Positions 1 to 64,000 of a stretch of DNA of 64,000 nt are shown one piece after another. A program made the translations under genes and the position numbers. Location of the stretch: contig JAFZXI010000115.1 of assembly GCA_017616855.1 (NCBI GenBank), forward strand, positions 1,412 to 65,411, read 5' to 3'. Numbering within the stretch: the stretch's first letter is position 1; every line of letters starts with the position of its first letter. Below the pieces are notes generated by a model. That model did no database searches. It worked only from the letters and a program-made list of their open reading frames with translations, and was not told the DNA's origin. Source of the stretch: Clostridia bacterium (GTDB lineage: Bacteria > Bacillota > Clostridia > Oscillospirales > RGIG8002).

Positions 1-295
1 CGAGACTGGTCGCCTCGCCGAGCACGACGGTGATCAGGAAATAAAACGCGACCACAATCAGCCCGATCGCGAGGATAACGATTATCGGCCCGCCTATCTT
101 GCGCGGTATCTTCAGTTTACGTTCAACCAGATTGACAAGCGGATTAGTCGCAAGCACGATAAGAAGCGCGAAGATGAACGGCACAAAAAGCCCCGGCAAA
201 TACCGCAGCGCAAAATACGCCATAGCGACGCAAACCGCTATGAAGAAAACGTTTATCAGAAACTTGACTCTTCGGTTTTCCGTCAGCGAGGTCAT
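1..295 (-). CDS. AI-2E (PerM) family transporter / YtvI-like sporulation membrane protein, N-terminal part (gene continues left of window)
   Basis: Own minus-strand translation from ATG at 295-293: MTSLTENRRVKFLINVFFIAVCVAMAYFALRYLPGLFVPFIFALLIVLATNPLVNLVERKLKIPRKIGGPIIVILAIGLIVVAFYFL... Hydrophobic helices and a PF..A....A..P....L pattern recalled from AI-2E/YtvI proteins. Absent from the ORF track because it runs off the edge. Confidence 0.55.
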   Translation of the reverse strand, partial: MTSLTENRRVKFLINVFFIAVCVAMAYFALRYLPGLFVPFIFALLIVLATNPLVNLVERKLKIPRKIGGPIIVILAIGLIVVAFYFLITVVLGEATSL

Positions 296-395
296 CCGCA
301 CACTTCCTTTCTTTTTACATTATACACGCTTGCCGGCGCAATTACAATAAAAAATTGTCAAATTATGCTCGATTTTTAAGGCAAACAATCAGTTT

Positions 396-1034
396 TTATC
401 CGGTATTCCCTGTCCTTGAGAAGTCAAAATCGGTATAATTCTCCGGAACATCGCCGACGATCACTGTTTCGGCAAGGTTGAAGGAGCAGGTCGAAAGCGT
501 TTCGATACGGTAGGTCGCGGCGAGGATAGTGAAGCGAACCTCGACGGTCATGGTTATGCGGTGAAGCGTCTGGTTGATGCCGGCGGAGGCAAACTCACTC
601 GAAAAATCGACGTCAACGGTACTTATCGAATCGAGCTTAACCGTGATTGCGAATCCCCTGCCCGCGAAGAGTTCGCCGAGCAAGCTGCCGAGCGAAACGC
701 GGACGCTCGTCGGCGGCGCTTTTTCAAGCGTTTCCGAGACCGCGTCTCCGACCGCGAGACGGAGCGCGTTCAGGCGTTTCGCGTCAGCGTGAAGCGACAC
801 TACCCTTCCGTCGGCCGCATACGCGATATCGACAACGTCGCCGTAGGTTAGCTTTTCTTCCGCGAATACGGCGACGACGCCGTCGTTTATCGCCGCCGAA
901 CCGAGCCGCTTCCCTTCCATTTCCGCGAGCGAAACGACGTACGGGCGCAGCTTTGCGCGCAGAAGGAGCAGAGCGGCGACGGCCGCCCCGAGAATTATCA
1001 GTATTTTCACCCGTCTCATACGTTTCTTTGCCAT
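396..1034 (-). CDS. yunB: sporulation protein YunB
   Basis: 212 aa with an N-terminal membrane anchor (KILIILGAAVAALLLL). The overall pattern (INQTLHRITMTVEVRF..., ...ETVIVGDVPENY) matches the YunB family as recalled. Sporulation gene neighbourhood. Confidence 0.75.
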   Translation of the reverse strand: MAKKRMRRVKILIILGAAVAALLLLRAKLRPYVVSLAEMEGKRLGSAAINDGVVAVFAEEKLTYGDVVDIAYAADGRVVSLHADAKRLNALRLAVGDAVSETLEKAPPTSVRVSLGSLLGELFAGRGFAITVKLDSISTVDVDFSSEFASAGINQTLHRITMTVEVRFTILAATYRIETLSTCSFNLAETVIVGDVPENYTDFDFSRTGNTG

Positions 1035-1129
1035 ATTCCCGCCTCCCGTTCCATTTTATGAAGCGAAAAACGGCGTGTTTCCGAATAATGCCGAAGCGGC
1101 GGCGGAAAATACGTTTTGGAGGCGTAAAA

Positions 1130-1771
1130 ATGCTCGTTTCTTTAATACGCACGGTAATCGTATATATACTGCTGATGCTCGCGATGCGGCTGATGGGAAA
1201 ACGCCAGCTCGGCGACCTGCAACCGGCGGAGTTGATAATCACTATTATCATTTCCGACCTCGCCGCGATACCTGTCACGGATACCGGAATACCGCTGATA
1301 AACGGACTCGTGCCTCTGTTAACGCTCGTTATCTGCGAGCTGTTATTCTCAGCGATAAGCATGCGTTCCATCGGATTCCGCAAGCGAATGCTCGGCTCTC
1401 CCGTCGTAGTTATAGACGGAGGTAAGGTCGTGCAGAAAAACCTGTTCCGCCTGCGCTTCACTCTCGACGATCTACTCGGCGAAGTTAGAAACTGCGGCTG
1501 CGCCTCTTTTTCCGACGTCGCCTTCGCGATAGTCGAAACGGACGGTAAGTTCAGCGTCATACCGGCAGACCCCGCCGCTCCGCCGCCGGAGGAGCTTCCG
1601 CGCATGGTCGTCTCAGACGGCAAGCCGGTCAAAGACGAGCTGAACGCCGCGGGCGTCGCGCCGGAAGCGCTTGACGCGGCTCTGAAAAGCGAGGGCGTCA
1701 GGATGAAGGACGTTTTTTACTGCTTCTTTACACAAGGCGGTTTTGAAATAGTGAAGAGGGACTCAAAATGA
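1130..1771 (+). CDS. DUF421 (YetF-like) membrane protein
   Basis: The track ORF 647..1771 has an Arg-rich N-terminal extension that is antisense to yunB. The plausible start is the ATG at 1130, preceded by GGAGG. MLVSLIRTVIVYILLMLAMRLMGKRQLGDLQPAELIITIIISDLAA is the typical DUF421 N-terminus. Confidence 0.8.
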   Translation: MLVSLIRTVIVYILLMLAMRLMGKRQLGDLQPAELIITIIISDLAAIPVTDTGIPLINGLVPLLTLVICELLFSAISMRSIGFRKRMLGSPVVVIDGGKVVQKNLFRLRFTLDDLLGEVRNCGCASFSDVAFAIVETDGKFSVIPADPAAPPPEELPRMVVSDGKPVKDELNAAGVAPEALDAALKSEGVRMKDVFYCFFTQGGFEIVKRDSK

Positions 1772-2151
1772 AAAGAATAGCGATCGCGGTTCCGCTGCTT
1801 CTCGTTTTCATAGCCGGCGCTTCATTCGCCTGCATTCTGCTCCTGCACGATACGGAAAAGAAAGCGGACGGTTTCATCACCGCCGCCTCCGAAAGCGCGA
1901 TGCGCGACGATTTCGCCGCCTGCGAAGAAACGCTGAACGCCTTCGCGGACTTCTGGGAGAAGCGAAAAGTATATTATATACTTTTTGTCCGGCACGACGA
2001 AATGCACGACATAGAAATCGGCATCGAGCAAATGAAAGGATTTGCCCGATGCCGTGATAAAAGCAGTATTATCGGCGAACTCGAAATGCTGAAAACCGTG
2101 CTGAAACACATCAGTGAAAGCGAGCTGCCGCTTTTGAATAATATCCTGTGA
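1768..2151 (+). CDS. DUF4363 family protein
   Basis: 127 aa with one N-terminal TM helix. Start overlaps the DUF421 stop by 4 nt. DUF421-DUF4363 pairing is common in Firmicutes (recalled). Confidence 0.65.
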   Translation: MKRIAIAVPLLLVFIAGASFACILLLHDTEKKADGFITAASESAMRDDFAACEETLNAFADFWEKRKVYYILFVRHDEMHDIEIGIEQMKGFARCRDKSSIIGELEMLKTVLKHISESELPLLNNIL

Positions 2152-2676
2152 CTATTTAATCAGTTTTATGAGCGAGATGTAAACGTCGTGCGGGTTTTTC
2201 AGGAAGTTGCGCTTTATATCCTCCGCGGTCATCTCGTCTCCCGCCTCTATGCGAACGTTGAAAAGCTCCCTGCCGTTGAGCGCGAAGCGCATGTTGACGA
2301 AGCATCCCAGCGCGTGCGGCTCGATAACGCACTCCGCTCTGCCGCCGCTTTTCGCTTCGAGCACGCCGGCGTACACTTTCTCGCACACAGCGAGCGGAAG
2401 CGTCGCGCCGAGCAGGCGGTCTGCGTTCCTGCCGTCGTCGGTAATATAAAACACGGTCCTGCCGTCTTCGCTTTCCTTGCGGACGTGTCCGTTTTCGCAA
2501 AGATCGCTTATGGCAACGGCGTAGTCGAAATAATTGACGTAGCCGTCCGCGAGCATGCCGTCGGTCAGATCGGTCATCGCGACGGGGTTATCAAGCTCGC
2601 TGAGCACGCGGCATATAAGGATTTTGACGTCGTTGATATTGCTTAATCCGCCGGGTTCCACTCTCATTTTAATCAC
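2152..2676 (-). CDS. DUF4364 family protein (putative DNA-binding)
   Basis: 174 aa beginning LSNINDVKILICRVLSELDNPVAMTDLTDGMLADGYVNYFDY, which resembles the DUF4364 family. Assignment from memory only. Confidence 0.55.
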   Translation of the reverse strand: MIKMRVEPGGLSNINDVKILICRVLSELDNPVAMTDLTDGMLADGYVNYFDYAVAISDLCENGHVRKESEDGRTVFYITDDGRNADRLLGATLPLAVCEKVYAGVLEAKSGGRAECVIEPHALGCFVNMRFALNGRELFNVRIEAGDEMTAEDIKRNFLKNPHDVYISLIKLIK

Positions 2677-2799
2677 CGCCTATATTTTACCAAATCAACG
2701 TGTCGCTGTCAACCCGACTGCATAACTTTTCACCTTATTGTCAAAAATATCTTTGCGCGGGCATATTTTCCGTCCGCGTACATACTATTTACAAAAAGG

Positions 2800-3012
2800 G
2801 TGATGGCTATGCTTCCCGACGCGGAAATACTTGAAACGGATCTTACGCTCTTTGAGCAGATTGAACTCGCAAAGGACGAGCTGAAGCGGCTTTACGGCAG
2901 GTTTGACTACGAAAACGATCCGGCCCGCATAGATGAGATCATTTTCCTTCTCTGCGCCGCGGAAAGCAAATACAACGCGCTTATGGAAATGGCGCGCCGA
3001 AAGGCGAGCTGA
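2800..3012 (+). CDS. YaaL-like DUF2508 small sporulation-associated protein
   Basis: 70 aa. The C-terminal ...FLLCAAESKYNALMEMARRKA resembles B. subtilis YaaL (...AEAKYFFLLREAKQRK, recalled). Sits directly upstream of bofA, as in Bacillus. Confidence 0.5.
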   Translation: MMAMLPDAEILETDLTLFEQIELAKDELKRLYGRFDYENDPARIDEIIFLLCAAESKYNALMEMARRKAS

Positions 3013-3031
3013 CACGGAAAGGACGGATAAT

Positions 3032-3286
3032 ATGGCAACGTTTTGGACGGTCGCAAGCGCGGCCGCGCTGTTTTTGCTCGCTTTCGCGCTGACGGCTGCC
3101 GGCGGTTCGCGAAAAAAGCGCTTCATCGTCGGAGGACTTGGCGGCGTTTCGCTGCTGCTCGCGCTGAATCTGTCGGCGGAGCTGACGGGTATCTACGTCG
3201 GGCTGAACGCGGTGAGTTTGACCGCTTCGTTTCTCCTCGGAGTACCGGGCGCATTCGCGGTGCTGACGGCGGGGATAATTACATAA
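3032..3286 (+). CDS. bofA: pro-sigmaK processing inhibitor BofA
   Basis: Internal ATG at 3032 of track ORF 2933..3286. The 84-aa membrane protein ends ...GIYVGLNAVSLTASFLLGVPGAFAVLTAGII, similar to the BofA C-terminus (GIHVPINLVTTAISGILGIPGIAALVVI, recalled). Confidence 0.75.
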   Translation: MATFWTVASAAALFLLAFALTAAGGSRKKRFIVGGLGGVSLLLALNLSAELTGIYVGLNAVSLTASFLLGVPGAFAVLTAGIIT

Positions 3287-3449
3287 CGGGATTTGACTGT
3301 CCGGCGCCCTGACGGGCGCCGTTTTTTTGTGCCGCGAACCCCAAAAAACGCCCGAAGTCTCCCTTCTTTTCGACGAAACAGAATCAGAATCAACGCAATT
3401 ATTTTATTTTTTACATATTTTGATATTGATATTTTTCCTGCGGCGTGAT

Positions 3450-4223
3450 ATGATTATCAAAAGATTGGAGGAAAACGCCGTGGATAATAATATTAAAATG
3501 CGCACCTCCGCGTTCGGAGGATTCAACAAAAACGACGTTCTCGCATATATCGACGCTCTGAGCCGCAAATATAAAGCCGTTGAGAGCGATCTTAACGGAA
3601 AGATCTCCGAGCTCTCCGCTTCGCGCGAAAACCTCGCCGAGCAGGTGAACGATTTTTCGGAGCGCATCTCCGCGCTCGAAGACGCCTGCACGAGAGCGCA
3701 GGAAGCCGCCGACAAGGCCAGCGCCGAGCGCGAAGCCGCCAGAAGCGAAGCGAGTGAGCTTCGCCGCAAGGCCGTGCTGCTCGAGGTCGAAAACAACCGT
3801 CTCAAGTCGCAGCTTTCCGCCGGCGAAAAAGAGGCCGAAAAGGTCCATGAGGAAAAGGAAAAGATCGCCGACGCGATTATCGACGCGAGAAAGAACGCGC
3901 AGATGATAATGAACTCCGCGCGCGATAAGGCGGTCGGCAAAATCCGCGACGCCGAGGAGGAGATAAACGGGCTGCACCACAAGGTCGAGGGCTTCATCTC
4001 CGACGTCGAAGACATGAAGAACTCCATGGCCGAAATGCTCCGCCGCATGGAAGGCAACGTCGGCGAGATAAGCGCCCGCCTCGAAGAACTTCACAAGGAA
4101 GTCTTCAAGATCGACAACTCCCTCAAGCTCATCTCCCTCGACACAGAGGTCTCGCAGATAAAGATAAAACGCGAGGAAAGCGCTGAGGAAGCCGTCTTCA
4201 CGTCCGATGACGCAGCGCTCTGA
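3450..4223 (+). CDS. DivIVA-domain coiled-coil protein
   Basis: FGGFNKNDVLAYIDAL is a DivIVA-type N-terminal motif, followed by about 200 aa of E/K/A-rich coiled coil. Start uncertain: ATG 3450, or GTG 3480 which has GGAGGA 8 nt upstream. Confidence 0.7.
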   Translation: MIIKRLEENAVDNNIKMRTSAFGGFNKNDVLAYIDALSRKYKAVESDLNGKISELSASRENLAEQVNDFSERISALEDACTRAQEAADKASAEREAARSEASELRRKAVLLEVENNRLKSQLSAGEKEAEKVHEEKEKIADAIIDARKNAQMIMNSARDKAVGKIRDAEEEINGLHHKVEGFISDVEDMKNSMAEMLRRMEGNVGEISARLEELHKEVFKIDNSLKLISLDTEVSQIKIKREESAEEAVFTSDDAAL

Positions 4224-4238
4224 GAATAACGACTATAT

Positions 4239-4270
4239 AAAAACGCCTCCCTCGCGGGAGGCGTTTTTTT
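4239..4270. terminator. bidirectional rho-independent terminator
   Basis: AAAAACGCCTCCC-TCGC-GGGAGGCGTTTTTTT lies between convergent genes. Perfect 9-bp GC stem flanked by A and T runs. Confidence 0.8.
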
Positions 4271-4282
4271 ACGCTTATTTTC

Positions 4283-4318
4283 GGAGATCCTTGACTCGCT
4301 CCGCTCGCTCAGGATGAC
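4283..4318. repeat. partial copy (right half) of the MITE-like intergenic repeat
   Basis: GGAGATCCTTGACTCGCTCCGCTCGCTCAGGATGAC matches the right ends of the units at 7978..8078 and 38075..38168. Confidence 0.6.
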
Positions 4319-4326
4319 GGCGGGAG

Positions 4327-5571
4327 TCAGCAATTCTTTTCGCAATAGGCGATCTTGATGCAGACGGAAAGCAGTTCAATCGCGGTGCGGACTTCATCGA
4401 CGCTCGGATAGGTCGGTGCGATACGGATGTTGCGGTCGCGCGGGTCGCGTCTGTAAGGGAACGTCGCGCCGACGTTCGTCAGCTTCACGCCCGCTTCGGC
4501 GGCGAGGTCGAACGCCCTGCCGGCACAGCCGTCGGCGGTGTTCAGCGAGATGAAGTAGCCGCCGCGCGGCTCGGTCCAGTTCGCCGCCTCGGGGCAGTCC
4601 GCGAACTCGCGGCGCAGTACTTCGATAGCCGCCTCGAACTTCGGGCGGATAAGTGCGGCGTGGGCGCGCATGTGCGCCTTCACTCCGTTGATGTCGCGGT
4701 AGAATCTGACGTGACGCAGCTGATTGAGTTTGTCGGGGCCGATGGTCTGCTTGGAGATGATGCGCTCGGCGTCTCTGATGTTGCGCTCGCTCGACGCGAA
4801 AGCCGCGACGCCGCTGCCCGGAAAGCTTATCTTCGACGTCGAGCCGAAGATATAAGCAATGTCGGGGTTGCCGGCCTTCTCACACTCGCTCTGCAGGTCG
4901 AGGAGCTTGTCGCCCTCTTCATAGAGGTCGTGCATACAGTAGGCGTCGTCCCAGAAGATGCGGAAATCCGGCGCCGCCGGCTTTAACCGCGCAAAACGGC
5001 GGACGGTCTCGTCGGAATAAGTCGTGCCGTCCGGGTTGGAGTATTTCGGCACGCACCAGATGCCCTTTATCGCCGGATCGGAGGAAACGAGCTCCTCTAC
5101 CCTGTTCATGTCCGGCCCTTCGGGCGTCATATCGACGTTTATCATTTTTATTCCGAAAAGCTCGCAGATGGCGAAGTGCCTGTCGTAGCCCGGGACGGGA
5201 CAAAGGAACTTGACCTCGGAAAGTCTGCCCCACGGGGTGCTTCCGAGGATACCGAAGCACCAGGCGCGGGAGATAGCGTCAAACATCATGTTCAGACTGG
5301 AGTTTCCGCCGATGATGATGTTGTCGCTGTTCACGCAGAGCATTTCGGAGAAAAGGCGCTTCGCGGCGGGTATGCCGGTAAGCAGTCCGTAGCTGCGGCA
5401 GTCAATCCCGTCGGTCCGGCAATCGTTTGCGGTCGCGAGGTTGACGAGCATTTCCTGCGAAAGCGTAAGCTGCTCGGGAGACGGTACGCCTCTCGACATA
5501 TTCATCGAGAGATCCATCGCCTTGAAAGCGGTATATCTTTGCCATAATTCATTGATGCTTTGCATAACCAT
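4327..5571 (-). CDS. class I/II PLP-dependent aminotransferase
   Basis: 414 aa. Contains ...GGNSSLNMM..., ...YSNPDGTTYS..., ...FGSTSKISFPGSGVAAF... (Lys-containing PLP attachment-type motif). Fold-type I aminotransferase pattern; substrate unknown. Confidence 0.8.
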   Translation of the reverse strand: MVMQSINELWQRYTAFKAMDLSMNMSRGVPSPEQLTLSQEMLVNLATANDCRTDGIDCRSYGLLTGIPAAKRLFSEMLCVNSDNIIIGGNSSLNMMFDAISRAWCFGILGSTPWGRLSEVKFLCPVPGYDRHFAICELFGIKMINVDMTPEGPDMNRVEELVSSDPAIKGIWCVPKYSNPDGTTYSDETVRRFARLKPAAPDFRIFWDDAYCMHDLYEEGDKLLDLQSECEKAGNPDIAYIFGSTSKISFPGSGVAAFASSERNIRDAERIISKQTIGPDKLNQLRHVRFYRDINGVKAHMRAHAALIRPKFEAAIEVLRREFADCPEAANWTEPRGGYFISLNTADGCAGRAFDLAAEAGVKLTNVGATFPYRRDPRDRNIRIAPTYPSVDEVRTAIELLSVCIKIAYCEKNC

Positions 5572-5817
5572 TCGACCTCTGTGAGTAGAATATGGACATT
5601 ATATTACTTTTGCGATCCTTTTGCAATTCTTTTTTCAAAAAAACGCTCCAAAATCGGCTTGTTGCACACCAATTTGTGACAAACTATCGAAAAATTGGAT
5701 ATATCTTTTCAAAATCACTTCACAAACCCGCCGAAATGAGTTATAATACACAATGGTTGATAATGAAACTTTAATAATAATTACACGCCGCCGAAAAGGC
5801 AGAAAGGAGCAACGATT

Positions 5818-6516
5818 ATGGAAGACAAGAGAATACTCATTGCCGACGATGAAGAAGGCATAAGGGATATGGTCAAGGAATACATAGGCCTCGACGGATT
5901 CTCCGTCGACGAGGCCGCCGACGGCGAGGAAGCCCTTGCCCTGCTCGCGAAAAACAACTACGATCTGCTGCTGCTCGACGTCATGATGCCGAAGGTCAAC
6001 GGCTGGAACGTGCTCAGAACGCTCCGCGAAACGTCCAACCTGCCCGTCATCATGCTAACCGCCAGAGGCGAGGAATACGATAAACTTTTCGGCTTTGAGC
6101 TCGGAGCCGACGACTACATGATTAAGCCCTTCTCCCCCAAGGAGCTGCTCGCCCGCATGAAAGCAATCATTCGCAGAGCGGACACCGACAAGACCGGCTC
6201 CGCCGCGGAAAAGGAGACCGACACCTTCGGCGGATTGAAGATCGAGTATTTCTCCCGCAACGTCTACGTCGACGGCGAGCTGATTTCGCTGACGCCGAAG
6301 GAATTCGAGCTCCTCAGCTTCTTCGCGCATAACGAGCATTACGTTTTCACGCGCGAACAGCTTCTCTCAAAGGTTTGGGGCTACGACTTCTACGGCGACG
6401 AGCGCACCGTGGATACGCATATCAAGATGCTCCGCGACAGCTTGAAAAACTACCGTTCCTACATCGTTACCGTCTGGGGAACGGGATATAAGTTCGAAAC
6501 GGGAACGGGCAAATGA
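5818..6516 (+). CDS. OmpR-family response regulator
   Basis: 232 aa with a receiver domain (ILIADDEE...DLLLLDVMMP...) and a winged-helix C-terminus (LTPKEFELLSFF...VWG...TVDTHIKMLR...GYKF). Confidence 0.9.
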   Translation: MEDKRILIADDEEGIRDMVKEYIGLDGFSVDEAADGEEALALLAKNNYDLLLLDVMMPKVNGWNVLRTLRETSNLPVIMLTARGEEYDKLFGFELGADDYMIKPFSPKELLARMKAIIRRADTDKTGSAAEKETDTFGGLKIEYFSRNVYVDGELISLTPKEFELLSFFAHNEHYVFTREQLLSKVWGYDFYGDERTVDTHIKMLRDSLKNYRSYIVTVWGTGYKFETGTGK

Positions 6517-7913
6517 AAGGTCTCGCGCTGAAGTTCTGGGCAGGCATGACCGCGCTTATAGCGGGCATGCTCGTGCTCCTTTGGGTGTTTCAGGTCGTCA
6601 GTCTGCAGCGCGTCTACGTTGACGAGATAATGTCGCAGATAAACGAAGACGCCGAATACCTCGCCGACTGCCTGTCGAGAAACGAATCGGACGAGTTCAT
6701 GAGCAGCGCGTCCACGCTTGCGTATACGAAAAACATCTCGGTGCAGGCATACGTAACCGAGTCCTTGTGCATCTTCAACACGGAATCCGCAACGCCTTCT
6801 CCGTCTTCGATGGCTTCAAGCAGCGCCTTCAAACACGCGGTTTCAGAAGCGCTTTCCGGCAGGGAGTATCAGGGCACTATTTCGCATCCGAAATTCGGCA
6901 CTAACGTAGCGGTCAGAGGCATCCCCTACCGCTATTCCGACGGCACCTACGGCGCGCTTATGATAAGCGCTTCGCTCGCGCCGGTCAACACTACGGTCAA
7001 TATTATTCAGCGCCAGCTGATAATCACCACCGTCGTACTCCTCGCGCTCGCGCTCATCATTTCATTCATCATTTCGCGCACGCTGACAAAGCCGATACTC
7101 CGCATCGAAAAGGCGACGAAGCGCATCGCGGAGGGCGATTACTCCGTCAAGCTCGACGTTGATTCCAATGACGAAATCGGCTCGCTCGCGGAATCGGTCA
7201 ACGACATGGCCGCGGAGCTTTCCAGAACGGACGAGCTGCGCAAGGACCTTATCGCGAACGTTTCGCACGACCTGCGCACTCCGCTGAGTCTTATCAGAGG
7301 ATATGCGGAAACGCTGCGCGACGTTACCGGCGACAACAAGGAAAAACGCGAACGCCAGCTCGGCATAATCATCGACGAGACCGAGCGGCTCGACCGTATC
7401 GTCAGCGATATGCTGGACCTCTCAAAACTGCAGTCCGGCTCGATTACCGTTTCCCCCGCCCCGTTCGACGTCAGGCGCGCGTTCGGCGACATCATTTCGA
7501 GATACGACGACTTGAGCGCGAAAAGCGGCGTTACCGCAGCCGCGGAATGCGAGGACGGGCTCTCCGCCGTCGGCGATCTGCCGCGACTGGAGCAGGTTTT
7601 CTACAACCTCATCAACAACGCCTTCAACCACACGAAACAGGGCGGAAAAATCACCCTCGCGGCAGCGAAAAACGGCGAACTGATACGCTTTTCCGTGACC
7701 GACACCGGCAGCGGCATTTCAAAAGAGGACCTGCCGCACATCTTCGACCGCTATTACAAAGGCGAAGCGGGCGTCCGCAAAATCGTCGGCACCGGTCTCG
7801 GTCTCGCGATCGTCAAAAACATCCTCGAAGCGCACCACGCCGTCTACGGCGTCGATAGTACCGTCGGCGTCGGCACGACCTTCTGGTTCGACCTGCCGGC
7901 CGCGGAAAATTGA
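6513..7913 (+). CDS. sensor histidine kinase (HAMP-HisKA-HATPase)
   Basis: 466 aa with two TM helices, the H-box SHDLRTPLSLIRGYAE, the N-box NLINNAFNHT, and G-boxes DTGSGI / GTGLGLAIV. Start overlaps the regulator stop. Confidence 0.9.
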   Translation: MKGLALKFWAGMTALIAGMLVLLWVFQVVSLQRVYVDEIMSQINEDAEYLADCLSRNESDEFMSSASTLAYTKNISVQAYVTESLCIFNTESATPSPSSMASSSAFKHAVSEALSGREYQGTISHPKFGTNVAVRGIPYRYSDGTYGALMISASLAPVNTTVNIIQRQLIITTVVLLALALIISFIISRTLTKPILRIEKATKRIAEGDYSVKLDVDSNDEIGSLAESVNDMAAELSRTDELRKDLIANVSHDLRTPLSLIRGYAETLRDVTGDNKEKRERQLGIIIDETERLDRIVSDMLDLSKLQSGSITVSPAPFDVRRAFGDIISRYDDLSAKSGVTAAAECEDGLSAVGDLPRLEQVFYNLINNAFNHTKQGGKITLAAAKNGELIRFSVTDTGSGISKEDLPHIFDRYYKGEAGVRKIVGTGLGLAIVKNILEAHHAVYGVDSTVGVGTTFWFDLPAAEN

Positions 7914-7932
7914 TAATAAACCGAATATGCGA

Positions 7933-7965
7933 AAACGCCTCCCGAAATTCGGGAGGCGTTTTTTG
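7933..7965 (+). terminator. rho-independent terminator after the histidine kinase
   Basis: AACGCCTCCC-GAAATTC-GGGAGGCGTT followed by TTTTG. Confidence 0.7.
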
Positions 7966-7977
7966 TTTCAGTTACGC

Positions 7978-8108
7978 GTCATTCCGAGGGCTGCGCACGA
8001 GGAATCCCCTTCCCCTTGCAAGCGGTCGGAAAAGGCGGGGGATCCTTCGACTCGCGCTTCGCGCTCGCTCAGGATGACGGAGAACGGACGGGCGATGCGT
8101 CCCTGCGG
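7978..8108. repeat. MITE-like intergenic repeat (7978..8078) plus hairpin+CTGCGG module (8086..8108)
   Basis: GTCATTCCGAGG...GGAATCCCCTTCCCCTTGCAAGCGGTCGGAAAAGGCGGGGGATCCTTCG...CTCGCTCAGGATGAC. Termini are imperfect inverted repeats (GTCATTCCGAG vs GTCATCCTGAG). Near-copy at 38075..38168. Confidence 0.75.
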
Positions 8109-8110
8109 CA

Positions 8111-9922
8111 TTATCCCAGCGAGCTCTGGTTTGCGAGCTTCGCGGCGACGCGGAGTATCTTCAGCGCGTCTGCGACGGTGATGTCGCCGTCGCCGTCAAC
8201 GTCGCCTATCGCGATATCCTCGCCCGTCGCGCTGACGAGTTTAGCCGCGATACGCAGCGCCTTAAGGGCATCGGCGACTGTAATCTCGCCGTCCTTGTCC
8301 AGGTCGCCCTTCATCGCGCTTATCGCCGTTACCGCAGAACCGACGACGGCTATTTCGCCGTTGGAGTTGACCGAAACGAGCACCTCGCGCCCGTCGTCGA
8401 ACACGACGGTCACAATATCGTTGAACGCGAACTCGTCTCCTATAGGAGCGCAGGTAAAAGACGGATAGTATTCGACGCCCGCCTCGAACTTGCCGTTAAA
8501 GGTGGAGTAATAAACTCTGCCGGATAAATAACTTTTAGTATTCCAGCACGAGGATACGATCACGGAATTATACAGGCGCGAGAAGCAATCCGGCGGGTTA
8601 TCCGCGGCGGACTGCCCGACTATCGCGACGGGAGTTCCGCCAACGCGCACGGTGCCTATCTGCTGAACGGTGACGTCTTCCCATATCGCGGTCGCCGTTC
8701 TGTTGCTTGTTACCGTCATGGTGTCGCCGGGGTTATAGTAGACCCTCATCGACATCCAGCACTTGAACTTCTTTCCCTCCGGCGCCTGGAACAGGCACTC
8801 CGGGAAGGTGAACGTTCCGCCGGAAACGACGGGCACGGCGTTCATCGTTCCGCTGCCGTCGATCCCCGCGTCGAAGGTGACGGCGTAATACGAGTTCCCC
8901 GACTCCTTCCAGATCGCGAGGATATCGGTATCGTCGGTAATGGCGGCGTATCCGCCCGCCTCATAACGCTTGCGGTTGACCAGCCAGTAGCTGAATTCAT
9001 ATCCCGCCGGCGGCGTGAAGGCGCATTCAGGCAGTCTTATTGTCGCGTTCTCCGCGACGGTGCAGGAAGGCATTTCGCCGCTGCCCCCGTTCGCGTTGTA
9101 GGTCACGGTGTAGGTCACGGGGAACACATAAAGAGAAAACTTTATGCCGTTACTGTTGGCGTATACCTGCGCCTGCGAAGCGCCTTTTCCGTAAATCGTA
9201 TAAGAGGGGTTGACGCTGCTTCCCAAATATCCCAAAGCGTACTGGCCTATCTTCGTGACGGACGGAGGCACCACGACGCTAAAGAGGTTAGGACACGATA
9301 AAAACGCTTTATCGCCGATCTGACTCAGGCCCATCGGAAACTCAACGCTTCTCAGCCCTGTGTACGCAAACGCAAATTTCCCGATGCCCGTCACGCTCTC
9401 CGGTATAACGACGGAATTGAGCTTGCTGCATCCGTAGAAAAGATACGGCGATATAATCGTAAGGCCTTTCGACAGCGTAACGCTCTCAAGAGCGCGGCAC
9501 TCAAGGAACGCTTCTTTCGAGATCGAGGTAACGCTGTCCGGTATCACGATGCTGCGCAGAGTGTCGGATCTCGCGAACGCGTCAGCGCCGATGGAAGTCA
9601 GACCGTCGGACAGCGTCACCGACTCGGCGGCGGAATAAATAAACGCCATGTCGCCGATATGGGTAACGCCGCTTTCCACGACGATGCGCTTGACGTACTG
9701 CCAATAGTCGGCATACGCCGGAGCGTTGTTGCTGTCATAGTCCGCCATGCGTCCCCCGCCGGAAAGGCCGGGACTTATGGTAAGCGTTGAATCGGAAAGA
9801 GTCCAGATACATTCGCCCGATTCGCCGCCCACGTACAGGGCGGACGAGTTCAGCGGCATGCCCGCGAACAGCGCCGCGATAACGGCGGAAACAAGCAGTA
9901 ATGAAAGGATACGGCGTTTCAT
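8111..9922 (-). CDS. secreted BspA-type leucine-rich-repeat protein with Listeria-Bacteroides-type repeats and C-terminal dockerin
   Basis: Signal peptide MKRRILSLLLVSAVIAALFAG. LRR_5-like units (IPDSVTSISKEAFLECRALESVTLSKGLTII...). YTVTYNANGGSGEMP.. / FTPPAGYEFSYW repeats. C-terminus GDLDKDGEITVADALKALRIAAKL...GDVDGDGDITVADALKILRVAAKL. Confidence 0.85.
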   Translation of the reverse strand: MKRRILSLLLVSAVIAALFAGMPLNSSALYVGGESGECIWTLSDSTLTISPGLSGGGRMADYDSNNAPAYADYWQYVKRIVVESGVTHIGDMAFIYSAAESVTLSDGLTSIGADAFARSDTLRSIVIPDSVTSISKEAFLECRALESVTLSKGLTIISPYLFYGCSKLNSVVIPESVTGIGKFAFAYTGLRSVEFPMGLSQIGDKAFLSCPNLFSVVVPPSVTKIGQYALGYLGSSVNPSYTIYGKGASQAQVYANSNGIKFSLYVFPVTYTVTYNANGGSGEMPSCTVAENATIRLPECAFTPPAGYEFSYWLVNRKRYEAGGYAAITDDTDILAIWKESGNSYYAVTFDAGIDGSGTMNAVPVVSGGTFTFPECLFQAPEGKKFKCWMSMRVYYNPGDTMTVTSNRTATAIWEDVTVQQIGTVRVGGTPVAIVGQSAADNPPDCFSRLYNSVIVSSCWNTKSYLSGRVYYSTFNGKFEAGVEYYPSFTCAPIGDEFAFNDIVTVVFDDGREVLVSVNSNGEIAVVGSAVTAISAMKGDLDKDGEITVADALKALRIAAKLVSATGEDIAIGDVDGDGDITVADALKILRVAAKLANQSSLG

Positions 9923-9980
9923 ATAATCGACTCCTTTGAAAGTGAGATTATGCTGAAGGTGTGGGCAATTCGCGCCTTGG

Positions 9981-10202
9981 CTCCCTCTGAGGAGGGAGCT
10001 GTCGAGGGCGGCTGAAAGCCGTCCGAGACTGAGGGAGAGATAACGCTGAGCCGCGCTTTGCAGGTGCGTTATTTCGGAGACGGCTAATTGTCCTTTTTGC
10101 GTCTACGGCACGAAGTATATGCAGAGGGAGAATCGACGTTATCTCTCCCTCCGTCTTGCCGTCGCTTTGCTCCGTCAATCCACCTCCCTCCTCAGAGGGA
10201 GG
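9981..10202. repeat. long imperfect inverted-repeat element built from host repeat modules
   Basis: Left arm CTCCCTCTGAGGAGGGAG (9981-9998) ... GAGACTGAGGGAGAGATAACG (10025-10045). Right arm CGTTATCTCTCCCTCCGTCT (10137-10156) ... CCTCCCTCCTCAGAGGGAGG (10183-10202). The GTTATCTCTCCCTCAGTCTC module recurs at 63239. Confidence 0.7.
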
Positions 10203-10223
10203 CAAGCCGCACGGCTGCGTCAC

Positions 10224-13200
10224 TTATCCGAGCGTACTGATATCGGTCAGCTTTGCGGCGACGCGGAGGATTGCCAGCGCGTCGGCGACAGTAACGTGGC
10301 CGTCGCCGTCGATATCGCCTATCTGAACGTGGTCGTAGGTTTCTGTGACGAGCTTTGCAGCGATACGCAGCGCCGCGAGGGCGTCCGCGACCGTTATCTG
10401 CCCGTCGAAGTCAAAGTCGCCGCGCATAAACAGCTTCAGCACGAGGTCGCAGGTGATGCTGCCGTCAACGGTGATGAACTTCGTCGCGAGCGTTTTGTCC
10501 TGCGAGGACGCGATCAGCGTGTAGTTGCCGGGCGCGACGCCGCAGACGGCGTAACTCATGCTGTCTCCGGGGATTGTTATCGAATAGGCGGCATAGTCGG
10601 AGCCGGACTTATAAAGCGAAATGGTAACCGGTTCGGATTGGTCCGTCCTGTTCGTGATGCCGCCGCTTACGTCGCCGCTCTGAGGCGCGTCGACGATGAA
10701 TTTGACGCCGGAGCACCACTCGTAGTAAGGATCCTTCGGCGTTAACCCGCCGTTCAGCGTGTAGATCGTATCGTTATTGAAGCTGTATTCGTCCAGCGGA
10801 GTGAATACCAGGTACGGCGTATACTCGACGCCGGGTTTGAAGGTATCGACGTCGGTCCTCATGGTGATGAGACTGCCCTCCGCGACGTAGGTCCAGTGGT
10901 GGACCGAGACGGTATACTTATCGGGGTTGTTCGACTGGATCGTGGCGTTTATTTCCGCGGGCGTCATTCCCTTGTGCGGTTCGTCGATGGTCGCGCCCGC
11001 GTTCGTTATCGTCGTCTCGGAGTTCGCCGCCATCGTCAGCGCCTCGTAGAAGCCCATCGAGGTCGAGCCCTTGTTCGTCGCGGTCTGGCCGTTTATCTCG
11101 AAGACGGTGTTGCCCTTCTCGAAGGCGTAGCCGGATTTCGGCGCGAAGATTATTACGACCTGATAATCAAAGTCTTTCGTAAACTTCTCGTTCTCGCCTA
11201 TCTCCACCTGAGTCTTGTAATTCTTCCACTCTTCGACGATGACGTCGTATTTCTCCGGCTCGAGCGAAACGGGGTTCATATCCGGGTGTTCGCCCGCGAC
11301 GGGAGCGCCTATCGTGCAGCCGGCGGTCGTCAGCACCTTAGGGTAGGTCCAGTTGATAACGATTGTCATATCGCCGGTGACGTCGATCTTCGTGCCGGGC
11401 ATGAAGCCGTATGTGCCGTCTATAATATACGAATCGAAGGTCAGGCCCGCCGGCGGCTGCGCGGTGCAGTTCGGGAGCGTATACTGCGTGCCGTAAAGCG
11501 CGGTGCCGGGATCCATATCGGTGCGCCCGCCGTTGCGGTCGAAGGTTATCGTGCACATCGCGGGAGTCCAGTAAGGCGTGAAGGTCTCGCTGACATACGG
11601 CGTATACGCAAAACCGGGTCTGTAGTAATACCCTCTGCTGTCGAGCCAGTAGCCGCTGAACTTGCGGCCGGACGGCGGCGTGAAGGTACATTCGGGCAGT
11701 TCGTAATCCACCCAGTTCGGGACGACGACCGACTCCATATAGCCGCTGCCTTCGCCGGGGTCGAAGCTGAGCGTAACAAACTGCTGGACGTAGATCGCGG
11801 TGAACACAAGATCCTGCTTGACGGTGATGGTATCGCCGGGATAATATCTCTCGCCTTCGCAGCGCCAGAAGAGGAACTTCTTATCCTCCGGCGGAATGAA
11901 TACGCAGTTTGGCGCGGTATAGGTGCCGCCCGCGCTGACCGAGACGTCGGGCTTGTCGCCGGTGCCATCGCCCGCGTCGAAATGGATATAATAGCAATCC
12001 GACTTCATGACCCTGATCTGGTTGCTCGAATATATGAGCTTTGTGCCCGCGCTGTCGGAATAAGCGAAGTATTGGTAGATACCCGCGTCGGACGCGCCGA
12101 GGGTGAGATTTGAGCCGGTGTTATTCGACGTTTTGTATATGACGGTGTCGCCGCCGGATGCGGGCGTGAACTTCCAGCAGGAATACTTCGTGCCGCTGGC
12201 GGAGGTGTTGTTATGCTTGAGCGTGACCTTGTCCGAGCCGACGCATCTGACGGCTGTGGTCATGTGATCCATCTCGTCCTGCTCGTCGGTGTTGTAACGG
12301 TCGGTCGTCACCCACTTCGGGCAGTAGACGTCGAATGCGAATTCGGTCTCGTAGCGCGCTCCGCTCGACGGATTCTGAGAGAAGATGTGCAGCGCGAGCT
12401 TGTTCATCGCGCCGGGCTTCAGCATATTCTCGGCGTCGGTGAAACGTACGTACGTCGAGTTGTACTGAGTCAGCGAGAAGGTCACGACGCTGCCGCCGTC
12501 ACCGATGACCGGCACAGAGTAGGAAGACTCGCCGTCACCTTTAACGAGACGCAGCTCGACGGTGTTGTCCATGGTCCTGTCCAGGTCGCGGACGAAAAGC
12601 GTAAGCTGATAGTTGTTCTTGCCGCCGACCGGTCTGCTCCACATATTTGTGAAGGAGGAATACTCGACGAACGGCAGGCTGACGTCCGGCACGTAGACCT
12701 TCTGCGTCAGCTCGCAGAACACGCCGCAAACGTAGGTCGTGCGGCGGTTGAAGGTGATGAAGGGCCTGTATTTCACCGCGTAGGTGTGCCCCTTCTGGAA
12801 GGTGAATCCCGCCGACTGCTCGACGAAAACGCTGTTGTAGCCGGTGCAGAACCAGTTGAGGTCGAAGTCGTCCCTGAAGGTGTTTATCGTCTTGAAGGAC
12901 GCGGGATTGTTGACGTCATAGATCGTCCAGCCGTAGCCGTTGGCGATCATATTGATATAGGTGGACTCATTATAGTAGAGTTCCTGACCGGCATACATAC
13001 CGGCGCCGGCCGGGTAGTAGTAGTTCGGGCTGTCCGCGCGGATGACGCGGGAGCTGTAGGGCGCCCATTCGATCTTGCCCGCGGAGTTGACGGCGGGATC
13101 CTCGAAGTAAACGTTCAGATCCGGCTCGGGAAGCGGCTCGAGAGGGCCGTAGCCGAAGTCGCCGGTCCTGCCCGGCGCGTAGTCGATGACGGTCGTGTCG

Positions 13201-14264
13201 TAATGGAAGACGCCGCCGTTTTCCGCGCCCTTGAAGCACTCGGTCGGGATGTTGACTTTGCCGGGCGATTTGCTCGTATCGTATTCGATGCGGAATTTGG
13301 TGAGCGTCTGGTTCCATCTGTCGCCGACGATTATTCTCGGACTCTTGACCGTGAACGCCGCGCACCAGACCTCGACGACGCCGCCGTTATAGTTGATAAT
13401 ATTCGCGCCGCCGTCGCCGTGGAAGTTGCCGTTATAGATCTTGACGGTCGAGCCGCTGTTTATCTCGAGCGCCGCCTGCTTTTCCCATATCTGGAGTCCC
13501 CAGCCGTTTGAATCCTCGCAGCCGAGGTCCGCGTATCCGATGCCGGTGAAACTGCCGCCGCGGATGATGACGGTGGAGCCGTTTTTCGCGGTCAGCGCGG
13601 TGCCGCTGTCGACGCGCCATGCGTCGCCGTTATAGTCGCTGTCGAGATAGCTGACGTTGCGCCCCTCGCTTTTGGCGACGTAAGCGGCGGCGCAATACAT
13701 CTCTTTCGTATAGCCGGCGATGTAGTTGCCGCCGTTGACCGTCAGGCGTCCGCCGTACTCGGCGATAAGCACCTGCTCGTGGCAATCGTAACTGTTGGTC
13801 TGCCAGTAGTATTCCTCTACGAGCTCGCCGTTGACCTGCATCGTGCCACCGCCGATGGTGTCGTTGATGACCAGTGTGCCGGCGACCGCGAGGATCTTGC
13901 CGTATCCGGCTCCGTCCCAATGATAGTCTAAAGTGCCCCCGATATCGCCGTGAGTGCCTTTACAGTATTTATGAATAAAATGGCCCTTCAGGTCGAGGAC
14001 GATATTTCCGTTGACGGGGATAGCGGTGCTGTAATACTTGTCGTCTCCGATCCAGGAAATGTCGTTGCCGATGTTGACGTAGACCGGCCCCTCGTCTTCG
14101 AGCCGCATGACCGAGTCAAACTCGTCCCAAGTGGTGACTATGTAGGGGTTGGACGCGGTGCCGAGTCCGGTGATCGCGCCCGCCGATATGACGAAGGCGC
14201 CGGGAAGCAGCCCGAGCAGCATCGTCAGCGCGAGAATGACGGAAATGATGCGGGTTCTTTTCAT
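10224..14264 (-). CDS. large secreted repeat protein (beta-helix-like N-region, three Listeria-Bacteroides-type repeats) with C-terminal dockerin
   Basis: Likely start is the MKRTRIISVILALTMLLGLLPGAFVISAGA signal peptide (ATG 14264); the track ORF extends to 14300. Repeats such as YYIHFDAGDGTGDKP...FIPPEDKKFLFW, VTLSFDPGEGSG...FTPPSGRKFSGYW and ITFDRNGGRTDM...PPAGLTFDSY. C-terminus GDFDFDGQITVADALAALRIAAKL...GDIDGDGHVTVADALAILRVAAKL. Confidence 0.85.
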   Translation of the reverse strand: MKRTRIISVILALTMLLGLLPGAFVISAGAITGLGTASNPYIVTTWDEFDSVMRLEDEGPVYVNIGNDISWIGDDKYYSTAIPVNGNIVLDLKGHFIHKYCKGTHGDIGGTLDYHWDGAGYGKILAVAGTLVINDTIGGGTMQVNGELVEEYYWQTNSYDCHEQVLIAEYGGRLTVNGGNYIAGYTKEMYCAAAYVAKSEGRNVSYLDSDYNGDAWRVDSGTALTAKNGSTVIIRGGSFTGIGYADLGCEDSNGWGLQIWEKQAALEINSGSTVKIYNGNFHGDGGANIINYNGGVVEVWCAAFTVKSPRIIVGDRWNQTLTKFRIEYDTSKSPGKVNIPTECFKGAENGGVFHYDTTVIDYAPGRTGDFGYGPLEPLPEPDLNVYFEDPAVNSAGKIEWAPYSSRVIRADSPNYYYPAGAGMYAGQELYYNESTYINMIANGYGWTIYDVNNPASFKTINTFRDDFDLNWFCTGYNSVFVEQSAGFTFQKGHTYAVKYRPFITFNRRTTYVCGVFCELTQKVYVPDVSLPFVEYSSFTNMWSRPVGGKNNYQLTLFVRDLDRTMDNTVELRLVKGDGESSYSVPVIGDGGSVVTFSLTQYNSTYVRFTDAENMLKPGAMNKLALHIFSQNPSSGARYETEFAFDVYCPKWVTTDRYNTDEQDEMDHMTTAVRCVGSDKVTLKHNNTSASGTKYSCWKFTPASGGDTVIYKTSNNTGSNLTLGASDAGIYQYFAYSDSAGTKLIYSSNQIRVMKSDCYYIHFDAGDGTGDKPDVSVSAGGTYTAPNCVFIPPEDKKFLFWRCEGERYYPGDTITVKQDLVFTAIYVQQFVTLSFDPGEGSGYMESVVVPNWVDYELPECTFTPPSGRKFSGYWLDSRGYYYRPGFAYTPYVSETFTPYWTPAMCTITFDRNGGRTDMDPGTALYGTQYTLPNCTAQPPAGLTFDSYIIDGTYGFMPGTKIDVTGDMTIVINWTYPKVLTTAGCTIGAPVAGEHPDMNPVSLEPEKYDVIVEEWKNYKTQVEIGENEKFTKDFDYQVVIIFAPKSGYAFEKGNTVFEINGQTATNKGSTSMGFYEALTMAANSETTITNAGATIDEPHKGMTPAEINATIQSNNPDKYTVSVHHWTYVAEGSLITMRTDVDTFKPGVEYTPYLVFTPLDEYSFNNDTIYTLNGGLTPKDPYYEWCSGVKFIVDAPQSGDVSGGITNRTDQSEPVTISLYKSGSDYAAYSITIPGDSMSYAVCGVAPGNYTLIASSQDKTLATKFITVDGSITCDLVLKLFMRGDFDFDGQITVADALAALRIAAKLVTETYDHVQIGDIDGDGHVTVADALAILRVAAKLTDISTLG

Positions 14265-14339
14265 GGTTGGTTGCCTCTCTTTCGATCGGTTGCGCCGCAC
14301 TCGGCGGTGAATATGGCAGCGAACGCGACGGCGTTCGTC

Positions 14340-16184
14340 TTATACCGCGTACGGGTCTATAGTCCACCAATTAATCAGTTTCGCGGCGACGCGGAGTATC
14401 GCCAGCGCGTCGGCAACGGTGACGTGACCGTCAAGATCGGTGTCGCCTATGCGTATCAGCGCCGGCGTTTCATCGATAAGCTTCGCGGCGATGCGGAGCG
14501 CCTTGAGCGCGTCCGCGACGGTGATTTCGTTATCGTTGTCGAAGTCGCCTATCGGCACGTAGCTGTCATATTTGACCATGAAATCGTCTACCCAGAGGCG
14601 CAGCTTATTCGTTGTATTACCATGCACGATACCGACGCCGACAAGCTCGCCCTTTATGTTATCAGGTAGTTCAACGGTGTATTCGTTCCAGCTGTTGGTC
14701 GCGGTGAACTCCGCGCCCACCTGGTACGTGAAGCCGCCGGGATAGTAATAAACGACTCTGAACTTTTCCGCGTAATCGATCGTATGACTGCCGCGCGCCA
14801 TGAATCTGACGGCGGTCTTGCCCGTCTTCGGCACGTAGAACACCGGCGAAAGAAGCCAGTTATTGGGCGAAAGCTCCTTGCCGTCATGGTAAGACGCGGA
14901 GAATACCGCGCCGTCGCCGCCGTAGGCAAGCGTGTTGAAGGTCGGGTAAGTATACTCGCTGAAGCGACTGTTGCCGTAAGTCCAGTTATAGCCGTCGCCG
15001 TCCATATCTTGTCTGTGCCAGGTGTCGATGAAGGGATCGGCCTCGAAGTTATTACTGATTATAATACCATTATCGCGGACGCAGTCGACGCTGAAATCAT
15101 CGAGATAGAGGCGGTGCATTCCGCGCGTATCGTAATGGTCTATGGCGATCCTGACGCGCTTTCCCCTTTTGGACGCCGGGATATCGCAGGAGTATTTCAC
15201 CCATTCGTTCGTCGCCGTGCGCTTTGACGAAATCTGGAGCGGGATTTTGTCGCCAAGGTATTCGTAAAGGCAGAAAATGAAGTTTTCCGCGTAGTCGTTC
15301 CTATCGCTCCCGCGCGCCCAGACAGTGATCGTCGTGGTTCCGTCGGTCGGCACGGTGAAATACGGGCTGACAAGGCGGTTTGTAGTGTTGAGATCGTTGC
15401 CTTCAGCCCAGGAAGGCGACCAGATTGCGCCGCCGCCGCTGACCGAAAGCGGATCAAGATCGCCGCCGGCGTTCTGCGCCCACGTCCAGTCGTAATCGTC
15501 TTCGTCGAGGTTTACGGTCGTCCATCCGTTCGTGAATGGATCGCTCTCGAAATCGAATCTGTAAACGTTCGTCGGCCCGCCGACGTTGGTTATCGAGAAG
15601 TCGTCGAGCGCGAGCTTGTATACGTCGGAGCAGCCGTAATGCGTTATGACGAACGCGACGCACATTCCGGCGAAGCGGGAAACGTCAACGGTGTATTCCG
15701 CCCAGTCCTCGGTCGTCGTGAAAGTCTGCGAGATCACGCTCGGATAGTAACTCTCATACTTATCCATATAAGCGATGCGGAAGGTTTCCTCGTATGCGTC
15801 CGGCGCGGTGCCGCGCGCCCAGAGGCGCAGCGTTGAGGTGCCGCCGTCGGGAATGTAGATATACGGCGTGACGAGCCAGTTCGCAGGCGTCAGAGGTCCG
15901 TCCGCGTAGGACTCCGAATAGATCGCGCCCTTGCCGTTGCGGACATACACCGATCCTCCGGGCTTGGAGGTGGTGTAGTATTCCCAGTTGTAGCCGTCGC
16001 CGTCATAGTCTCTTGTCCACCAGCCGGCCGCGTACGGATCCGACTCGAAGGTGAAGCTGTAGACGACGCGTTCGGTCGTGTCCGCCTCGGCGGGCGCCGC
16101 GGAAGCGGGGATCAGCGCCGCCGGAAGCATTCCGAGCAGCATTGTCAGCGTGAGGATGACGGAAATAATGCGGGTCTTTTTCAT
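14340..16184 (-). CDS. secreted protein with three tandem ~170-aa adhesin-like modules and C-terminal dockerin
   Basis: Signal peptide MKKTRIISVILTLTMLLGMLPAALIPASA. Three modules each open with F.F(E)(S/A)DP...(G)W...D.DGDGYNW (YSFTFESDPYAAGWWTRDYDGDGYNWEY / YRFDFESDPFTNGWTTVNLDEDDYDWTW / NNFEADPFIDTWHRQDMDGDGYNWTY). These resemble cleaved-adhesin / choice-of-anchor-J domains. Dockerin GDFDNDNEITVADALKALRIAAKL...GDTDLDGHVTVADALAILRVAAKL. Confidence 0.85.
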   Translation of the reverse strand: MKKTRIISVILTLTMLLGMLPAALIPASAAPAEADTTERVVYSFTFESDPYAAGWWTRDYDGDGYNWEYYTTSKPGGSVYVRNGKGAIYSESYADGPLTPANWLVTPYIYIPDGGTSTLRLWARGTAPDAYEETFRIAYMDKYESYYPSVISQTFTTTEDWAEYTVDVSRFAGMCVAFVITHYGCSDVYKLALDDFSITNVGGPTNVYRFDFESDPFTNGWTTVNLDEDDYDWTWAQNAGGDLDPLSVSGGGAIWSPSWAEGNDLNTTNRLVSPYFTVPTDGTTTITVWARGSDRNDYAENFIFCLYEYLGDKIPLQISSKRTATNEWVKYSCDIPASKRGKRVRIAIDHYDTRGMHRLYLDDFSVDCVRDNGIIISNNFEADPFIDTWHRQDMDGDGYNWTYGNSRFSEYTYPTFNTLAYGGDGAVFSASYHDGKELSPNNWLLSPVFYVPKTGKTAVRFMARGSHTIDYAEKFRVVYYYPGGFTYQVGAEFTATNSWNEYTVELPDNIKGELVGVGIVHGNTTNKLRLWVDDFMVKYDSYVPIGDFDNDNEITVADALKALRIAAKLIDETPALIRIGDTDLDGHVTVADALAILRVAAKLINWWTIDPYAV

Positions 16185-16311
16185 GTTTGGTCGCTCCTTT
16201 ATCCTTGAAATCGATATGCTTAAACATACAATAAACAGTTAGATTTATTATATACTTATTTACATTAAATGTCAATAAACGAATTCGGCAGATTACCGCT
16301 TATCCCGCAAT

Positions 16312-16349
16312 AAAAAACGCCGCAGGAATAGCACGGATCCCTGCGGCGT
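16312..16349 (-). terminator. rho-independent terminator
   Basis: On the minus strand: ACGCCGCAGG...CCTGCGGCGT stem followed by TTTTTT, downstream of the 16365 gene. Confidence 0.6.
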
Positions 16350-16364
16350 ATCATTTTTGACAGG

Positions 16365-16616
16365 TCAGTTCCAGATCAGGTCGCGTTTGATGACGAGGAA
16401 AGCGATGATGCCGATAATCAGCAGCGCGAGCAGGATATAGTAAATGCGCGAACGGGCGCGGCGGCGTTCTTCGCGCCGCTTCTCGCGTTTTTCGTCGTCG
16501 GCCTTTACCTCGGCTTTGAACTCTTCGAGCTGTTCCTCTATCGCCTGACGGCGCTCCTCGCGCTCAAGGCGCTCGATCTCTTCCGGAGTCAACCCTTCCT
16601 TATCGGCTTCGTTCAT
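16365..16616 (-). CDS. small charged protein with C-terminal TM anchor (hypothetical)
   Basis: Probable start is the ATG at 16616 (GGGGGTGAG upstream). MNEADKEGLTPEEIERLEREERRQ..., a highly E/K/R-rich stretch, then IYYILLALLIIGIIAFLVI. Confidence 0.5.
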   Translation of the reverse strand: MNEADKEGLTPEEIERLEREERRQAIEEQLEEFKAEVKADDEKREKRREERRRARSRIYYILLALLIIGIIAFLVIKRDLIWN

Positions 16617-16663
16617 ACGCTCACCCCCGTTTGAATCTATTATAGCACGCCGCGGCGCCGAGG

Positions 16664-17314
16664 TCAAGTGAGAATGGCGCGGAGTTTTTCCAGCGCCTTC
16701 TTTTCGCGGCGCGAGACCTGCACCTGCGACATCGAAAGCAGTTTCCCCGTGCTCGACTGCGAAAGCTCGTGGCGGTATCGGAGCAGTATCAGCCGCCGTT
16801 CGAGCGGTTCAAGCATACCGAGCGCGCGGTCGAGGTCGAGCCGAGTCAGCGCGGAATCGGTCTCGTCGTAAGCGCCGAGCGCGGCGTTTTCATCGGCGTC
16901 TATCGAGCAGGTCGGCGCGCAGGCGGTCAGCGCGGACGCGATGCGTTCCGGCGCTTCGCCGAGCGATTCGGCGAGTTCGCAAAGCCGCGCTTCCCTGCCG
17001 GTTTCCTTTTCGATGCGCTCTTTTTCGGCGAGTGCGGCGGCGTTGAGCGCCTTCATCGAGCGCCCCACCTTGACGGCGCCGCCCGCGCGGAAAAGCATGC
17101 GTATTTCGCCAATGATCACCGGCACGGCGTAAGTCGAAAACGCGGTGCCGAGCGTTTCGTCATACCGCGCCGCCGCTTTGAACAGCCCGAGGCAGCCCGC
17201 CTGAAATACGTCGTCGTATTCCGCGCCCCTGTCCTTGAAGCGCACGGCGACGGAACGCACCAGAGCCGTGTTTTCGCGCACGATGCGGTCGTAATCCTTT
17301 TCGGCTGCAATCAT
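16664..17314 (-). CDS. sigF: sporulation sigma factor SigF
   Basis: 216-aa sigma-70 family protein (DDVFQAGCLGLFKAAARYD, YAVPVIIGEIRMLFR, region 4 LSQSSTGKLLSMSQVQVSRREKKALEKLR). Third gene of a spoIIAA-spoIIAB-sigF operon arrangement. Confidence 0.85.
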   Translation of the reverse strand: MIAAEKDYDRIVRENTALVRSVAVRFKDRGAEYDDVFQAGCLGLFKAAARYDETLGTAFSTYAVPVIIGEIRMLFRAGGAVKVGRSMKALNAAALAEKERIEKETGREARLCELAESLGEAPERIASALTACAPTCSIDADENAALGAYDETDSALTRLDLDRALGMLEPLERRLILLRYRHELSQSSTGKLLSMSQVQVSRREKKALEKLRAILT

Positions 17315-17745
17315 TCCTTCGCCTTCAGCGTTTTAACCATATGCACGACGGTGCCTTTGCCCGTCTTCGAGCGCACGCGCAGCTTGTCCATGAACGCCTC
17401 CATCACAGTGAAACCGAGGCCGGAGCGCTCACTTTCGGGCGACGTCGTGAAAAGCGGGGTCATCGCGCGTTGGATGTCTTCGATGCCTTTGCCCTTGTCC
17501 TTGACGTCGATGGCGATTTTGCGGTTCGCGAAAACGTACGCGTTTATGTAGACGATGCCGAGCTTGTTGCCGTAGCCGTGGACTATCGCGTTGGTGACCG
17601 CTTCGGAAACGGCGGTCTTTATGTCCGAAAGCTCCTCGACCGTCGGGTCCAACTGCGCGAGAAACGCCGCTACCGCGCTGCGCGAGAAGCCCTCGTTCGA
17701 AGAGCGGCCGACGAACTGCAGCTTGAATGAATTGATGTATTTCAT
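17311..17745 (-). CDS. spoIIAB: anti-sigma F factor SpoIIAB (serine kinase)
   Basis: Internal ATG at 17745. MKYINSFKLQFVGRSSNEGFSRSAVAAF...EAVTNAIVHGY...ERSGLGFTVMEAFMD shows GHKL ATPase motifs typical of SpoIIAB. Confidence 0.85.
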   Translation of the reverse strand: MKYINSFKLQFVGRSSNEGFSRSAVAAFLAQLDPTVEELSDIKTAVSEAVTNAIVHGYGNKLGIVYINAYVFANRKIAIDVKDKGKGIEDIQRAMTPLFTTSPESERSGLGFTVMEAFMDKLRVRSKTGKGTVVHMVKTLKAKE

Positions 17746-17765
17746 ATCTTTCCCTTTCCCCGCGG

Positions 17766-18086
17766 CTAAACCTGCGCCGCAGACTTGATTTCCACCAGCT
17801 TCTGCACGCCGGCAAGCCGCAGAAGCTGAAGCGTTCTCCGGTCGGCGCATTCGACGATGACGCGACCTCCGATAGGAGCGACCTTGTTATACCTGCCGAG
17901 GATCAGCCCTATTCCGGAGCTGTCCATGAACTTCACTCCCGAAAAGTCGAGCACGACGGTCTCCGGCCGCAGTTTCGCAATCCACATATCCGCCTCTTCG
18001 CGTATCGGCCTGGCGGAATGATGGTCGATTTCGGCGGGGAGCGTTACAGTAAGCGCACGCGTGCGCTGTTCGTATTTCATCTCCAT
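17766..18086 (-). CDS. spoIIAA: anti-sigma F factor antagonist SpoIIAA (STAS domain)
   Basis: 106 aa with ...VVLDFSGVKFMDSSGIGLILGRY..., a STAS phosphorylatable-Ser motif (DSSG). Confidence 0.85.
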   Translation of the reverse strand: MEMKYEQRTRALTVTLPAEIDHHSARPIREEADMWIAKLRPETVVLDFSGVKFMDSSGIGLILGRYNKVAPIGGRVIVECADRRTLQLLRLAGVQKLVEIKSAAQV

Positions 18087-18193
18087 ATTCTCACCTCATA
18101 TTTGCAGGTTTTCCCGTTTTTTCGATTATATACAAAATACAAAAAACGGACTATACCCGAAAGTATAGCCCGTCCGATTTGAAAACTCTGTCG

Positions 18194-19450
18194 TTATTTG
18201 TCGGGAATATAGATTTTTCTTGCCTCCGAAACGAGATAAAGCGAGCCGCAGACGACGACCGCGTCTGTCTCCGGATCGTCGGAAGCGAGCTTGAGCGCCG
18301 CTTCGACGCTTTCCGCGGCGACAGCCGGAACGCCGGCGGCCCCGAATGCGTCACGCAGCACTTCCGCTTCCATGCATCGCGTATTGTCAACCTTAACGGT
18401 TATCACTTTGTTGACGTGGTTCGCGAGCATTTTTATTGAATCCGAAACGTTTTTATCCTTCATCATTGCCGCGACGGCGGTTATCTTCCTGTCGGGGAGC
18501 TCGCTTTCGAGCACCCCGGCAAGGCATTCCATTCCGGAGGGGTTGTGCGCGCCGTCGAGGATTACGAGCGGCTTCACGCTGACGGTCTCGAACCGCGCCG
18601 GGAGCGTCGCTTTCATCAGCCCGAGCGCGATCTTTTCGCGCGTGAGCTTGTAGAACCCGCTGCACGCGAGTTCTTCGAGCGCCTCGATAGCCGTGACGGC
18701 GTTCAGCACCTGATGAGCTCCGCGAAGCGTAATGATATAATCGTTATTCTTGTATGTGAAGAAGCGTTCCCTTTTGCGCAGGCGCATAAGGTCGGGGATT
18801 ATCACCTCGGCGCGCTTTCTCTCCGCCGTCTCGCGTATCACGGCGAAGACCTCCTCCGCCTGGTCGGGATAAACGACGACGGAGCCGCCGGACTTGATTA
18901 TCTGCGCCTTTTCGTAAGCAATCTTTTCGAGCGTGTCGCCGAGCAACTCGGTATGGTCGAACGAGACCGAGGTTATGACGGAAACGACAGTAGTCATAAC
19001 GGCGTTCGTCGCGTCGAGGCGGCCTCCTATGCCGGTCTCGAGCACGACTATTTCGCATCCGTTGCGGAAAAACCATTCCATCGCGGCGGCGGTCAGCAGC
19101 TCGAACTCGACGTAATTATCCGGGTTCGCCTCCGCGATCTCTTTCACCTTGTCCATAACGGCGGCAAAGAGTTCGTCCGGAATGTATTCGCCGTTGATCT
19201 GTATCCGCTCGTTAAAGCGCACGACGTAAGGCGAAATAAACAGTCCGGTCTTATACCCCGCCTCCTTCAGCGCGGAGGCGCAGAACGCGGCGGTAGAGCC
19301 CTTGCCGTTCGTACCGGCTATGTGCAGGAACTTCAAGCGGTTCTGCGGGTTTCCGAGCCCCGCAAGCAGCGTTTTTATCCTATGCAAATCTACGGTCGGT
19401 GACAGCCGACCGTAGATTTGCAGATATTCCAATGCCTCGGAATAATTCAC
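18194..19450 (-). CDS. folC: bifunctional folylpolyglutamate synthase / dihydrofolate synthase
   Basis: 418 aa with the [12 protein letters not shown]-loop and a Mur-ligase pattern. Start overlaps the valS stop; valS-folC synteny is typical of Firmicutes. Confidence 0.9.
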
Positions 19451-22083
19451 TTGATCTCTCCCAGCTTAGCGAGCGAATCGTTGATCTTATCGAGCATCTC
19501 CTTGAGCGAGGCGAGCTTCTTGCGCTCGTCTTCGATGAGCTTCGCGGGCGCTTTGGAGATGAAGCCCTCGTTGTTGAGGCGGCTTTCGCAGCGTGTAATC
19601 TCGTTCTCGGCGGCGGCCTTCTCCTTGTTCAGACGGGCGCGTTCCTTCTCGGGATCGACCAGCTCGTTCATCGGGATCATAAGCTTCGCGGACGGAACGA
19701 CCATCGTAAGCGCGTTCGCGACAGAAAGCTCGCGCTCGATCTCGATCTCGCTGACTCCGGCGAGGCGCTTGAAGAACTCGGCGCCCTTGGCGAAGGTCTC
19801 CGGCTTGTCGGTCTCGATGAAGAGCGCCGCCTTCTTGGAAAGCGGGATATTCATCGCAGCGCGCTTGGCGCGGATCTCCTTAATCGCCGACATGATGAGG
19901 TTCATATCCTCTTCGTCAGCGGCAAAGTTCAGCGCTTCGGAGTATTCGGGATATGGCGCGACGACGAGGGCTTTTCCCTCGTGCGGAATGCTCTGCCATA
20001 TCTCCTCGGTGATGAATGGCATGAACGGATGCAGCAGCTTAAGGATCTTATCGAGCACGTAAACCAACACGCGCGAGGCGCCCTCCGCCTGCTCTCCGCC
20101 GGCAAAGAGACGTATCTTCGCGAGCTCGATATACCAGTCGCAGAAGTCGTCCCAGATGAAACTGTAGACCTTGTCGAGCGCGATACCGAGCTCGAACTTG
20201 TCGATATTCGCGGTGACGTCTGCGACGACGTTGTTCAGCTTGGAAAGTATCCACTTATCGTCGAGCGTCAGATGCGCCGGCAGCGCCGTTTCTTCGCCGT
20301 GGAGGTTCATCAGCACGAAGCGCGCGGCGTTCCAGAGCTTGTTGGCGAAGTTGCGGCTCGCCTCAACCTTCTCATCGGAGAAGCGCATATCGTTGCCGGG
20401 CGAGTTGTTCGTCGCGAGCGCGAAGCGGAGCGCGTCCGCGCCGTACTGCTCGATGACCTTAAGCGGATCGATGCCGTTGCCGAGCGACTTCGACATCTTC
20501 CTGCCCTGCGCGTCGCGCACGAGGCCGTGAATGAATACGGTCTTGAACGGCGGCTTGCCGGTGTGTTCGAGCCCGGAGAAGATCATTCTCGCGACCCAGA
20601 AGAAGATTATGTCATACGCCGTAACGAGCGTCGTGGTCGGATAGAAATAGTCGAGGTCCGCGGTCTTCTTCGGCCAGCCGAGCGTCGAGAACGGCCACAG
20701 CGCCGATGAGAACCAGGTATCGAGGACGTCTTCGTCCTGGTGCATGTGATTCGAACCGCACTTCGGGCAGACGTTGACCGTCTCTTTCGAAACAGTCATT
20801 TCGCCGCAGTCGTCGCAGTAATACGCGGGTATGCGGTGCCCCCACCAAAGCTGGCGGGAAATGCACCAGTCGTGGATGTTATTCATCCAGTTGATATATA
20901 TCTTCGAGAATCGCTCCGGTACGAACTTAACGTCGCCGTTTTCGACCGCTTCGATGGCGGGCTTGGCGAGCGGCGCCATCTTCACGAACCACTGGCGCGA
21001 CGCAATCGGCTCGACCGTCGTCTTGCAGCGGTAGCATTCGCCGACGTTGTGTGAGTGCTCCTCAATCTTGACGAGGTAGCCCTCTTTTTCGAGATCCGCG
21101 ACGATCTGTTTGCGGGCGGCGTATCTGTCGAGCCCGAAGTAGCGTCCGCCGTTCTTGTTGATGCAGGCGTTCTCGTCCATTATGAGTATTTCCTCGAGGC
21201 CGTGGCGCTTGCCGACCTCGAAGTCGTTCGGGTCATGGCACGGGGTGATTTTCACGCAGCCGGTGCCGAAGTCCATATCGACGTAGTCGTCGGCGATGAT
21301 GGGTATTTCCCTGCCGACGAGCGGAAGTATCGCGGTCTTTCCGACGATGCTCTTGTAGCGTTCATCGTTCGGATTAACGGCGATCGCGGTGTCGCCGAGC
21401 ATCGTTTCGGGGCGCGTTGTCGCAACGACGAGAGATTTCGACGTGCCCTTGATGGGGTATCTGATATGCCAGAAGTGGCCGGGCTGCTCTTTATACTCGA
21501 CCTCAGCGTCGGAAAGCGCGGTCGTGCAGCGCGGGCACCAGTTGATAATGCGGTTGCCGCGATAGATGAGGCCCTTGTTGTAGAGGTTTACGAACACTTC
21601 CTTGACCGCCTCGGAGCAGCCCTCGTCCATAGTAAAGCGTTCCCTGCTCCAGTCGCAGGAGGAGCCGAGCTTGCGAAGCTGCTTGAGGATGCGGTTGCCG
21701 TAAAGCTCCTTCCAGTCCCATACGCGGCGGACGAAGCGCTCCCTGCCGAGGTCGTAGCGCGTCTTGCCCTCGTTGTTGCGGAGCGCCGCTTCAACGACTA
21801 TCTGCGTGGCGATTCCGGCGTGGTCGGTGCCGGGCACCCACAACGCCGCGTAGCCCTGCATACGGCGCGTGCGGATAAGGATATCCTGCATCGTTTCGTC
21901 GAGGGCGTGTCCCATATGGAGCTGTCCCGTCACGTTCGGAGGCGGAATAACGATGGTGTACGGCTTTTTGGCGGGATCCGCCTTCGCGGCGAAGTAGTTG
22001 CCCTTAAGCCAGAAGTCGTATATCCGGTCTTCGACTTGCACGGGATCGTAGGTTTTTTCGAGTTCTTTTCTCATTTTCCCCAT
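19447..22083 (-). CDS. valS: valine--tRNA ligase
   Basis: 878 aa with [15 protein letters not shown] (HIGH), KMSKSLGN (KMSKS) and a C-terminal coiled coil. Confidence 0.95.
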
Positions 22084-22142
22084 ACCTTTCGTATATGACG
22101 GGCGGGAGCGCGTCCTCGCCCTTATATAATATCCTGTTTGTG

Positions 22143-22172
22143 ATTATCTCACAAACGCGCGCAGATGTCAAG
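22143..22172 (-). promoter_or_regulatory. candidate sigma-A promoter of valS-folC
   Basis: Minus strand: TTGACA - 18 nt - (TGa)GATAAT, about 60 nt upstream of the valS ATG. Confidence 0.45.
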
Positions 22173-22238
22173 TTTTACTTGAATAATTCGGGAAAGATGG
22201 TATTATATAATTATCTACTTCCACAAAAGGAGCCGGAA

Positions 22239-23255
22239 ATGAAGAAAATCATCGCCGCGCTGCTCGCGCTGACACTCATATTCGCATTCGCCGCCTGCGG
22301 AAACGAACCCGCAGCCGATACTTCCGCGCGCACCGCGACGGTCTTCGCCATGGACACCTTTATTACCGTTACCGCTTATAGCGGCGACGAAACGCTCGAA
22401 AAGGTCGGTAAGCTGATGACCGGGCTTGACGGAAAGCTTTCCCGCACCAAAGCGGACAGCGATATCGGCCGGCTGAATGCCTCCGGCACGGAGGGCGTAA
22501 CCGTCGGAGACGACGCCGCGACGCTTCTTTCCGAAGCGCTCGGATACTGCGCGGAGTCGGGCGGCATATTCGATATCACGATCGCGCCGGTCACGGAGTT
22601 ATGGAATGTCACTGGAGATTCTCCGCGCGTTCCTTCCCCCGCCGAGATCGCCGACGCGATGCTCTGCGTCGGTTATAAATACCTCACGATCGACGGCAAC
22701 GAAGCAAAGTTCGCATACGAAGGCATGAGCTGCGACCTCGGCGGCATCGCAAAGGGCTACGCGGCGGACAAGGCGGTCGACCTGCTGAAAAGCGAGGGCG
22801 TCACCTCCGCGATGCTTCAGGTCGGCAGCAGCATCTACCTGCTCGGCGAAAAGCCGGACGGCAGCGCCTACAACGTAGGCATTCGCGACCCCGAAGGCGA
22901 CGCGAACAGCTATGTCGGGACGGTAAAGATAAAGGATAAATACATAACCTCATCCGGCGACTACGAGCGCTATTTCGAGGTCGGCGGCAAGCGCTACTGC
23001 CACATATTCGACACCGCCTCCGGTTACCCGATAGACAACGACCTGCACAGCGTTACGGTTATCACCGATAACGGCGCGAAGGGCGATTACCTTTCCACCC
23101 TGCTCTTCTGCCTGGGACTCGAAAACGGGCTCCGCAAATGCGAAGAATACGGCGTTTCCGCGCTTTTCATCACGAAGGATAAGCACATATACACCACCGG
23201 CTCGGACTTCGCGGAGTTCGAGCTGACGAACGGAGATTACGTTCATGAAAAGTAA
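22239..23255 (+). CDS. apbE: FAD:protein FMN transferase (ApbE family) lipoprotein
   Basis: Internal ATG at 22239 gives the lipoprotein signal MKKIIAALLALTLIFAFAACG. ApbE-type motifs AMDT.., DLGGIAKGYA, SGDYER. Confidence 0.85.
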   Translation: MKKIIAALLALTLIFAFAACGNEPAADTSARTATVFAMDTFITVTAYSGDETLEKVGKLMTGLDGKLSRTKADSDIGRLNASGTEGVTVGDDAATLLSEALGYCAESGGIFDITIAPVTELWNVTGDSPRVPSPAEIADAMLCVGYKYLTIDGNEAKFAYEGMSCDLGGIAKGYAADKAVDLLKSEGVTSAMLQVGSSIYLLGEKPDGSAYNVGIRDPEGDANSYVGTVKIKDKYITSSGDYERYFEVGGKRYCHIFDTASGYPIDNDLHSVTVITDNGAKGDYLSTLLFCLGLENGLRKCEEYGVSALFITKDKHIYTTGSDFAEFELTNGDYVHEK

Positions 23256-23628
23256 GCTGAGCTTACAATTCAAAAAGCGCGACTTTATCATCATCGCCGC
23301 GGCGCTGCTGCTCGCGGCGGCGGTGTTTCTTTTCTTTCTGCCGAAGGGCGAAACGGGGCGGCTCTACGCCGAAATCAGCAAAAACGGCGAAGTTATCGCT
23401 TCCCTTCCGCTCGATACGGACGCCGAATACGTTGTCAACGGCGACTATGAAAACGTGGTTACAATCTCGGACGGAAGCGCGTTCTTCAGCAGTTCAAACT
23501 GTCCGAACGAAGACTGCGTACACACCGGCAAACTGACGAAGGCGGGACAGCTCGCGGTCTGCCTGCCGAACGGCGTAACGCTGCGTATAGTCGGCGGCGA
23601 AGGCGACGTTGACGCGATAGCGGGGTGA
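23245..23628 (+). CDS. NusG domain II-containing (DUF1312) protein
   Basis: 127 aa with an N-terminal TM helix and ...NCPNEDCVHTGKLTKAGQLAVCLPNGVTLRI. The family commonly sits between apbE and a Gx transporter (recalled). Confidence 0.65.
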   Translation: MKSKLSLQFKKRDFIIIAAALLLAAAVFLFFLPKGETGRLYAEISKNGEVIASLPLDTDAEYVVNGDYENVVTISDGSAFFSSSNCPNEDCVHTGKLTKAGQLAVCLPNGVTLRIVGGEGDVDAIAG

Positions 23629-23632
23629 CGGC

Positions 23633-24157
23633 ATGAAGAACGGATTGAAAAAACTTACCGTTTGCGGCCTGATGACCGCCGTCTGCCTGATACTCGGCTA
23701 TCTGGAGCATCTGCTTCCGTTTTCGCTGATTATCCCGCTGCCGGGCATAAAGCTCGGGCTCTCGAATATCGCGCTGCTGGTCGTATTGCTTATGTACGGA
23801 CCGGCCTACGCTTACGGCGTTACGGCGCTGAAATGCGGGCTTTCCGCGCTGCTTTTCGGCTCGGTCACGTCGCTGGCGTTTTCGCTGACGGGCGGTCTGC
23901 TCGCGATGACGGCGATGTGGCTGCTGACGCTGACTTTCAAAGAGAAACTCTCGGTTTTCGGCGTCAGCGTCGCAGGCGCGGTCATGCACAACGTCGGGCA
24001 GCTTTCCGCGGCGTCCGTTATTATGGGTTCCGCGGCGGTGTTTTCGTATCTGCCGCTGCTCGCGACAGCCGGCACCGTTACAGGTCTCGTTACCGCGGCC
24101 GTCGCATCACGCACGCTCCACCTGCTCGGATACGAAAAAGACGCGGTTTTATCCTGA
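23633..24157 (+). CDS. Gx transporter family protein (heptaprenyl diphosphate synthase component I-like)
   Basis: 174-aa polytopic membrane protein. ...LPGIKLGLSNIALLVVL... is typical of PF07456 members. Confidence 0.65.
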   Translation: MKNGLKKLTVCGLMTAVCLILGYLEHLLPFSLIIPLPGIKLGLSNIALLVVLLMYGPAYAYGVTALKCGLSALLFGSVTSLAFSLTGGLLAMTAMWLLTLTFKEKLSVFGVSVAGAVMHNVGQLSAASVIMGSAAVFSYLPLLATAGTVTGLVTAAVASRTLHLLGYEKDAVLS

Positions 24158-24268
24158 AATCCGCTTCCCAAAGCACCGTTTTTGCCCTCTTTCCCCTCTC
24201 CGAAACCGCGTTGCAAAGCGGTTTGCCGCGGTGTTGCAAAAAAAATTGAGATTTTCGGAAATTTGTGC

Positions 24269-24297
24269 TTGACATAGAGGGACCTCTGCGGTATAAT
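24269..24297 (+). promoter_or_regulatory. consensus sigma-A promoter of the tRNA operon
   Basis: TTGACA (24269-24274), a 17-nt spacer, then TATAAT (24292-24297), about 45 nt upstream of tRNA-Val. Confidence 0.7.
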
Positions 24298-24342
24298 AGT
24301 CAAGCGGCACGAAAAAAAGGCGATTTTTCGCCGGTGCGATCG

Positions 24343-24418
24343 GGGAGCATAGCTCAGCTGGGAGAGCACTTGCCTTACAAGCAAGGGGTCACAGGTTCGA
24401 GCCCTGTTGTTCCCACCA
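24343..24418 (+). tRNA. tRNA-Val(TAC)
   Basis: Hand-folded cloverleaf: acceptor GGGAGCA/TGTTCCC, anticodon loop CTTACAA, T-loop TTCGAGC, encoded CCA. Confidence 0.9.
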
Positions 24419-24480
24419 GAAATTAAGTTGTTAACCGTTCCGCGATCGGCGTGATCGTAGCCGTTTACAACACTTTATAC

Positions 24481-24557
24481 GGCGCTGTAGTTCAGCTGGT
24501 TAGAACGCTAGCCTGTCACGCTAGAGGTCACGGGTTCGAGTCCCGTCAGCGTCGCCA
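24481..24557 (+). tRNA. tRNA-Asp(GTC)
   Basis: Acceptor GGCGCTG/CAGCGTC, anticodon loop CTGTCAC, T-loop TTCGAGT, encoded CCA. Confidence 0.9.
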
Positions 24558-24562
24558 CATTT

Positions 24563-24638
<76 letters not shown>

Positions 24639-24674
24639 CAAATACCGATTTTTATCGTGGACATATTCATATCT

Positions 24675-24750
24675 GCGGATTTAGCTCATCCGGTAGAGCG
24701 CCACCTTGCCAAGGTGGAGGTAGCGAGTTCGAGTCTCGTAATCCGCTCCA
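24675..24750 (+). tRNA. tRNA-Gly(GCC)
   Basis: Acceptor GCGGATT/AATCCGC, anticodon stem CCACC/GGTGG with loop TTGCCAA, T-loop TTCGAGT, encoded CCA. Confidence 0.9.
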
Positions 24751-24809
24751 AAAGGACGCTTAAATATCTCGGTATTTAAGCGTTTTGTTTCGGGAGATCC
24801 CCGGAGCAC

Positions 24810-24883
24810 GGCACCATAGCCAAGTGGTAAGGCAGAGGCCTGCAAAGCCTTTACCCCCAGTTCGAGTCTGGGTGGTGCCTCCA
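24810..24883 (+). tRNA. tRNA-Cys(GCA)
   Basis: Acceptor GGCACCA/TGGTGCC, anticodon loop CTGCAAA, T-loop TTCGAGT, encoded CCA. Confidence 0.9.
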
Positions 24884-24885
24884 GC

Positions 24886-24920
24886 AAAAAGACGCTTGCG
24901 AAAGCAAGCGTCTTTTTGCA
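24886..24920 (+). terminator. rho-independent terminator of the tRNA operon
   Basis: AAAGACGCTTGC-GAAA-GCAAGCGTCTTTTTG. Confidence 0.8.
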
Positions 24921-24921
24921 A

Positions 24922-25115
24922 CTAAATCCGTCCTTACGGACGGGTTAAATCCACTTAGTGGACGAAATCGCTGCGCGATGAAATCCGCACTAACGTGCGG
25001 GATAAAGATGACGGATTTGATTTCATCTGCCGCAAGGCAGATTTCATCCGGGCTTGCCCGGATTTCACCGCGGCTCTGCCGCGATTTCATTCTTGCAACT
25101 GATATTTCATTCCCT
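24922..25115. repeat. array of short GC hairpins separated by phased GATTTCA / TGAAATC heptamers
   Basis: GATTTCA at 25019, 25040, 25061 and 25083 (variant at 25103), spacing 21/21/22/20 nt. Inverse-orientation (T/G)AAATC at 24922, 24945, 24964 and 24979. Between them lie different 5-8 bp stems: CCGTCC/GGACGG, TCCAC/GTGGA, ATCGC/GCGAT, ATCCGCAC/GTGCGGGAT, ATCTGCC/GGCAGAT, ATCCGGG/CCCGGAT, CGCGGC/GCCGCG. Confidence 0.7.
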
Positions 25116-25122
25116 TGCCTCT

Positions 25123-25146
25123 CCGCCGCTTCGGCGGTGTTTTTTA
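25123..25146 (+). terminator. terminator-like hairpin closing the hairpin array
   Basis: CCGCCG-CTTC-GGCGG followed by TGTTTTTTAT. Confidence 0.55.
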
Positions 25147-25205
25147 TGCCTTCGACGTGGTATTTTCCGCGTCCGTCGCATAAAATGTCGCAGGGGGTGC
25201 TTGAT

Positions 25206-25403
25206 ATGGATATGAAAGATTACGCCGACGCGCTCGACACGGCGAGCAAAGAAACGACCGAGGCCGCGAAAGCGCTCGCTTCCTCCCTCTCCGACGCCGA
25301 GATCGAAGCAATAAAGCGCTGCGCCGCGAAAGCAGGCAGCGTAAAGGCGCTTTTCGCCGACCCGGAGTTCCGGAAAATCATCGAGCGCAGGAACGGCAAC
25401 TGA
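25206..25403 (+). CDS. hypothetical small acidic protein
   Basis: Internal ATG at 25206 (AGGGGG upstream) of track ORF 24978..25403. The upstream part of that ORF covers the repeat array and is unlikely to be coding. No recognisable family. Confidence 0.4.
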   Translation: MDMKDYADALDTASKETTEAAKALASSLSDAEIEAIKRCAAKAGSVKALFADPEFRKIIERRNGN

Positions 25404-25404
25404 T

Positions 25405-25737
25405 ATGAGCGACTTTGAAAACGACCTCAACCGCATACTCGGCGACCCGAAAGCTATGCGCGAAATAATGGATATGGCGGCCGCGTTCAGAAACGGAAAC
25501 GGTTCCTCGGCGGAAAACAAATCCGAAACGGGAGAGCCCTCCGGAATAGATCCCGAAAAGCTCTCCCGCATCATGAGTATAGTCGGCGAGCTCGGCCGCG
25601 ACGGCGGCGACGTTTCCCTGCTCTACGCGATACGTCCTTACCTCAACCCGCGCAGAAAGGCGAAGTTCAACGACGCGCTCTCCGTCATGCGCATGGCGCG
25701 GCTCATCCCTTATATCAGAAAGGATGGGCTGCTTTGA
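25405..25737 (+). CDS. hypothetical protein
   Basis: 110 aa, tightly coupled to the preceding ORF (2-nt gap). No recognisable family. Confidence 0.5.
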   Translation: MSDFENDLNRILGDPKAMREIMDMAAAFRNGNGSSAENKSETGEPSGIDPEKLSRIMSIVGELGRDGGDVSLLYAIRPYLNPRRKAKFNDALSVMRMARLIPYIRKDGLL

Positions 25738-25890
25738 ACGCGCTATCCTCCCTGCTCGGCGGCGGAGAAAACCTCGACACTTACCTGCTGCTGATACTCA
25801 TCTTCATTCTGCTCCGATCCGACGACGAAAGCGGAATGGTCTTCGCGCTCGGATACCTGCTGCTCGCGGACGAGCCGCAAATGCTTAGCA

Positions 25891-27243
25891 TCACACAGTC
25901 AGCACGCCGTTCTCCTGCTCCAAAAGAATCAGGATGTCCTCCTCCCGGAGACTGTCGGCGTTGAAGTATTCCAGGACCTTCGTGCCGTCCGCCGCCCTGC
26001 ATTTTATCTCCCAGCAGTATTTTTCGCCGCCTCCGTCCGTGGGAATGACAACGAGCCGCTCGCTCTGCGCGGACAGGCCCTTGCGCAGCTTCGCGATCGC
26101 TTCGGCGGCAGTAGTTTCCGGCGCGGGGAGCTCGCGCTCGGTGTGGTCGGTGATATATCCGCGCGCGTCGAAGGTCTTGACCTTTCCGTCGGTCATCGAA
26201 ACGCCGACCTTTATTATATCCGGATAGCAGGTCACGCCGTCGCTTTCATAAGCGAAGCTTATCGAGCAGACGCCGTATTCGACGACGTGATAGGTGCTTT
26301 CCATACCGTTATAACCCATTTTGACAAGGAAGCGCTCCGCCGCGGCGACTGCTTCCTTCACGCTGATAAGCTCGTCGCCCTGCTCGGCGCCGTCCGTCAT
26401 CGTGAGCAGGTGTCCGCCCGCCTTCGTTATCTCCGCGGACTTTTCGCCGCAGTAAAAGTAATAGCCCGGAAGCTTTCCGCTGTTTTCGCCGCCGAAGGTG
26501 ACGTCGGATTCGCTTACGTCCATCGCGAAAGCCGCGACTTTACGCGCCTTTTCGGCGGAAACGGGCGTCTCCTCCTTCAGCATCGCGCTCTCCTTATTGA
26601 CGGAGTAATCGGAATACGGCCCGTCGTAGATAAGCGTCGGATAATTCTCGAATCCGTTTTCGACGTCCGCGAAACCGCCCGAAATCGCTATCCCGTCGTT
26701 GTTTATGCCCGCGAGGAAACCGTTGGTCTTATTGCTGACCTCGGTCAGCATGACGGTCTTGTCGGAAATCGCCGCGATAAGCTCGTTCAGCCCGTCGTTC
26801 ACCTTCGTCGCGAGCGCGGAAAGGCGCGCCATCGCGTCGGTTTGCTCCGCCGTCATTTCATCGCCGGAGGCGACGCGCTCGGAAACGAAAAGCGCGTATT
26901 CGCCCACCTGCGAGAGAAACTTGTTGACGTTGTCGAGCGACGCCTCCGTCACGGGAAGCATGCCGAGGTTCGTCTTCGCGGAGCCGGAGCTGCGCCATAT
27001 CTCCGACGCTATCGTGCCGAGCATGGTCGGCGTGGAGGCGTATTTGCTTTTCAGCAGCAGCGTATCCATATTGCTGACGTCGGAGGAAAGTCCGGTCAGG
27101 GCGCGGCGGTATCCGTTTTCGAGGTCCTCGCGGTATTCGCAGGCGAGCGAGTAGCCGGAAACCGCGAATCCGACCGCGACGATAAGCGCTGCCGAGGCGA
27201 AGCTGGCTATCTTTACGACAGTGCGGCGTTTAAGCTTTTTCAT
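25891..27243 (-). CDS. ypeB: germination protein YpeB
   Basis: 450 aa with an N-terminal TM anchor. The pattern LENGYRRALTGLSSDVSNMDTLLLKSKYASTP...IWRSSGSAKTNLGMLP and C-terminal PepSY-like repeats match YpeB as recalled. Confidence 0.8.
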   Translation of the reverse strand: MKKLKRRTVVKIASFASAALIVAVGFAVSGYSLACEYREDLENGYRRALTGLSSDVSNMDTLLLKSKYASTPTMLGTIASEIWRSSGSAKTNLGMLPVTEASLDNVNKFLSQVGEYALFVSERVASGDEMTAEQTDAMARLSALATKVNDGLNELIAAISDKTVMLTEVSNKTNGFLAGINNDGIAISGGFADVENGFENYPTLIYDGPYSDYSVNKESAMLKEETPVSAEKARKVAAFAMDVSESDVTFGGENSGKLPGYYFYCGEKSAEITKAGGHLLTMTDGAEQGDELISVKEAVAAAERFLVKMGYNGMESTYHVVEYGVCSISFAYESDGVTCYPDIIKVGVSMTDGKVKTFDARGYITDHTERELPAPETTAAEAIAKLRKGLSAQSERLVVIPTDGGGEKYCWEIKCRAADGTKVLEYFNADSLREEDILILLEQENGVLTV

Positions 27244-27382
27244 TTATACCATTCCTTTTCGCTTTTTCAATATCTTTCCACGGAATGATACGAATTATGA
27301 GCCCTGTCGCGAAAATCGGAAAAACGCATATAACAACGCCGCGGCATTATAACCGCGGCGTTCGTTTGTTATTCGGTTTTTA

Positions 27383-28408
27383 TCACGCTTCCGCGCGTTC
27401 CTTTTCCTCAACGTAAGCGGCGACGGCGGCCTCGATCTGCGAATTGATGTCGCTCGCTTCCATGCGGTACGCCTGCTCGATGCACTTGGCGACGGAAACG
27501 GCGGTGCTGCTGCCGTGGCCCTTGATTATGACCTTCTTGGTGCCGAGAATGACGCTTCCGCCGTAGTTGCGGTAGTCCATGAACTCTTTTTCTTCCTTGA
27601 ACATCTTCTTCATGAACAGCGCGCCGACCTTGTTGCGCATGCGGGAGGAAATATCCTTCTTTATCTTCTTGAGCATGAGCAGCGCGGTGCCCTCGGCGCT
27701 CTTGACGAGCACGTTGCCGGAGAAGCCGTCGCAAACGACGAGGTCGTAGTTGCCGGACATAAGGTCGCGGCTTTCCATATTACCGACGAAGTTGAGTCCT
27801 TCGGCGTTTTTTAGCAGCTGATAGGTCGTTTTGCGGAGCAGGTCGCCCTTCTCCTCCTCGACGCCGACGTTCAGCAGCGCGACGCGGGGGCTTTTGACTC
27901 CGAAAACGCTCTTCATGTAGATGCTGCCCATAACGGCGAACTGGCAAAGGCGCTTCGGCGTGCATTCGACGTTTGCGCCGCTGTCGCATACGCCGACGAT
28001 CCTTCCGTTCATCGTCGGGATTATCGGGCAGAATGTCGGGCGGCTGACGCCTTTGAGGCGTCCGACTCGCATGGTCGCGGCGGCTACGAGCGCGCCGGTC
28101 GAACCGGTGGTCACCATTCCGTCCGCTTCGCCCGCGCGGAGCATATCTATCGCTTTCATCATGGAGCTTTCGGGCCTGTGGCGTACGACGTCGGTCGGCT
28201 TGTCGTTGCAGCTTATGACGTCTGGCGCGTGCACAACGGTGCAGCGGTCCTTGAGTCCGATGCGCTTCATTTCGTCTTTTATCGTCTGCTCATCGCCGGT
28301 TAAAACGATTTCGAGGTCGTCAAAGCTCTCTATCGCGAGCTTTGCGCCGCCTACGGTAGCGGGAACGCCTTTGTCTCCGCCGAAGCAGTCAACGATTATC
28401 TTTATCAT
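27383..28408 (-). CDS. plsX: phosphate acyltransferase PlsX
   Basis: 341 aa: MIKIIVDCFGGDKG..., ...GSTGALVAAA..., ...GGSVILGTKKVIIKGHGSS. Confidence 0.9.
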   Translation of the reverse strand: MIKIIVDCFGGDKGVPATVGGAKLAIESFDDLEIVLTGDEQTIKDEMKRIGLKDRCTVVHAPDVISCNDKPTDVVRHRPESSMMKAIDMLRAGEADGMVTTGSTGALVAAATMRVGRLKGVSRPTFCPIIPTMNGRIVGVCDSGANVECTPKRLCQFAVMGSIYMKSVFGVKSPRVALLNVGVEEEKGDLLRKTTYQLLKNAEGLNFVGNMESRDLMSGNYDLVVCDGFSGNVLVKSAEGTALLMLKKIKKDISSRMRNKVGALFMKKMFKEEKEFMDYRNYGGSVILGTKKVIIKGHGSSTAVSVAKCIEQAYRMEASDINSQIEAAVAAYVEEKERAEA

Positions 28409-28439
28409 ACGTGGCCTCCTTTAGAGATGCCTGATTATT

Positions 28440-29333
28440 TCAGCGGCGCTTCGAATGGAAGCAGATACCGACGGAGTCGGGACCGCAATGCGCGCCGGCA
28501 GTCGGATTGACTACGACCTTTTCAATTTCGAGATCGGCTCCGAATCTTTCTTTTATAGCTTCGATAAGCTGATCGGCAATTTCGTCGGCGCCGGTGTGGG
28601 CGACCACGAGGCGGTGCGCTCTTATATCGTCGCCGAGTTCCTCGACGTAAGTGAGCAGGCGCTCGAGGGCGTTGAACCTGCCGCGCTCCTTGCCGATGCT
28701 CTCCATCTTGCCTTCTTCGCTGATGTAGATTATCGGGCGGACGCCGAGCAGGGTTCCCATGGTCGCGGCCAGGCCGCCGACTCTGCCGCTGCGCTTGAAG
28801 AACTTGAGGTTATCCGCGAAAAAGTATATCGTGTAATGATTGATTTCTTTATTGAGATGCGCGATGATTTCGTCCGCGGTCTTGCCCGCCTTGTAAAGCT
28901 CGCCCGCTTCTCTCGAAAGCGTGTAGCCGAGAGTGGTTATCGCTTTCGTATCGAACTCGCGGAAAACGGCGTCGGGATACTTCTCCTTCAGCTCCGCGAC
29001 GGCGGCGCGCATATTCTCGAACGTCTGGCTCATAGCCTCCGAAAAGTGAACGTAGAGTATCTCGTCGCCCTGCGCGAAGAAGGGCTCGAAATACCGCTTG
29101 TAGCGTTCCGCGTTCACGCTGCTCGTCGTGGGAAGCTCTCCGCCCTGCGCCGCGCGGTCGCGCAGCATGCCGTAAAACTCATTATAGTTGAACTCTTCAT
29201 AATCCTCATAGGGACAAATCAGTTTGCCGTCGACGGTATAAGGCATGCTGATAAGCTCGGCGCCGTATTCCTTCGCGGTCTTGAGATCGACGTCGCAATC
29301 CGAGTCAAAAAACAATCTGAGCATTTCTCGCAC
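28440..29333 (-). CDS. DegV family fatty-acid-binding protein
   Basis: 297 aa with the DegV pattern (...LPTTSSVN..., ...GRVGGLAATMGTLLGVRPII...). Confidence 0.85.
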   Translation of the reverse strand: MREMLRLFFDSDCDVDLKTAKEYGAELISMPYTVDGKLICPYEDYEEFNYNEFYGMLRDRAAQGGELPTTSSVNAERYKRYFEPFFAQGDEILYVHFSEAMSQTFENMRAAVAELKEKYPDAVFREFDTKAITTLGYTLSREAGELYKAGKTADEIIAHLNKEINHYTIYFFADNLKFFKRSGRVGGLAATMGTLLGVRPIIYISEEGKMESIGKERGRFNALERLLTYVEELGDDIRAHRLVVAHTGADEIADQLIEAIKERFGADLEIEKVVVNPTAGAHCGPDSVGICFHSKRR

Positions 29334-29345
29334 ACTCCCTTATTT

Positions 29346-31004
29346 CTATTCGAGAATCAGCACAAAGTCATGTATCGGCTGGCCGCCGTCTATCATTATG
29401 ACTTCCGTGCGTTTGTAGCGCTTGACGAGTTCTTCGTAAACGCCCTGCGCCTCTTCTTCAGTCGTATCGCGTCCGCAGATGAGCAGCATAACGTCGCGCT
29501 CGGCGCTGTCGAGCTTTTCGGCAAGACCGAGAAGCGCTTCGCATTTGTCGGGGCTGTCGACGTAAATCTTATCGTCCGCGAAGCCGATATAGTCGTCTTT
29601 GCGGACGACGACGCCGTCCATGTCCGCGTCGCGGCTGGCTCGGGAAACCATTCCGGTAACGACGCCGGCGATGATCTCATCGACCTTTTCGATAATGTTG
29701 TCGGTATCGCCGGAACTCGTGTCAAGCATCGAAAGCGAGGCGTAACCCTCGCCTATCGTGCGGCTCGGTATAACGCGGACGTCGGCATCGGTATAGATTT
29801 CCGCCGCCTGCTTAGCTGTCATTATCACATTGCCGTTGTTCGGATAAACGAGAATCGTTTTAGCGTTCACGCTTTCAAACGCCTCGATGAAATCCTTCGT
29901 CGAGGGGTTCATGCTCTGCCCGCCGTCGACGACGCAGTCGGTGCCGAGCGAAGTAAACACCTGCTTTATTCCGTCTCCGGACGCGACCGCGACGATGCCG
30001 TAATCCTTTTTCGGCTTCGGCGGCGCGACGGAAAAACGGTTCTGGATAGTCGCCTCATGGTGCTGGAGCATCATGTTTTCAATCTTCAGCGTGAGAAACT
30101 CGCCGTACTGCTGACCGAAATCAAGGATCTCGCCCGGCGTCATCGTGTGAACGTGGACCTTCACGACGGTGCCGTCGCGGAAGCAAACGACGGAGTTACC
30201 GATGGAATTGAGCTTTTCGGTAAAGGCGCTGACGTCGAACGCGTCAACGTCGCATTTGGACTTCTGCAGGCGGAGCAGGAACTCCGTGCAGTAGCCGAAT
30301 TCGAGCTGCATATCGCTCGTAAAGGTGTCGACGTCGATTTTCTTCGCCGCCTGAGACGAAGAAACCGGAGCCGCTCCGGGAGCGTCGCCGCTAATCCCGT
30401 AAACCGCGTCGCGCATTCCCTCGGCTATGTAAACGAATCCGGCTCCGCCGCTGTCCACGACGCCCGCTTCCTTGAGCACGTCAAGGAGCTCCGGCGTCCT
30501 GTCAAGCGAGAGCCGCAGCTCTTCGGTGAAATCGTCGAAATATGTCTCAAGCGTGCTATCCGCCGTAACCTTTGAGTTAGCGACGGCGACGCCGTCCTTC
30601 AGCACTGTAAGAATCGTGCCTTCAACGGGGACCGCGACGGCTCCGTACGCTTCCTTCACGGCGGACGAAAACGCGGCGGCGACGCCGGCGATATCCGCTT
30701 CTTCAACGCCGTCAAAGCCCTTTGCCAGACCTGCGAAAATACGCGAAAGGATAACGCCCGAATTGCCGCGGGCACCCATAAGCATACCCTGCGCGGCCTT
30801 GTGCGCCATTTCGCCGAGGTTGCCCTCGCCGCCGACGGCGGAAGCGCCGGATTCCACAGTCATATACATATTATCACCCGTGTCCCCGTCGGGGATCGGG
30901 AAAACGTTAAGATCGTTCACAATGCTTCTGTTTGCGTAAAGACCCGCGGCACCGTTTTTCACCATCTCGGCGAATAACGCGCCGCTTAAGCTTTGTGTAC
31001 TCAT
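29346..31004 (-). CDS. DAK2 domain-containing protein (YloV-like)
   Basis: 552 aa. The N-terminus ...LNVFPIPDGDTGDNMYMT...GARGNSGVILS is the Dak2 phosphatase-domain signature. YloV-type C-terminal domain. Confidence 0.85.
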   Translation of the reverse strand: MSTQSLSGALFAEMVKNGAAGLYANRSIVNDLNVFPIPDGDTGDNMYMTVESGASAVGGEGNLGEMAHKAAQGMLMGARGNSGVILSRIFAGLAKGFDGVEEADIAGVAAAFSSAVKEAYGAVAVPVEGTILTVLKDGVAVANSKVTADSTLETYFDDFTEELRLSLDRTPELLDVLKEAGVVDSGGAGFVYIAEGMRDAVYGISGDAPGAAPVSSSQAAKKIDVDTFTSDMQLEFGYCTEFLLRLQKSKCDVDAFDVSAFTEKLNSIGNSVVCFRDGTVVKVHVHTMTPGEILDFGQQYGEFLTLKIENMMLQHHEATIQNRFSVAPPKPKKDYGIVAVASGDGIKQVFTSLGTDCVVDGGQSMNPSTKDFIEAFESVNAKTILVYPNNGNVIMTAKQAAEIYTDADVRVIPSRTIGEGYASLSMLDTSSGDTDNIIEKVDEIIAGVVTGMVSRASRDADMDGVVVRKDDYIGFADDKIYVDSPDKCEALLGLAEKLDSAERDVMLLICGRDTTEEEAQGVYEELVKRYKRTEVIMIDGGQPIHDFVLILE

Positions 31005-31245
31005 TGATTGATTACCTTCCTTTAGGGACTACTGCTCTGTAAAATTGTATGTCCGAACTCTTACCCATTATCAACGGACATCGTATTCCATACTGAGAAA
31101 GTATACTATTTTATTACCGAAAAGTCAATAGCACGGCGCATTTTTATTAAGGTCAAAAAGGCGGATTGCGTGTCGTGATACGTGCTCGCGGCATATAATA
31201 ACGCGGAACGGTACGCCCGCTCCGAACTTAAACAAATAAGGAGAA

Positions 31246-32100
31246 ATGCCTATGGCAACTACCTTTTTCAACAGGGCCACATTGACCTACGACGGCGTCA
31301 CGAGACAATCGAACACCGTAACCGGTACAATCGAAAGCGGCCTTACGGTGACGAAGACGGCGTTGACGCCCGACTACACCGCCGGCGCGGAAAAGACCTT
31401 CGTCATCAATCTCACTAACAACGCCGCGTCGGACTTTGAAGGTCTGACCCTCACTGACGATCTCGGCGCTTATGCCTTCGAACAGACGATGCTCACTCCG
31501 CTGACCTACGCCGCCGGCTCCGTCAACTATTCTGTTAACGGCGTTCAGCAGGCCGCTCCGGGCGTGACAGCGGGACCTCCGCTCGTTTTCACGGGCGTAA
31601 GCGTGCCCGCCGGAGGGAACGCAGCCGTCATATATAAGGCGACCGTGAATCAGTACGCGCCGCTCGGCTCCGGCGCGGAAATCACGAACACCGTCACTGT
31701 TACCGGCGGCACAATGACGGCCCCCGTTACCGCTTCCGCAACGATAACCGCGGACGACGCTCCGCAGCTGACGATAACGAAGTCCGTAAATCCTGCGGTC
31801 GTGACCGAAAACGGACAGCTGACCTACACCTTCGTCATCGAGAACAACGGCAGCACCGCAGCGGATGCAACAGACGACGTTTCCGTCGGCGACACGTTCA
31901 ATCCCGTTCTCTCTTCCCTCACAGTCCAACTCAACGGCGCCGCGCTGACGCCGACCACGGATTACACTTACGCTTCCGGCGTCTTCGCCACGGTCCCCGG
32001 CGTCATCACCGTCCCCGCCGCGACGCAGACTCAAAGCCCGACCGGCGAATGGGTTTCCATTCCCGGAGAATCCGTTCTGACGGTTACCGGCACAGTATAA
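31246..32100 (+). CDS. DUF11-type conserved-repeat protein (no signal peptide)
   Basis: 284 aa, T/V/A-rich. Two units of the type LT(V/I)TK(T/S)..P......G...TY.(F)VI.N.G...A....V.D resemble the DUF11 / conserved repeat domain. The N-terminus is not hydrophobic. Start at ATG 31246 or 31252. Confidence 0.55.
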   Translation: MPMATTFFNRATLTYDGVTRQSNTVTGTIESGLTVTKTALTPDYTAGAEKTFVINLTNNAASDFEGLTLTDDLGAYAFEQTMLTPLTYAAGSVNYSVNGVQQAAPGVTAGPPLVFTGVSVPAGGNAAVIYKATVNQYAPLGSGAEITNTVTVTGGTMTAPVTASATITADDAPQLTITKSVNPAVVTENGQLTYTFVIENNGSTAADATDDVSVGDTFNPVLSSLTVQLNGAALTPTTDYTYASGVFATVPGVITVPAATQTQSPTGEWVSIPGESVLTVTGTV

Positions 32101-32115
32101 TCCACGGCGTTTTTC

Positions 32116-32150
32116 AAGCCGCTCCGATCGGAGCGGCTTTTCCTTTTATT
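32116..32150 (+). terminator. rho-independent terminator
   Basis: AAGCCGCTCC-GATC-GGAGCGGCTT followed by TTCCTTTTATTT. Confidence 0.7.
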
Positions 32151-32259
32151 TGATATGAAAAATCACAATTTTGCTTGCTATTTTCTTATTTTATGTATTG
32201 ACATTTGATAGAATCTTTGATAGAATACAGTTAGTATTATAAGCAAAGGAGAAAATAAC

Positions 32260-33489
32260 ATGAAATCTTTTAAGAGAATCCTTTCCGCTATCATAGCCTG
32301 CGTCATGCTGATGGCTGTCGCAGTTCCGTTCGCTGCGTTCGCGGATGGTCCTGTTGTCGAGGTATCCGGCGGCGGTGCCAACGGCAAACCCGGCGACGAA
32401 GTTGCCTGCAACATTTCAATCAACGGCGCGAAGATCGGCGCTGTCCAGCTCACCGTCACATTTGATGCCGCCGTGCTCGAATATCAGAGAGTCGAAATCG
32501 GCGACGATATCAGAGATCTTCCCGAAGACAACCCGGCCGTTTATCTTGCGAATGACAACGATGCCGCCACCGGCAAGCTCATTCTCGGCGCCGCTATCAC
32601 CAAGGGCGTTGAATTTGACGTTGCTGCCCTGAGCATTATCTTCACGATCCGCAACGTTGAAGAAAGCACGCATTCCATTATAAACATCCAGGTCGACAGA
32701 CTCCGTGACGAAGAAGACAACGCTCTTGAGTTCACCGCTAACGGCGGCTCCGTCACCGTCACCGTCCTGCACATCGAGTCCATCGTCTTCGCTGACGAGT
32801 CCAAGGAACTCGAAGTCGGCCAGGAATTCGTTCCCGAATACACCGTCAACCCCGAAGGCTACACCGACGCTTTCAATCCTGTTTGGTCCTCCGACAACGC
32901 CGAGATCGCTTCCGTTGACGAAAACGGCAAGATCACCGCTCTGAGAGAAGGCACCGCGAACATCACGATTGCGAACGGCGAGATTTCCGCCACCCTGCCT
33001 GTCACCGTCAAGCCCGCGGGCGTACCGATCGAATCCATCGTCTTTGCTGACGAATCCAAGGAACTCGAAGTCGGCGCTGAATACACTCCCGCTTACACCG
33101 TCAACCCCGAAGGCTATACCGATCCCTTCGAGCCCGTTTGGGTCTCCTCCAACGTCGATGTAGCTGTCGTTGACGAGAACGGCAAGATCACCGCTGTCGG
33201 CGAAGGCGAAGCGACCATCACCGTATCCTGCGGCGAGATTTCCGCCACCCTGCCGATCACCGTCGTTGCTCCCGCCCAGCAGTACAAGAAGGGCGATATG
33301 GACAAGGACGGAGAGATCACCGTTGCGGACGCGCTGCGCGCTCTGCGTATCGCCGCGAAGCTCGTTGAGCCCACCGAAGAAGACCTGCTGATAGGCAACG
33401 TCGACGGCGACAATGAGATCACCGTCGCTGACGCGCTGAAGATCCTCCGTGTCGCCGCGAAGCTCGCTGAAGAAGATTCCCTTCAGTAA
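32260..33489 (+). CDS. secreted cohesin-like domain - 2x Big_2 - dockerin protein (adaptor-scaffoldin-like)
   Basis: Signal peptide MKSFKRILSAIIACVMLMAVAVPFAAFA. Residues ~30-170 (VVEVSGGGANGKPGDEVACNISINGAKIGAVQLTVTFDAAVLEYQRVEIGD...GKLILGAAI...) look like a cohesin beta-sandwich. Two near-identical Ig-like units (IESIVFADESKELEVG.E..P.YTVNPEGYTD.F.PVW.S.N...A.VDENGKITA..EG.A.IT...GEISATLP.TV). C-terminus GDMDKDGEITVADALRALRIAAKL...GNVDGDNEITVADALKILRVAAKL. Confidence 0.75.
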   Translation: MKSFKRILSAIIACVMLMAVAVPFAAFADGPVVEVSGGGANGKPGDEVACNISINGAKIGAVQLTVTFDAAVLEYQRVEIGDDIRDLPEDNPAVYLANDNDAATGKLILGAAITKGVEFDVAALSIIFTIRNVEESTHSIINIQVDRLRDEEDNALEFTANGGSVTVTVLHIESIVFADESKELEVGQEFVPEYTVNPEGYTDAFNPVWSSDNAEIASVDENGKITALREGTANITIANGEISATLPVTVKPAGVPIESIVFADESKELEVGAEYTPAYTVNPEGYTDPFEPVWVSSNVDVAVVDENGKITAVGEGEATITVSCGEISATLPITVVAPAQQYKKGDMDKDGEITVADALRALRIAAKLVEPTEEDLLIGNVDGDNEITVADALKILRVAAKLAEEDSLQ

Positions 33490-33526
33490 TCCGCAGTAAA
33501 GCAGAATAGACGGAATATAATAGTCC

Positions 33527-33560
33527 CTCCCCGTATAGAATAATACGGGGAGTGATTTTT
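33527..33560 (+). terminator. rho-independent terminator
   Basis: CTCCCCGTA-TAGAATAA-TACGGGGAG followed by TGATTTTTT. Confidence 0.7.
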
Positions 33561-33561
33561 T

Positions 33562-34035
33562 ATGAAAAAGGTCAAAAAGGCGCTGCCGTTCATAATCGGA
33601 ATACTTATCCCGCTCGCGCTCGGCGGGCTTTCCGCTCTGCTGACGATGAGCGATATGAAGGACTACGCCGATATTCAGAAGCCGCCGCTTTCGCCGCCGG
33701 CGATCGTCTTCCCTATCGCATGGTCGCTGCTTTATACGCTGATGGGAATCGCCTCCGCGCTTGTATGGCGCGAAAGGCACACAGATGACCGCCAGAACGG
33801 ACTGATTTACTACGGCCTGCAGCTGATACTGAACTTTTTCTGGCCGCTCGTGTTTTTCAGCGCGAAGGAGTATTGGTTCGCGTTCGCATGGCTGCTCGCA
33901 CTCATAGCCGCGGTCATCGCGACGGCGGTGTTCTTCAGACGCGTGAACAAAGCGGCGTTTTGGCTGCTCATTCCGTACCTTGCCTGGCTCGCCTTCGCCG
34001 CGTATCTCAACGCCGGAGTCGCGGCGCTGAACTGA
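33562..34035 (+). CDS. tspO: TspO/MBR family tryptophan-rich sensory protein
   Basis: 157 aa with five TM helices. ...KPPLSPPAIVFPIAWSLLYTLMGIA..., ...QLILNFFWPLVFF..., ...IPYLAWLAFAAYLN are typical TspO motifs. Confidence 0.8.
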   Translation: MKKVKKALPFIIGILIPLALGGLSALLTMSDMKDYADIQKPPLSPPAIVFPIAWSLLYTLMGIASALVWRERHTDDRQNGLIYYGLQLILNFFWPLVFFSAKEYWFAFAWLLALIAAVIATAVFFRRVNKAAFWLLIPYLAWLAFAAYLNAGVAALN

Positions 34036-34046
34036 AAATCGGATGC

Positions 34047-34079
34047 AAAAACGCACGCTCGTGTGAGCGTGCGTTTTTT
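34047..34079. terminator. bidirectional terminator between tspO and pnp
   Basis: AAAAACGCACGCTC-GTGT-GAGCGTGCGTTTTTT. Confidence 0.8.
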
Positions 34080-34097
34080 ATCGCGTTATTGCGGAGA

Positions 34098-36317
34098 TTA
34101 TCTTCTCCTGCGGTCGCCGCCTCTGTCGCGTCCGCCTCTGTCACGGCCGCCGCGGTCGTGTCCGCGGTCGCCGCCGGAGGTCTTCGGTCTGCTGACATAG
34201 GCCTCGATGGGCTTCTCAATGCCGTCCATCTCGTCGAGAACGGCCTTGCGGGAGAGATTTATGCGGCCCTGGCTGTCGATCTCGACGACCTTGACCATGA
34301 TCTCGTCGCCGACGGTGGCGACGTCTTCCATCTTCTCGACTCTGTCGCGGTCATACTGGGAGATGTGAACCATGCCCTCTTTTCCGGGAGCGATCTCGAC
34401 GAAGGCGCCGAAGTCCATAAGACGCGTGACCTTGCCGCTGTAAAGTCCGCCGATCTCGGGATCGTTGACGATGCCTTCGATAATGCCCTTGGCGGCCTCG
34501 GCAGCCATGGAGTCGACGGCGGTGATGAAGATGCGGCCGTCGTCCTCGATGTCGATCTTGGCGCCGGTGTCGGCGACGATCTTCTGAATGACCTTGCCGC
34601 CGGAGCCGATGACTTCGCGGATCTTGTCGACGTCGATCTGCATCGTGATCATCTTGGGCGCGTACTTGGAAAGCTCGGCGCGCGGCGCGGGGATGACCGG
34701 AAGCATAACTTCGTCAAGGATGTAATTTCTCGCCTTGTGGGTCTTTTCAATGGCTGAACGGATAATCTCGGGGGTCAGACCGTCGATCTTGAGGTCCATC
34801 TGAATAGCGGTGATGCCGTCATGCGTGCCGGCGACTTTGAAGTCCATATCGCCGAAGAAGTCTTCGACGCCCTGGATATCGACCATCGTCATCCAGCGGT
34901 CGCCCTCGGTGATGAGTCCGCAGGAAATACCCGCGACGGGCTCCTTGATCGGAACGCCGGCGTCCATAAGCGCGAGCGTGGAGCCGCAGATGGAGGCCTG
35001 CGACGTGGAACCGTTGGAAGAAAGCACCTCGGAAACGAGGCGGATAACGTACGGGAACTCCTCTTCGCTCGGGATAACGGGCTCGAGGGCTCTCTGCGCG
35101 AGCGCGCCGTGGCCGATTTCGCGGCGTCCGGGGCCTCTGGAGGGCTTCGTCTCGCCTACGGAGTAGGACGGGAAGTTATAGTGATGCATGTATCTGCGCT
35201 CGGTCTCCTCGTCGATGCCGTCGAGAAGCTGAGCGTCGCTGACGGTGCCGAGGGTGCAGACGGTGAGGACCTGGGTCTGGCCTCTGGTGAAGAGTCCGGA
35301 GCCGTGGGTTCTCGGAAGGATTCCGACCTGCGCGTTAAGCGGACGCATCTCGTCGATGCCTCTGCCGTCGACGCGCTTGCCGTCGTCGAGCAGCCAGCGG
35401 CGGACGACGTACTTCTGAAGCTTGTACATGCACTCGTCGAGCTGCGCCTTGGAGTCGGGATACTTCTCCTCGAACTCGGCGTAGACGGCGTCGTAAACGA
35501 CCTGCAGGTTGGCGTCACGGACGTTCTTGTCGTCGGTGTCCATCGCGGCGCGGACGCTGTCGATGGCGAAGGCCTTGACCGCCTCGAACATCTCGGGGTC
35601 GACTTCCTTGCTCTCGAACTCGAACTTTTCCTTGCCGACGGCCGCCTTTATCTCGTTGATGAAGGCGACGATTTTTCTGCATTCCTCAAAGCCGCGGTTG
35701 ATGCCTTCGATCATGACTTCGTCCGGGACCATCTTGGCGCCGGCTTCGATCATGACGACCTTCTTATCGGTGGCGGCGACGGTCACGGCCATCTGGCTGA
35801 CCTTGCGCTGCTCGGCGGTGGGGTTGATTACGTATTCACCGTCGACGTAGCCGACGCTGACGGCGCCGATAGGTCCGTTCCACGGAATATCGGAGATCGT
35901 GATGGCGATGGACGAGCCGACCATGGCTACCTGCTCGGGCTGGCAGTCGGGGTCCACGCACATGACGGTGTTGACCACGCTGACGTCGTTGCGCATATCC
36001 TTCGGGAACAGCGGGCGGACGGGGCGGTCGATGACGCGGGAGGCGAGGATTGCCTTCTCGCTCGGTCTTCCCTCTCTGCGGAGGAAGCTGCCGGGGATCC
36101 TGCCCACGGAATAAAGCTTCTCTTCGTAGTCGACGGAAAGCGGGAAATAATCGATGCCCTCGCGGGGCGTCTTGGACGCCGTCGCGGTGGAAAGCACGAC
36201 GGTGTCGCCGTAAGTCACCAGCGCGGACGCGTTGGCGAGCTGCGCGAGTCTGCCGGTCTCGACCTTCAGTTTGCGGCCGGCGATCTCGGTCTCGAAAACT
36301 CTCATTTTCTCAAACAT
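34098..36317 (-). CDS. pnp: polyribonucleotide nucleotidyltransferase (PNPase) with Arg/Gly-rich C-terminal tail
   Basis: 739 aa with two RNase PH domains, then KH and S1 (...GKVTRLMDFGAFVEI...). Ends in SGGDRGHDRGGRDRGGRDRGGDRRRR. Confidence 0.95.
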   Translation of the reverse strand: MFEKMRVFETEIAGRKLKVETGRLAQLANASALVTYGDTVVLSTATASKTPREGIDYFPLSVDYEEKLYSVGRIPGSFLRREGRPSEKAILASRVIDRPVRPLFPKDMRNDVSVVNTVMCVDPDCQPEQVAMVGSSIAITISDIPWNGPIGAVSVGYVDGEYVINPTAEQRKVSQMAVTVAATDKKVVMIEAGAKMVPDEVMIEGINRGFEECRKIVAFINEIKAAVGKEKFEFESKEVDPEMFEAVKAFAIDSVRAAMDTDDKNVRDANLQVVYDAVYAEFEEKYPDSKAQLDECMYKLQKYVVRRWLLDDGKRVDGRGIDEMRPLNAQVGILPRTHGSGLFTRGQTQVLTVCTLGTVSDAQLLDGIDEETERRYMHHYNFPSYSVGETKPSRGPGRREIGHGALAQRALEPVIPSEEEFPYVIRLVSEVLSSNGSTSQASICGSTLALMDAGVPIKEPVAGISCGLITEGDRWMTMVDIQGVEDFFGDMDFKVAGTHDGITAIQMDLKIDGLTPEIIRSAIEKTHKARNYILDEVMLPVIPAPRAELSKYAPKMITMQIDVDKIREVIGSGGKVIQKIVADTGAKIDIEDDGRIFITAVDSMAAEAAKGIIEGIVNDPEIGGLYSGKVTRLMDFGAFVEIAPGKEGMVHISQYDRDRVEKMEDVATVGDEIMVKVVEIDSQGRINLSRKAVLDEMDGIEKPIEAYVSRPKTSGGDRGHDRGGRDRGGRDRGGDRRRR

Positions 36318-36479
36318 TCTTTTACATACCTCCGTTTATTTTCTCCGGTATGCACAGCATTTAGCAATAAAGCCGAAGTCCGCCTCAGCGGGCACCCGCT
36401 TTACCGCTAAAATACCGCACATCCGGTAATTAACGACAACAGGGCAGCCGGACCGGAGGTCCGACTGCCCGATGCGCTG

Positions 36480-36746
36480 TTACTTTCTGATGGAAAGCTT
36501 TTCGATGATCTCACGATAACGATCGATATCCTTCGCCTTCAGATAGCCGAGCATGTTTCTTCTCTGACCGACCATCTTCTGAAGTCCGCGAAGCGAATGC
36601 TTATCGTGCTTGTGCACCTTAAGGTGCTCGGTAAGCTGGTTGATGCGAGTGGTGAGAAGCGCTATCTGCACCTCGGGAGAACCGGTATCGGTCTCGCTCA
36701 GGCGGTACTTCTCGATGATCGCCATCTTTTCTTCCTTCAGCAGCAT
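36480..36746 (-). CDS. rpsO: 30S ribosomal protein S15
   Basis: ATG at 36746 with GGAGGTG upstream; the track's first codon is a GTG inside the RBS. ...[43 protein letters not shown]... Confidence 0.95.
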
Positions 36747-36928
36747 CTGGTTCACCTCCGTAAATATTTGTCCGCGGAAAGCTGCGTAAGGGGTCGGTGA
36801 ATGCCGGTTTTATCGGCTTTGTCCCCGAACGAAGCAGTCGCAACCGATATATAATAACATATAATATCGGATTTGTAAAGAATTATTTTCGCGATTTTGA
36901 GATTTTTTTTGCTTTCCCTGCCCTGCCG

Positions 36929-37978
36929 TCAGCTACCCAGACTCGAGGCGTCCGCAAGCTTCGCGGCGACGCGCAGGATCGAGAGCGCGTCGGCTACGGT
37001 GATCTTGCCGTCGCCGTCGACGTCGCCTATCGCGACGTCTTCGGGAGTTTCGGCGACAAGCTTCGCCGCGATGCGCAAAGCCGCGAGCGCGTCCGCGACG
37101 GTGATCTTGCCGTCCTTATCCATATCGCCCTTCATAAGATTCGTGAGCGTCGGGAAGCTGTACGACACTTCCAAAACGTCCGCGACGCCCGGGTAATCCT
37201 CGTCGTCGCTGTAAACGCTAACGTCGGCGCGTTTGTTATTGACGAGCACGTATTCGGGCACTTCGGTGAAGTAATAATAGTTATAATGCGCCAGGCGGAA
37301 ACAAACCGTATAGTCATGCCCTTCTTTGAACCGCGCATTCGCCCCCAATACGGTGTCTTCCGTCAGATCCTTCCATTGAAGATCCGTTATATAGCAATCC
37401 TGCGCACCGTTACGCTCGTTTTTCGAATCGACGCAGACGTCGAACGAAGGATTCTCGCCGACCACCGGGGGAACAACTCCTTTGACCGATATTTCTTCCT
37501 CTACGGGATACATCATCGGTTCGAACGCACAGCTCAACGTAAACGTGCGGTCCTGCGACGATTTCCTCCCTACGCCTTCGTAAACAACAATATCGGTATA
37601 GCTGACCGTAGTGACTAAAACTTTGATTCTGTACTGTCCTTCTATCAGGTAGTTAGGATAATGACTCTTAAAGGAAGTCACTGTTATTTGCAGCTTATAA
37701 GTATCTCCGAGGCTGAAAAACCCCACTTCATCGCCGTGAGTGTTATACCATTTATACGTAAATTCCGCTTCACCGGCTTCATCGAGTTCATGATGGCCGT
37801 ATTCATCATAGGTGCTCCACTTAACGCTCTGCACCAGTCCGTCGTCCTTCGGCGCGAGCGCAAGCACCTGGAAATACAGGGTGCGGTCTATGCCGCTGTT
37901 TGCGGCAAAAACGCCCGTCGGACAGAATGCGGCAATGATACATACAAGCAGGGCTATGGCTGTGAGTCGTTTTATCAT
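36929..37978 (-). CDS. secreted protein of unknown function with C-terminal dockerin
   Basis: Signal peptide MIKRLTAIALLVCIIAAFCPTGVFA. About 250 aa with no recognised domain. C-terminus GDMDKDGKITVADALAALRIAAKL...GDVDGDGKITVADALSILRVAAKL. Confidence 0.75.
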   Translation of the reverse strand: MIKRLTAIALLVCIIAAFCPTGVFAANSGIDRTLYFQVLALAPKDDGLVQSVKWSTYDEYGHHELDEAGEAEFTYKWYNTHGDEVGFFSLGDTYKLQITVTSFKSHYPNYLIEGQYRIKVLVTTVSYTDIVVYEGVGRKSSQDRTFTLSCAFEPMMYPVEEEISVKGVVPPVVGENPSFDVCVDSKNERNGAQDCYITDLQWKDLTEDTVLGANARFKEGHDYTVCFRLAHYNYYYFTEVPEYVLVNNKRADVSVYSDDEDYPGVADVLEVSYSFPTLTNLMKGDMDKDGKITVADALAALRIAAKLVAETPEDVAIGDVDGDGKITVADALSILRVAAKLADASSLGS

Positions 37979-38004
37979 GGTCGTTACCTCCGGGGGTGTA
38001 GTTT

Positions 38005-38222
38005 ATGGTCAGGTCACGGCTTCGCCTCCGGACGAGCAATGCTCGTCCCTACGGAGACGCCGCCTACGGCCGCTGTCATTCCGAGGAGGCGTCAGCCGAC
38101 GAGGAATCCCCTTCCCTTTTGCAACCGGCTGCAAAAGGCGGGGGATCCTTCGCTTCGCTCAGGATGACAGAAACGAGACTTTCGCGTGATTGCGCGGGCG
38201 ATTGATAATCGCCCCTACGATT
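38005..38222. repeat. composite intergenic repeat: hairpin+CTACG module (38030..38054), MITE-like unit (38075..38168), hairpin+CTACG module (38196..38220)
   Basis: GGACGAGCA-A-TGCTCGTCCCTACGG. Then GTCATTCCGAGGAGGCGTCAGCCGACGAGGAATCCCCTTCCCTTTTGCAACCGGCTGCAAAAGGCGGGGGATCCTTCGCTTCGCTCAGGATGAC. Then GGGCGATT-GAT-AATCGCCCCTACGA. Copies of each module occur at 7978-8108 and 63272-63296. Confidence 0.75.
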
Positions 38223-38224
38223 TA

Positions 38225-38797
38225 CTATTCAAACTCGTAACCCAATTCGAACGCGCGCTTGTTGAGCTCGAGGAACTTCGGCGGGACGGTGGCTTCTATC
38301 GCCTGCTCAAAAAGCGCCTTATCCGCGCCGGTGATATTCGCCATGACTCCGAGGAGGGCAATGTTTACCGCTTTCGCGCTGCCGGCGGCTTCCGCTATCG
38401 CGAGCGCGTCGACGGCCGTTACCTGCGCGCCGGCGGCAATCAGCTTATCCACGATGCCTTCCGGATACCCGGCGGCCCCGGTGACAACCGGCATCGGCAT
38501 TATCTTCTGCGTGTTGACAATTATGCGTCCGCCTTTTTTCAGCGAAGTTACGAAACGGAGCGCCTCGAGCTGCTCAAAGGCGAGCACGACGTCGGCTTCG
38601 CCCTCGCAGATAACGGGCGAGGCGACCTCGTCGCCGTGACGGACGTAGGTCACGACGGAACCGCCGCGCTGGCTCATTCCGTGGACCTCGGATATCTTGA
38701 CGTTTTCGCCCATGGCGGCGTAAAGCGCGCCGAGCACGCGGCTCGCGAGCAGTGTTCCCTGCCCGCCGACTCCGACGATAAGTATATTCTCAGTCAT
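38225..38797 (-). CDS. iorB: indolepyruvate oxidoreductase subunit beta
   Basis: 190 aa: NILIVGVGGQGTLLASRVLG...HGMSQRGGSV. Directly downstream of iorA. Confidence 0.85.
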   Translation of the reverse strand: MTENILIVGVGGQGTLLASRVLGALYAAMGENVKISEVHGMSQRGGSVVTYVRHGDEVASPVICEGEADVVLAFEQLEALRFVTSLKKGGRIIVNTQKIMPMPVVTGAAGYPEGIVDKLIAAGAQVTAVDALAIAEAAGSAKAVNIALLGVMANITGADKALFEQAIEATVPPKFLELNKRAFELGYEFE

Positions 38798-38800
38798 TTC

Positions 38801-40549
38801 TCAGCCCTCCCTCGCAGAAGTCGATATCGCACCGAACTTGCAAAGCTGCGCGCAGACGCCGCAGCCGACGCAAAGCTCGCGGTTGATCTGCGCCTTGCCG
38901 TCGATGATGCTTATCGCCGGGCAGCCGATGCGCATGCAGGCCTTGCAGCTCTTGCACTTCTCGCGGTCGACGTCGCAGATATTCGGGAACTTGACGTATT
39001 TGAGAAGCGCGCAGGGGCGCTTGCTGATGATGAAGCTGGGCTCGTCCGCCGCGAGCTCCTCGCGGATGACGCGCTCGGTCGTTTCAACGTCGTACGGATC
39101 GACGGTGACGACGCGCTTGATGCCTATCGCCTTGACGAGCGCGGGGACGTCGACGGCGGCGACGATGTCGCCCTTCAGCGTCTGCCCCGTCGTCGGGTTC
39201 TGCTGATGGCCGGTCATGCCGGTGATGGAGTTATCGAGCAGTATGACGTTGGAATTGCCCATGTTGTAGGCGATGTTGACGAGTCCGGTGATGCCTGAAT
39301 GCATGAAGGTGCTGTCGCCTATGACCGCGACGCTCTTCTTCGCGCTCTCGGCTCCGCGCGCTTTGTTGTAGCCGTGGAGCGCCGAAACGCTCGCGCCCAT
39401 GCAGACGGTCGTATCAATGGCGGTGAGCGGCGCGCCCGCGCCGAGCGTGTAGCAGCCGATGTCACCGCTGACGTAGACGCCGAGCTTTTTGAGCACGTAG
39501 AAAAGTCCTCTGTGCGGGCAGCCGGGGCACATGACGGGAGGTCTGACCGGCGCTTTTTCCGCGGTCTCGCAGCCCTTCACAGCGGCGACGCCGAGCGCTT
39601 CGCGGACCGTTACCTGCGAGAACTCGCCGCAGACCGGGAACAAGCTCTTGCCTTCGACTTCGATGCCGAGCGAACGGACGAAGCGCTCGATGACGGGATC
39701 GAGTTCTTCGATGACGACGAGGCGGTCGACGGAAGCGGCGAAGTCGCGTATCAGCTTCTCCGGCAGCGGGTTGACCATGCCGAGCTTCAGGTAGGAGGCG
39801 GAGTCTCCGAGCGCTTCGCGCGCGTACTGGTAGCAGTCGCCGGCGGTGATGACGCCGAGCTTTTTATCGTGGTATTCCACGCGGTTGAACCACGCGGTAT
39901 TCGCGAGTTCCGCGAGAGCCGCGGTACGCTGCTCGACGACGGGGTGTCTCCCCTTCGCGTTGGCGGGCACCATGACGAACTTCGCGGCGTTCTTTTCGTA
40001 ACTTTTAAGCGGCAGGTCGGCGCGCTCGGAAAGCGGCACCGCGCTCTGCGAATGCGCGACGCGGGTGCAAAGGCGCAGAATGACCGGCGTGTCGTATTTC
40101 TCGGAAAGCTCGTACGCCTCCTTGACGAAGGCGAGGCATTCGCCGGAGTCGGACGGCTCGAGCATCGGCACCTTCGCGCCGATGGCGTAGTTGCGGGAAT
40201 CCTGCTCGTTCTGCGAGGAGTGCATGCCGGGGTCGTCCGCGACCGCGATCACGAGGCCGGCGTTTACGCCGGTGTATGATACCGTGAAGAGCGGGTCGGC
40301 GGCGACGTTCAGCCCGACGTGTTTCATGCCGGTGAATGAGCGCGCTCCGCCGATGGAGGCGCCTATCGCCGTTTCGAGCGCGACCTTTTCGTTGGGCGCC
40401 CACTCGGCGTAAACTTCCGGAAACTTCGCCGCGAATTCAGTTATCTCCGTAGACGGCGTGCCGGGGTAGCTCGATACAACCCTGACGCCTGCTTCGTAAA
40501 GTCCTCTCGCGACGGCTTCGTTGCCTATCATGATTTTGTTCATAGTCAT
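38801..40549 (-). CDS. iorA: indolepyruvate ferredoxin oxidoreductase subunit alpha
   Basis: 582 aa with a TPP-enzyme N-terminus (GNEAVARGLYEAGVRVVSSYPGTPSTEI), GDSTFMHSG and C-terminal 2x[4Fe-4S] motifs (CKSCKAC...CP, CVGCGVCAQLC). Confidence 0.9.
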   Translation of the reverse strand: MTMNKIMIGNEAVARGLYEAGVRVVSSYPGTPSTEITEFAAKFPEVYAEWAPNEKVALETAIGASIGGARSFTGMKHVGLNVAADPLFTVSYTGVNAGLVIAVADDPGMHSSQNEQDSRNYAIGAKVPMLEPSDSGECLAFVKEAYELSEKYDTPVILRLCTRVAHSQSAVPLSERADLPLKSYEKNAAKFVMVPANAKGRHPVVEQRTAALAELANTAWFNRVEYHDKKLGVITAGDCYQYAREALGDSASYLKLGMVNPLPEKLIRDFAASVDRLVVIEELDPVIERFVRSLGIEVEGKSLFPVCGEFSQVTVREALGVAAVKGCETAEKAPVRPPVMCPGCPHRGLFYVLKKLGVYVSGDIGCYTLGAGAPLTAIDTTVCMGASVSALHGYNKARGAESAKKSVAVIGDSTFMHSGITGLVNIAYNMGNSNVILLDNSITGMTGHQQNPTTGQTLKGDIVAAVDVPALVKAIGIKRVVTVDPYDVETTERVIREELAADEPSFIISKRPCALLKYVKFPNICDVDREKCKSCKACMRIGCPAISIIDGKAQINRELCVGCGVCAQLCKFGAISTSAREG

Positions 40550-40648
40550 TCCTTCTTCCCTTTCGGAAGTATAATAGAGTTATTTTACAACAATCCGCGC
40601 GCTTTGTAAATAGCAATTTTGCTTAAATTACGCGTTTTATGGCAAAGA

Positions 40649-40678
40649 AACGCCGGAACGTGCGTGCGTTCCGGCGTT
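40649..40678 (-). terminator. terminator downstream of the dockerin-phosphoesterase gene
   Basis: AACGCCGGAACG-(TGCGTG)-CGTTCCGGCGTT, with a T-rich run on the minus strand (TTTCTTT). Confidence 0.55.
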
Positions 40679-40700
40679 TTTGTCGGTTTTATGCGGAGCG

Positions 40701-43328
40701 TCAGAGGGCTTCCGCGAGCCCGACCGCGACGCGAAGTATCGCGAGTGCGTCGGAAACGGTCACGCTCCCGTCGCCGTCGGCGTCGCCGAGGCGGAGCGCG
40801 TCGGGCGTTTCTTCCGCAAGCTTAGCCGCGATGCGCAGCGCCGCGAGCGCGTCGGATACCGTTATCTCACCGTCGCGGTCGAGGTCGCCCTTCGTGCCGA
40901 GCGCGGCGACGAGCGCGTCGTATTGTTCCTTGGCGGCGGCGAGCTTTTCGTAGGAGGTGATGAATCTCGTCTTCATCGTGTCGGATTCCCTGCCGCAGAT
41001 CTCGAGCAGGTCGGCGATCTCTTCTCCGTTATCAAGCGTTATCTCATCGGGGAGCGCGTCGATGCGCGCGTTGAGCTTGGTATAGAAGGATGTGCGAACT
41101 ATGTTCATGCCGTCCGACTGCGCGCTGCCGAGCGGATAGCAGGTGTATTCGCTTATGCGCTTGACGGTTCCGTCCGCTTCCCTTGCCCAGCCCTTAAGCT
41201 GCAGGCGGCCGTTTTCGATCTCAACGGTGCTGAACGTCGGCAGTTCCGGCTGGCAGGTCAGCGCAAAAGAGATAAGTCCGGTAAATCTCGACGGATCCGG
41301 ATCATGATATTTGCTTCCGGTAAGCGAGCCGCAGTTCGTATACGTCGTGCCGACAGGGTCTATTGTGTAGACCGTACGGACGCCGTTCTTGACGTCTATG
41401 ACCGAGCCGGAGTTTTCCGCCACGCGCGAGCCGCCCTTCATCGTATTCGTGCGAATCCAGACGTGATCGTGTCCCTGGAAGAATATGTCGACGCCGTATC
41501 TGTCGAGAATCGGGACGATAAGCGAGCGAAGCTCCTTCGTTTCAGAGTCGTACGTGTGCACCGGGAAGGAATACATTCCCTGATGTGATACGACGATCTT
41601 AAAATCCTTATCGGTGCTCGCGAGGTCCTGTTCGAGCCACGCGAGCTGCTTGTCGCGGAGCGAGCGGAAGTTCACCTTAAGGTAGTCGGGCTGGTATTCA
41701 TCGAGCCCGTCGTTCGCGGCGGCGATGTTGCCGTTGATGACGGTGAAGTGCACGTTGCCGTAGTCAAACGAATAGAAGAACCCGTGGTCGTATTCGCCGA
41801 GCGGATCAACGTAGTTATGCTTTCGCACCCAATAGGGATAATTGAAAGATGAGTTCCACGAATCGTAGCGGAAATCGTGGTTGCCCATCGTGGACGCGAG
41901 GGTCTGCGAGCGGAAGATATCCGATCCGCTCTGATAATACCAGTTCCAGCAGCGTTCACTCATCGCGGCGTCGGTTTCGTCGCCGGTGCAGACGAAGAAC
42001 TCCGCGCCGGTAAGGCGTACCGCCTCGTTCCACGAATACGTCATTTCCCTGTATCTTTCGCCGTAGGCGACGACGATGTCCTCCCACTGCGTCGCGCCGG
42101 ACGCTTCGGGCTGCGGGTCGCCGCCGATGAAAAAGGCGAACTTGCTGTCGCCGTCGTCGGTGCGCAGGTAGCACGGAGGCGACCAGACGTCGTCGCCGTT
42201 GCCGTAGCGATACCAGTATTCGCGCCCCGCCTCAAGGCCGTCGACCGTTACGTAATGGTAGTATTTCTTCCATTCCTCCGGGCCGGTGAGCGATCCCTTG
42301 AAGTCGTCGTAAAACTCCACGGTTCCGGTGTAGACGGCCGCAGCGGAGAAATCCTGTTCAATCGGACCGTACGGAATCACCTGAACGACCGAAGGCATAT
42401 CTTCGACCGTCGTCCAGAACATATTCCTGCAGGTGCCGGCGTTTCCGTTAAAATTGACGTTGAAGTGCCAGAGACAATCGGGGTGGGTATCAACGTTATG
42501 ATCTATGAAATAGATCGGAAGCGATCTCGCGACGCCGTATTCGTTGACGGCTTCGGCGCAGAACGCCTCGTCCTCGGCAAAGCTGCTTGCTTTATAGTTC
42601 AGCGAGCAGTTACCGGAGGATGTTTTTGTCTTCGTTGCGCCGTACTGGATATCCTTGTCGATATACGCCGCGGATGCGGTGTGGAGGTATATCCACTTAT
42701 CGGACGCTCCCTCGGGGAACGTTATACGGTAGCGGACCCTGCCGTTCTGCGCGTACTTCTGCGCGTCGACGGTGTAAGTCAGCGTGATCGTGCTGTTATG
42801 CTGTGTGTCGCGGGAGGTTTCGAAGTAGGCGTCCGTCGCCGGATCGTATACCTGCATTATCAGCGTCGCGTTCGCGTCCTTTGTGTGTCCCTCGAAGCCG
42901 AAAACGATATCTTTATCAACGCCGGCAACGTCGACTTCGAACGCCTGGTACGGCAGCGCGTCGCCGTCAGACGTCCAGGTCAGATAATAACCGTCGTCGG
43001 TGGCGTTTCCCATAGAGGTTTCGCGTTCGCTCTTTTTGCCTTGCGGCACGCCGCCGCCCGTCGTTGACTCAAAAGCGTAGACCGGCAGCTTTGTAGCGGA
43101 GTAGAAACTTACGGCGGTGGAAACGCCCTTTTGCGTGCCTATGTACGCTTGAATCATAACGCTGCCGGAGGACGTCAGAATGCATTTTGTGTTGCCGACA
43201 GTCGGGCCGGCGCCGTCAAGCGGAGCCGCGTCAGCCGTTACGGCAAGGCGCTGTATTACTCCGACTCCGAGCAGCATTATCAGGCATATCGCCAGCGATA
43301 TTACTCTCGCAGCAATCCTGTTTTTCAC
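40701..43328 (-). CDS. secreted calcineurin-like metallophosphoesterase with C-terminal dockerin
   Basis: 875 aa, signal peptide RVISLAICLIMLLGVGVI. Metallophosphoesterase motifs FFIGGDPQ, CTGDETD, MGNHD, VVSHQGMYS, FQGHDHVW. C-terminus GDLDRDGEITVSDALAALRIAAKL...GDADGDGSVTVSDALAILRVAVGL. Confidence 0.85.
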   Translation of the reverse strand: MKNRIAARVISLAICLIMLLGVGVIQRLAVTADAAPLDGAGPTVGNTKCILTSSGSVMIQAYIGTQKGVSTAVSFYSATKLPVYAFESTTGGGVPQGKKSERETSMGNATDDGYYLTWTSDGDALPYQAFEVDVAGVDKDIVFGFEGHTKDANATLIMQVYDPATDAYFETSRDTQHNSTITLTYTVDAQKYAQNGRVRYRITFPEGASDKWIYLHTASAAYIDKDIQYGATKTKTSSGNCSLNYKASSFAEDEAFCAEAVNEYGVARSLPIYFIDHNVDTHPDCLWHFNVNFNGNAGTCRNMFWTTVEDMPSVVQVIPYGPIEQDFSAAAVYTGTVEFYDDFKGSLTGPEEWKKYYHYVTVDGLEAGREYWYRYGNGDDVWSPPCYLRTDDGDSKFAFFIGGDPQPEASGATQWEDIVVAYGERYREMTYSWNEAVRLTGAEFFVCTGDETDAAMSERCWNWYYQSGSDIFRSQTLASTMGNHDFRYDSWNSSFNYPYWVRKHNYVDPLGEYDHGFFYSFDYGNVHFTVINGNIAAANDGLDEYQPDYLKVNFRSLRDKQLAWLEQDLASTDKDFKIVVSHQGMYSFPVHTYDSETKELRSLIVPILDRYGVDIFFQGHDHVWIRTNTMKGGSRVAENSGSVIDVKNGVRTVYTIDPVGTTYTNCGSLTGSKYHDPDPSRFTGLISFALTCQPELPTFSTVEIENGRLQLKGWAREADGTVKRISEYTCYPLGSAQSDGMNIVRTSFYTKLNARIDALPDEITLDNGEEIADLLEICGRESDTMKTRFITSYEKLAAAKEQYDALVAALGTKGDLDRDGEITVSDALAALRIAAKLAEETPDALRLGDADGDGSVTVSDALAILRVAVGLAEAL

Positions 43329-43452
43329 TTAACTTCCCTCCGATTCCGGTAATATTCACAATTCACATTTTAGCATATATCTCCGGTTAAGTCAAGGACC
43401 GCGGGGAACGTAATCCCGCGGTCCGTACGCAATATCCCGCTCGCGTCTTGAG

Positions 43453-43857
43453 TCAGACGGTGATGTGCGGATACAGTCTCTCTAAAGTCTTTTGCGATAT
43501 GCCCTTGACGTTGGTGATTTCCCACACGGTATCGAAATCGCCGTGCTCCTTGCGGTATTCTATTATCCTTTCGGCAAGGGCTTCGCCTATGCCGTCGAGC
43601 ATCATGAGCTCGTTCTTATCAGCGGTGTTAATGTTGACAACAAACTCGGTTTCAATCTGTCTCACGGTTGACGATTCGGGGACGAACACGAGCTCGCCGG
43701 AAACGTAAGAGCGTACAGTGAAATAGCCCGCCGCCACGATGAATACCACCGCAAGCGCAAGCGCGATTATTTCCGCGGGGCGGATTACCACAATCTTTTT
43801 CGCCTTTTCCCCGCTCTGCTCTTCGGATTCTGCCTTTTCTTCTTTTTCAGCGCGCAT
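43453..43857 (-). CDS. comEA: ComEA family helix-hairpin-helix DNA-binding protein
   Basis: ATG at 43857 (GGGGGA upstream); the track start is a TTG inside the upstream terminator. TM anchor, then ...VNINTADKNELMMLDGIGEALAERIIEYRKEHGDFDTVWEITNVKGI. Confidence 0.8.
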   Translation of the reverse strand: MRAEKEEKAESEEQSGEKAKKIVVIRPAEIIALALAVVFIVAAGYFTVRSYVSGELVFVPESSTVRQIETEFVVNINTADKNELMMLDGIGEALAERIIEYRKEHGDFDTVWEITNVKGISQKTLERLYPHITV

Positions 43858-43876
43858 CGCAATCCCCCGATAATGC

Positions 43877-43909
43877 AAAACGCACCTGATCGGTTAATCA
43901 GGTGCGTTT
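43877..43909 (-). terminator. rho-independent terminator after the glycyl-radical minigene
   Basis: Minus strand: AAACGCACCTGA-TTAACCG-ATCAGGTGCGTTTTG. Confidence 0.75.
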
Positions 43910-43920
43910 AGCGCGTTTAA

Positions 43921-44079
43921 TTACGCAAGACTGTGCTTTACTCTGTCTTTTTCTTCAGCGCGTTTCGCGTTGTTGAAGCGGTCGGTGGTGCCGACGAGGT
44001 AACCGGTAATTCTGCGGATTCTCTCGAAGCCGACGCCTTCGCCTATTCCGGTATCGGTGGTGGTAATGCTCTTAGTCAT
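43921..44079 (-). CDS. stand-alone glycyl-radical module of class III RNR (52 aa, corresponds to the NrdD C-terminus)
   Basis: Own translation; below the ORF-track size cut-off. MTKSITTTDTGIGEGVGFERIRRITGYLVGTTDRFNNAKRAEEKDRVKHSLA. AGGAGGG lies 7 nt upstream of the ATG. The motif R-I-T-G-Y-L..G....FN.AK..E...RVKH matches the E. coli NrdD C-terminus RRVCGYLGSPDARPFNAGKQEEVKRRVKH (recalled). Confidence 0.75.
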   Translation of the reverse strand: MTKSITTTDTGIGEGVGFERIRRITGYLVGTTDRFNNAKRAEEKDRVKHSLA

Positions 44080-44118
44080 TTTTCTTTCCCTCCTGTGTGA
44101 AATGTGGTTTATGTTAGT

Positions 44119-46389
44119 TTATTTTACTCCGTAGAATCTGGGCATATTCGGGTACTTTTTGCGGAGCTCCGCGAGCTTCTCGTAACTGACCTCTTCGCCC
44201 TCGTGTCTGCCGCAGCGCGGGCAGGTGTCGCCGATGACGCCGGTGTAACCGCAGACGGGATCGCGGTCGACGGGGTGGTTGACGGAGCCGTAGCCGACGC
44301 CCTTCTCCTTCATGCAGCGGATGACGGACTCGAACGCGTCAAGGTTCTTGCAGGTGTCGCCGTCGAGCTCAACGTAGCTGATGTGTCCGGCGTTGGTCAG
44401 CGCGTGATACGGGGCCTCAAGGGATATCTTCTCGTATGCGCCGATGTTGTAGTAGACCGGAACGTGGAAGGAGTTGGTGTAATACTCTCTGTCGGTAATG
44501 CCGGGCAGCTTGCCGTACTTCTGGCGGTCGATGCGGACGAAACGGCCGCTGAGGCCCTCGGCGGGAGTGGCAAGCAGCGTGAAGTTCAGGCCCTCGGCCT
44601 TCGCCTTGTCATCGCACATCTTGCGCATGTGGCTGATGATCTCAAGACCGAGCTTCTGGCTCTCGGGGCTTTCGCCGTGGTGCTTGCCGGTCAGTGCGAC
44701 GAGCGTTTCGGCGAGTCCGATGAAGCCGACGCTGAGCGTGCCGTGCTTAAGCACTTCGGCGACGCTGTCGTCGTCGCTGAGCTTCTGCGAGTCGATCCAG
44801 ACGCCCTGCCCCATCAGGAAGGGGTAGTTACGCACCTTCTTGGTGCACTGGATGCCGAAGCGGTGGAGCAGCTGACGGAACACGAGCTCCATGCGCCTGT
44901 CGAGTATCGAATAGAACTTATCGATATTGCCTTCGGATTCGAGCGCGATCCTCGGCAGGTTGATCGAGGTAAAGCTGAGGTTGCCTCTGCCGCAGGTAAC
45001 CTGACGGCTCGGATCATAGACGTTCGCGATAACTCTCGTGCGGCAGCCCATATAAGCGACCTCGGTGTTGAAATCGCCGGGCTTGTAATACGCGAGGTTA
45101 AAGGGCGCGTCGATGAAGGAGAAGTTCGGGAAGAGGCGCTTGGCGGAGGTCTTCATCGCGAGCTTGAAGAGGTCGTAGTTGGGATCCTCTTTGTTATAGC
45201 TGATGCCTTCCTTGACCTTGAAGATCTGCACCGGGAAGATCGGGGTCTCGCCGTTGCCGAGACCGGCGTCGGTCGCGAGGAGCAGGTTTTTCATAACCAT
45301 GCGCGCTTCCGGCGAGGTGTCGGTGCCGTAGTTGATGGAACTGAACGGGACCTGCGCGCCGGCGCGGGAGTTCATCGTGTTGAGGTTGTGGATGAACGCT
45401 TCCATCGCCTGGTAGGTCGCGCGGTCGGTGTTCCTCATCGCGGTCTCGACGGACTTGCGGTGCGCCTTCTCGGCGTTCTCGCGCTTGAAGCCCTTCCCGA
45501 CGATGTATTCGACGACCTTCGCGCCGTATTCGTCGGTGTTGCCCATGCGGACGTCGTCGCCGAGCGCGGCTTTCAGCTCATCTACGAATTTGTCGGCGTC
45601 GGAGAGGTCGTCGCCGTCGGCATAGAAGTAGAATTGCTTAAGCGCCTTGAAATACTCTTTTTTGAAGGTCTTAGCGACGCCGGGCGCCATGCAGTAGTCG
45701 AAGTTCGGCACGCTCTGGCCGCCGTGCATCTCGTTCTGGTTCGCCTGGATCGCTATGCAGGCGAGCGCGGAGTAGCTGGAGATGCCGTTGGGCTCGCGCA
45801 GGTAGCCGTGGCCGGTGGAGAAACCGCCCTTGAAGAGCTCCAGCAGGTTGATCTGGCAGCAGGTCTCGGTCAGCATGTAGAAATCCTTGTCGTGAATGTG
45901 GATGTCGCCGTGGATGTGCGCCGCGGCGATGTCCTTCGGCAGGATATAGTTATCGACGAAGTATTTGCCGCCCTCGGAGCCGTATTTCAGCATCGTGCCC
46001 ATCGAGGTATCGGCGTCGATATTCGCGTTCTCGCGCTTGATATCGGCGTCCGCGGCGGAAGAGAAGGTCAGTTCCTTATATATATCCATCAGGTCGGACT
46101 CGGTCTGACGGATCTTCGCGTGCTCGGCGCGGTAAAGAATGTACGCCTTCGCGATCTTGGAGTAGCCGTGCTCGATAAGCTTCTCTTCGACGAGGTCCTG
46201 CACCTCCTCGACGGTGGGTATCCCCGTCGACGGGATTGCGAGGATTACCTTTTCGGTAAGGTTATCGAGCTCAACGTCGCTGAGCCCGTTGGGATCGGCG
46301 GCGTCCGCCGCCTTCTTTATCGCTTCTCTTATCTTCAGCGCGTCGAACGGGACGACGTCGCCGCTTCTCTTTCTGATTTTCCAGATCAT
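44119..46389 (-). CDS. nrdD: anaerobic ribonucleoside-triphosphate reductase NrdD, lacking the glycyl-radical C-terminus
   Basis: Likely start is the ATG at 46389 (ATP-cone MIWKIRKRSGDVVPFDALKIREAIKKA); the track ORF extends to 46524. Class III RNR core, C-terminal Zn-ribbon ...DPVCGYTGVIGDTCPRCG. Ends ...PRFYGVK* with no R..GY motif. Confidence 0.9.
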   Translation of the reverse strand: MIWKIRKRSGDVVPFDALKIREAIKKAADAADPNGLSDVELDNLTEKVILAIPSTGIPTVEEVQDLVEEKLIEHGYSKIAKAYILYRAEHAKIRQTESDLMDIYKELTFSSAADADIKRENANIDADTSMGTMLKYGSEGGKYFVDNYILPKDIAAAHIHGDIHIHDKDFYMLTETCCQINLLELFKGGFSTGHGYLREPNGISSYSALACIAIQANQNEMHGGQSVPNFDYCMAPGVAKTFKKEYFKALKQFYFYADGDDLSDADKFVDELKAALGDDVRMGNTDEYGAKVVEYIVGKGFKRENAEKAHRKSVETAMRNTDRATYQAMEAFIHNLNTMNSRAGAQVPFSSINYGTDTSPEARMVMKNLLLATDAGLGNGETPIFPVQIFKVKEGISYNKEDPNYDLFKLAMKTSAKRLFPNFSFIDAPFNLAYYKPGDFNTEVAYMGCRTRVIANVYDPSRQVTCGRGNLSFTSINLPRIALESEGNIDKFYSILDRRMELVFRQLLHRFGIQCTKKVRNYPFLMGQGVWIDSQKLSDDDSVAEVLKHGTLSVGFIGLAETLVALTGKHHGESPESQKLGLEIISHMRKMCDDKAKAEGLNFTLLATPAEGLSGRFVRIDRQKYGKLPGITDREYYTNSFHVPVYYNIGAYEKISLEAPYHALTNAGHISYVELDGDTCKNLDAFESVIRCMKEKGVGYGSVNHPVDRDPVCGYTGVIGDTCPRCGRHEGEEVSYEKLAELRKKYPNMPRFYGVK

Positions 46390-46541
46390 TGCCGGCACCC
46401 TTTCTTTTATAATATTGTATATAAAGCCATGGAATCGCTGTTTCGGGAACGGCGCGCGGGCAGACTTCTCCCCTCGCGGAACCGTTGTGCGTATTATACT
46501 ATCACCTTTTTTCGCCTTTGTCAAGTACTTTTTTCAAAAAA

Positions 46542-46557
46542 TCCACAATATCTTGTG
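46542..46557. promoter_or_regulatory. candidate NrdR box upstream of nrdD
   Basis: CCACAATATCTTGTGT is a palindrome close to the recalled NrdR consensus (ACACnATATnTnGTGT). It lies just upstream of a minus-strand TTGACA-17-TAGTAT promoter candidate (about 46495-46525). Confidence 0.35.
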
Positions 46558-46643
46558 TTTTGCCTCTGCATTTTCAACTAAATATGCTAATTGTTAAAGC
46601 TTTGTGATGTTGAAAAATTGTATACCGAAAGGGCAAAAAAGAG

Positions 46644-46672
46644 TTTACAACGCAGGTGTATTGTGGTATAAT
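46644..46672 (+). promoter_or_regulatory. candidate promoter of tRNA-Arg
   Basis: TTTACA (46644-46649), a 17-nt spacer ending in TG, then TATAAT (46667-46672). Confidence 0.5.
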
Positions 46673-46754
46673 AATTAAGCTTCCGGAAAGACGCGGCATG
46701 TTGAAAACCTGTTGAAAACCGCGCAAAAACTTTTTTCGGAAAAAGTTAGAATAT

Positions 46755-46831
46755 CCGCCCGTGGCACAGTTGGATAGCGCATCAGATTCCGATTCTGGAG
46801 GTCGGGGGTTCGAATCCCTTCGGGCGGACCA
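46755..46831 (+). tRNA. tRNA-Arg(CCG)
   Basis: Acceptor CCGCCCG/CGGGCGG, anticodon stem TCAGA/TCTGG with loop TTCCGAT, T-loop TTCGAAT, encoded CCA. Confidence 0.85.
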
Positions 46832-46912
46832 GGTGAGGTCAATGCGAACACGGTGCTGTTTTTCGGCGCCGAGGTGTTCGGGTTGATGGCTGTTTATGTA
46901 TGACAGCAAGAG

Positions 46913-46946
46913 AAAAAGGAGACGTGAAAGCGTCTCCTTTTTCTTT
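46913..46946 (+). terminator. rho-independent terminator after tRNA-Arg
   Basis: AAAAAGGAGACG-TGAAAG-CGTCTCCTTTTTCTTT. Confidence 0.75.
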
Positions 46947-47190
46947 AATGTCTTCACTGGGGCACGTCGGAGAGAGGTGCGCGAAGTCCTGTCGTATTGC
47001 ATTGTATTGCTTTTTCGCGGCGGGCTCTCCCCTGTTTCGATATTTCCCGCGAAAATCGCATATTCTTTTTTCATTTCGGGCCGGAAGGCCCTTTTTTCGT
47101 TTCCCGGAACAGATTTATTGCTTTTAGGGGAGAAAACGACGGCGCGCGGTGGTAAGATAAGCGCGTAAATGACAAAAGGAGCGAGGAACG

Positions 47191-47430
47191 ATGCCGAAGG
47201 TCCCCCACAAAATCGAAGAATGCGTCCATACGGACGATTTCTCGCGCTATAAGAGCGAGCACCGCGCGGAGCACGACAAGCTGAACGAGAAGGTCGAGAT
47301 GCAGAGCGAAAGAGTCGTCGGCGTCGAGGCGAAGCTGACGTCGCTGATCGCGGTGAACCGTCTCATACTTGGCGCGATCGTTACGGGGATAGTCTCGATC
47401 GTCGTTATCCTTCTGACGAGAGGTATATAA
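47191..47430 (+). CDS. XhlA-like phage membrane protein (lysis-associated)
   Basis: 79 aa: an N-terminal Cys/His region and coiled coil (EECVHTDDFSRYKSEHRAEHDKLNEKVEMQSERVVGVEAKL), then one C-terminal TM helix (LILGAIVTGIVSIVVILL). Architecture matches PBSX XhlA as recalled. Confidence 0.55.
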   Translation: MPKVPHKIEECVHTDDFSRYKSEHRAEHDKLNEKVEMQSERVVGVEAKLTSLIAVNRLILGAIVTGIVSIVVILLTRGI

Positions 47431-47432
47431 CA

Positions 47433-47591
47433 TGGATGAAGCAAGAGCGCGCGGAAAAGGCGTCGGGTTCGAAAGGATCCGCAGGATCACCGGCTATCTG
47501 GTCGGCGATCTGAAGCGCTTCAATAACGGGAAATACGCCGAACAGGCCGACAGAGTCAAGCATTCCGTAGGAGGCAGATATGGGATATGAT
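47433..47591 (+). CDS. phage-encoded stand-alone glycyl-radical module (52 aa, NrdD C-terminus-like)
   Basis: Own translation; below the ORF-track size cut-off. MDEARARGKGVGFERIRRITGYLVGDLKRFNNGKYAEQADRVKHSVGGRYGI. GAGAGG lies 8 nt upstream. 29 of 36 aligned residues are identical to the host minigene (43921..44079) by my count, with many synonymous differences. The 3' end overlaps the next ORF by 12 nt. Confidence 0.7.
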
Positions 47592-49055
47592 CCTTTGAGC
47601 GTCAAAGACGTTCACCAGAAATACGGCGGCAGCGGCTCCTTCGCCGACCGCGGTCAGACTTGGGTCGACCTCGGCCTCGGCGCCGCCGGCAGCTACATCG
47701 GAAGCGGAGATCAGAACAAAGCTCTCAGGTTGAAGATGGAGGAGGTCGGCGGGCTTACCCTTCCCGCAGCGACTCCCGCGGCAACGGAAACGGCGACTCC
47801 CGCCACGGCCGCCCCCTCTCCCGCTCCCGCGGCAACGGAAACGGCGACACCCGCCGCGGCCGCTCCGGTATATAACGATCCGGAGCTGGAGGCGGCGATC
47901 GCGAAGCTCCAGGGGACGGAATACAAACCTTCCGACGATGTGACGCAGCTCAAGCAGTCGGTCAACGACGCGATAAGCGAGTTCAAAAACTATCAATACG
48001 GCCTCGCTCAGGAGATCGAAGGGGCTCTGAAGAAGATCCTCGACCCGAAGACGTTCTCTTACGACCACGAAACGGACCCGAGCTACCACGCGCTCCGGGA
48101 TGAATACATCCGCAACGGGCGGATCGCCATGCTCGACACCGGCGCCGCGGCTGCCGCCGCGAACGGCGGGCGCGAGACGTCCTACGGACGCTCCGCCGCG
48201 CAGCAGGCGTATCAGGGATATATGAGCGAGCTCAATTCGAAGATACCCGAACTGGAAAACGCGGCGTATCAGCGCTACAGGGACGATCTGGACGACGCCT
48301 ATAAGCGCTATCAGCTCCTCGTTGAGGACAGGGAGCGCGAACGCGGCGAGAAAGTGGATGATCTGAAGCTCGCGCTCGAGCTTTACGAGAACGCCAGGGA
48401 CGACGAGCTGGAGGAATACGGTCTGACCCGCGACGAGCTGCTCGACACCATCAACGTCCTCGCGCAGCGCGAGAGCACCGGATACGAGCGCGGCAGAGAC
48501 GCCATAACCGACGAGCGATACGAGCGCGAATACGCCGACGAGAGAGCCGACACCGCCTATAACAAGCTCGCGACGCTGATCTCCTCCGCCGGCTACACTC
48601 CGACCGACGAAGATCTCGAAAAGGCGGGAATGAGCAAAGGGCAGGCCGACGCGCTGAAGGCGGCTTATGAGGTCGACGCGGCGAACGCGAAAAAGTCGTC
48701 TTCTTCCTCCGGATCCGGAACGAAGAAGAGCAGCAGCGGCTTCAAGAGTTCGACGGCGGACTCGGATCTCCGGAGTCTCAAGAAGAAGGGCGACACGAAG
48801 ACTGATGAGGGCTGCATGGCGATCGCTGAGGCGATGGCCGAATACTACCCCATCGATACCTACGGCGAGGACGTTATAGACTACTTCGCCAACACTTACG
48901 TCGGCGGTCACCCCATAGAATACTGGCTCAACCGCATCGACGAGCTGGAAGAGGAAAAGAATAACCCCGTCGCCACCGGCAAGACCTCCGGAATAAAGCC
49001 CGGACGTGCCGCGGGCGCCGGCGGGCTTACGGGCAACAAGGCAATGATAAATTAG
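47580..49055 (+). CDS. phage protein of unknown function (Pro/Thr/Ala linker plus long charged helical region)
   Basis: 491 aa with an internal duplicated linker (PAATPAATETATPATAAPSPAPAATETATPAAAAP). The E/R/D/Y-rich central region has no recognised catalytic motif. Confidence 0.7.
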   Translation: MGYDPLSVKDVHQKYGGSGSFADRGQTWVDLGLGAAGSYIGSGDQNKALRLKMEEVGGLTLPAATPAATETATPATAAPSPAPAATETATPAAAAPVYNDPELEAAIAKLQGTEYKPSDDVTQLKQSVNDAISEFKNYQYGLAQEIEGALKKILDPKTFSYDHETDPSYHALRDEYIRNGRIAMLDTGAAAAAANGGRETSYGRSAAQQAYQGYMSELNSKIPELENAAYQRYRDDLDDAYKRYQLLVEDRERERGEKVDDLKLALELYENARDDELEEYGLTRDELLDTINVLAQRESTGYERGRDAITDERYEREYADERADTAYNKLATLISSAGYTPTDEDLEKAGMSKGQADALKAAYEVDAANAKKSSSSSGSGTKKSSSGFKSSTADSDLRSLKKKGDTKTDEGCMAIAEAMAEYYPIDTYGEDVIDYFANTYVGGHPIEYWLNRIDELEEEKNNPVATGKTSGIKPGRAAGAGGLTGNKAMIN

Positions 49056-49067
49056 AAAGGGGCTTTT

Positions 49068-50396
49068 ATGGCACTGGTCGAATACCTTATCCGCCTGGAT
49101 CTGAAGAAGGAACACGAGCAGGGCGTGCAGCACGTCAAATACGGCGACACGAACTCGCGATACCTGCGCTTCCAGATCCACAGCGGAGGGAAAACCTACG
49201 ATATTTCGGATAAAAAGGCCGTTCTGCACTATAAGAAGTCGGACGGCACCGAAGGCAGCATTCGCTGCTTCCACCGCGCGGAGAAAGGCGTCTGCGAGTG
49301 CCTGGTCTCCTCTCAGATGACCGCCGTCGCCGGCGAGGTCAAGTGCGATCTGAAGATCTTTTCCGGCGACACGCTGCTCCACTCCCCGAAGTTTTATCTG
49401 CTGGTCGGAACCGACGCGCTCTCCGGAGACACCTCCGCGGACGATTTCGGCGACGAGAAGGCGGACAAGGTCGAGGACGCGGTCGAGGGCAACCTCGCCG
49501 CGCTCGACAGCGAAGGCAACCTGATCGACAGCGGCAAGGCCGTCGACGACTTCGCCGACGAAGAGCACACCCACACCTACGACGAGGTCATAGACTTCGC
49601 CTCCGGCGTCGTTTATTATACGCCCGCCGGCGGGGAGATCGTCTTCCCCATCGTCTATTGGGTAGACGATACGCCCCTCTCCACTCCCGACGAGGGCGAT
49701 TACTGGTATGCGCCGACGGCGATGAAGCTTTACAAGGCGGACAGCGTGCCGGGTTCCGGAATGACCTGGACCGACGTCACGAACACGAAGCTGAAAAACA
49801 ACAGTCTTTTCGTCCGTCATAACGGCAGAGTCTATTACTGCGTGGACGGCGAGCTGAGAGAGATAAAGACAACGCTCGTATCGCACACTCACGTGAAGAG
49901 CGATATAACGGATTTCGCTCACACGCACGCGAAATCGGACGTCACCGACTTCGCCCATACGCACACGGTAAGCGATATTACCGACTTCCCCGACACTCCC
50001 TCCGGCATCCCGGAGCCGACGAGCAACGACTTCGCGAAGAAGCTCTGCGTCACCAGTGACGGAAAATACCTTCTTTCGACCGGCGCCGTCTGCACGGTGA
50101 GCATTTCCTTCGCCTCCGGCGTCGGGAGCTCTCCGACCGCGATCTGGATAGAAAGTCCCTCGGGCATACGCTATTCCGACGAGGACGCTCCGGTCAGCTT
50201 TGACCTCATCGAGGGTGAAGTTGTGAAGTGCTACGTCAGCTATTCGCTTGACGATAACTATATCAAACTCAACGGAACGACCGTCGCCGGAGACGGCGGC
50301 AGCTCCGCCTATTACGAGCTGACCGTCGAGGACGACGCGAGCATCTACGTCACCGGAAGCGGCGGCAGTTTCGGGCTCATCAGTATAACCATGTAA
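49068..50396 (+). CDS. phage tail-fibre / baseplate protein (BppU-N-like N-terminus, HTH..SDITDFA repeats)
   Basis: The N-terminus ...VKYGDTNSRYLRFQIHSGGKTYDISDKKAVLHYKKSDGTEG...LVSSQMTAVAGEVKCDLKIF...SPKFYLLV resembles the BppU_N pattern (QGD.nsr.l.f.l..nG...dl........KpDG). Three tandem 12-aa His-rich repeats at nt 49884..49991. Confidence 0.55.
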   Translation: MALVEYLIRLDLKKEHEQGVQHVKYGDTNSRYLRFQIHSGGKTYDISDKKAVLHYKKSDGTEGSIRCFHRAEKGVCECLVSSQMTAVAGEVKCDLKIFSGDTLLHSPKFYLLVGTDALSGDTSADDFGDEKADKVEDAVEGNLAALDSEGNLIDSGKAVDDFADEEHTHTYDEVIDFASGVVYYTPAGGEIVFPIVYWVDDTPLSTPDEGDYWYAPTAMKLYKADSVPGSGMTWTDVTNTKLKNNSLFVRHNGRVYYCVDGELREIKTTLVSHTHVKSDITDFAHTHAKSDVTDFAHTHTVSDITDFPDTPSGIPEPTSNDFAKKLCVTSDGKYLLSTGAVCTVSISFASGVGSSPTAIWIESPSGIRYSDEDAPVSFDLIEGEVVKCYVSYSLDDNYIKLNGTTVAGDGGSSAYYELTVEDDASIYVTGSGGSFGLISITM

Positions 50397-50408
50397 CAGG
50401 AGGCAACT

Positions 50409-50636
50409 ATGGCAACGGAAAAACTCATACCCATCGTAACCGATATCACGGTCCCCGAGGGCGCAACGCTCACTTACAGGTTCGGCAACTACTGCGAGTT
50501 CGCCGGAGAGTCCTCGGCCACGAAATCGGATATCAAAGGCGCTTCGCTCAACTCTTCCTTCTGGGAGCAGGACACCGGCGACTTCTATCACCTCACCGCT
50601 TCCGGCTGGGAGAAGAACGGACCCGAGGAGGAGTAA
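50409..50636 (+). CDS. hypothetical phage protein
   Basis: 75 aa with AGGAGG upstream. No recognised family. Confidence 0.55.
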   Translation: MATEKLIPIVTDITVPEGATLTYRFGNYCEFAGESSATKSDIKGASLNSSFWEQDTGDFYHLTASGWEKNGPEEE

Positions 50637-50645
50637 CATCCCGAT

Positions 50646-51047
50646 ATGCACGATCCCTCGATGAAACAGCAGGCGAAAGCGCTTGTTGTCAACAGAGGCC
50701 TATCCGTCGCCGCGGCTGCCCGCGAACTGGGCCTGCCGCGGCGTACTATTGCGGACTGGTCGAAGGCCGACGGCTGGCTTGAGCGGCGCGTCGAGCTTCG
50801 CCGCGACGTTTTTAATACGGAGACCACCGAGATCGAAGAGGGTATCGGCGACAACGCGGACGTCAGAGCTACCGCGAAGCGCGTGCTTAAAGGGATAAAC
50901 GTCTGGCTCGGCGCGTCGAAGGTCGTCTTGCCGAAGGAGGCCTCCGCGCTCGCCTCCGCCCTGGTCTCGCTCGCCGCGCTCGCGCCTTCGGACGCGGAAA
51001 AGACGCTCTCGGGCGTTATTTTCATTCCGGAGGTGAACGATGAGTAA
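50646..51047 (+). CDS. terminase small subunit (HTH type)
   Basis: 133 aa. The N-terminal HTH (QQAKALVVNRGLSVAAAARELGLPRRTIADWSKADGW) is typical of gpP-like / Terminase_5 small subunits. The 3' end overlaps the terL start by 8 nt. Confidence 0.7.
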   Translation: MHDPSMKQQAKALVVNRGLSVAAAARELGLPRRTIADWSKADGWLERRVELRRDVFNTETTEIEEGIGDNADVRATAKRVLKGINVWLGASKVVLPKEASALASALVSLAALAPSDAEKTLSGVIFIPEVNDE

Positions 51048-52446
51048 CGTCGTCTGGCGCCCGCAGCCCCGACAGGAGGAGTTTATGCGGCGTCCGGAAT
51101 ACGAGGCGCTCTACGGCGGAGCGGCCGGCGGAGGAAAAAGCGAAGCCCTCGTCATAGAGGCGCTGCGGCAGGTCAATATCCCCCACTATAAGGGACTGAT
51201 CCTGCGCAAAAGCTATCCACAGCTTTCCGAACTGATCGACAAAAGTATCCTATATTACCCGCGCGCGTATCCGGGAGCGAAATACAACGCCTCGACGCAC
51301 ACCTGGACCTTCCCTTCCGGCGCGAGGATCATTTTCGGATCGATGAACCGGAAGGAAGACAAGATCAAATACCAGGGCAAGAGCTTCGACTACATCGCCT
51401 TCGACGAGCTGACGCATTTCACCTGGGAGGAATATTCCTATATGTTCTCCCGAAACAGATCTTCCGGCCCCGGGGTTCGATCCTACATAAGAGCAACGGC
51501 GAACCCGGGCGGCGTCGGACACGGCTGGGTGAAGGACCGCTTCATCATCCCCGCTCCCCCGATGACGACGATCGCGGACACAGTGAAGTATTCCACCCCT
51601 TCCGGGGAGACGGAGGAGGCGTCGCGGACGAGGGTCTTTGTGCCGGCGACGGTCTATGACAATCAGATCCTCTTAAAGAACGATCCGGAATACGTCGCCA
51701 CCCTTGCCCTGCTTCCTCCCGCGGAGAGGCAGGCGCTGCTTTACGGCGACTGGGACTCCTTCTCGGGTCAGGTCTTCAGCGAATGGCGCAACGATCCCGC
51801 CGGGTATCTGACGCGGAAGTTCTCTCACGTCATTGAGCCCTTCGAGTTCCCCTCCTGGTGGAGAGTGGTGCGCGGGTTCGACTACGGTTATTCGAAGCCG
51901 TTTTCGGTCGGGTGGTATGCGGTATCCCCCGACGACGTTATCTACCGCGTCGCGGAGCTCTACGGCGGAGACGCGGACGTCGGCGTGAAATGGACTCCGG
52001 ACCGTATCGCCGAGGAGATAGCCGAGATAGAAAAAACTCACCCGCTGCTGCGCGACGTCAAGGTCGTGCTCGGGCTGGCGGATCCGGCGATTTTTTCCGC
52101 GACGGTTTACGGCGAAAGCATAGCCGAGCTGCTCGCGCGCAAGGGTGTTTATTTTTCCAAGGGAGACAATACGCGCCTCGCCGGTAAGATGCAGCTGCAC
52201 AACCGCCTCGCCTTCGACGAAGAGGGCCGGGCGAAGTTTTACGTTTTCAACACCTGCCGCAACTTTATACGCACGATCCCCTCTCTGGTCTATTCGACGG
52301 TCAACGTCGAGGACGTAGACACGACACAGGAGGATCACGCTTACGACGAATGCCGCTACGTGCTGATGGCGCACCCGATGACGACGGTGCCGAGGGTCAA
52401 GAGGCGCTGGAGGGTCCCGGAGCTCGATATCGACGAGGAATACTGA
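51040..52446 (+). CDS. terminase large subunit
   Basis: 468 aa with Walker A YGGAAGGGKSEAL, Walker B FDYIAFDELTHF, a coupling motif TANPGG, and a C-terminal nuclease region with acidic residues (DYGYS..., ...QEDHAYDECRY). Confidence 0.9.
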   Translation: MSNVVWRPQPRQEEFMRRPEYEALYGGAAGGGKSEALVIEALRQVNIPHYKGLILRKSYPQLSELIDKSILYYPRAYPGAKYNASTHTWTFPSGARIIFGSMNRKEDKIKYQGKSFDYIAFDELTHFTWEEYSYMFSRNRSSGPGVRSYIRATANPGGVGHGWVKDRFIIPAPPMTTIADTVKYSTPSGETEEASRTRVFVPATVYDNQILLKNDPEYVATLALLPPAERQALLYGDWDSFSGQVFSEWRNDPAGYLTRKFSHVIEPFEFPSWWRVVRGFDYGYSKPFSVGWYAVSPDDVIYRVAELYGGDADVGVKWTPDRIAEEIAEIEKTHPLLRDVKVVLGLADPAIFSATVYGESIAELLARKGVYFSKGDNTRLAGKMQLHNRLAFDEEGRAKFYVFNTCRNFIRTIPSLVYSTVNVEDVDTTQEDHAYDECRYVLMAHPMTTVPRVKRRWRVPELDIDEEY

Positions 52447-52724
52447 TTTTCGGGCGGTTAGGCGAACCGTTCGGAGTTTCCGAACCGTTCACGTTTTCTC
52501 CGCTTCTTCCCCTGCATAAGCGGTCGCGATACAAATCAGAACGTGCGATTTCCCGAGATTTCGGGCAATTTCGCGGCAAAAACGCTGCTTCTGAGGCGAT
52601 AACAGAGGAGCGAACGTATATTTCATGCTTTGAAAAAAACTGAACGACCGCCTTTTTCGGTCCCGCGGCGGTTCCCTGCAAACGGGCCCACGCGCCCGCG
52701 CGATTTACTATTACGGAGGACATT

Positions 52725-55700
52725 ATGGGCAAATACGCAGATCTTTACGCGAAGTTCGGCCGCGATATCAACAGCGACGCGGAAAAGAATAAGGAGACAA
52801 CGCAGGAGAAGCCCGCGGCGAAGACTTCGCGCGGGAAGTATTCCGATCTTTACGCGAAGTTCGGCCGCGACCTCGGCGGCCGTCGCACGAAGGCAGCGCA
52901 GGAGGAAGCGCAGCAGAAGGTCGAGGAGAAGAACGACGCGCTGCGCAACGCCCAGTCGAATTACCGCAGGCAGTATCTCATCAACGAGGCGACCAAGCGC
53001 GAGAACGAGAAGGAAGCGGAGGCGGAGCAGCGCCGGAGCAGGCGCTTCGCCAACGTCGCCGCCGCGAGGGCATATACCGATACCGCCAGCAGCGAGCGTT
53101 CTTACGAGGACCGCGTGAAGGCCGCGGAGGTCGAGAGGATCCAGGCGGAGAACAGGATCAGAGCCAGAAGCTCCGACGGACAGGAAGCGCAGCGCGACGA
53201 CGAGGCGCGTTACAACTATATCGCCCGCAGGATCGATACGCAGGAGAAAGCGAAAAAGGTCGAGGAGGCGCCCGGCGCCGGAAAGCTCACTGCCGAGCAG
53301 CTGAAGGAAGAGAGTGCGATCGGCGGCGTCACCAAAGGCGACCTGGCGTGGTATAAGGAAGAAAAGGCGCGGAGAGACGAGGCAGCGGCGCAGAAGAAGG
53401 CGGCGGAGGAGTATTTCGAGTCGCTCAAAACCTATTACAACAACCTGACGCTCGACCTCGACGCGGCGAAGGCGGAATACGACCGCGTCGCCGGGATAAA
53501 GCGCTTGCTTGATAACGCCGGCAGCGAGCTGGAGAAGATGAAGACGGAAAACCCGCAGCTCTGGAATGAGATCGACGGGATAGCGCAGTTTCTCTACGGC
53601 GGCCCGAAAGCAAAGCAATACGGCGAGGGCAAGATGGTGGACGACGGTCCCGACGCGGATTACTTCGGCGACAACGATGATATCGCGAGGCAGCACGCCT
53701 ACACCCGCTATATTCTCAGGCAATACGGCTACAAGGACTACGACGCGCTCGCGAAGGAGGTCGCCGAGAAGGGCAACACCTGGGCGACGGCGCGGGATAT
53801 TCAGGAGAGCTACAAGCTTGTGACGGACGCGAAGGCGGATCCTGAGTTCGAGGCGTGGGCGGCGAAAGGGGCCGCGGATAAGGATAACTCGGTAATGTGG
53901 GCGCGTGGTTTGACGGACGAAGAAGCCGAAAGCACCAAATCCACAATGGGCGTCGGCACCTCCGGACTTCGCGAAGACGTCATAAAGAGGCGTATGCTCA
54001 CGCAGGACGAGCTCGACATATACAATTATTACTACGGCAAGGGCGACAAGGACGCGGCTTACAAATACTATAATTCACTCGACGATCTGCTCGCCCAAAG
54101 GTCCGCCGTGTATAACGCGAAGGTGTTCGGAGACAGCTTCTTCGGCAAGGCAAATATGGCAATATACACCGGGTTCGAGCAGTTTGCAAACGGCGTATAT
54201 CGCAAGATCGGGCCGAAGCAGGAATACTACTACCCGACCGTCAGCCAGTATACATCCGCTATACTCACGCAGGATATGGGCGGGGTCGAGAAGTTCTGGT
54301 ATGATCTCGGCGTCAACGTCTCGAATATGGCGCCTTCCATTATCGCCGGTAAGCTCGCGAGCTATATCAATCCCGTCTTCGGCGAGCTCGTCGGCGCGGC
54401 GACGATGGGGCTTTCCGCTTCCGGCAACGCATACGCCGAAGCGATCAACTCCGGCATGACGCCCAACCAGGCGAGCGCGTATTCCAATCTGATAGGTCTT
54501 TCCGAGACTACGCTGCAGGCGGCTATCGGCGGTATTCCCTACGTCGGCGGCGCAGTGACCGGCGGAGTTTTCACGAAGGCCGGAACGAAGGTGCTGCGCT
54601 TCGCCGGCGGGCTCAACTCCGGCATGGCGAAGGTCGCGACGAAGGCCCTCGGCTACGGGCTGAAATACGTCGGCAAATCCTTCGGAGAGTTCGTCGAAGA
54701 GGGTTTGCAGGAGGTGCTGGAGCCGTATTTCGCGGCGTTCGTCACGGGCGAGGCGCCGGACGACGTCGACTGGGACGCGGTATTCTACAGCGCCGGTATG
54801 GGCTTCATCACTTCCCTCCTGCTGAATGCCGGCGACAGCGCGGTCAACGTGAAGAACGCGCGCAGCAAGGCGAAGGATGTTATAAATCAAGGCGGCGCCG
54901 AGCTCGCCGTCAGGCTCGGGCTGCAGTTTGACGAGAAGAGCGACGTCTACCGCATCGCGAAGGAGATACAGCGCGACGGATACGACACCGGCAACATCGC
55001 CGAGCTGCTGATGGCGCTCGAGACGGAAACGCAGAACGATCCCGACTTCGCGCAGCGGTTCACGGACCGCGACTTCGGCGAGCTTAATATCAAGCCGAAG
55101 AACGAGACGAAGACCATAGATAAGAACGCGAAGAAGATCGGCAAATACGTCGAAAAGCAGGACGCGACGGAAGGCGCCGCTTACGAGGCGGCTACGCAGA
55201 CGCCGATAAGCGAGAGCGTCGCCGGGCAGGACGTCCGGGGCGAAGAGGTCTCTCCCGTCAGAACGGCGGAGGAGTTCGTTTCGCGCTATAACGGAGAGGT
55301 TGCGGAAAACGCAACAACTGAAGCGCGTCCGGACACGAACGCGGTCGATGAGGGCGCCGCGCGCACCTCCGGGACGAACGTGAATACGGCGGCGGAGACA
55401 AACGCGCCGACGGTCGCGAACGTTCCCGCGGAGACGGTCCCTTCCGATAACGAAAACGTTATCACGGTCAAGCGGGCGAAGGTTTCGGACGCTTCGAAGG
55501 CGGTCAGCCGCATAACGAAGAACGGCAAAGCGATCGAGGGCGGCGGACGGTATTACGTTTACGATACCGCCGGCACTACCGCGATACGCTACGATGACGC
55601 GCCGGCGAACGTGAGCTTCACGAGCGAAGACGGGCTCGCCGGAAGGATAGACCGGGTGCTCAACACCGAGGGAGACGATACGGGCGTCGTTTTCGATACC

Positions 55701-58700
55701 GGGAAGATCTCCGATCTGAAGACGGCGATAAACACGGTCAAGCAGATAAAGAGCGCTTACGGCGACAAGGGCGCGACGGTCGTTTATAATTTCGGCGACG
55801 GCGTGGTCGTGGACGCCGCGAAGGTTCTCGACGTCGCGGAGGCGCTTCCGGGCGCGACGGTGCAGCGCGTGCCGGTCGGCAACGGGTATTACGGGCTGAA
55901 GTTCGTCGTGGAAAACGGCGTCGGGCTCGTTATGCCGATAAATGCGAAGGACGTCAGCGCCGCGGAGGACTCTGTCTTCCTGATCCGCGGAAGGAACACG
56001 CCGGCTTCGGCATCGGTCGTGCTGGGGAACAATTCCTGGTCTCCCGCGGAGGGCGAGGCGGCTATACCCGCAAAGAGCAGCGATCGAGTATTCAACGACG
56101 ACCTGACGTTCAATCTTGCGGATGATACCGTAAATGATACGATAAATGATACTATAAACGAAAACGGCGCCGAGACCGACGCCGACGTTATAGATCTGAC
56201 CGAGGACAGCGAGCTGACCGAAGAGCTGAGGGGCAAGAGCGCCAAAGAAATACGAAGAAGTCTGTTTGAGTACATAAAGCGCATCTTCGGCAATAAAGAA
56301 ATCACGCTAAGCGACGGCAGAAAAGCCATCGTGGACAAAGGTGACGCAAGGAAGCTTTCGGACAGGAGCTCGCCCGAATGGGTTGCGAAGATCGCGAAGG
56401 TGCAGGAGCTTATAAACAAGGCGCAGCTTACGGACGAGGACCCGAACCCAGAGCATAAAAAGTTCACACATTTCTGGTACTACAAAGCTTCGGTAAAAAC
56501 GGAACGAGGCGTGATCAGTGTCTATCTCAATATAGGAAAAGCTCGCACCGACACAAACAACCACCTTTACGATATTACAGAAAGTATAAGAGACACCGCC
56601 CGGCCTTACGCCGGCGGGAGCGTCAACCCGACTTACTCCCTGAAGAACGGTATCTCTACAAGTGATATTGTAACCGAAAACGGCGGAAAAGTCAATACCG
56701 AAAGCGAAAAAACTTCAAAATCGCAGCAGGAAGACGCGTCAGATCGCGGAAAAGTGCAAAAATCTGCCGAAAAATCGTCTGAAAAAGTGCAAAATATACC
56801 CGAACGGGGCGAAAACGGGAGCGAAACGACGGGTCGAGGGGCGGCTGCGAACGAAAATACGGAAGGCAGCGTGAAAAAGCGCGGCGGGAGGAACGTTTTC
56901 CGCAGCGAAAGCGGGAAATATTCCGAAATAGACGGCATAAACGACGACGGCGACGTCGTGCTGGAGGGCGGAGAGACGCTCGACGTCGATTCTCTCGATC
57001 CGGAAGCGCGCAGCGCGGTCGATACCGTCCTCGCGGACTTCTATTCCGGACGGATAAGCGAAGCGCAGGCTATGGATATGCTCAGGAACGGCACCCTCAC
57101 CTACACAAAGGGAGAGAACGCCTGGATCGCGGAGGAGCTGAACGACGGGAATACCGCTAAACTGATGAGCCCGCAGCAGATAGAGGCGATGGCGGAAAGG
57201 CTTTTCGGCATCTATATCAATTACGGGCGCGTCCAGGGGCGCAGAACGATGGGCTTCATGCGCCAGGGAGAACGCGGGCTCCGCACACGCACAGTCGGCA
57301 TGCTTCCGACCGTCTCGCACGAGCTGACGCACATCCTGGACCTGACGGACGGCCGCGAATTGAGCAAGCTAACGGGAATACAAGAGGTGATAAAAGCGGC
57401 GCCGCAGGCCTGGCTTGCGGGTTATCCGAAAAGCGCCCGCGCATCTGAGGCCGTCGCGTGGTTCGGCGAGCAGTATTTCCGATCGAGAAAAACCGCGCAG
57501 CAGATCTCGCCGGAGTTTTTCCGCAACTTCGAGGCCTCCTTCAGTCCGACCGAACTGAAGAAGCTGCACGAGCTCGGCGACGCTGTCAATAAGTTTATGG
57601 TGCGCGAGACGGATGCGGAGGGCAACGATATAACAATGCTCAAGCAGTCCCGCGCGCAGCTCGCGACGCAGGCGGTGAAGCCGAAGGATATGCGGGCGCT
57701 CGGCGACAAGGCTCGCGAATTGGCGCTGCGCTTCGAAACGAAGTATTTTAACTCCAACGCACCCTTCGAGAAGAGCTTCGGCGACAAGGCGGCGGTGCTG
57801 TATAACGCGGACATCATTTCCGGCGCCGCCAGGGCGACGTATATGATAAACGGCACCGACGCGCTGATCGGGAAAAAGCACTCCGGAGGATTCGATACGT
57901 CGGACGGGCGCCACATCGAAGATCTGAGCACGATCCTCTCCCCTCTTGAAAAGTCCGGAAAGGAAGCTTACGACGATTTCAACACCTATCTCGTGCTCCG
58001 GAGAGGCGGGTATAAAGTCATTGAAGGCAAACGCGTCTTTGCTTCCGATATGGCGAATAATCCTTCAGAGATCTCACGCAATATCGATCTGCTCGAAAAA
58101 GCGCATCCGGAGTTCCGGGAGATCGCCGACAAGGCGATAGAGTTCCACCGCGAGCTCGTCAAGAAGACCTGCGTCGATACCGGACTGATGAGCGAAGAGA
58201 CTTTCGATCAGATGACGAAGGAAGATCCGTTCTATGTTCCCTTCAGGCGCGACGTCGACGGCACGCACGGCTCCGGAGTAAATACGACGCTGCAGTCCGC
58301 GAAACAGTTCAAAAGGATGCGCGGCAGCGGCCGTGATATATACAATCCGGTCGAGTCGCTCTTCCAGGACGCCTATGAAACGGTCGTTTCTTCTCTCCGG
58401 GCGCAATACGGCGACTATATCCTCGACAGTGTGGACGCGGATCCCGCCGGCATGGAATGGCTCGCGACGAAGGTCAACGCAAAGGTCAACCTTGACGTCA
58501 CGGATCTTTCCGCGCAGCGCGACTCCTTCCGCGGGCAGCTCGTCGCTTCCGGACTCGATCAGAAGGCAGTTGACGCCATAATGAGCATATACGACGGCAC
58601 CGTCGGAGATGAGGTCAAGAGCTTCCGTGTCCCGTATTACCAGGGCGAAGACTTTTTCCTTCGCCGTCGGTGGCACAAGGACGCGAACGGAAAGGAAAGC

Positions 58701-60875
58701 TCCACCCTCACCTGCTACCAGTTCAACAGCGCCTTCGGAAAAGCCGCGCTGCAGAACACGATAGACAACTCCGTGAACTTTAACAGTAAAGCGGTCAACG
58801 CGCTGATGAAGCTATCGCACATCCGGAAGATCTTCCTGACCGGCTCCTCTCCCCTCTTCACCGTGCGAAACCTCATCCGCGACGCGCAGGACGCCTACGC
58901 TTATTCAAGAATAAAGAACCCTCTGGAGTTCACGAAAAGGTATATCGGCGCGCTGAAATCGGTCCTGACGGCCGATCAGGCGTATATGGACTATAAGAAG
59001 GCCGGCGGCGGCAACTCGACGCGTATTTCCTCAGACGTCAGGACGATCGCGGACGTCGTGCCCGCGGTCTATAAAGCGCATACGAAAAAGAGCGTGCAGC
59101 TGATGCAAGGTATGGTTAGGTTCGCCCCGAGCATGATCGAGCGCATAAACGAAGCCGTCGAGCAGGTGCCGCGCATGCTGGAGTTCAAACATTCGCTCGA
59201 TCACGGCGGCAGTATGAACGAGGCACTTTACAGGGCCGCGAACATCACGGTAAACTTCGGACAGCACGGAGCGGCTAAAAGCTTCATATCTCTCATGGGA
59301 GGCATTTTCCCCTTCTTCAACGCCGGTATGCAGGGACGTTACAGAATGTATCAGGCGCTGAAGACCGACACGGTGAGTTTTTTGGCGAAGAAAACGCTGA
59401 CCGCGCTCGTGCGCAACGGCATCCTCTTCGGGCTTGTTAAGGCATTCGGCGCGGAGGATGAATACAAAAAACTCTCAAACTACATCAAGAACAACTACTA
59501 TGTCATCCCGATCGGCAAGGGCAGCTTCATCCGGCTGCCGAAGGATCGCGAAGGCGGCATACTCGACTCGCTGATGGAAAACGCCGTTTCCTCGCTGATG
59601 TATGGAACGGACGGCGAGCAGTGGTATGACTACGCGACCTATCTGATAGACCAGGTCGGCGGCCCGGGAACGATCGAATCGTTTCTCGGATACCTCGTCG
59701 AGACGCTGCACGACGGTGGCCAGATAACAGACGTCGCCGCTGGCATAATGAGCGATACCGTCGCTTCGCCGATTTTCGACCTTATGAGAAACAAGGATTA
59801 TCGCGGCGTGAAGATTGAGACGACGAGCGATCAGAAGCTTCCTCAGTCAGAAAGATACGACGAAAACACTTCTGCGCTCGCCAAGTTCCTCGGAAGCCTC
59901 GGCGTCCTCTCCCCGAAGCAGGTGCAGCACCTCGTCGAATCTCTCGGCTTCATACCTGCCGCGGTGATCTCGCTGCCGGAAAACTTCGCCGAAGGCGGAT
60001 TATTCGGTCCCGCAAAAAGCTTCGCCAACTCCTTCGCGACCGCTTTTACGTCGTCCTCCGCCTACTCAAACGACGCGATAAACGATTTTTACGACGGGTT
60101 CGAGAAGCTCGAAATGAAGAAAAACGCAGACGGCGGCGGCGAGATCCGCGCGGAATACGCCCGCGCCTCCGGCGTTAAAACGATAATGAGCGAGCTTTAT
60201 AAAATGAGGCGCGAAACGGAGAGCGAGGAGGAGCGCGAGGCGATCACGAGGATCATACGCGATAGCGCCTACGACTACCTCCACGCAGATACAATGGACG
60301 ACCACGTCGAAAAAGAGCTGATCGCGCTCTACGATCGAATCGGCGATAAGGACTACGCCGGGATATTCTATTCGGCGCCGAAGGCGAGCTGGTCGACCGG
60401 CGGCGTTACATACTCCCTCGACCTTGCGACGTATCTCGAATATGCAGAAGAGTATCGAGGGGCCGTCAGAAGCGCTTATTCCATCGTTTTCGCGAATGAA
60501 TACTCAAACGATACCGAGCTTGCCGAAGATCTCGAAGACGCGAAGGAGCTTACGGTAAAAGAGCTGAAGCGTAAGTATATGCTGAGAGCGAAGCGTTCGA
60601 GCGACGCGGTCACTACGGAACGCATCAGATCGGAGCTCGAATACGGCGATTCCGGCGCGGACGTCTCTATCACGCTCAAAGAATACGTCACTCAGGAACG
60701 CGGCGCCGGCAGAAAGGACGAAGGCATCCGCCAGTCGCTCTCGAATATATTCCGCGCCGATTACAAGGAATATGCTGCGGACGGCGACAAAAAGATGACC
60801 GACTACATCGAGCAGCTGCTTATAGGCCTCGGGATCGGGTTTACATCCGAAAAGATCAGAAAATGGGCGGACTGA
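52725..60875 (+). CDS. giant (2716 aa) phage protein, polyvalent / virion-associated-like, with HExxH zincin motif
   Basis: GGAGG lies 7 nt upstream. Duplicated N-terminal motif GKY(A/S)DLYAKFGRD (nt 52728 and 52833). About 300 aa of charged coiled coil. A Gly/Ala-rich hydrophobic region similar to tape-measure or ejection proteins (nt ~54324-54850). TVSHELTHILD...EAVAWFGEQYF is HExxH plus a downstream Glu, at nt 57318-57332. About 1100 aa of C-terminal region without recognised motifs. Occupies the terL-to-scaffold slot. Confidence 0.85.
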   Translation: MGKYADLYAKFGRDINSDAEKNKETTQEKPAAKTSRGKYSDLYAKFGRDLGGRRTKAAQEEAQQKVEEKNDALRNAQSNYRRQYLINEATKRENEKEAEAEQRRSRRFANVAAARAYTDTASSERSYEDRVKAAEVERIQAENRIRARSSDGQEAQRDDEARYNYIARRIDTQEKAKKVEEAPGAGKLTAEQLKEESAIGGVTKGDLAWYKEEKARRDEAAAQKKAAEEYFESLKTYYNNLTLDLDAAKAEYDRVAGIKRLLDNAGSELEKMKTENPQLWNEIDGIAQFLYGGPKAKQYGEGKMVDDGPDADYFGDNDDIARQHAYTRYILRQYGYKDYDALAKEVAEKGNTWATARDIQESYKLVTDAKADPEFEAWAAKGAADKDNSVMWARGLTDEEAESTKSTMGVGTSGLREDVIKRRMLTQDELDIYNYYYGKGDKDAAYKYYNSLDDLLAQRSAVYNAKVFGDSFFGKANMAIYTGFEQFANGVYRKIGPKQEYYYPTVSQYTSAILTQDMGGVEKFWYDLGVNVSNMAPSIIAGKLASYINPVFGELVGAATMGLSASGNAYAEAINSGMTPNQASAYSNLIGLSETTLQAAIGGIPYVGGAVTGGVFTKAGTKVLRFAGGLNSGMAKVATKALGYGLKYVGKSFGEFVEEGLQEVLEPYFAAFVTGEAPDDVDWDAVFYSAGMGFITSLLLNAGDSAVNVKNARSKAKDVINQGGAELAVRLGLQFDEKSDVYRIAKEIQRDGYDTGNIAELLMALETETQNDPDFAQRFTDRDFGELNIKPKNETKTIDKNAKKIGKYVEKQDATEGAAYEAATQTPISESVAGQDVRGEEVSPVRTAEEFVSRYNGEVAENATTEARPDTNAVDEGAARTSGTNVNTAAETNAPTVANVPAETVPSDNENVITVKRAKVSDASKAVSRITKNGKAIEGGGRYYVYDTAGTTAIRYDDAPANVSFTSEDGLAGRIDRVLNTEGDDTGVVFDTGKISDLKTAINTVKQIKSAYGDKGATVVYNFGDGVVVDAAKVLDVAEALPGATVQRVPVGNGYYGLKFVVENGVGLVMPINAKDVSAAEDSVFLIRGRNTPASASVVLGNNSWSPAEGEAAIPAKSSDRVFNDDLTFNLADDTVNDTINDTINENGAETDADVIDLTEDSELTEELRGKSAKEIRRSLFEYIKRIFGNKEITLSDGRKAIVDKGDARKLSDRSSPEWVAKIAKVQELINKAQLTDEDPNPEHKKFTHFWYYKASVKTERGVISVYLNIGKARTDTNNHLYDITESIRDTARPYAGGSVNPTYSLKNGISTSDIVTENGGKVNTESEKTSKSQQEDASDRGKVQKSAEKSSEKVQNIPERGENGSETTGRGAAANENTEGSVKKRGGRNVFRSESGKYSEIDGINDDGDVVLEGGETLDVDSLDPEARSAVDTVLADFYSGRISEAQAMDMLRNGTLTYTKGENAWIAEELNDGNTAKLMSPQQIEAMAERLFGIYINYGRVQGRRTMGFMRQGERGLRTRTVGMLPTVSHELTHILDLTDGRELSKLTGIQEVIKAAPQAWLAGYPKSARASEAVAWFGEQYFRSRKTAQQISPEFFRNFEASFSPTELKKLHELGDAVNKFMVRETDAEGNDITMLKQSRAQLATQAVKPKDMRALGDKARELALRFETKYFNSNAPFEKSFGDKAAVLYNADIISGAARATYMINGTDALIGKKHSGGFDTSDGRHIEDLSTILSPLEKSGKEAYDDFNTYLVLRRGGYKVIEGKRVFASDMANNPSEISRNIDLLEKAHPEFREIADKAIEFHRELVKKTCVDTGLMSEETFDQMTKEDPFYVPFRRDVDGTHGSGVNTTLQSAKQFKRMRGSGRDIYNPVESLFQDAYETVVSSLRAQYGDYILDSVDADPAGMEWLATKVNAKVNLDVTDLSAQRDSFRGQLVASGLDQKAVDAIMSIYDGTVGDEVKSFRVPYYQGEDFFLRRRWHKDANGKESSTLTCYQFNSAFGKAALQNTIDNSVNFNSKAVNALMKLSHIRKIFLTGSSPLFTVRNLIRDAQDAYAYSRIKNPLEFTKRYIGALKSVLTADQAYMDYKKAGGGNSTRISSDVRTIADVVPAVYKAHTKKSVQLMQGMVRFAPSMIERINEAVEQVPRMLEFKHSLDHGGSMNEALYRAANITVNFGQHGAAKSFISLMGGIFPFFNAGMQGRYRMYQALKTDTVSFLAKKTLTALVRNGILFGLVKAFGAEDEYKKLSNYIKNNYYVIPIGKGSFIRLPKDREGGILDSLMENAVSSLMYGTDGEQWYDYATYLIDQVGGPGTIESFLGYLVETLHDGGQITDVAAGIMSDTVASPIFDLMRNKDYRGVKIETTSDQKLPQSERYDENTSALAKFLGSLGVLSPKQVQHLVESLGFIPAAVISLPENFAEGGLFGPAKSFANSFATAFTSSSAYSNDAINDFYDGFEKLEMKKNADGGGEIRAEYARASGVKTIMSELYKMRRETESEEEREAITRIIRDSAYDYLHADTMDDHVEKELIALYDRIGDKDYAGIFYSAPKASWSTGGVTYSLDLATYLEYAEEYRGAVRSAYSIVFANEYSNDTELAEDLEDAKELTVKELKRKYMLRAKRSSDAVTTERIRSELEYGDSGADVSITLKEYVTQERGAGRKDEGIRQSLSNIFRADYKEYAADGDKKMTDYIEQLLIGLGIGFTSEKIRKWAD

Positions 60876-60889
60876 AAACAGAACGCAGA

Positions 60890-60917
60890 AAAAAGCACCC
60901 GCGAGGGTGTTTTTTTC
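60890..60917 (+). terminator. terminator after the giant ORF
   Basis: AAAAAAGCACCC-GCGA-GGGTGTTTTTTT. Confidence 0.65.
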
Positions 60918-61018
60918 ATTATAGGGGAGAAATGGAAGGCGACGGCGGTTTATAATCTTGACGACACGCCGGAAAGACGGCAGATAAGACGCGCGGGAGA
61001 GACCGCAGGGAGTTATTT

Positions 61019-61903
61019 ATGCTCGATTTTGATTATTTCGACCTTCAGCGCTTCTCGGACGGTGAGGTCGAAGGCGACGCCGGCCAAACGGGCGAGGCCG
61101 CCGCAGAACCTGCAGGCGAGCCGACAGCACAGACCGTTCCGGATCTCGATGCGGAGTTCGACGAGCTCGTCAAGGGAAAGTATAAGGACGCTTATAAGTC
61201 CCGCGCCGAAGCTTTCGTCGGAAAGAGACTCCGCAAAGCGAACGCCGAGCTGGAGCAGCTGCGCACGGAAACGGCGCAGTATAAAAAGTATGCTCAGCTC
61301 GTAAGAGAACGCTATCCGGACGCCGCGGACGACGCCGCGGCTTTTGAGGCATTCGACAACGACGCCCGTCTGCTCGCGGACGAGGCGGACAGAAACGGTT
61401 ATCCCGTCGATCTATGGAAGGAAAAACGCTCCATAGAGCGCGAAAAACGCGAGATCGCGGAGGAAAAGCGCGCAAAAAGCGACGCCGACGCGCGTTCCCG
61501 CAAAATGGACGACTGGATCGAACAGAGCGAGCGCCTCAAACAGAAATACCCGGGATTTGACCTCAGAGCGGAGCTTTCGGACCCCGAAACGCAGGCCGAC
61601 TTCTTCGATCTAATCGAGAAAAAGGGCCTGACGATCGAGCAGGCATACCGCCAGGTGCGCTTTGACAAGCTCATAGAGGACGCGAGGATAAACGCCGCCC
61701 TCGAAAGTGAGAAGCAGACCGTCGAGAGGATAAAATCCGGGACTGAAAGACCGAGAGAGAATGGCTCCGCGGCGACGCCCGCCGGAAAGGCGATCGTTGA
61801 CGTCACACACGCGGACAAGGAAACGCTGGCGAAGATAGACCGCGCCCTCCGCAGACACGGAAGGTTCGATCCGATGAACCCGCCGGCGGATTTCGACTAT
61901 TGA
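61019..61903 (+). CDS. phage scaffolding protein
   Basis: 294 aa, highly charged and helical, immediately upstream of the capsid gene. N-terminus MLDFDYFDLQRFSDGE is of the ..LQ.FA type seen on Firmicute phage scaffold proteins. Confidence 0.75.
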   Translation: MLDFDYFDLQRFSDGEVEGDAGQTGEAAAEPAGEPTAQTVPDLDAEFDELVKGKYKDAYKSRAEAFVGKRLRKANAELEQLRTETAQYKKYAQLVRERYPDAADDAAAFEAFDNDARLLADEADRNGYPVDLWKEKRSIEREKREIAEEKRAKSDADARSRKMDDWIEQSERLKQKYPGFDLRAELSDPETQADFFDLIEKKGLTIEQAYRQVRFDKLIEDARINAALESEKQTVERIKSGTERPRENGSAATPAGKAIVDVTHADKETLAKIDRALRRHGRFDPMNPPADFDY

Positions 61904-61932
61904 TATCAAATCTTCAGAAAGGAAAAAACACC

Positions 61933-63186
61933 ATGAAAGCACTTTTTAAGCGTCTTTTCGATCTCCAGAGATTCGCTACGACCGTTTCGAGCGACATCCC
62001 TCAGGATTTCAAGACTTTTTACGACAACAAGCTGATCGAGTTCGCCAAGCCGGCGCTCGTTCACGAACAGTTCGCCCAGGAATCCCCCATTCCGAAGGGT
62101 GAAGGCAAAACCATCAAGTGGCGCACCTACAGAAAGCTCGCGAAGGCGACCACCGCTCTGACTGAAGGCGTTACCCCCAGCGGTTCCAAGCTCTCGATGG
62201 CCGACGTCACGGCGAACATCGCCCAGTACGGCGACTTCGTCACCATCTCCGACGTGATCGAGATGGCCGCCATCGACAACAACGTCGCCAGAGCTTCCGA
62301 GGTCTGCGGTCAGCAGATGGGCGAAACGCTCGACACCATCTGCCGCGAGGTTATGAACGGCGGCACCGCGAAGATCCTCGCCCCCTCCGTCTCCGGCGGC
62401 AGCGTGACCCCCGTCACCCTCAGAACGAACATCACCAAGAACTGCAAGCTCACCGCCGACGTCGTCAGACAGGCCGCCCGCCTCCTGAAGGCGAACGACG
62501 CCAAGAAGATCGACGGCGACTACGTCGCCATCATCCACCCCGACGTCGCTTACGACTTGATGAAGGACAGCGAATGGAAGAGCGCCAACGAATACGCCGG
62601 TTCGAAGAATATCTTCAACGGCGAGATCGGCAAGCTCGCGGGCGTCCGCTTCATCGAGACGACCGAGGCGAAGAAGTGGGCCCCTCCGGAGATCACCCAG
62701 GGTTACACCCGTCTGACCGTCAAAGCGAACGCCTCCTCCAGCGCGACCTCCATCACCGTCAACGAGGTCCTCGACGCCGAGAGCTCCAAGAGCTACGCGG
62801 TCTATATCGACGGCGTCGCGAACACCGTCACGGCGATCGCGAACAATACCACCTACTCCACCCTCACCATTTCCGCGCTTTCCGCGAATGTCAGCGCCGG
62901 CGCCGTTATCTGCGGCAAGGCCACCTCTGCGGCGAATGAAGGCGGTAAAGACGGCTCCACCGTCTACTCCACCCTCGTGCTCGGCAAGGACGCTTACGGC
63001 AAGGCGGAGATCGCGGGCGGCAACGCCGGCATCATCGTCAAGCAGCTCGGCCACGGCGACGACCCCCTGAACCAGAGGGCCACCATCGGCTGGAAGGCCA
63101 ACGCCGCTTACGCGATACTCGACGATACCCGTATCGTGCGTATCGAAAGCGCCTCCTCCTTCTCGGGCGAGACCGAAGCCAACTGA
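61933..63186 (+). CDS. major capsid protein (HK97 fold; resembles the N4-gp56 family)
   Basis: ATG at 61933 (track ORF starts at 61900). ...FYDNKLIEFAKPALVHEQFAQESPIPKGEGKTIKWRTYRKLAKATTALTEGVTPSGSKLSMADVTANIAQYGDFVTISDVIEMAAIDN... matches the pattern recalled for N4-gp56-type capsid proteins. Position after the scaffold gene. Confidence 0.8.
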   Translation: MKALFKRLFDLQRFATTVSSDIPQDFKTFYDNKLIEFAKPALVHEQFAQESPIPKGEGKTIKWRTYRKLAKATTALTEGVTPSGSKLSMADVTANIAQYGDFVTISDVIEMAAIDNNVARASEVCGQQMGETLDTICREVMNGGTAKILAPSVSGGSVTPVTLRTNITKNCKLTADVVRQAARLLKANDAKKIDGDYVAIIHPDVAYDLMKDSEWKSANEYAGSKNIFNGEIGKLAGVRFIETTEAKKWAPPEITQGYTRLTVKANASSSATSITVNEVLDAESSKSYAVYIDGVANTVTAIANNTTYSTLTISALSANVSAGAVICGKATSAANEGGKDGSTVYSTLVLGKDAYGKAEIAGGNAGIIVKQLGHGDDPLNQRATIGWKANAAYAILDDTRIVRIESASSFSGETEAN

Positions 63187-63193
63187 CGCACAT

Positions 63194-63223
63194 AAAGCGG
63201 GGGCGGAAGCCCGCCCCCGCTTT
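63194..63223 (+). terminator. terminator after the capsid gene
   Basis: AAAGCGGGGGCGG-AAGC-CCGCCCCCGCTTT, a perfect 10+ bp GC stem. Only a weak T-tract follows (GGCTTTTTC). Confidence 0.6.
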
Positions 63224-63480
63224 GGCTTTTTCGCGGAAGTTATCTCTCCCTCAGTCTCGACGCCGTGAGACGGGCGAATAATATTCGCCCCTACGATCCG
63301 CGCTCGGCGCGGGGACAACCCCTCAGTCAGCTTCGCTGACAGCGTCTCGCCTGCGGGCTCGGTCGGGCCGCGGCTCTGACAGCCCACCGGGCTGTCATTC
63401 ACTACCGCGGCCTCCGCTTCGCTACCCTTGCACAGGGGAGCCACCTCATCCGGCGCTTCGCGCCGCCTTCCCGTCGAGGA
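63224..63480. repeat. host-type modular intergenic repeats inside the prophage
   Basis: GTTATCTCTCCCTCAGTCTCG (63239-) is the reverse complement of 10024-10044. GGGCGAATA-A-TATTCGCCCCTACGA (63272-63296) is the same module as 38196-38220. Further GC hairpins follow (CCGCGC-TCG-GCGCGG, GTCAGC-TTCG-CTGAC, GACAGCCC-ACCG-GGCTGTC). Confidence 0.7.
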
Positions 63481-63503
63481 GGAAGGCATGAAAGGAAAAT
63501 GAT

Positions 63504-63692
63504 ATGAAAGAAAGATTGAAATCGTGGGTTTTCTGGAGCTCGCTCGCCGCGCAGGTCGTATCGATCCTGGTCGCGTGCGGCGTGATCTCCCCCGAGGCGT
63601 CCGAACCCGTCAGGGCCGCCGTCGTTTCGGTGCTGCAGATATTCGTGTGCTTCGGGGTGCTCAACAACCCCACTGACCGCGAAAACTTTTAA
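63504..63692 (+). CDS. holin-like small membrane protein
   Basis: 62 aa: MKERLKSWVFWSSLAAQVVSILVACGVI...VVSVLQIFVCFGVLNNPTDRENF. Two TM segments and a ...GV..NPTD tail resemble SPP1/phiLC3-type holins (recalled). Confidence 0.55.
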   Translation: MKERLKSWVFWSSLAAQVVSILVACGVISPEASEPVRAAVVSVLQIFVCFGVLNNPTDRENF

Positions 63693-63754
63693 CGAGAACA
63701 TAATCCGGAGGGGTTTTCCCTTCGTTTTATAATACTTCAAAGGAGTAATTATCC

Positions 63755-64000
63755 ATGCCTAAAAATGAAACAGTCAAGAAGGAAGCGCCCGAGGCGGAGG
63801 TTTCCGTCAACGAGCGCAGGTTCGTTCCCATCTTCATCCCCGCGGAAAGCGATGAGGACGAGCTGCACAACAAATACTTCTCCGTAAACGGAAAGACCTA
63901 CGGCGTGCCCGTCGGCATCGAGGTTTCCGTTCCCGAGGAAGTCGCCGCCGCTTACGAGGAATCGAAGGCGGGAAAGAAAAACGCGCGCCAGGCGATACTC
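63755..64000 (+). CDS. hypothetical phage protein, N-terminal part (runs off the window)
   Basis: Own translation from ATG 63755 (AAAGGAG upstream): MPKNETVKKEAPEAEVSVNERRFVPIFIPAESDEDELHNKYFSVNGKTYGVPVGIEVSVPEEVAAAYEESKAGKKNARQAIL... Open to the window end. Confidence 0.6.
   Translation, partial: MPKNETVKKEAPEAEVSVNERRFVPIFIPAESDEDELHNKYFSVNGKTYGVPVGIEVSVPEEVAAAYEESKAGKKNARQAIL

Follow-up and report, generated by a model that had tools for sequence, protein, structure and literature searches.

Glycyl-radical enzymes are defined by a radical glycine carried on the C-terminus of the catalytic chain. In the canonical single-chain class III ribonucleotide reductase (RNR), NrdD, which works with the activase NrdG and is found in E. 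coli, phage T4 and Prevotella copri (8P23), an ATP-cone, a catalytic barrel with a finger-loop Cys and M-x-C motif, a zinc ribbon, the RxxGY glycyl-radical loop and a C-terminal tail are all part of one polypeptide. The only known exception among glycyl-radical enzymes is the autonomous spare-part protein for pyruvate formate-lyase, namely GrcA/YfiD of E. coli, with the phage T4 version Y06I (vs.6). A 2026 review states that such proteins are known only for formate lyases, and lists their existence for other glycyl-radical enzymes as an open question (PMC13450708).

Divided RNRs have been described in other settings. The class II enzyme NrdJa/NrdJb of Pseudomonas aeruginosa and Thermus phage phiYS40 is split into two consecutive genes near the C-terminal zinc-finger region, and both pieces are needed. 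However, this enzyme is B12-dependent, NrdJb is a large folded domain, and no protein radical sits on the small piece. The nrdA-a/nrdA-b genes of Aeromonas phage Aeh1, and phage nrd genes interrupted by introns, inteins or homing endonucleases, are also encoded in separate pieces that still give an active enzyme, but these breaks are sporadic and caused by mobile elements (PMC3653736). In class I RNR, the stable radical is held on a different polypeptide from the active site; it is a tyrosyl or metal-centred radical in a ferritin-like protein and travels by long-range proton-coupled electron transfer.

Here, we analysed a 64,000-nucleotide stretch of a gut or rumen Clostridia genome (GCA_017616855.1, contig JAFZXI010000115.1), hereafter the window. 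The class III RNR in this window is encoded as a large catalytic protein and a separate 52-residue protein carrying the radical glycine motif. The original prediction had proposed a genuinely two-piece enzyme, based on the ribosome-binding site of the small gene and a stand-alone phage paralogue, while noting that a nonsense mutation, a sequencing error or read-through could also explain the layout. The sequence-level statements were confirmed and both supporting arguments hold. What had not been seen was how widespread the layout is, that nrdG normally follows the minigene, that the tail of the large subunit looks like a vestigial glycine-loop lead-in, and that orphan phage minigenes are common.

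Organisation of the nrdD locus

The nrdD gene (44119-46389, minus strand) runs from the ATG at 46389 to K756, with the stop TAA at 44121-44119. Profile searches were performed to assign its domains. The large ORF matched PRK07111 positions 1-714 of 746 (1053.7 bits, cut-off 764) and PF13597 positions 1-531 of 562 (E 2.4e-187). The ATP-cone (PF03477, E 4.7e-21) was located at 46117-46380 on the minus strand, corresponding to residues 4-91 of the 756-aa protein (residues 49-136 of the 801-aa ORF). The fold matched P. copri NrdD 8P2C at E 5e-45, and the best Foldseek hits were the P. copri, S. thermophilus and T4 NrdD; identity to P. copri NrdD was 39-43%. The finger loop was identified as YMGCRTR at 446-452. 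M447, G448 and R450 are invariant, C449 is conserved in at least 90% of 99 sequences, and C177/C178 are invariant. On the basis of established NrdD1 knowledge, the M-x-C motif is of the formate-dependent type.

The putative zinc ribbon (44212-44262, minus strand) has the form D710-x2-C713 ... C723-x2-C726. Alignment to 8P23 residues 660-708 (NRCLDCGY...CPKCG against DRDPVCGY...CPRCG) showed three Cys, together with an Asp at the position where P. copri NrdD has the first Cys, which refines the original description of a Cys ribbon. D710, C713, C723 and C726 are invariant in our alignment (A4), and the Asp is shared by fused and split members of the clade. The protein stops 30 residues after the last zinc-ribbon cysteine and has no glycyl-radical motif, leaving PRK07111 positions 715-746 unmatched.

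The stop codon is followed by a 39-nt spacer (44080-44118) of 13 in-frame sense codons, TNINHISHRRERK, which holds the Shine-Dalgarno (SD) sequence AGGAGGG at 44094-44088, 8 nt before the ATG at 44079. The minigene (43921-44079, minus strand; stop TAA at 43923-43921) encodes 52 residues that match PRK07111 positions 711-744 of 746, so that the profile match is divided cleanly between the two ORFs. Only PF13597 was hit, with no hit to the PFL-type Gly_radical family (PF01228) to which GrcA belongs. The codon for the putative radical Gly26 lies at 44002-44004, within FERIRRITGYLVG. Residues 18-49 align to residues 707-738 of P. copri NrdD 8P23, which comprise the Gly loop and C-terminal tail.

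A terminator hairpin at 43877-43909 (minus strand) follows the minigene. It folds at -24.8 kcal/mol, with z = -6.5 against shuffles, and was missed by a simple terminator scan because its T-run is only UUUUG. Upstream of nrdD, a consensus scan identified a promoter-like site at 46496-46524 (minus strand; TTGACA-17-TAGTAT, with TG; 10 of 12 positions), which is a pattern match only. A search for an NrdR box gave one weak match at 46543-46558, which 12 of 100 shuffles also produced. Rfam showed no intron, riboswitch or other RNA family near nrdD, and no nrdG or other CxxxCxxC activase ORF was found within the 64-kb window.

Conservation of the split arrangement

Comparison with related loci was performed to establish whether the layout is specific to this genome. 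The same layout was observed in 70 of 78 interpretable related species, including the isolates Coprococcus catus, Desulfovibrio piger ATCC 29098, Anaerovibrio slackiae, Lawsonibacter and Hominiventricola. Across 64 split loci, the minigene falls in relative frames 0/1/2 = 19/25/20, the gaps range from -44 to +224 nt, the stops are TAA 39, TGA 17 and TAG 8, and an SD is kept in 63. In the closest relative (L001, 96% aa identity), the minigene lies 35 nt downstream in a different frame. An ORF with the GCPHxCxGCHN motif of nrdG lies directly downstream of the minigene in 70 of 80 related loci. In phage contigs L097 and L155, the minigene lies upstream of the truncated nrdD, and in a further case (L128) the two genes are separated.

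None of the 120 best NrdD relatives in a 5.8-billion-protein database has a Gly motif. At least 150 distinct 50%-identity clusters of stand-alone 53-196-aa homologues exist, and 7,992 of the 8,000 candidates scored in the clustered protein search matched the minigene at E <= 0.001. The exact 756-aa and 52-aa proteins occur in several independent assemblies, the latter on 24 contigs, and all 21 members of the NrdD 90% cluster are 756 aa long. The stop codon is therefore not a read error.

Selection was examined at the codon level. Across 8 species pairs, the 32 Gly-loop codons showed 75 synonymous and 2 non-synonymous differences, which indicates near-absolute purifying selection. The core of the large subunit gave dN/dS values of 0.02-0.07.

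The C-terminal tail of the large subunit

The large subunit ends in a conserved tail (44122-44199, minus strand; G731-K756, GEEVSYEKLAELRKKYPNMPRFYGVK). In alignments made with MAFFT, the 52-aa homologues were smeared across the whole length, and in a mixed set the fused Gly loops were aligned to the split tails. This misalignment prompted a test of tail homology. The profile-profile score against the minigene lead-in was 27.4, compared with a column-shuffle null of 12.2 +/- 2.5 (z = 6.1), and 0 of 2000 shuffles reached it. The tail lies at the same distance from the last zinc Cys, within 1 residue, as FERIRRITG in fused enzymes, and its dN/dS is 0-0.12. It is thus probably a vestigial glycine-loop lead-in, with Lys where the Gly would be. 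The similarity was not significant for the Selenomonadaceae-type tails (z = -0.2), and the vestige argument holds only for the type found in this window.

The prophage-borne paralogue

A temperate phage is integrated at tRNA-Arg(CCG) (46755-46831, plus strand), which was identified with ARAGORN and Rfam. The 3' end of the tRNA (GGCGGACCA, about 46823-46831) is the attachment junction: synteny with L001 stops at 46832, and homology to the related phage contig L164 begins at the shared core GGCGGACCA. The left end of the prophage occupies 46832-64000 (plus strand) and continues beyond the window. PHROG and Pfam hits showed an XhlA-like gene (47191-47430), a 491-aa ORF (47580-49055), a BppU-like tail protein (49068-50396), the large terminase (51040-52446), a 2716-aa LPD38 protein (52725-60875) and the major head protein (61900-63186). 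No nrdD or nrdG was found in the visible 17 kb.

The second 52-aa copy is located at 47432-47590 (plus strand), rather than at 47433 as originally given, and matches the same PRK07111 positions, 711-744. Its Gly21 codon lies at 47492-47494, and it is translationally coupled to its neighbours. The exact protein is present in L164, next to an S24 repressor and a serine recombinase. It is about 76% identical at the nucleotide level to host-type minigenes (L001 minigene region), so it is not a recent copy. About 70 of 80 viral contigs carry such orphan minigenes with no nrdD or nrdG within about 6 kb, whereas some phages carry complete split or fused nrdD-nrdG sets. A tblastn search of the paralogue against cultured or annotated phage records gave only 5 unannotated human faecal contigs.

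A two-polypeptide class III RNR

The results are best explained by an obligate two-polypeptide class III RNR, and we hold this reading with high confidence, although accumulation of the 52-aa product, assembly in trans, activation by NrdG and catalysis are inferred from sequence, and a second, full-length NrdD elsewhere in the genome cannot be excluded. nrdD and the minigene are probably co-transcribed, from the promoter-like site near 46500 to the hairpin at 43877-43909, and translated independently. The 756-aa subunit supplies the ATP-cone, the substrate barrel with Cys449 and the zinc ribbon, while the 52-aa subunit supplies Gly26 and the C-terminal tail, which follow the zinc ribbon in single-chain NrdD. 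The small subunit is expected to insert its Gly loop into the barrel of the large subunit. NrdG, presumably encoded elsewhere in this genome, is expected to convert it to the glycyl radical, which would then generate the catalytic thiyl radical as in canonical NrdD. The prophage copy would feed the same slot in the host enzyme. The zinc ribbon is thought to support radical generation and stays on the other chain; activation may therefore need the assembled complex. Structure prediction gave no support either way, as the AlphaFold model of the large subunit alone (pLDDT 72, with a low-confidence finger loop) and that of a natural fused homologue used as a control (pLDDT 62, glycyl-radical domain below 50) were both too weak to interpret.

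A broken single-chain nrdD, whether by nonsense mutation, sequencing or assembly error, or pseudogenisation, draws support only from the fact that in this genome alone the minigene is in frame with nrdD and the 13 intervening codons have no stop. The same feature would permit a single fused chain made by programmed read-through, frameshifting, or RNA or protein splicing, and phage nrd genes are known to be interrupted by introns, inteins and homing endonucleases (PMC3653736). The comparative data refute the first reading and leave the second very unlikely. The stop position is shared by independent assemblies, the split is conserved in about 70 species with different stops, frames and spacers, and both parts are under strong purifying selection. 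Relative to fused enzymes there is a roughly 50-residue insertion (tail, spacer and minigene N-terminus), not a point change. The random relative frame, the overlaps of down to -44 nt, the conserved SD and ATG, and the permuted gene order in L097 and L155 argue against a fused product. No group I or II intron was hit in the window, and the spacers are too short for an intron or split intein.

It is also unlikely that the minigene product serves as a GrcA-like spare part or regulator for another, full-length NrdD, with the truncated protein having a different role or none, although only 64 kb of the genome is visible and orphan minigenes exist in phages. The truncated NrdD keeps all catalytic and allosteric elements under strong purifying selection, it sits in an nrdD-minigene-nrdG operon in 70 of 80 relatives, and no genome contributed two loci among the 80 best hits. 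Moreover, a glycyl-radical barrel with no glycine has no known way to work. A role of the phage-borne copy as a decoy or inhibitor, competing for NrdG or for the slot in the host large subunit to modulate or shut down host dNTP synthesis, is doubtful. The phage protein does differ from the host subunit at about 7 of 34 core positions (VGDLKRFNNGKYAEQAD against VGTTDRFNNAKRAEEKD). However, the motif FERIRRITGYLVG is intact in it and in the 80 viral homologues, which is partly ascertainment because the search patterns included RRITGYLV, and phages generally gain from more dNTPs.

Comparison with described systems and possible origin

The locus resembles the GrcA system in that a small stand-alone protein carries the radical glycine motif and a phage-encoded version exists. 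It differs in that GrcA backs up a full-length enzyme that has its own glycine, whereas the partner of the host copy has no glycine at all, so the small protein would be obligatory rather than a spare. Compared with canonical NrdD, the glycyl-radical loop and C-terminal tail form a separate gene product, the catalytic chain ends in a conserved Gly-less tail, and nrdG is not linked in this window. Compared with the Aeh1 type of split, no mobile element is present, and the break point is fixed and conserved across bacterial orders. Compared with class I RNR, the radical would be a backbone glycyl radical placed directly in the barrel. No published description of a split NrdD or of an NrdD-type stand-alone glycyl-radical protein was found in full-text searches, which covered few subscription-journal papers, and the layout is apparently undescribed.

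We infer that the arrangement likely arose by duplication of the 3' end of a single-chain nrdD, followed by decay of the resident loop, of which the tail of the large subunit is the vestige. A tentative hypothesis for its advantage is that, as oxygen cleaves a glycyl-radical protein at the glycine, only a cheap 52-residue cartridge is lost in the split layout and the 756-aa subunit can be recharged, which would be a built-in version of the GrcA/YfiD principle. This remains an argument from design. It is likewise possible, though somewhat less likely than not, that the 52-aa proteins represent the first exchangeable radical cartridge or spare-part system for a glycyl-radical enzyme other than pyruvate formate-lyase. 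In this reading, the class III RNR of many gut and rumen anaerobes would have become dependent on such a subunit, and temperate phages would carry orphan cartridges as auxiliary genes that plug into the host's catalytic subunit to sustain or restore dNTP synthesis, for example, after oxygen exposure or during phage replication.

If confirmed, the arrangement would provide a natural two-component system for studying glycyl-radical installation, domain insertion and oxygen damage in trans. It would further suggest how strict anaerobes might recover DNA synthesis cheaply after oxygen exposure, and identify a widespread, unrecognised class of phage auxiliary genes. The bacteria in which the essential anaerobic RNR appears to hold its radical on a separate protein include abundant gut and rumen members of the Lachnospiraceae, Oscillospiraceae and Selenomonadaceae, as well as Desulfovibrio piger. 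The finding, if confirmed, also bears on the annotation of nrdD, as the small gene is named inconsistently and sometimes called hypothetical, and the large one looks truncated.

Organisation of the nrdD locus

On the minus strand, an ORF runs from ATG 46389 to TAA 44121-44119 and encodes 756 aa. An upstream TTG at 46524 would give a protein of 801 aa; however, the ATP-cone match starts at residue 49 of that version. The ORF matched the Pfam ATP-cone and NRDD domains, and also the NCBIfam equivalog PRK07111 at 1053.7 bits (cut-off 764), but only over model positions 1-714 of 746. The ORF is followed by a 39-nt spacer, which holds AGGAGGG 8 nt before the next start codon, and then by a 52-codon ORF (44079-43921) encoding MTKSITTTDTGIGEGVGFERIRRITGYLVGTTDRFNNAKRAEEKDRVKHSLA. 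This small ORF, referred to here as the minigene, matched positions 711-744 of the same model. Its residues 18-49 aligned to residues 707-738 of the solved Prevotella copri NrdD, which are the radical-glycine loop and C-terminal tail. As noted in the original prediction, the spacer is in frame and free of stops. A strong hairpin (-24.8 kcal/mol, z = -6.5) follows the minigene, and then a comEA-like gene. A second 52-aa copy was located at 47432-47590 on the plus strand.

A single sequence, CCACAATATCTTGTGT, at 46543-46558 (+) matched the NrdR-box consensus with 2 mismatches and lies just upstream of the nrdD promoter-like site. It was the only such match in the window, although 12 of 100 shuffles also gave one.

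Comparison of the layout across assemblies and species

The original prediction interpreted this layout as a two-piece enzyme, with the caveat that a nonsense mutation, a sequencing error or read-through might also account for it. To distinguish between these, the occurrence of the two proteins in other assemblies was examined. The exact 756-aa and 52-aa proteins are on record from several independent assemblies, two NCBI MAGs carry consecutive accessions for them, and all 21 members of the NrdD 90% identity cluster are 756 aa long. Three further assemblies (L162, L163 and L165) showed the identical gene layout. One public assembly of the same locus (L161, 7285-7384, corresponding to window 44816-44870) has an insertion of about 100 nt with a 55-nt duplicated stretch inside nrdD, as a result of which gene callers split nrdD there and call a spurious 572-aa antisense ORF. 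This is probably a misassembly or a strain variant.

A scan of one genome per species with the NrdD protein returned 80 loci at 68-96% identity. Scripted classification showed that 70 of these loci are split, with the downstream minigene visible in 69 of them, while eight are fused, with the Gly 19 residues after the last zinc Cys, and two are cut by contig ends. In the 64 split loci analysed in detail, the nrdD stop codon was TAA in 39, TGA in 17 and TAG in eight, and the relative frame of the minigene (0/1/2) was distributed as 19/25/20. The gap between the two genes ranged from -44 nt, with overlapping genes in Coprococcus, to 224 nt. A Shine-Dalgarno sequence was present 4-12 nt before the start in 63 of 64 loci, 61 of 64 minigenes start with ATG, and the median length was 52 aa. 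In Coprococcus intestinihominis and C. catus (loci L027 and L031), where the minigene start overlaps nrdD by 44 nt, the large subunit has a longer tail of 51 residues after the zinc ribbon, ending in ECGCSSK. In the nearest relative (locus L001, 96% aa identity) the gap is 35 nt and the frames differ; the in-frame spacer of this window is therefore a coincidence. The split-type genomes include the cultured isolates Coprococcus catus, C. intestinihominis, Hominiventricola, Lawsonibacter, Anaerovibrio slackiae and Desulfovibrio piger ATCC 29098.

In phage contigs, the two genes were also found in permuted or separated order. In phage contigs L097 (5914-8362; the same contig as L167, 4787-7235) and L155 (5965-8692), the minigene lies directly upstream of a Gly-less nrdD, while in L128 (2069-6120) it lies 1.7 kb downstream. 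In L155 the large gene is itself broken into two ORFs (6121-6630 and 6944-8692). No read-through, frameshift or splicing scheme can join pieces arranged in this way. The results thus confirmed the observation made in the original prediction and supported its interpretation.

Conservation of both genes

Nei-Gojobori estimates were computed for eight species pairs. The omega values were 0.02-0.07 for the core and 0-0.12 for the tail of the large subunit, while the 32 Gly-loop codons of the minigene showed a total of 75 synonymous against 2 non-synonymous differences. Both pieces are functional genes. Catalytic residues were conserved in 99 split-type large subunits, where C177, C178, M447, G448 and R450 are invariant and C449 is nearly so. 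The predicted fold matched class III RNR structures, the best match being 8P2C at E 5e-45. The first zinc-ligand position of the zinc ribbon (D710, 44260-44262) is an invariant Asp (HPVDRDPVCGY) where P. copri NrdD has Cys (NRCLDCGY). This was seen in both fused and split members of the whole clade among the 80 loci, giving a 3-Cys-plus-Asp site.

In 70 of the 80 related loci, an ORF with the activase motif GCPHxCxGCHN follows the minigene, giving an nrdD-minigene-nrdG operon. This window is an exception, as a terminator follows the minigene and no CxxxCxxC activase is encoded within the 64 kb.

Distribution in sequence databases

None of the 120 best-scoring relatives of the large subunit, among 5.8 billion protein clusters, has a Gly motif. 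The minigene protein matched 7,992 of the 8,000 candidates scored at E <= 0.001, the 120 best of which are 49-87 aa. In a library of 50%-identity representatives it gave 2,085 hits at E <= 1e-3 and 651 at E <= 1e-10, and the best 150 are all 53-196 aa. No dedicated family was found in Pfam, NCBIfam (June 2026) or PHROGs; the small proteins only hit the C-terminal end of full-length NrdD models, below the NCBIfam curated cut-offs. In the NCBI annotation, the host copy is called 'ribonucleoside-triphosphate reductase' and the phage copy 'hypothetical protein'. A 439-aa protein (P0371) is grouped at 90% identity with the 52-aa phage paralogue; this longer protein may be a fusion with the downstream gene or a gene-calling artefact.

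Two architectures and a probable origin of the split

The analysis revealed two architectures. Type A, the type in this window, occurs in Oscillospiraceae, Lachnospiraceae and other Clostridia, in Desulfovibrio, and in some phages. It is characterised by a conserved large-subunit tail, GE-x-V/I-S-x-E-K-L-x-E-L-R-K-K-Y-P-x-x-P, and a minigene of about 52 aa with a variable N-terminus. Type B occurs in Selenomonadaceae and Anaerovibrio (9 loci, monophyletic in a rough NJ tree), and has a different basic tail and a 94-104-aa small subunit with an extra N-terminal domain of about 55 aa (for example MVVNGINVTISGINDMSEQEVVAYIDMLQ...) that matched no Pfam family. In L057, L059, L068, L069, L071, L075, L078 and L080, the gene for this second class of small subunit lies directly downstream of nrdD. 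Similar long forms were identified in phage contigs L112 (5854-6117), L146 (5866-6180) and L159 (140-403), and the class as a whole spans 87-104 aa.

When fused and split proteins were aligned together, MAFFT placed the type A tail opposite the Gly loop of fused enzymes. This was then tested directly by a profile-profile comparison of the tail (consensus GEAVSVEKLRELRKKYP) with the minigene lead-in (consensus GEGVGFERIRRITGYLV). The score was 27.4 against a column-shuffle null of 12.2 +/- 2.5 (z = 6.1), and none of 2000 shuffles reached it. The tail also starts at the same distance from the last zinc Cys as the genuine lead-in of fused enzymes, within one residue (V+10 EKLRELRKK+19 against F+11 ERIRRITG+19). 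The simplest reading, which remains an inference, is that the 3' end of a single-chain nrdD was duplicated and the downstream copy became the minigene, while the resident copy lost the glycine (now Lys) and everything after it but has been kept under selection for some new role. The same test on type B tails was not significant (z = -0.2).

Proposed mechanism and relation to known systems

The two separate, conserved and independently translated genes encode products that together make up a complete NrdD, and they are usually in an operon with nrdG. By homology to solved NrdD and from established glycyl-radical chemistry, we infer that the small protein inserts its Gly loop into the barrel beside Cys449, with its C-terminal segment on the surface as in P. 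copri NrdD, that NrdG makes the radical at Gly26, and that catalysis then proceeds as in formate-dependent NrdD. Structure prediction was uninformative, but the genomic evidence supports a real and widespread two-subunit form of class III RNR whose assembly is inferred. Given that oxygen cleaves glycyl-radical proteins at the glycine, we hypothesise that the split confines the damage to a 52-residue chain that is cheap to replace, and that the phage copies would supply the same slot.

The closest analogue in logic is GrcA/YfiD of E. coli, with its T4 homologue Y06I (vs.6). Those proteins are PFL-type and back up an enzyme that keeps its own glycine. Formate lyases have been described as the only glycyl-radical enzymes with spare-part proteins, and whether others exist as 'yet to be determined' (PMC13450708). 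Full-text literature searches, which did not cover all published work, found no description of the present arrangement. Split RNRs are known in three other forms, namely class II (NrdJa/NrdJb), phage Aeh1 NrdA, and phage nrd genes broken by introns, inteins or homing endonucleases. None of these puts the radical residue on a mini-protein.

The phage-borne copy

Synteny with L001 ends exactly at the 3' end of tRNA-Arg(CCG) at 46832. From there, the window carries phage genes encoding a weak XhlA-like 79-aa protein, the 52-aa paralogue (47432-47590), a BppU-type tail protein, the large terminase, a 2716-aa protein with an LPD38 domain (large polyvalent protein type; 52725-60875, +) and the major head protein, the LPD38 protein lying between the terminase and head genes. 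The exact paralogue also occurs in a related phage contig (L164), where it sits two genes after an S24 repressor and a large serine recombinase. Homology between that contig and the window begins at the shared core GGCGGACCA, which is the tRNA 3' end. The paralogue is therefore a true phage gene, lying second from the attachment site. It is translationally coupled to its neighbours and is about 76% identical to host-type minigenes at nucleotide level (L001 minigene region). In L164 (6250-7794, compared with window 46820-46903), the shared att core lies inside the 3' end of the serine recombinase gene, and integration may therefore alter the C-terminus of the recombinase.

Of the 80 best viral contigs that encode a relative, retrieved with search patterns that included the radical motif itself, six carry it fused in a full-length phage NrdD and three carry it beside a Gly-less nrdD. 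About 71 carry it as a small stand-alone ORF with no nrdD and no nrdG-type activase within about 6 kb on each side. The neighbouring genes in those contigs were very diverse (200 clusters among 283 neighbours) and, judged by their sequence features alone, include lysozyme-like proteins, holin- or XhlA-like proteins and integrases. This is the usual place for accessory cargo.

Other features of the window

Two convergent copies of the Gut-1 RNA motif (RF01706; 51.9 and 52.1 bits, cut-off 50) were identified at 24919-24989 (+) and 25015-25092 (-), just after a cluster of five tRNA genes at 24343-24883. An 875-aa secreted metallophosphatase with a purple-acid-phosphatase N-terminal domain is encoded at 40701-43328 (-) and carries a C-terminal type I dockerin, which suggests a cellulosome-associated lifestyle for the host.

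Follow-up and report, generated by a model that had tools for sequence, protein, structure and literature searches.

The window analyzed here, a stretch of 64,000 nucleotides from a Clostridia bacterium, harbors two mini-genes that each encode a peptide of 52 amino acids; one follows the host gene nrdD and the other belongs to a prophage integrated nearby (Table 1). The phage mini-gene, located on the forward strand, begins with the ATG at 47432, ends with the TGA at 47590 and is 159 nt long. A sequence-only reading of the same DNA had quoted its peptide exactly, with coordinates (47433-47591) that were one base too high, and had described a plausible ribosome-binding site (RBS), which corresponds to the GAGG at 47420-47423, located 8 nt upstream of the start codon. 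The preceding gene, which encodes a 79-aa protein, stops at 47428-47430 and leaves a single nucleotide before the mini-gene start. On the other side, the 491-aa open reading frame (ORF) is preceded by GGAGG at 47570-47574 and begins at 47580, overlapping the mini-gene by 11 nt rather than by the 12 nt initially counted. Nor is the mini-gene unannotated, as had been thought, since its product is recorded at NCBI as MBO4584827.1, a "hypothetical protein". The product of the host mini-gene is labeled "ribonucleoside-triphosphate reductase" in the same database, and public labels for the small protein are "hypothetical protein", "nrdD protein" or "ribonucleoside-triphosphate reductase". The XhlA-like neighbor mentioned in that reading does exist in the form of the 79-aa gene, but its resemblance to XhlA is weak (E=0.0019, under the Pfam cut-off), as is the match to the hemolysin family PHROG 1193 (E=0.0023); the protein is 93.7% identical to its counterpart in the phage contig L001.

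Table 1. Coordinates of the host and prophage features discussed in the text (positions within the window).
Feature	Position	Strand	Basis
Host mini-gene, 52-aa NrdD glycyl-radical subunit (putative)	43921..44079	-	Pfam NRDD, 33 bits
Spacer of 39 nt between the nrdD TAA stop and the host mini-gene, with AGGAGGG RBS	44080..44118	-	Sequence; Rfam
Host NrdD large subunit, 756 aa: ATP-cone, barrel and Zn ribbon, without glycyl loop	44119..46389	-	Pfam, NCBIfam
Host tRNA-Arg(CCG), phage attachment site	46755..46831	+	ARAGORN; Rfam tRNA, 56.9 bits
attL core GGCGGACCA, common to the tRNA 3' end and phage attP	46823..46831	.	Alignment with L172 and L001
Prophage left end: last 24 codons of the large serine recombinase gene, ending in VNANTVLFFGAEVFGLMAVYV before the stop	46832..46903	+	Alignment with free-phage contigs
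Hairpin followed by T-run (terminator-like), 3' of the integrase tail	46917..46944	+	Sequence read; kept in L172
Second terminator-like hairpin, 5' of the 79-aa gene	47078..47097	+	Sequence read
79-aa membrane-anchored coiled-coil protein, weakly XhlA/hemolysin-like	47191..47430	+	Pfam XhlA, PHROG 1193
RBS GAGG of the phage mini-gene, 8 nt 5' of the ATG	47420..47423	+	Sequence read directly
Phage mini-gene, 52-aa stand-alone NrdD glycyl-radical loop (by homology)	47432..47590	+	ORF and translation, Pfam NRDD
491-aa phage ORF, function unassigned	47580..49055	+	ORF call; 11-nt overlap with the mini-gene
Terminase large subunit	51040..52446	+	PHROG 979, E=1e-62
Major head protein	61900..63186	+	PHROG 1357, E=1e-77

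As judged from profiles and alignments, the product of the phage mini-gene is a true homologue of the glycyl-radical loop of the class III ribonucleotide reductase (RNR) NrdD, which agrees with what had been read from the sequence. A profile search with both 52-aa peptides had been recommended as a check, and both passed the gathering threshold of Pfam NRDD (PF13597; 26.2 bits) at profile positions 533-562 of 562, with 28.5 bits for the phage peptide and 33.0 bits for the host peptide. The NrdD equivalogs of NCBIfam concur, matching the phage peptide at their last ~32 positions only (E 1e-10 to 3e-7). Neither peptide matched the Gly_radical model of the pyruvate formate-lyase (PFL) type (PF01228) or the GrcA models of Pfam and NCBIfam at E<=1. 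When compared with solved structures, the phage peptide aligns over its residues 13-48 with the NrdD of Prevotella copri (chain residues 707-741). The putative radical glycine G21, within RRITGY, as well as Y22 and R29, correspond to Gly711, Tyr712 and Arg719 of that enzyme (residues 715, 716 and 723 in chain 8p23_A, whose numbering is shifted by a tag of four residues). According to the paper describing the P. copri structures, the radical is located at Gly711, and Tyr712 and Arg719 link to the NxN flap that covers the substrate. A complete NrdD combines a ten-stranded barrel, catalytic cysteines and a Zn ribbon in one polypeptide, which the 52-aa phage peptide does not; from its alignments it is a fragment-type homologue or subunit of NrdD and not an NrdD enzyme. 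No dedicated model for the small protein was found in Pfam, NCBIfam or PHROGs, the latter lacking it as a family of its own.

The host NrdD had been described as naturally devoid of the radical module, and this description holds. The 756-aa protein covers positions 1-531 of the 562 of Pfam NRDD in addition to the ATP-cone, it scores 1054 bits against NCBIfam PRK07111, and its last 121 residues align to the P. copri chain up to residue 708 only, where the Zn ribbon ends. When aligned in this way, the large subunit and the peptide together tile the C-terminus of the P. copri enzyme end to end (chain residues 708 and 707), and the split comes after the Zn ribbon and before the buried radical loop. 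Likewise, none of the 120 homologues closest to the host NrdD (72-96% identity) has the loop (RxxGY); they include proteins of named Angelakisella, Merdivicinus and Catenibacillus metagenome-assembled genomes (MAGs) and all share the C-terminal tail CPRCGRxEGE..S.EKL.ELRKKYPNMP. The host mini-gene itself recurs with its exact sequence on 24+ contigs. Given that the nrdD stop and the mini-gene are in frame, an intron, an intein or stop read-through was considered as the cause of the split and ruled out, because the spacer of 39 nt carries a strong RBS, has no match in Rfam, and the same tail is present in 120 of 120 homologues.

Such splits are widespread. A search with the peptide returned 6871 matches, and the best 120 of these 6871 were proteins of 47-79 aa throughout. 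In a survey of one genome per GTDB species, from which the best 80 loci were taken, 55 loci were split (nrdD upstream on the same strand, followed by a separate mini ORF), 16 were fused and nine were orphans, spanning Oscillospiraceae, Acutalibacteraceae, uncultured Bacilli, Erysipelotrichaceae, Mogibacterium, Fibrobacter, Desulfovibrio and others. The gene that follows encodes the radical-SAM motif CxxxCxxC at 34 of 48 split loci, and the four such neighbors that were tested all scored above the cut-off as NrdG (TIGR02491), suggesting that many split loci are nrdD-mini-nrdG operons. The reverse order, with the mini-gene preceding nrdD, is also found (L026 and L084). The loop is also missing from the NrdD of a viral contig, L057 (641 aa, NRDD positions 1-531 of 562), which has a separate mini-gene 1.8 kb away that adjoins its endolysin and holin genes. 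In the light of these comparisons, the host split is a conserved architecture in many anaerobes and not a defect. The operons, the reversed gene order and the viral contig would only make sense if the peptide worked in trans, although no binding or activity data are available. No nrdG was found in the window with E. coli and clostridial queries, and the presence of a host nrdG is therefore assumed. An AlphaFold2 model of the 756-aa NrdD concatenated with the phage peptide, based on 23 homologues, had a mean pLDDT of 63, with values below 50 for the peptide, and was too poor to inform on docking.

The element to the right of the tRNA-Arg is a phage, as shown by its terminase and major head genes, and it also encodes a BppU-like tail protein. 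Three contigs, L001, L002 and L172, represent the same phage with its unintegrated gene order, namely a CI-like repressor, a large serine recombinase, the 79-aa protein, the mini-gene, the 491-aa ORF, BppU, terS, terL and a giant LPD38 protein. In the free phage, the crossover GGCGGACCA is situated 24 codons before the recombinase stop, and integration severs this tail from the body of the gene. The same core is present at the prophage junction of L181, and the lysogen junction of the window recurs in several metagenomes and in the MAG GCA_017556225.1. The prophage lies 430 bp from the start of nrdD. A prophage of another backbone (LPD3 giant protein, Phage_fiber_2, Peptidase_M23, an XhlA-like protein of 102 aa and a mini-gene of 49 aa) occupies the same tRNA-Arg, again beside nrdD and the host mini-gene, in the sister host GCA_017438525.1, with the att core seen in the window plus a homologous arm. 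The closeness of prophage and nrdD is most readily accounted for by the use of the tRNA-Arg as attachment site and not by a link to nrdD. That attP might overlap the mini-gene, the phage integrating into the host mini-gene in the manner of a tRNA site, was rejected, since the core corresponds to the 3' end of the tRNA-Arg and falls within the 3' end of the phage integrase gene, and since the host mini-gene shows no interruption.

Phage and host peptides share 30 of 40 residues in BLASTP (E=2e-21), and the 29 identities out of 36 that had been counted over the core are correct. The divergence at synonymous codons noticed at the same time is also substantiated, as 15.3 of 24 synonymous sites differ over the core of 35 codons (dS ~1.4, dN/dS 0.12), a divergence that excludes a recent duplicate or an assembly artefact. 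Compared with the free phage L172, the peptide of the window shows no amino-acid change against 13 synonymous changes (dS ~0.48); it differs from that of L001 by two residues, and from those of L003 and L008 by two to three changes in the 35-aa core with saturated synonymous sites. Comparative evidence of this kind shows the phage copy to be a long-standing paralogue that is subject to purifying selection, and the maintained paralogue inferred by the sequence-only reading is thus borne out by a peptide kept identical to that of a free phage across a dS of ~0.48 and by the saturation relative to other lineages.

These values weigh heavily on the idea that the mini-gene is a functionless passenger, i.e., an unselected host fragment acquired by imprecise excision at nrdD or a piece of att homology. 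The short distance to the nrdD start, the second mini-gene prophage at the same site in the sister host and the constant location of the gene near attP could all be understood in this way. However, the strong purifying selection seen in dN/dS largely refutes the absence of function, and the ORF, its start, its stop and its RBS are intact in all lineages seen. The att core is furthermore the end of the tRNA-Arg and not part of the mini-gene, and we consider a mere passenger very improbable. A recent capture from the adjacent nrdD by imprecise excision is also unsupported in view of the dS separating the phage and host copies. It is further disfavored by the position of the host mini-gene, which lies distal to nrdD and in the opposite orientation, by related tyrosine-integrase phages of the same clade whose attP regions contain 3' fragments of other tRNAs, and by orphan copies located away from nrdD in genomes, the adjacency of tRNA-Arg(CCG) and nrdD not being general. 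An ancient capture from an nrdD locus cannot be excluded.

The phage sequences form a clade with the signature LVGDLxRFNxGK[YF]AEQ (the "KYAEQ" clade), which was not found among the host-adjacent mini-genes of the genome set. Conservation of the ORF in related phages had been proposed as a test of its significance, and it is met by the identical peptide of L172 and by the phage context of all nine clade members inspected. The usual order in this clade is Peptidase_M23, small membrane protein, mini-gene, attP and integrase, with the start of the mini-gene often overlapping the preceding stop. More widely, relatives are encoded at no fewer than 532 IMG/VR loci. Of the 80 best viral loci, 73 are orphans, defined as not fused and without nrdD within ~700 nt of the motif; nrdG is present at three of these 80 loci only, all with full-length nrdD, and none was found at the orphan ones. 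Where host flanks of prophages are visible, the host has a split NrdD in two of two instances (two cases only). Named phages in GenBank/INPHARED match through annotated full-length nrdD, the best match in this collection is an unannotated fecal contig with a fused full-length NrdD, and the records examined, which took in only that one of the unannotated fecal contigs, contained no stand-alone copy. Location beside a loop-less nrdD, as expected for a split subunit, is met by the host mini-gene but not by the phage ORF; the prophage carries neither nrdD nor nrdG of its own, which makes the phage ORF an orphan paralogue of the split subunit. The terminase and head genes, the copies in free phages, a dN/dS far below 1 and the IMG/VR loci together satisfy what is expected of a phage auxiliary metabolic gene or moron.

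The phage mini-gene is placed among genes for lysis or structure or close to att, not among replication genes, and its translation is coupled to that of a small membrane protein; from this location its expression may be late. The recurrent slot directly after, and overlapping, a small transmembrane or coiled-coil gene that itself follows a Peptidase_M23 lysin raises the question whether the peptide belongs to a lysis cassette, acting with the XhlA-like membrane protein, for instance as a timer sensitive to oxygen or redox state, without any relation to NrdD. Nevertheless, the adjoining membrane proteins come from at least three unrelated families, so the pairing is positional rather than a shared module. 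Orphan copies also have diverse other neighbors, including GH108 and GH25 endolysins, holins, terminases, integrases and replication genes, and the sequence is constrained in just the way of a functional NrdD loop. A role confined to lysis is thus scarcely credible.

All clade phages examined also have the mini-gene as att-proximal cargo, either the last or the second gene next to attP, a position that is classic for conversion genes. The peptide might accordingly serve lysogenic conversion only, with expression from the prophage enlarging the pool of replaceable radical peptide and thereby raising the tolerance of the lysogen to oxygen or its recovery, without a lytic role. The logic of spare parts on which such a role relies is established for GrcA. 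On the other hand, the gene is not enclosed by terminators as a separate cassette, a search upstream revealed no sigma-70-like promoter, and its overlap or abutment with neighboring phage genes suggests co-transcription with them. A function limited to the lysogen hence remains rather improbable.

A third possibility takes the same homology in the opposite direction. The phage peptide could be a decoy or an instrument of takeover: in competition with the host peptide, it would occupy the NrdD barrel or NrdG and so throttle or re-tune dNTP synthesis; the benefit might be an arrest of host replication, the exclusion of superinfecting phages with a loop-less NrdD, or an NrdD made dependent on the phage. 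Phages with a loop-less NrdD of their own do exist as potential targets (L057), and the gene is located with late or lysis genes instead of replication genes. Moreover, the phage clade has fixed differences beside the loop relative to host peptides and fused NrdD (T->D at +5, R->Y/F at +14 and E->Q at +17), which could reflect altered affinity or competition rather than simple substitution. Conversely, the radical glycine and all residues that are invariant in functional NrdD are kept in every copy seen, and a pure blocker would not need the glycine. The orphan viral copies (73 of the best 80 loci) retain F-8, R-6, N+10, K+13, E+16, R+20, K+22 and H+23 at 98-100%, and these invariant positions match those of host and fused NrdD. 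The PADLOC models of defense systems gave no match for the mini-gene or four neighbors, and phages generally benefit from a higher and not a lower supply of dNTPs. Interference with the host enzyme is in our opinion unlikely, without being dismissed.

We therefore favor, with somewhat more confidence than doubt, the view that the phage ORF is the phage version of the small radical subunit of a two-piece class III RNR and sustains dNTP synthesis of the host. A radical subunit that acts in trans, is activated by the host NrdG and sustains the host NrdD appears as its most likely role, in the absence of data on expression, binding or activity. According to this proposal, the host activase NrdG would install the glycyl radical on the free phage peptide, which would then dock into the barrel of the host NrdD, replacing or supplementing the host peptide. 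Oxygen is reported in the literature on glycyl-radical enzymes to cleave these proteins at the glycine, which would make the peptide the consumable part of a split enzyme. The 159-nt gene could in this manner keep host dNTP synthesis going during phage replication or after exposure of the lysogen to oxygen.

The mini-gene would then count as an auxiliary metabolic gene of minimal size, comparable to what E. coli GrcA/YfiD and phage T4 Y06I are for pyruvate formate-lyase, an analogy already drawn from the sequence and which we find apt. Both are small stand-alone proteins that duplicate only the glycyl-radical part of a large enzyme, are activated by the radical-SAM activase of this parent enzyme and act in trans, and Y06I is encoded by a phage. 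Their parent enzyme is nonetheless PFL, whereas here it is a class III RNR, and the mini-peptides match Pfam NRDD and not Gly_radical, so that the resemblance is functional only. GrcA/YfiD is also longer (~127 aa against ~50 aa for the mini-peptides) and acts as a repair part only, whereas the host NrdD is constitutively split, which would make the host peptide an obligatory subunit.

Full-length nrdD and nrdG genes are known in T4-like phages, phiCD211 and other phages, and similarly represent a phage-borne class III RNR function, presumably for the supply of dNTPs under anoxic conditions. By comparison, the mini-gene brings only the last ~35 conserved residues, and since it carries no barrel, Zn ribbon, ATP-cone or nrdG, its activity must depend on the NrdD and NrdG of the host. 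RNRs assembled in active form from two separately translated genes have been described with nrdA-a/nrdA-b of Aeromonas phage Aeh1, NrdJa/NrdJb of P. aeruginosa and nrdJ of Thermus phage phiYS40. However, these belong to class I or II, their splits are linked to homing endonucleases or differently placed, and they include neither a radical piece of ~50 aa nor an orphan piece on a temperate phage. The nrdD coding sequence is also found in more than one piece when interrupted by introns, inteins or homing endonuclease genes in T-even and other phages. In the present case, by contrast, nothing intervenes in the host but the 39-nt spacer with its RBS, and the phage copy is isolated.

A 2026 review considers formate lyases as the only class of glycyl-radical enzymes with known spare parts, those of other classes being yet to be determined, and a 2021 paper makes the same statement. 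The sequence-only reading knew of no description of such a module for an RNR, and we found none of a split NrdD or of an NrdD spare part in open-access full text, although a mention in closed-access publications is not excluded. What appears new is an autonomous glycyl-radical cofactor for a class III RNR, occurring as an obligatory subunit in the host and as an orphan auxiliary gene on the phage, a proposal for which no activity data exist. Its generalization, namely that class III RNR is in a large proportion of gut and rumen anaerobes a two-subunit enzyme whose radical subunit of ~50 aa is free as well as exchangeable and consumable and has repeatedly been taken up alone by temperate phages, seems to us evenly balanced between right and wrong.

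Some consequences concern annotation. The split accounts for the "truncated" NrdD found in many MAG annotations, and virome counts of "nrdD" as an auxiliary gene need to be re-read, since many of the matches will be orphans of 50 aa. The locus and its family also provide a concrete and testable spare-part candidate for the anaerobic RNR, an enzyme that many strict anaerobes need for DNA synthesis. If the peptide works in trans, the activation of NrdD, its damage by oxygen and its repair could be studied with a peptide of synthetic size. Should the proposed role be true, this would be the first spare-part system for a glycyl-radical enzyme beyond pyruvate formate-lyase, in which a 6-kDa peptide would first be modified by a radical-SAM activase, as its substrate, and afterwards act as a radical cofactor able to dissociate. 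The mini-gene would also be the smallest phage metabolic gene controlling host dNTP synthesis and its recovery from oxygen, and temperate gut phages would tune the nucleotide supply of their hosts with 159 bases of DNA.

Among the class III ribonucleotide reductases (NrdD) that lack the glycyl-radical loop, the 120 nearest homologues of the host enzyme (120/120, P0121-P0240) all extend C-terminally beyond the Zn ribbon in a conserved additional tail (..EGE..S.EKL.ELRKKYPNMP..), which is absent from NrdDs fused to the loop. This tail may be a docking element for the free peptide encoded by the mini-gene, the stand-alone copy of the loop.

Gene arrangement varies between loci. One viral contig (L057, IMG/VR UViG 3300028832_000707) has its own loop-less NrdD of 641 aa, without ATP-cone, and a separate mini-gene 1.8 kb downstream, past DUF6378 and Lar-like genes and neighboring a GH108 endolysin and a holin. 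The order is reversed in L026 and L084, where the mini-gene lies directly 5' of loop-less nrdD. In a single metagenome (L169 / L176), gene calling rendered the host nrdD as a fragment of 231 aa and an antisense ORF of 572 aa, probably owing to a frameshift or assembly error inside the gene, although a real disruption is not excluded.

Orphan mini-peptides, neither fused to NrdD nor encoded near it, include two longer forms, found in viral and other loci. In the first, the N-terminus is rich in Cys (CDEC..KCK..ECL) and may mimic a zinc ribbon. The second bears an N-terminal domain of ~50 aa ending in ..DGEYVDL.Y.F..VPFERIRRITGY. As several orphans of this second form are housed by Ruminococcus, whose own NrdDs are fused in this set, they could be repair proteins similar to GrcA, the spare part of pyruvate formate-lyase.

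The phage carries its attP core, GGCGGACCA, inside the 3' end of its large-serine-recombinase gene, whose last 24 codons are split off from the gene body upon integration into tRNA-Arg(CCG); the recombinase of the prophage state must therefore have a different C-terminus. In a sister host (Clostridia MAG GCA_017438525.1; L181, L182), the same tRNA-Arg(CCG), adjoining nrdD and the host mini-gene, is occupied by a prophage with a homologous att arm and a different backbone (LPD3 giant protein, Phage_fiber_2, Peptidase_M23, XhlA-like protein of 102 aa), which encodes a 49-aa mini-gene.

Directly 3' of the terminase, the window phage encodes a 2716-aa ORF with an LPD38 'large polyvalent protein' domain, with counterparts of 2600-2980 aa in related phages (LPD38, LPD3, ART-PolyVal). 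Between two terminators downstream of attL, a non-coding stretch of ~54 nt matches, inverted and at 81% identity, the sequence immediately 3' of the mini-gene in an unrelated tyrosine-integrase phage (L003). Several mini-gene-carrying tyrosine-integrase phages (L003, L187, L188) also encode a reverse transcriptase (RVT_1), accompanied in one of them by a bAvd-like gene, an arrangement that resembles a diversity-generating retroelement close to the tail-fiber and lysis region.

Positions of the features and loci discussed
Feature	Sequence	Position	Strand
attP core / recombinase 3' end	window	46823-46903	
attP core / recombinase 3' end	L172 (free phage)	7714-7794	
attP core / recombinase 3' end	L001 (free phage)	3069-3152	
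Conserved tail of host NrdD	window	44119-44200	(-)
LPD38 ORF	window	52725-60875	(+)
Non-coding stretch	window	46943-46993	
Its inverted match	L003	6181-6234	
RVT_1	L003	3774-4811	
RVT_1	L187	2536-3573	
RVT_1	L188	1827-3511	
Sister-host prophage	L181	1-7300	
Viral nrdD and mini-gene	L057	4165-8120	
Reversed order	L026	7947-10362	
Reversed order	L084	7971-10644	
Fragmented nrdD	L169	6533-9150	
Fragmented nrdD	L176	3344-5961	
Longer orphans, viral loci	L036, L044, L048, L051, L053, L059, L070, L076		
Longer orphans, other loci	L041, L075, L088, L114, L118, L139 (Ruminococcus flavefaciens FD-1), L155, L167		

Finally, when L092 (Desulfovibrio falkowii), L011, L017 and L023 were compared with L147, an unusual variant, FERTRRITGY, proved common to the mini-peptides of Desulfovibrio prophages and viruses and to one Desulfovibrio host mini-gene, which suggests independent, host-matched acquisitions.

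Follow-up and report, generated by a model that had tools for sequence, protein, structure and literature searches.

A predicted phage-type polyvalent protein of 2716 residues encoded between terL and the scaffold gene of a Clostridia prophage

Results

A giant late-operon gene with polyvalent domains

We analyzed a 64,000-nt stretch of DNA from a Clostridia bacterium (hereafter the window) and found that its giant open reading frame (52725..60875, + strand; 8.15 kb, 2716 aa) is a genuine gene of the late operon, made up of an N-terminal module (N-module), a central cassette region and a C-terminal module (C-module). Judging from its domains, the product is a phage-type polyvalent protein. The best overall explanation, to which we give a probability of roughly 0.7, is a three-part polyvalent protein that is packaged as an internal protein, ejected with the DNA and endowed with an exchangeable centre. 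Packaging and ejection are the parts that we infer, from ~620 profile positions of homology to gp47 of phage phi24B and from context.

The polyvalent reading had been proposed in the first-pass annotation of this DNA together with five sequence features, all of which were found in the ORF. The assignment follows from two class-specific Pfam domains, LPD38 (PF18857, E=1.2e-22; aa 2244-2407, 59454..59945, +) and LPD3 (PF18798, E=1.9e-6; aa 1172-1273, 56238..56543, +), the latter scoring 28.5 bits against a Pfam cut-off of 27 bits; giant multi-domain homologs and a conserved gluzincin signature also agree with it. PMC5512222 assigns LPD38 specifically to the phage-type polyvalent proteins. With the zincin motif added, at least two domains of the polyvalent inventory are thus united in one very large polypeptide, encoded by a prophage with a tRNA-Arg junction and portal-terminase packaging, among late/virion genes between terL and the scaffold and major capsid protein (MCP) genes. 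The homologs are all giants of 1.2-4.7 kaa, with domains such as SNF2, ART-PolyVal, MuF_C, Zeta-toxin, RelA/SpoT and lysozyme. Where present, the N-module is always N-terminal and the C-module always C-terminal; both modules occur in 11 proteins, the N-module only in 25 and the C-module only in 15. A PDB sequence search with the whole protein and an NCBIfam search returned no match.

The N-terminal half

The protein begins with a duplicated peptide, GKYADLYAKFGRD (aa 2-14, 52728..52766, +) and GKYSDLYAKFGRD (aa 37-49, 52833..52871, +), encoded by ~39-nt direct repeats at 52728 and 52833 that share an identical core of 26 nt. This duplication, noticed at first pass, starts at aa 2 and aa 37; it is retained in 4/4 relatives, and its sequence drifts. 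A role of the peptide as a capsid-targeting signal stays speculative because it shows no co-variation with the 'GKYKDAYK' motif of the scaffold, which is invariant whereas the peptide of the giant protein drifts. No Prp-type cleavage site (LQxF[ASG]) was found in the giant protein. The next region (aa 50-339, 52872..53741, +) is charged and rich in Glu, Lys, Arg and Ala, as described before: these residues make up a fraction of 0.41-0.53 of aa 1-300. It is predicted to be helical from aa 101 onward (aa 101-300, low confidence in an AF2 model of aa 101-1160), and the coiled coil suggested earlier is putative.

The N-module core (aa 340-760, 53742..55004, +) is an all-helical region without a Pfam model, N-proximal in all homologs. 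At E<=1e-3 it was recovered in 1,214 representative clusters, mostly of giant proteins; the stricter E<=1e-10 leaves 843. Its best-conserved part is a Gly/Ala-rich stretch at aa ~527-617 (54303..54575, +) with the motif block NMAPSI...GNAY.EA.N.G...GGI..GG; G577 and E594 are invariant, as are E655 and E659 slightly downstream. The stretch had been described as hydrophobic: it is real and conserved, but its 19-residue Kyte-Doolittle maximum of 1.2-1.3 lies below the threshold for a classical transmembrane helix.

The variable centre

The central region (aa 761-1460, 55005..57104, +) is poorly predicted and contains a swappable cassette at aa ~1151-1317. Along the giant ORF dS is distributed as a mosaic, and relatives carry another centre in its place. 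LPD3 is missing from P0002-P0004, and P0039 carries a 36%-identical copy. The globular segment 'HFWYYKASV...', previously of unknown type, can now be assigned to LPD3.

The C-module and its putative zincin

The C-module (aa 1461-2660, 57105..60704, +) combines a predicted gluzincin (MPTase-like) sub-domain (aa 1478-1640, 57156..57644, +) with a large helical body that includes LPD38. This reading of the sub-domain draws on invariant residues, a profile and the predicted topology. The protein has a single HExxH motif, HELTH (aa 1532-1536, 57318..57332, +; HELTHILD in full), followed by Glu 1575 in SEAVAWFGEQY. Both elements had been pointed out from the sequence, and they are indeed constant: H1532, E1533, H1536 and E1575 are invariant across homologs and D1539 is near-invariant. 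The predicted topology of the region is a helix, three strands, the HExxH helix and the Glu helix (pLDDT 68-90). The best PDB matches of the zincin profile are zincins at marginal E-values (0.0045-0.7), with MtfA on top (E=0.0045) and snake-venom metalloproteinases and anthrax lethal factor among the others. Individual members gave weak M9/M12/M3/M90 Pfam matches only. For the putative peptidase, the gluzincin signature and the zincin-like topology stand beside these marginal matches, and the Pfam MPTase-PolyVal model did not match the giant protein.

The model of the C-module (pLDDT 70) matches C-terminal chunks of 67 BFVD phage giants, with E down to 3e-29 and TM about 0.5 over >1,000 columns. 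Foldseek searches of the PDB with the models of aa 101-1160 and aa 1461-2660 yielded nothing below E=0.9. A follow-up homology search with the C-module alone as query added just 4 further proteins.

Genomic neighbourhood and phage type

As already noted at first pass, terL and the scaffold/capsid pair are separated by the giant ORF and by no other credible gene. Upstream lie a gene for a small terminase-like HTH protein (50646..51047, +; HTH_23, Terminase_5) and terL (51040..52446, +; Terminase_6N / phrog_979); downstream lie the genes for a 294-aa scaffold-like protein (61019..61903, +) and the MCP (61933..63186, +; phrog_1357, E=1e-77), with the N-terminal motif FDLQRF followed by S and by A, respectively. 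Gene calls on related contigs placed no additional gene in the terL-to-scaffold slot. The left junction of the prophage is at 46820, within the 3' end of tRNA-Arg(ccg) (46755..46831, +). Separately, we found a split nrdD in the host and a stand-alone glycyl-radical tail gene carried by the prophage itself; a disruption of nrdD by the prophage insertion was considered and rejected, as the host has a tail ORF of its own, separate from nrdD, and the att junction falls within tRNA-Arg.

At every locus examined the giant gene stands in a late structural context. Its position varies: before terL in L014, directly upstream of the BppU_N receptor-binding protein gene in L018, just upstream of the lysis genes in L015 and at the prophage end in L019. 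This variation indicates that the portal-slot location is a local rearrangement, and the gene order next to terL is lineage-specific. The location had been called unusual; the giant gene does take the portal slot in this lineage, but its position differs among related phages, and polyvalent genes among virion genes have been described before (PMC5512222).

In relatives the portal is of the P22/SU10 type and neighbouring genes match PHROG 511, 'internal virion protein'; genes for a tape measure, a tube or a sheath were not found in the related loci. Taken together, these results make the phage, a temperate one with a dockerin-bearing Clostridia host, probably short-tailed.

Packaged protein or factor of the producing cell

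The link to the virion comes from the C-module, whose profile (positions 200-822) matched residues 1905-2608 of phi24B vb_24B_48 (gp47) with 180 bits and E=4e-57 in hmmsearch. In purified virions gp47 was abundant by MS, and it has been proposed to act in ejection (preprint 10.64898/2026.04.10.717836). No N-module and no zincin sub-domain were detected in gp47. An unlikely alternative is that the giant protein is expressed late and not packaged, acting in the producing cell as a superinfection-exclusion or anti-defence factor, or being a captured defensive polyvalent protein. Host-captured polyvalent proteins have been noted (PMC5512222), and homology and context are what ties the giant ORF to the virion. 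Both speak for packaging: the gene is embedded between the terL and scaffold/MCP genes, and neither a + strand terminator nor a sigma-70-like promoter was found flanking it, structural operons surround it in all relatives examined, and the C-module shares homology with a protein that was detected in virions.

Tape measure, portal fusion and assembly artefact

We see little chance that the product is a tape measure, from a long-tailed phage, to which enzymatic domains have been added. The helical, Gly/Ala-rich N-module would suit such a protein, and in L018 the giant gene precedes the BppU_N receptor-binding gene as a tape-measure gene precedes baseplate genes. Against this, no tape-measure Pfam/PHROG match was obtained, tail tube, chaperone, sheath, Dit and Tal genes are missing from the related loci, the portal type is typical of podoviruses, the position of the giant gene differs between relatives, and the homolog gp47 comes from a short-tailed phage. 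Moreover, at ~0.15 nm of tail per tape-measure residue, 2,700-4,600 residues would correspond to a tail of 400-700 nm.

Still less probable is that a portal domain, alone or with MuF, is fused into the giant protein and makes it the portal vertex protein of the head, an extension of the portal fusion suggested at first pass. In its favour are the slot, which holds the portal gene after terL in L006, L008 and L018, and the lack of a separate portal, MuF-like or protease gene, none of which was seen in the prophage part of the window (46820-64000). However, neither the whole protein nor 9 segments of it matched a portal or MuF model in Pfam/PHROG (Phage_Mu_F, none at E<=1 in the segments), and BLASTP against the L001 portal gave a best E=1.3. 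There was no portal among the listed PDB/BFVD fold matches of the AlphaFold models, which span aa 101-1160 and 1461-2660 of the 2716 residues. Some homologs carry MuF_C (PF18819); the giant ORF product does not.

In relatives the portal is a separate gene. L001, with the same gene order (terL 84% and MCP 76% identical), has a distinct 633-aa P22_portal gene (E=3e-32; P22/SU10-type) 7.9 kb downstream of its giant gene. The equivalent position here would be ~68.7 kb, past the end of the window at 64000. The L001 portal is 40% identical to that of L008, a relative without a giant gene; in such relatives the portal directly follows terL. In L014, and also in L018, a giant gene is accompanied by a distinct P22_portal gene. 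For own-lineage sequence past the right end of the window, an MCP scan of genome contigs found no relative, a metagenome scan with the last L005 gene found only fragments of 1.5-4.3 kb, and an IMG/VR search with the 294-aa protein found one close match of 4.3 kb, so the separate portal is documented in L001 and in more distant relatives only.

Finally, the extreme length of the ORF and its mosaic similarity to relatives might suggest an assembly chimera or genes joined through sequencing errors, a concern raised at first pass, but the ORF has an ATG start, 0 internal stops and GGAGG 8 nt 5' of the ATG, an identical protein is present on a second ENA contig from another assembly, four relatives from different samples (63-83% identity, 2601-2787 aa) are intact and co-linear, dN/dS is 0.12-0.46 (<0.5) across all windows of the gene and the >1,200 N-module clusters are mainly of proteins >2,000 aa, which rules out a chimera or hidden frameshift for practical purposes.

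Discussion

We propose that the giant polyvalent protein would be synthesized together with the proteins of the head and enter the procapsid as one of its internal components. The conserved terminal modules, perhaps with the duplicated N-terminal peptide, would serve as its loading and ejection chassis. During infection it would leave with the DNA via the portal and tail channel, and the Gly/Ala-rich helical N-module may help to form or extend a conduit across the envelope. The zincin could act on the polyprotein itself or cleave targets in the wall or the host, with the central cassette as a payload that can be exchanged. No solved structure resembling the N-module or the C-module was found in the PDB, so a role in forming a channel is speculative.

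A broader version, tentative and in our view rather doubtful, would see in the terminal modules a chassis for loading and ejection, not defined before and general among short-tailed phages that infect Gram-positive anaerobes, with the N-module as conduit, the zincin and LPD38 C-module as procapsid anchor and effectors swapped between them. In this lineage, the gene in place of the portal might then tie incorporation of its product to the onset of head assembly, and the N-terminal peptide pair would be the capsid-targeting signal.

The giant ORF alone leaves the knowledge of polyvalent proteins unchanged. The analysis does provide an anatomy, conserved chassis versus exchangeable payload, for one representative of the giant "hypothetical" genes that are frequent in gut and rumen prophages, links it through homology to the single LPD38 giant known from virions and removes the tempting portal-fusion reading. 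The N-module and most of the C-module, large, widespread and without a Pfam model, are good structural targets for protein delivery by podoviruses of Gram-positive hosts.

Among known systems, the ejection proteins T7 gp14-16 and P22 gp7/16/20 are head-internal, encoded among structural genes and ejected to span the envelope. The giant gene likewise lies among structural genes, internal location and ejection of its product being inferred, and the position of the L018 giant gene, with putative tail/internal-virion genes on one side and the gene for the receptor-binding protein on the other, resembles that of gp14-16 in T7. In contrast, no sequence or fold similarity to these proteins was found, and the giant is a single polypeptide, several-fold larger, with exchangeable cassettes.

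The 3500-aa vRNAP gp50 of coliphage N4 has a helical injection region of ~1,000 aa at the N-terminus, cargo in the middle and, at the C-terminus, a region of ~1,400 aa with an HExxH MPTase that is needed for encapsidation (PMC5512222). This three-part logic is similar in architecture only: homology was rejected, as the C-module profile scored 1.5 bits and the N-module profile below zero, and the RNA polymerase domain is absent from the giant ORF product.

Gp47 of phi24B / 933W-like Stx phages (vb_24B_48, 2807 aa) shares homologous C-terminal ~700 residues, LPD38, giant size, a late operon and a separately encoded portal. It differs in having LPD5, LPD1 and MuF-C, in its HExxH motifs at aa 1297 and 1564, unmatched by the zincin part of the profile, in its gene being the last of the genome and not beside terL, and in its Gram-negative host.

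Overall, the closest class is that of the phage-type polyvalent proteins (Iyer, Burroughs, Anand, de Souza & Aravind 2017, J Bacteriol, PMC5512222), giant multi-domain proteins of portal-terminase phages. Shared with them are LPD38 (phage-type only) and LPD3, the Asp three residues past HExxH in the putative zincin, as in a widespread phage-type MPTase clade, the location among virion genes and mosaic cassette evolution. The giant ORF differs from them in being enzyme-poor, with no ART, SNF2/methylase, RNase, lysozyme or ParB domain found, in consisting largely of two modules without a Pfam model (LPD38 covers 164 aa of the ~1,100-aa C-module) and in occupying the portal slot of its lineage.

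The giant ORF is intact and encodes a polyvalent protein

The giant gene (52725-60875, forward strand) was found to be a single ORF of 2716 codons, with an ATG start, a GGAGG sequence 8 nt upstream and zero internal stops. It lies in a late operon, preceded by a small-terminase-like HTH gene (50646-51047) and terL (51040-52446; Terminase_6N; phrog_979, E = 1e-62), and followed by the genes of a 294-aa scaffold-like protein (61019-61903; phrog_13908) and of the major capsid protein, MCP (61933-63186; phrog_1357, E = 1e-77). We recovered from the sequence all five features that the first-pass annotation had described in the protein: a duplicated N-terminal peptide (copies at aa 2 and aa 37, from ~39-nt repeats), an E/K/R/A-rich region (aa 1-300), a Gly/Ala-rich stretch (aa ~527-617), a central 'HFWYYKASV' segment and a HExxH motif at aa 1532, the only one in the protein, with EAVAWF downstream. 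The same annotation had considered an assembly chimera or a hidden frameshift. This was contradicted by an identical copy on a second ENA contig (L005), by co-linear relatives, 2601-2787 aa long, in four other samples, and by a dN/dS of 0.12-0.46 in all windows (Nei-Gojobori, 150- or 300-codon windows, against two relatives). The giant ORF is therefore not an artefact.

Using Pfam, we detected LPD38 at aa 2244-2407 (E = 1.2e-22) in the whole protein and, in a scan by segments, LPD3 (aa 1172-1273; E = 1.9e-6), which passed the gathering threshold and coincides exactly with the 'HFWYY...' segment. The homologs found in a collection of 5.8 billion proteins were all giants (1.2-4.7 kaa), with SNF2, ART-PolyVal, MuF_C, PARP, Zeta toxin, PBECR and other LPD domains. 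Overall, the giant protein adds a member to the phage-type polyvalent proteins. Its duplicated N-terminal peptide, retained as a matched pair in four of four relatives despite sequence drift, suggests a possible paired binding signal. Comparison with a similar motif of the scaffold-like protein gave no support for a link, and no Prp cleavage site was found in the giant protein.

Conserved terminal modules flank a variable centre

Similarity mapping across the homologs delimited two conserved modules, an N-module with its core at aa ~340-760 and a C-module at aa ~1461-2660, separated by a variable centre. With profiles built from our own alignments, the N-module was always found close to the N-terminus, starting between residues 24 and 191, and the C-module always close to the C-terminus. 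Both modules were present in 11 proteins, the N-module only in 25 and the C-module only in 15; as judged from these profiles, the two assort independently. An exhaustive phmmer search with the N-module core, for which there is no Pfam model, gave matches in 1,214 representative clusters with a cut-off of E ≤ 1e-3 and in 843 with E ≤ 1e-10. Most of these proteins exceed 2,000 aa, and the module sits N-proximally in them, usually somewhere in the first ~750 residues. For two homologs, P0010 (3569 aa, N-module only) and P0014 (3056 aa, C-module only), the longest contig listed has the same length, 42,603 bp, so that a single phage may encode the N-module and the C-module in different giant proteins.

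The dS values along the giant gene formed a mosaic, with 0.10-0.25 at aa 1-300 and 756-1055, both near-identical to the related phage-form contig L003 (10001-17866), and 0.47-1.16 elsewhere. A cassette at aa ~1151-1317, which includes LPD3, was absent from the closest relatives (P0002-P0004), and a 36%-identical copy was observed in an otherwise unrelated giant (P0039). The mosaic and the missing cassette indicate recent recombination within the gene and exchange of cassettes.

The C-module was modelled (aa 1461-2660) with a 25-sequence alignment as input, and the model was mainly helical (mean pLDDT 70, pTM 0.58). Foldseek found nothing similar in the PDB, every match having E > 0.9. In BFVD, 67 giant phage proteins had C-terminal chunks that matched the model at E ≤ 1e-3 (best E = 3e-29; TM about 0.5 across more than 1,000 columns). 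These included proteins annotated LPD38, RelA/SpoT, LT_GEWL and methylase, from sources such as E. coli phage PTXU04, Ralstonia phage Alix and Cellulophaga phages, with no portal among the matches listed. Pfam LPD38, with 189 positions, therefore covers only a minor part of a conserved unit that is ~1,100 residues long. The N-module model (aa 101-1160) was poor overall (pLDDT 50), with an all-helical part at aa ~230-600 (pLDDT 70-90), and had no match in the PDB. The most conserved part of this module is the Gly/Ala-rich stretch, whose hydropathy peaks at 1.2-1.3, lower than in classical membrane helices; G577, E594, E655 and E659 are invariant.

The HExxH region is a likely zincin

Among 11 diverse homologs, H1532, E1533, H1536 and E1575 were invariant and D1539 was near-invariant. 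An Asp three residues past HExxH is the signature of a widespread phage-type MPTase clade (Iyer et al., PMC5512222). In the AlphaFold model, the region (pLDDT 68-90) follows the element order of a zincin core: one helix, a set of three strands, then the helix with HExxH and the helix with the Glu. The best PDB matches of the sub-domain profile were zincins aligned on the active-site helix, all with marginal E-values: MtfA (E = 0.0045), snake-venom metalloproteinases (E = 0.02-0.07) and anthrax lethal factor (E = 0.07-0.7). The Pfam MPTase-PolyVal model did not match the giant protein. Taken together, sequence and model make the region a likely zincin with putative catalysis.

The portal is encoded separately in relatives

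The giant protein, for which a fused portal domain had been considered possible, gave no portal or MuF signal with Pfam, PHROGs or fold searches of its two models, and BLASTP against the portal of its own lineage showed no similarity (best E = 1.3). The related 37-kb contig L001 has the same gene order as the window (BppU_N - terS - terL - giant - 294 aa - MCP), with 84% identity for terL, 78% for the 294-aa protein, 76% for MCP and 63% for the giant. It carries a separate gene for a 633-aa portal (20450-22351; P22_portal, E = 3e-32; SU10_portal, E = 8e-8), which starts 7.9 kb after the stop codon of the giant gene and has a Prp peptidase gene in front of it. Transferred to the window, this start would be at about 68.7 kb, past the window end.

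In two more distant relatives without the giant gene (MCP about 45% identical), an orthologous portal, 40% identical to that of L001, directly follows terL (L006, 3047-5074; L008, 6650-8605). Elsewhere the position of the giant gene varies: the order is MCP ... giant - 96 aa - terL - portal - Prp in L014 and terL - portal (1256-3274) - Prp - scaffold - MCP ... giant - BppU_N - amidase in L018, and the gene lies just upstream of the lysis genes in L015 and at the prophage end in L019. It is therefore an accessory late gene. In the window's lineage, gene order argues for a rearrangement that brought the giant gene into the usual portal slot and moved the portal downstream, about 5 kb past MCP with the Prp-portal order inverted, as read from L001. 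Overall, the structural module is rearranged within one phage group, and the position of the giant gene is unusual but explicable.

Prophage junction and neighbouring genes

Homology to the phage-form contigs L003 and L004 begins at 46820, inside the 3' end of a tRNA-Arg(ccg) gene (46755-46831). The equivalent L003 position falls within the final 84 nt of a gene for a serine recombinase, beside a LexA-like repressor. The prophage therefore extends from 46820 to beyond 64000, and the recombinase and attR should lie at its far end. A 491-aa Ala/Pro- and coiled-coil-rich protein of no known family (47580-49055, +), located just downstream of a short NrdD-tail ORF in the window, L001, L003 and L004, and a BppU_N receptor-binding-like protein (49068-50396, +) precede terS, so that tail-type genes come before the packaging genes in the integrated order.

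MCP carries the N-terminal motif FDLQRF/A (MKALFKRLFDLQRF/ATT, 61933-61980) and the scaffold-like protein FDLQRF/S (MLDFDYFDLQRF/SDG, 61019-61060); the motif is kept in relatives (L001, L004 and L014 compared) as FNLQLF/AE and VDLQLF/AE. We take it to resemble the ribosomal L27/Prp cleavage site, which some Firmicutes phages use. This fits the Peptidase_Prp gene adjoining the portal in L001, L014 and L018. Just past MCP, a 62-aa ORF (63504-63692, +) matched Phage_holin_1 at the Pfam cut-off (E = 1.9e-4), an odd place for a holin-like gene amid head genes. Dockerin type I domains in two host proteins of the window (36929-37978, -; 40701-43328, -) point to a possible cellulosome-bearing Clostridia host. 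A dockerin/EF-hand-like segment was also observed in the 740-aa 'internal virion protein' homolog of L001 (17928-20150).

A split nrdD and a phage-borne glycyl-radical tail

Left of the prophage, the host gene for anaerobic ribonucleotide reductase, nrdD, is split into two ORFs. The body, of 801 aa (46524 to 44119, -), covers residues 4-708 of 743 in PDB 8p23 and positions 1-531 of 562 in Pfam NRDD, and ends with 24 unrelated residues past this match, without a glycyl-radical tail. The tail (RITGYL; NRDD positions 533-562) is a 52-aa ORF (44079 to 43921, -), 39 nt beyond the body in the same frame, with its own AGGAGGG ribosome-binding site and a hairpin after it. The prophage carries a 52-aa homolog (47432-47590, +; 8p23 residues 707-741, E = 1.4e-5), conserved in L001, L003 and L004. 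In a database search, all 120 top matches were stand-alone tails of 47-79 aa, many of them on contigs of 34-42 kb; one adjoins the integrase of an unrelated 36-kb phage, and another is in a host with nrdD fragmented by a LAGLIDADG element. By analogy with GrcA/YfiD for pyruvate formate-lyase, the phage tail may be a 'spare part' radical subunit. A limited literature search found no published description of a phage or stand-alone NrdD tail, which may be more novel than the giant protein.

Proposed function and comparison with known systems

Short-tailed phages need ejected proteins for bridging the envelope. This phage group looks short-tailed: its portal is of the P22/SU10 type, neighbouring genes match PHROG 511 'internal virion protein', the L001 contig is 37 kb long, and genes for a tape measure, a tube or a sheath were not found. 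We propose that the giant protein would be carried in the head and leave it by ejection at infection, with the terminal modules as a loading and ejection chassis and the centre as payload; the zincin could process the protein itself, or attack wall or host targets. The gains are incremental: two large terminal modules delimited, one of them unmodelled and found in more than 1,200 representative clusters, together with their apparent independent assortment and a probable portal relocation in the window's lineage.

N4 gp50 was detected by neither the N-module nor the C-module profile. The C-module is homologous to a phi24B giant, vb_24B_48, of which residues 1905-2608 match profile positions 200-822 (180 bits, E = 4e-57). 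In a preprint (10.64898/2026.04.10.717836), MS of purified phi24B virions found that protein, gp47, in abundance; the cryo-EM map does not show it, and a role as an encapsidated ejection protein was proposed. In N4 vRNAP, a helical N-terminal region serves injection, the middle is cargo, and the C-terminal part, which contains HExxH, is needed for encapsidation (PMC5512222). The giant protein resembles N4 vRNAP in architecture only.
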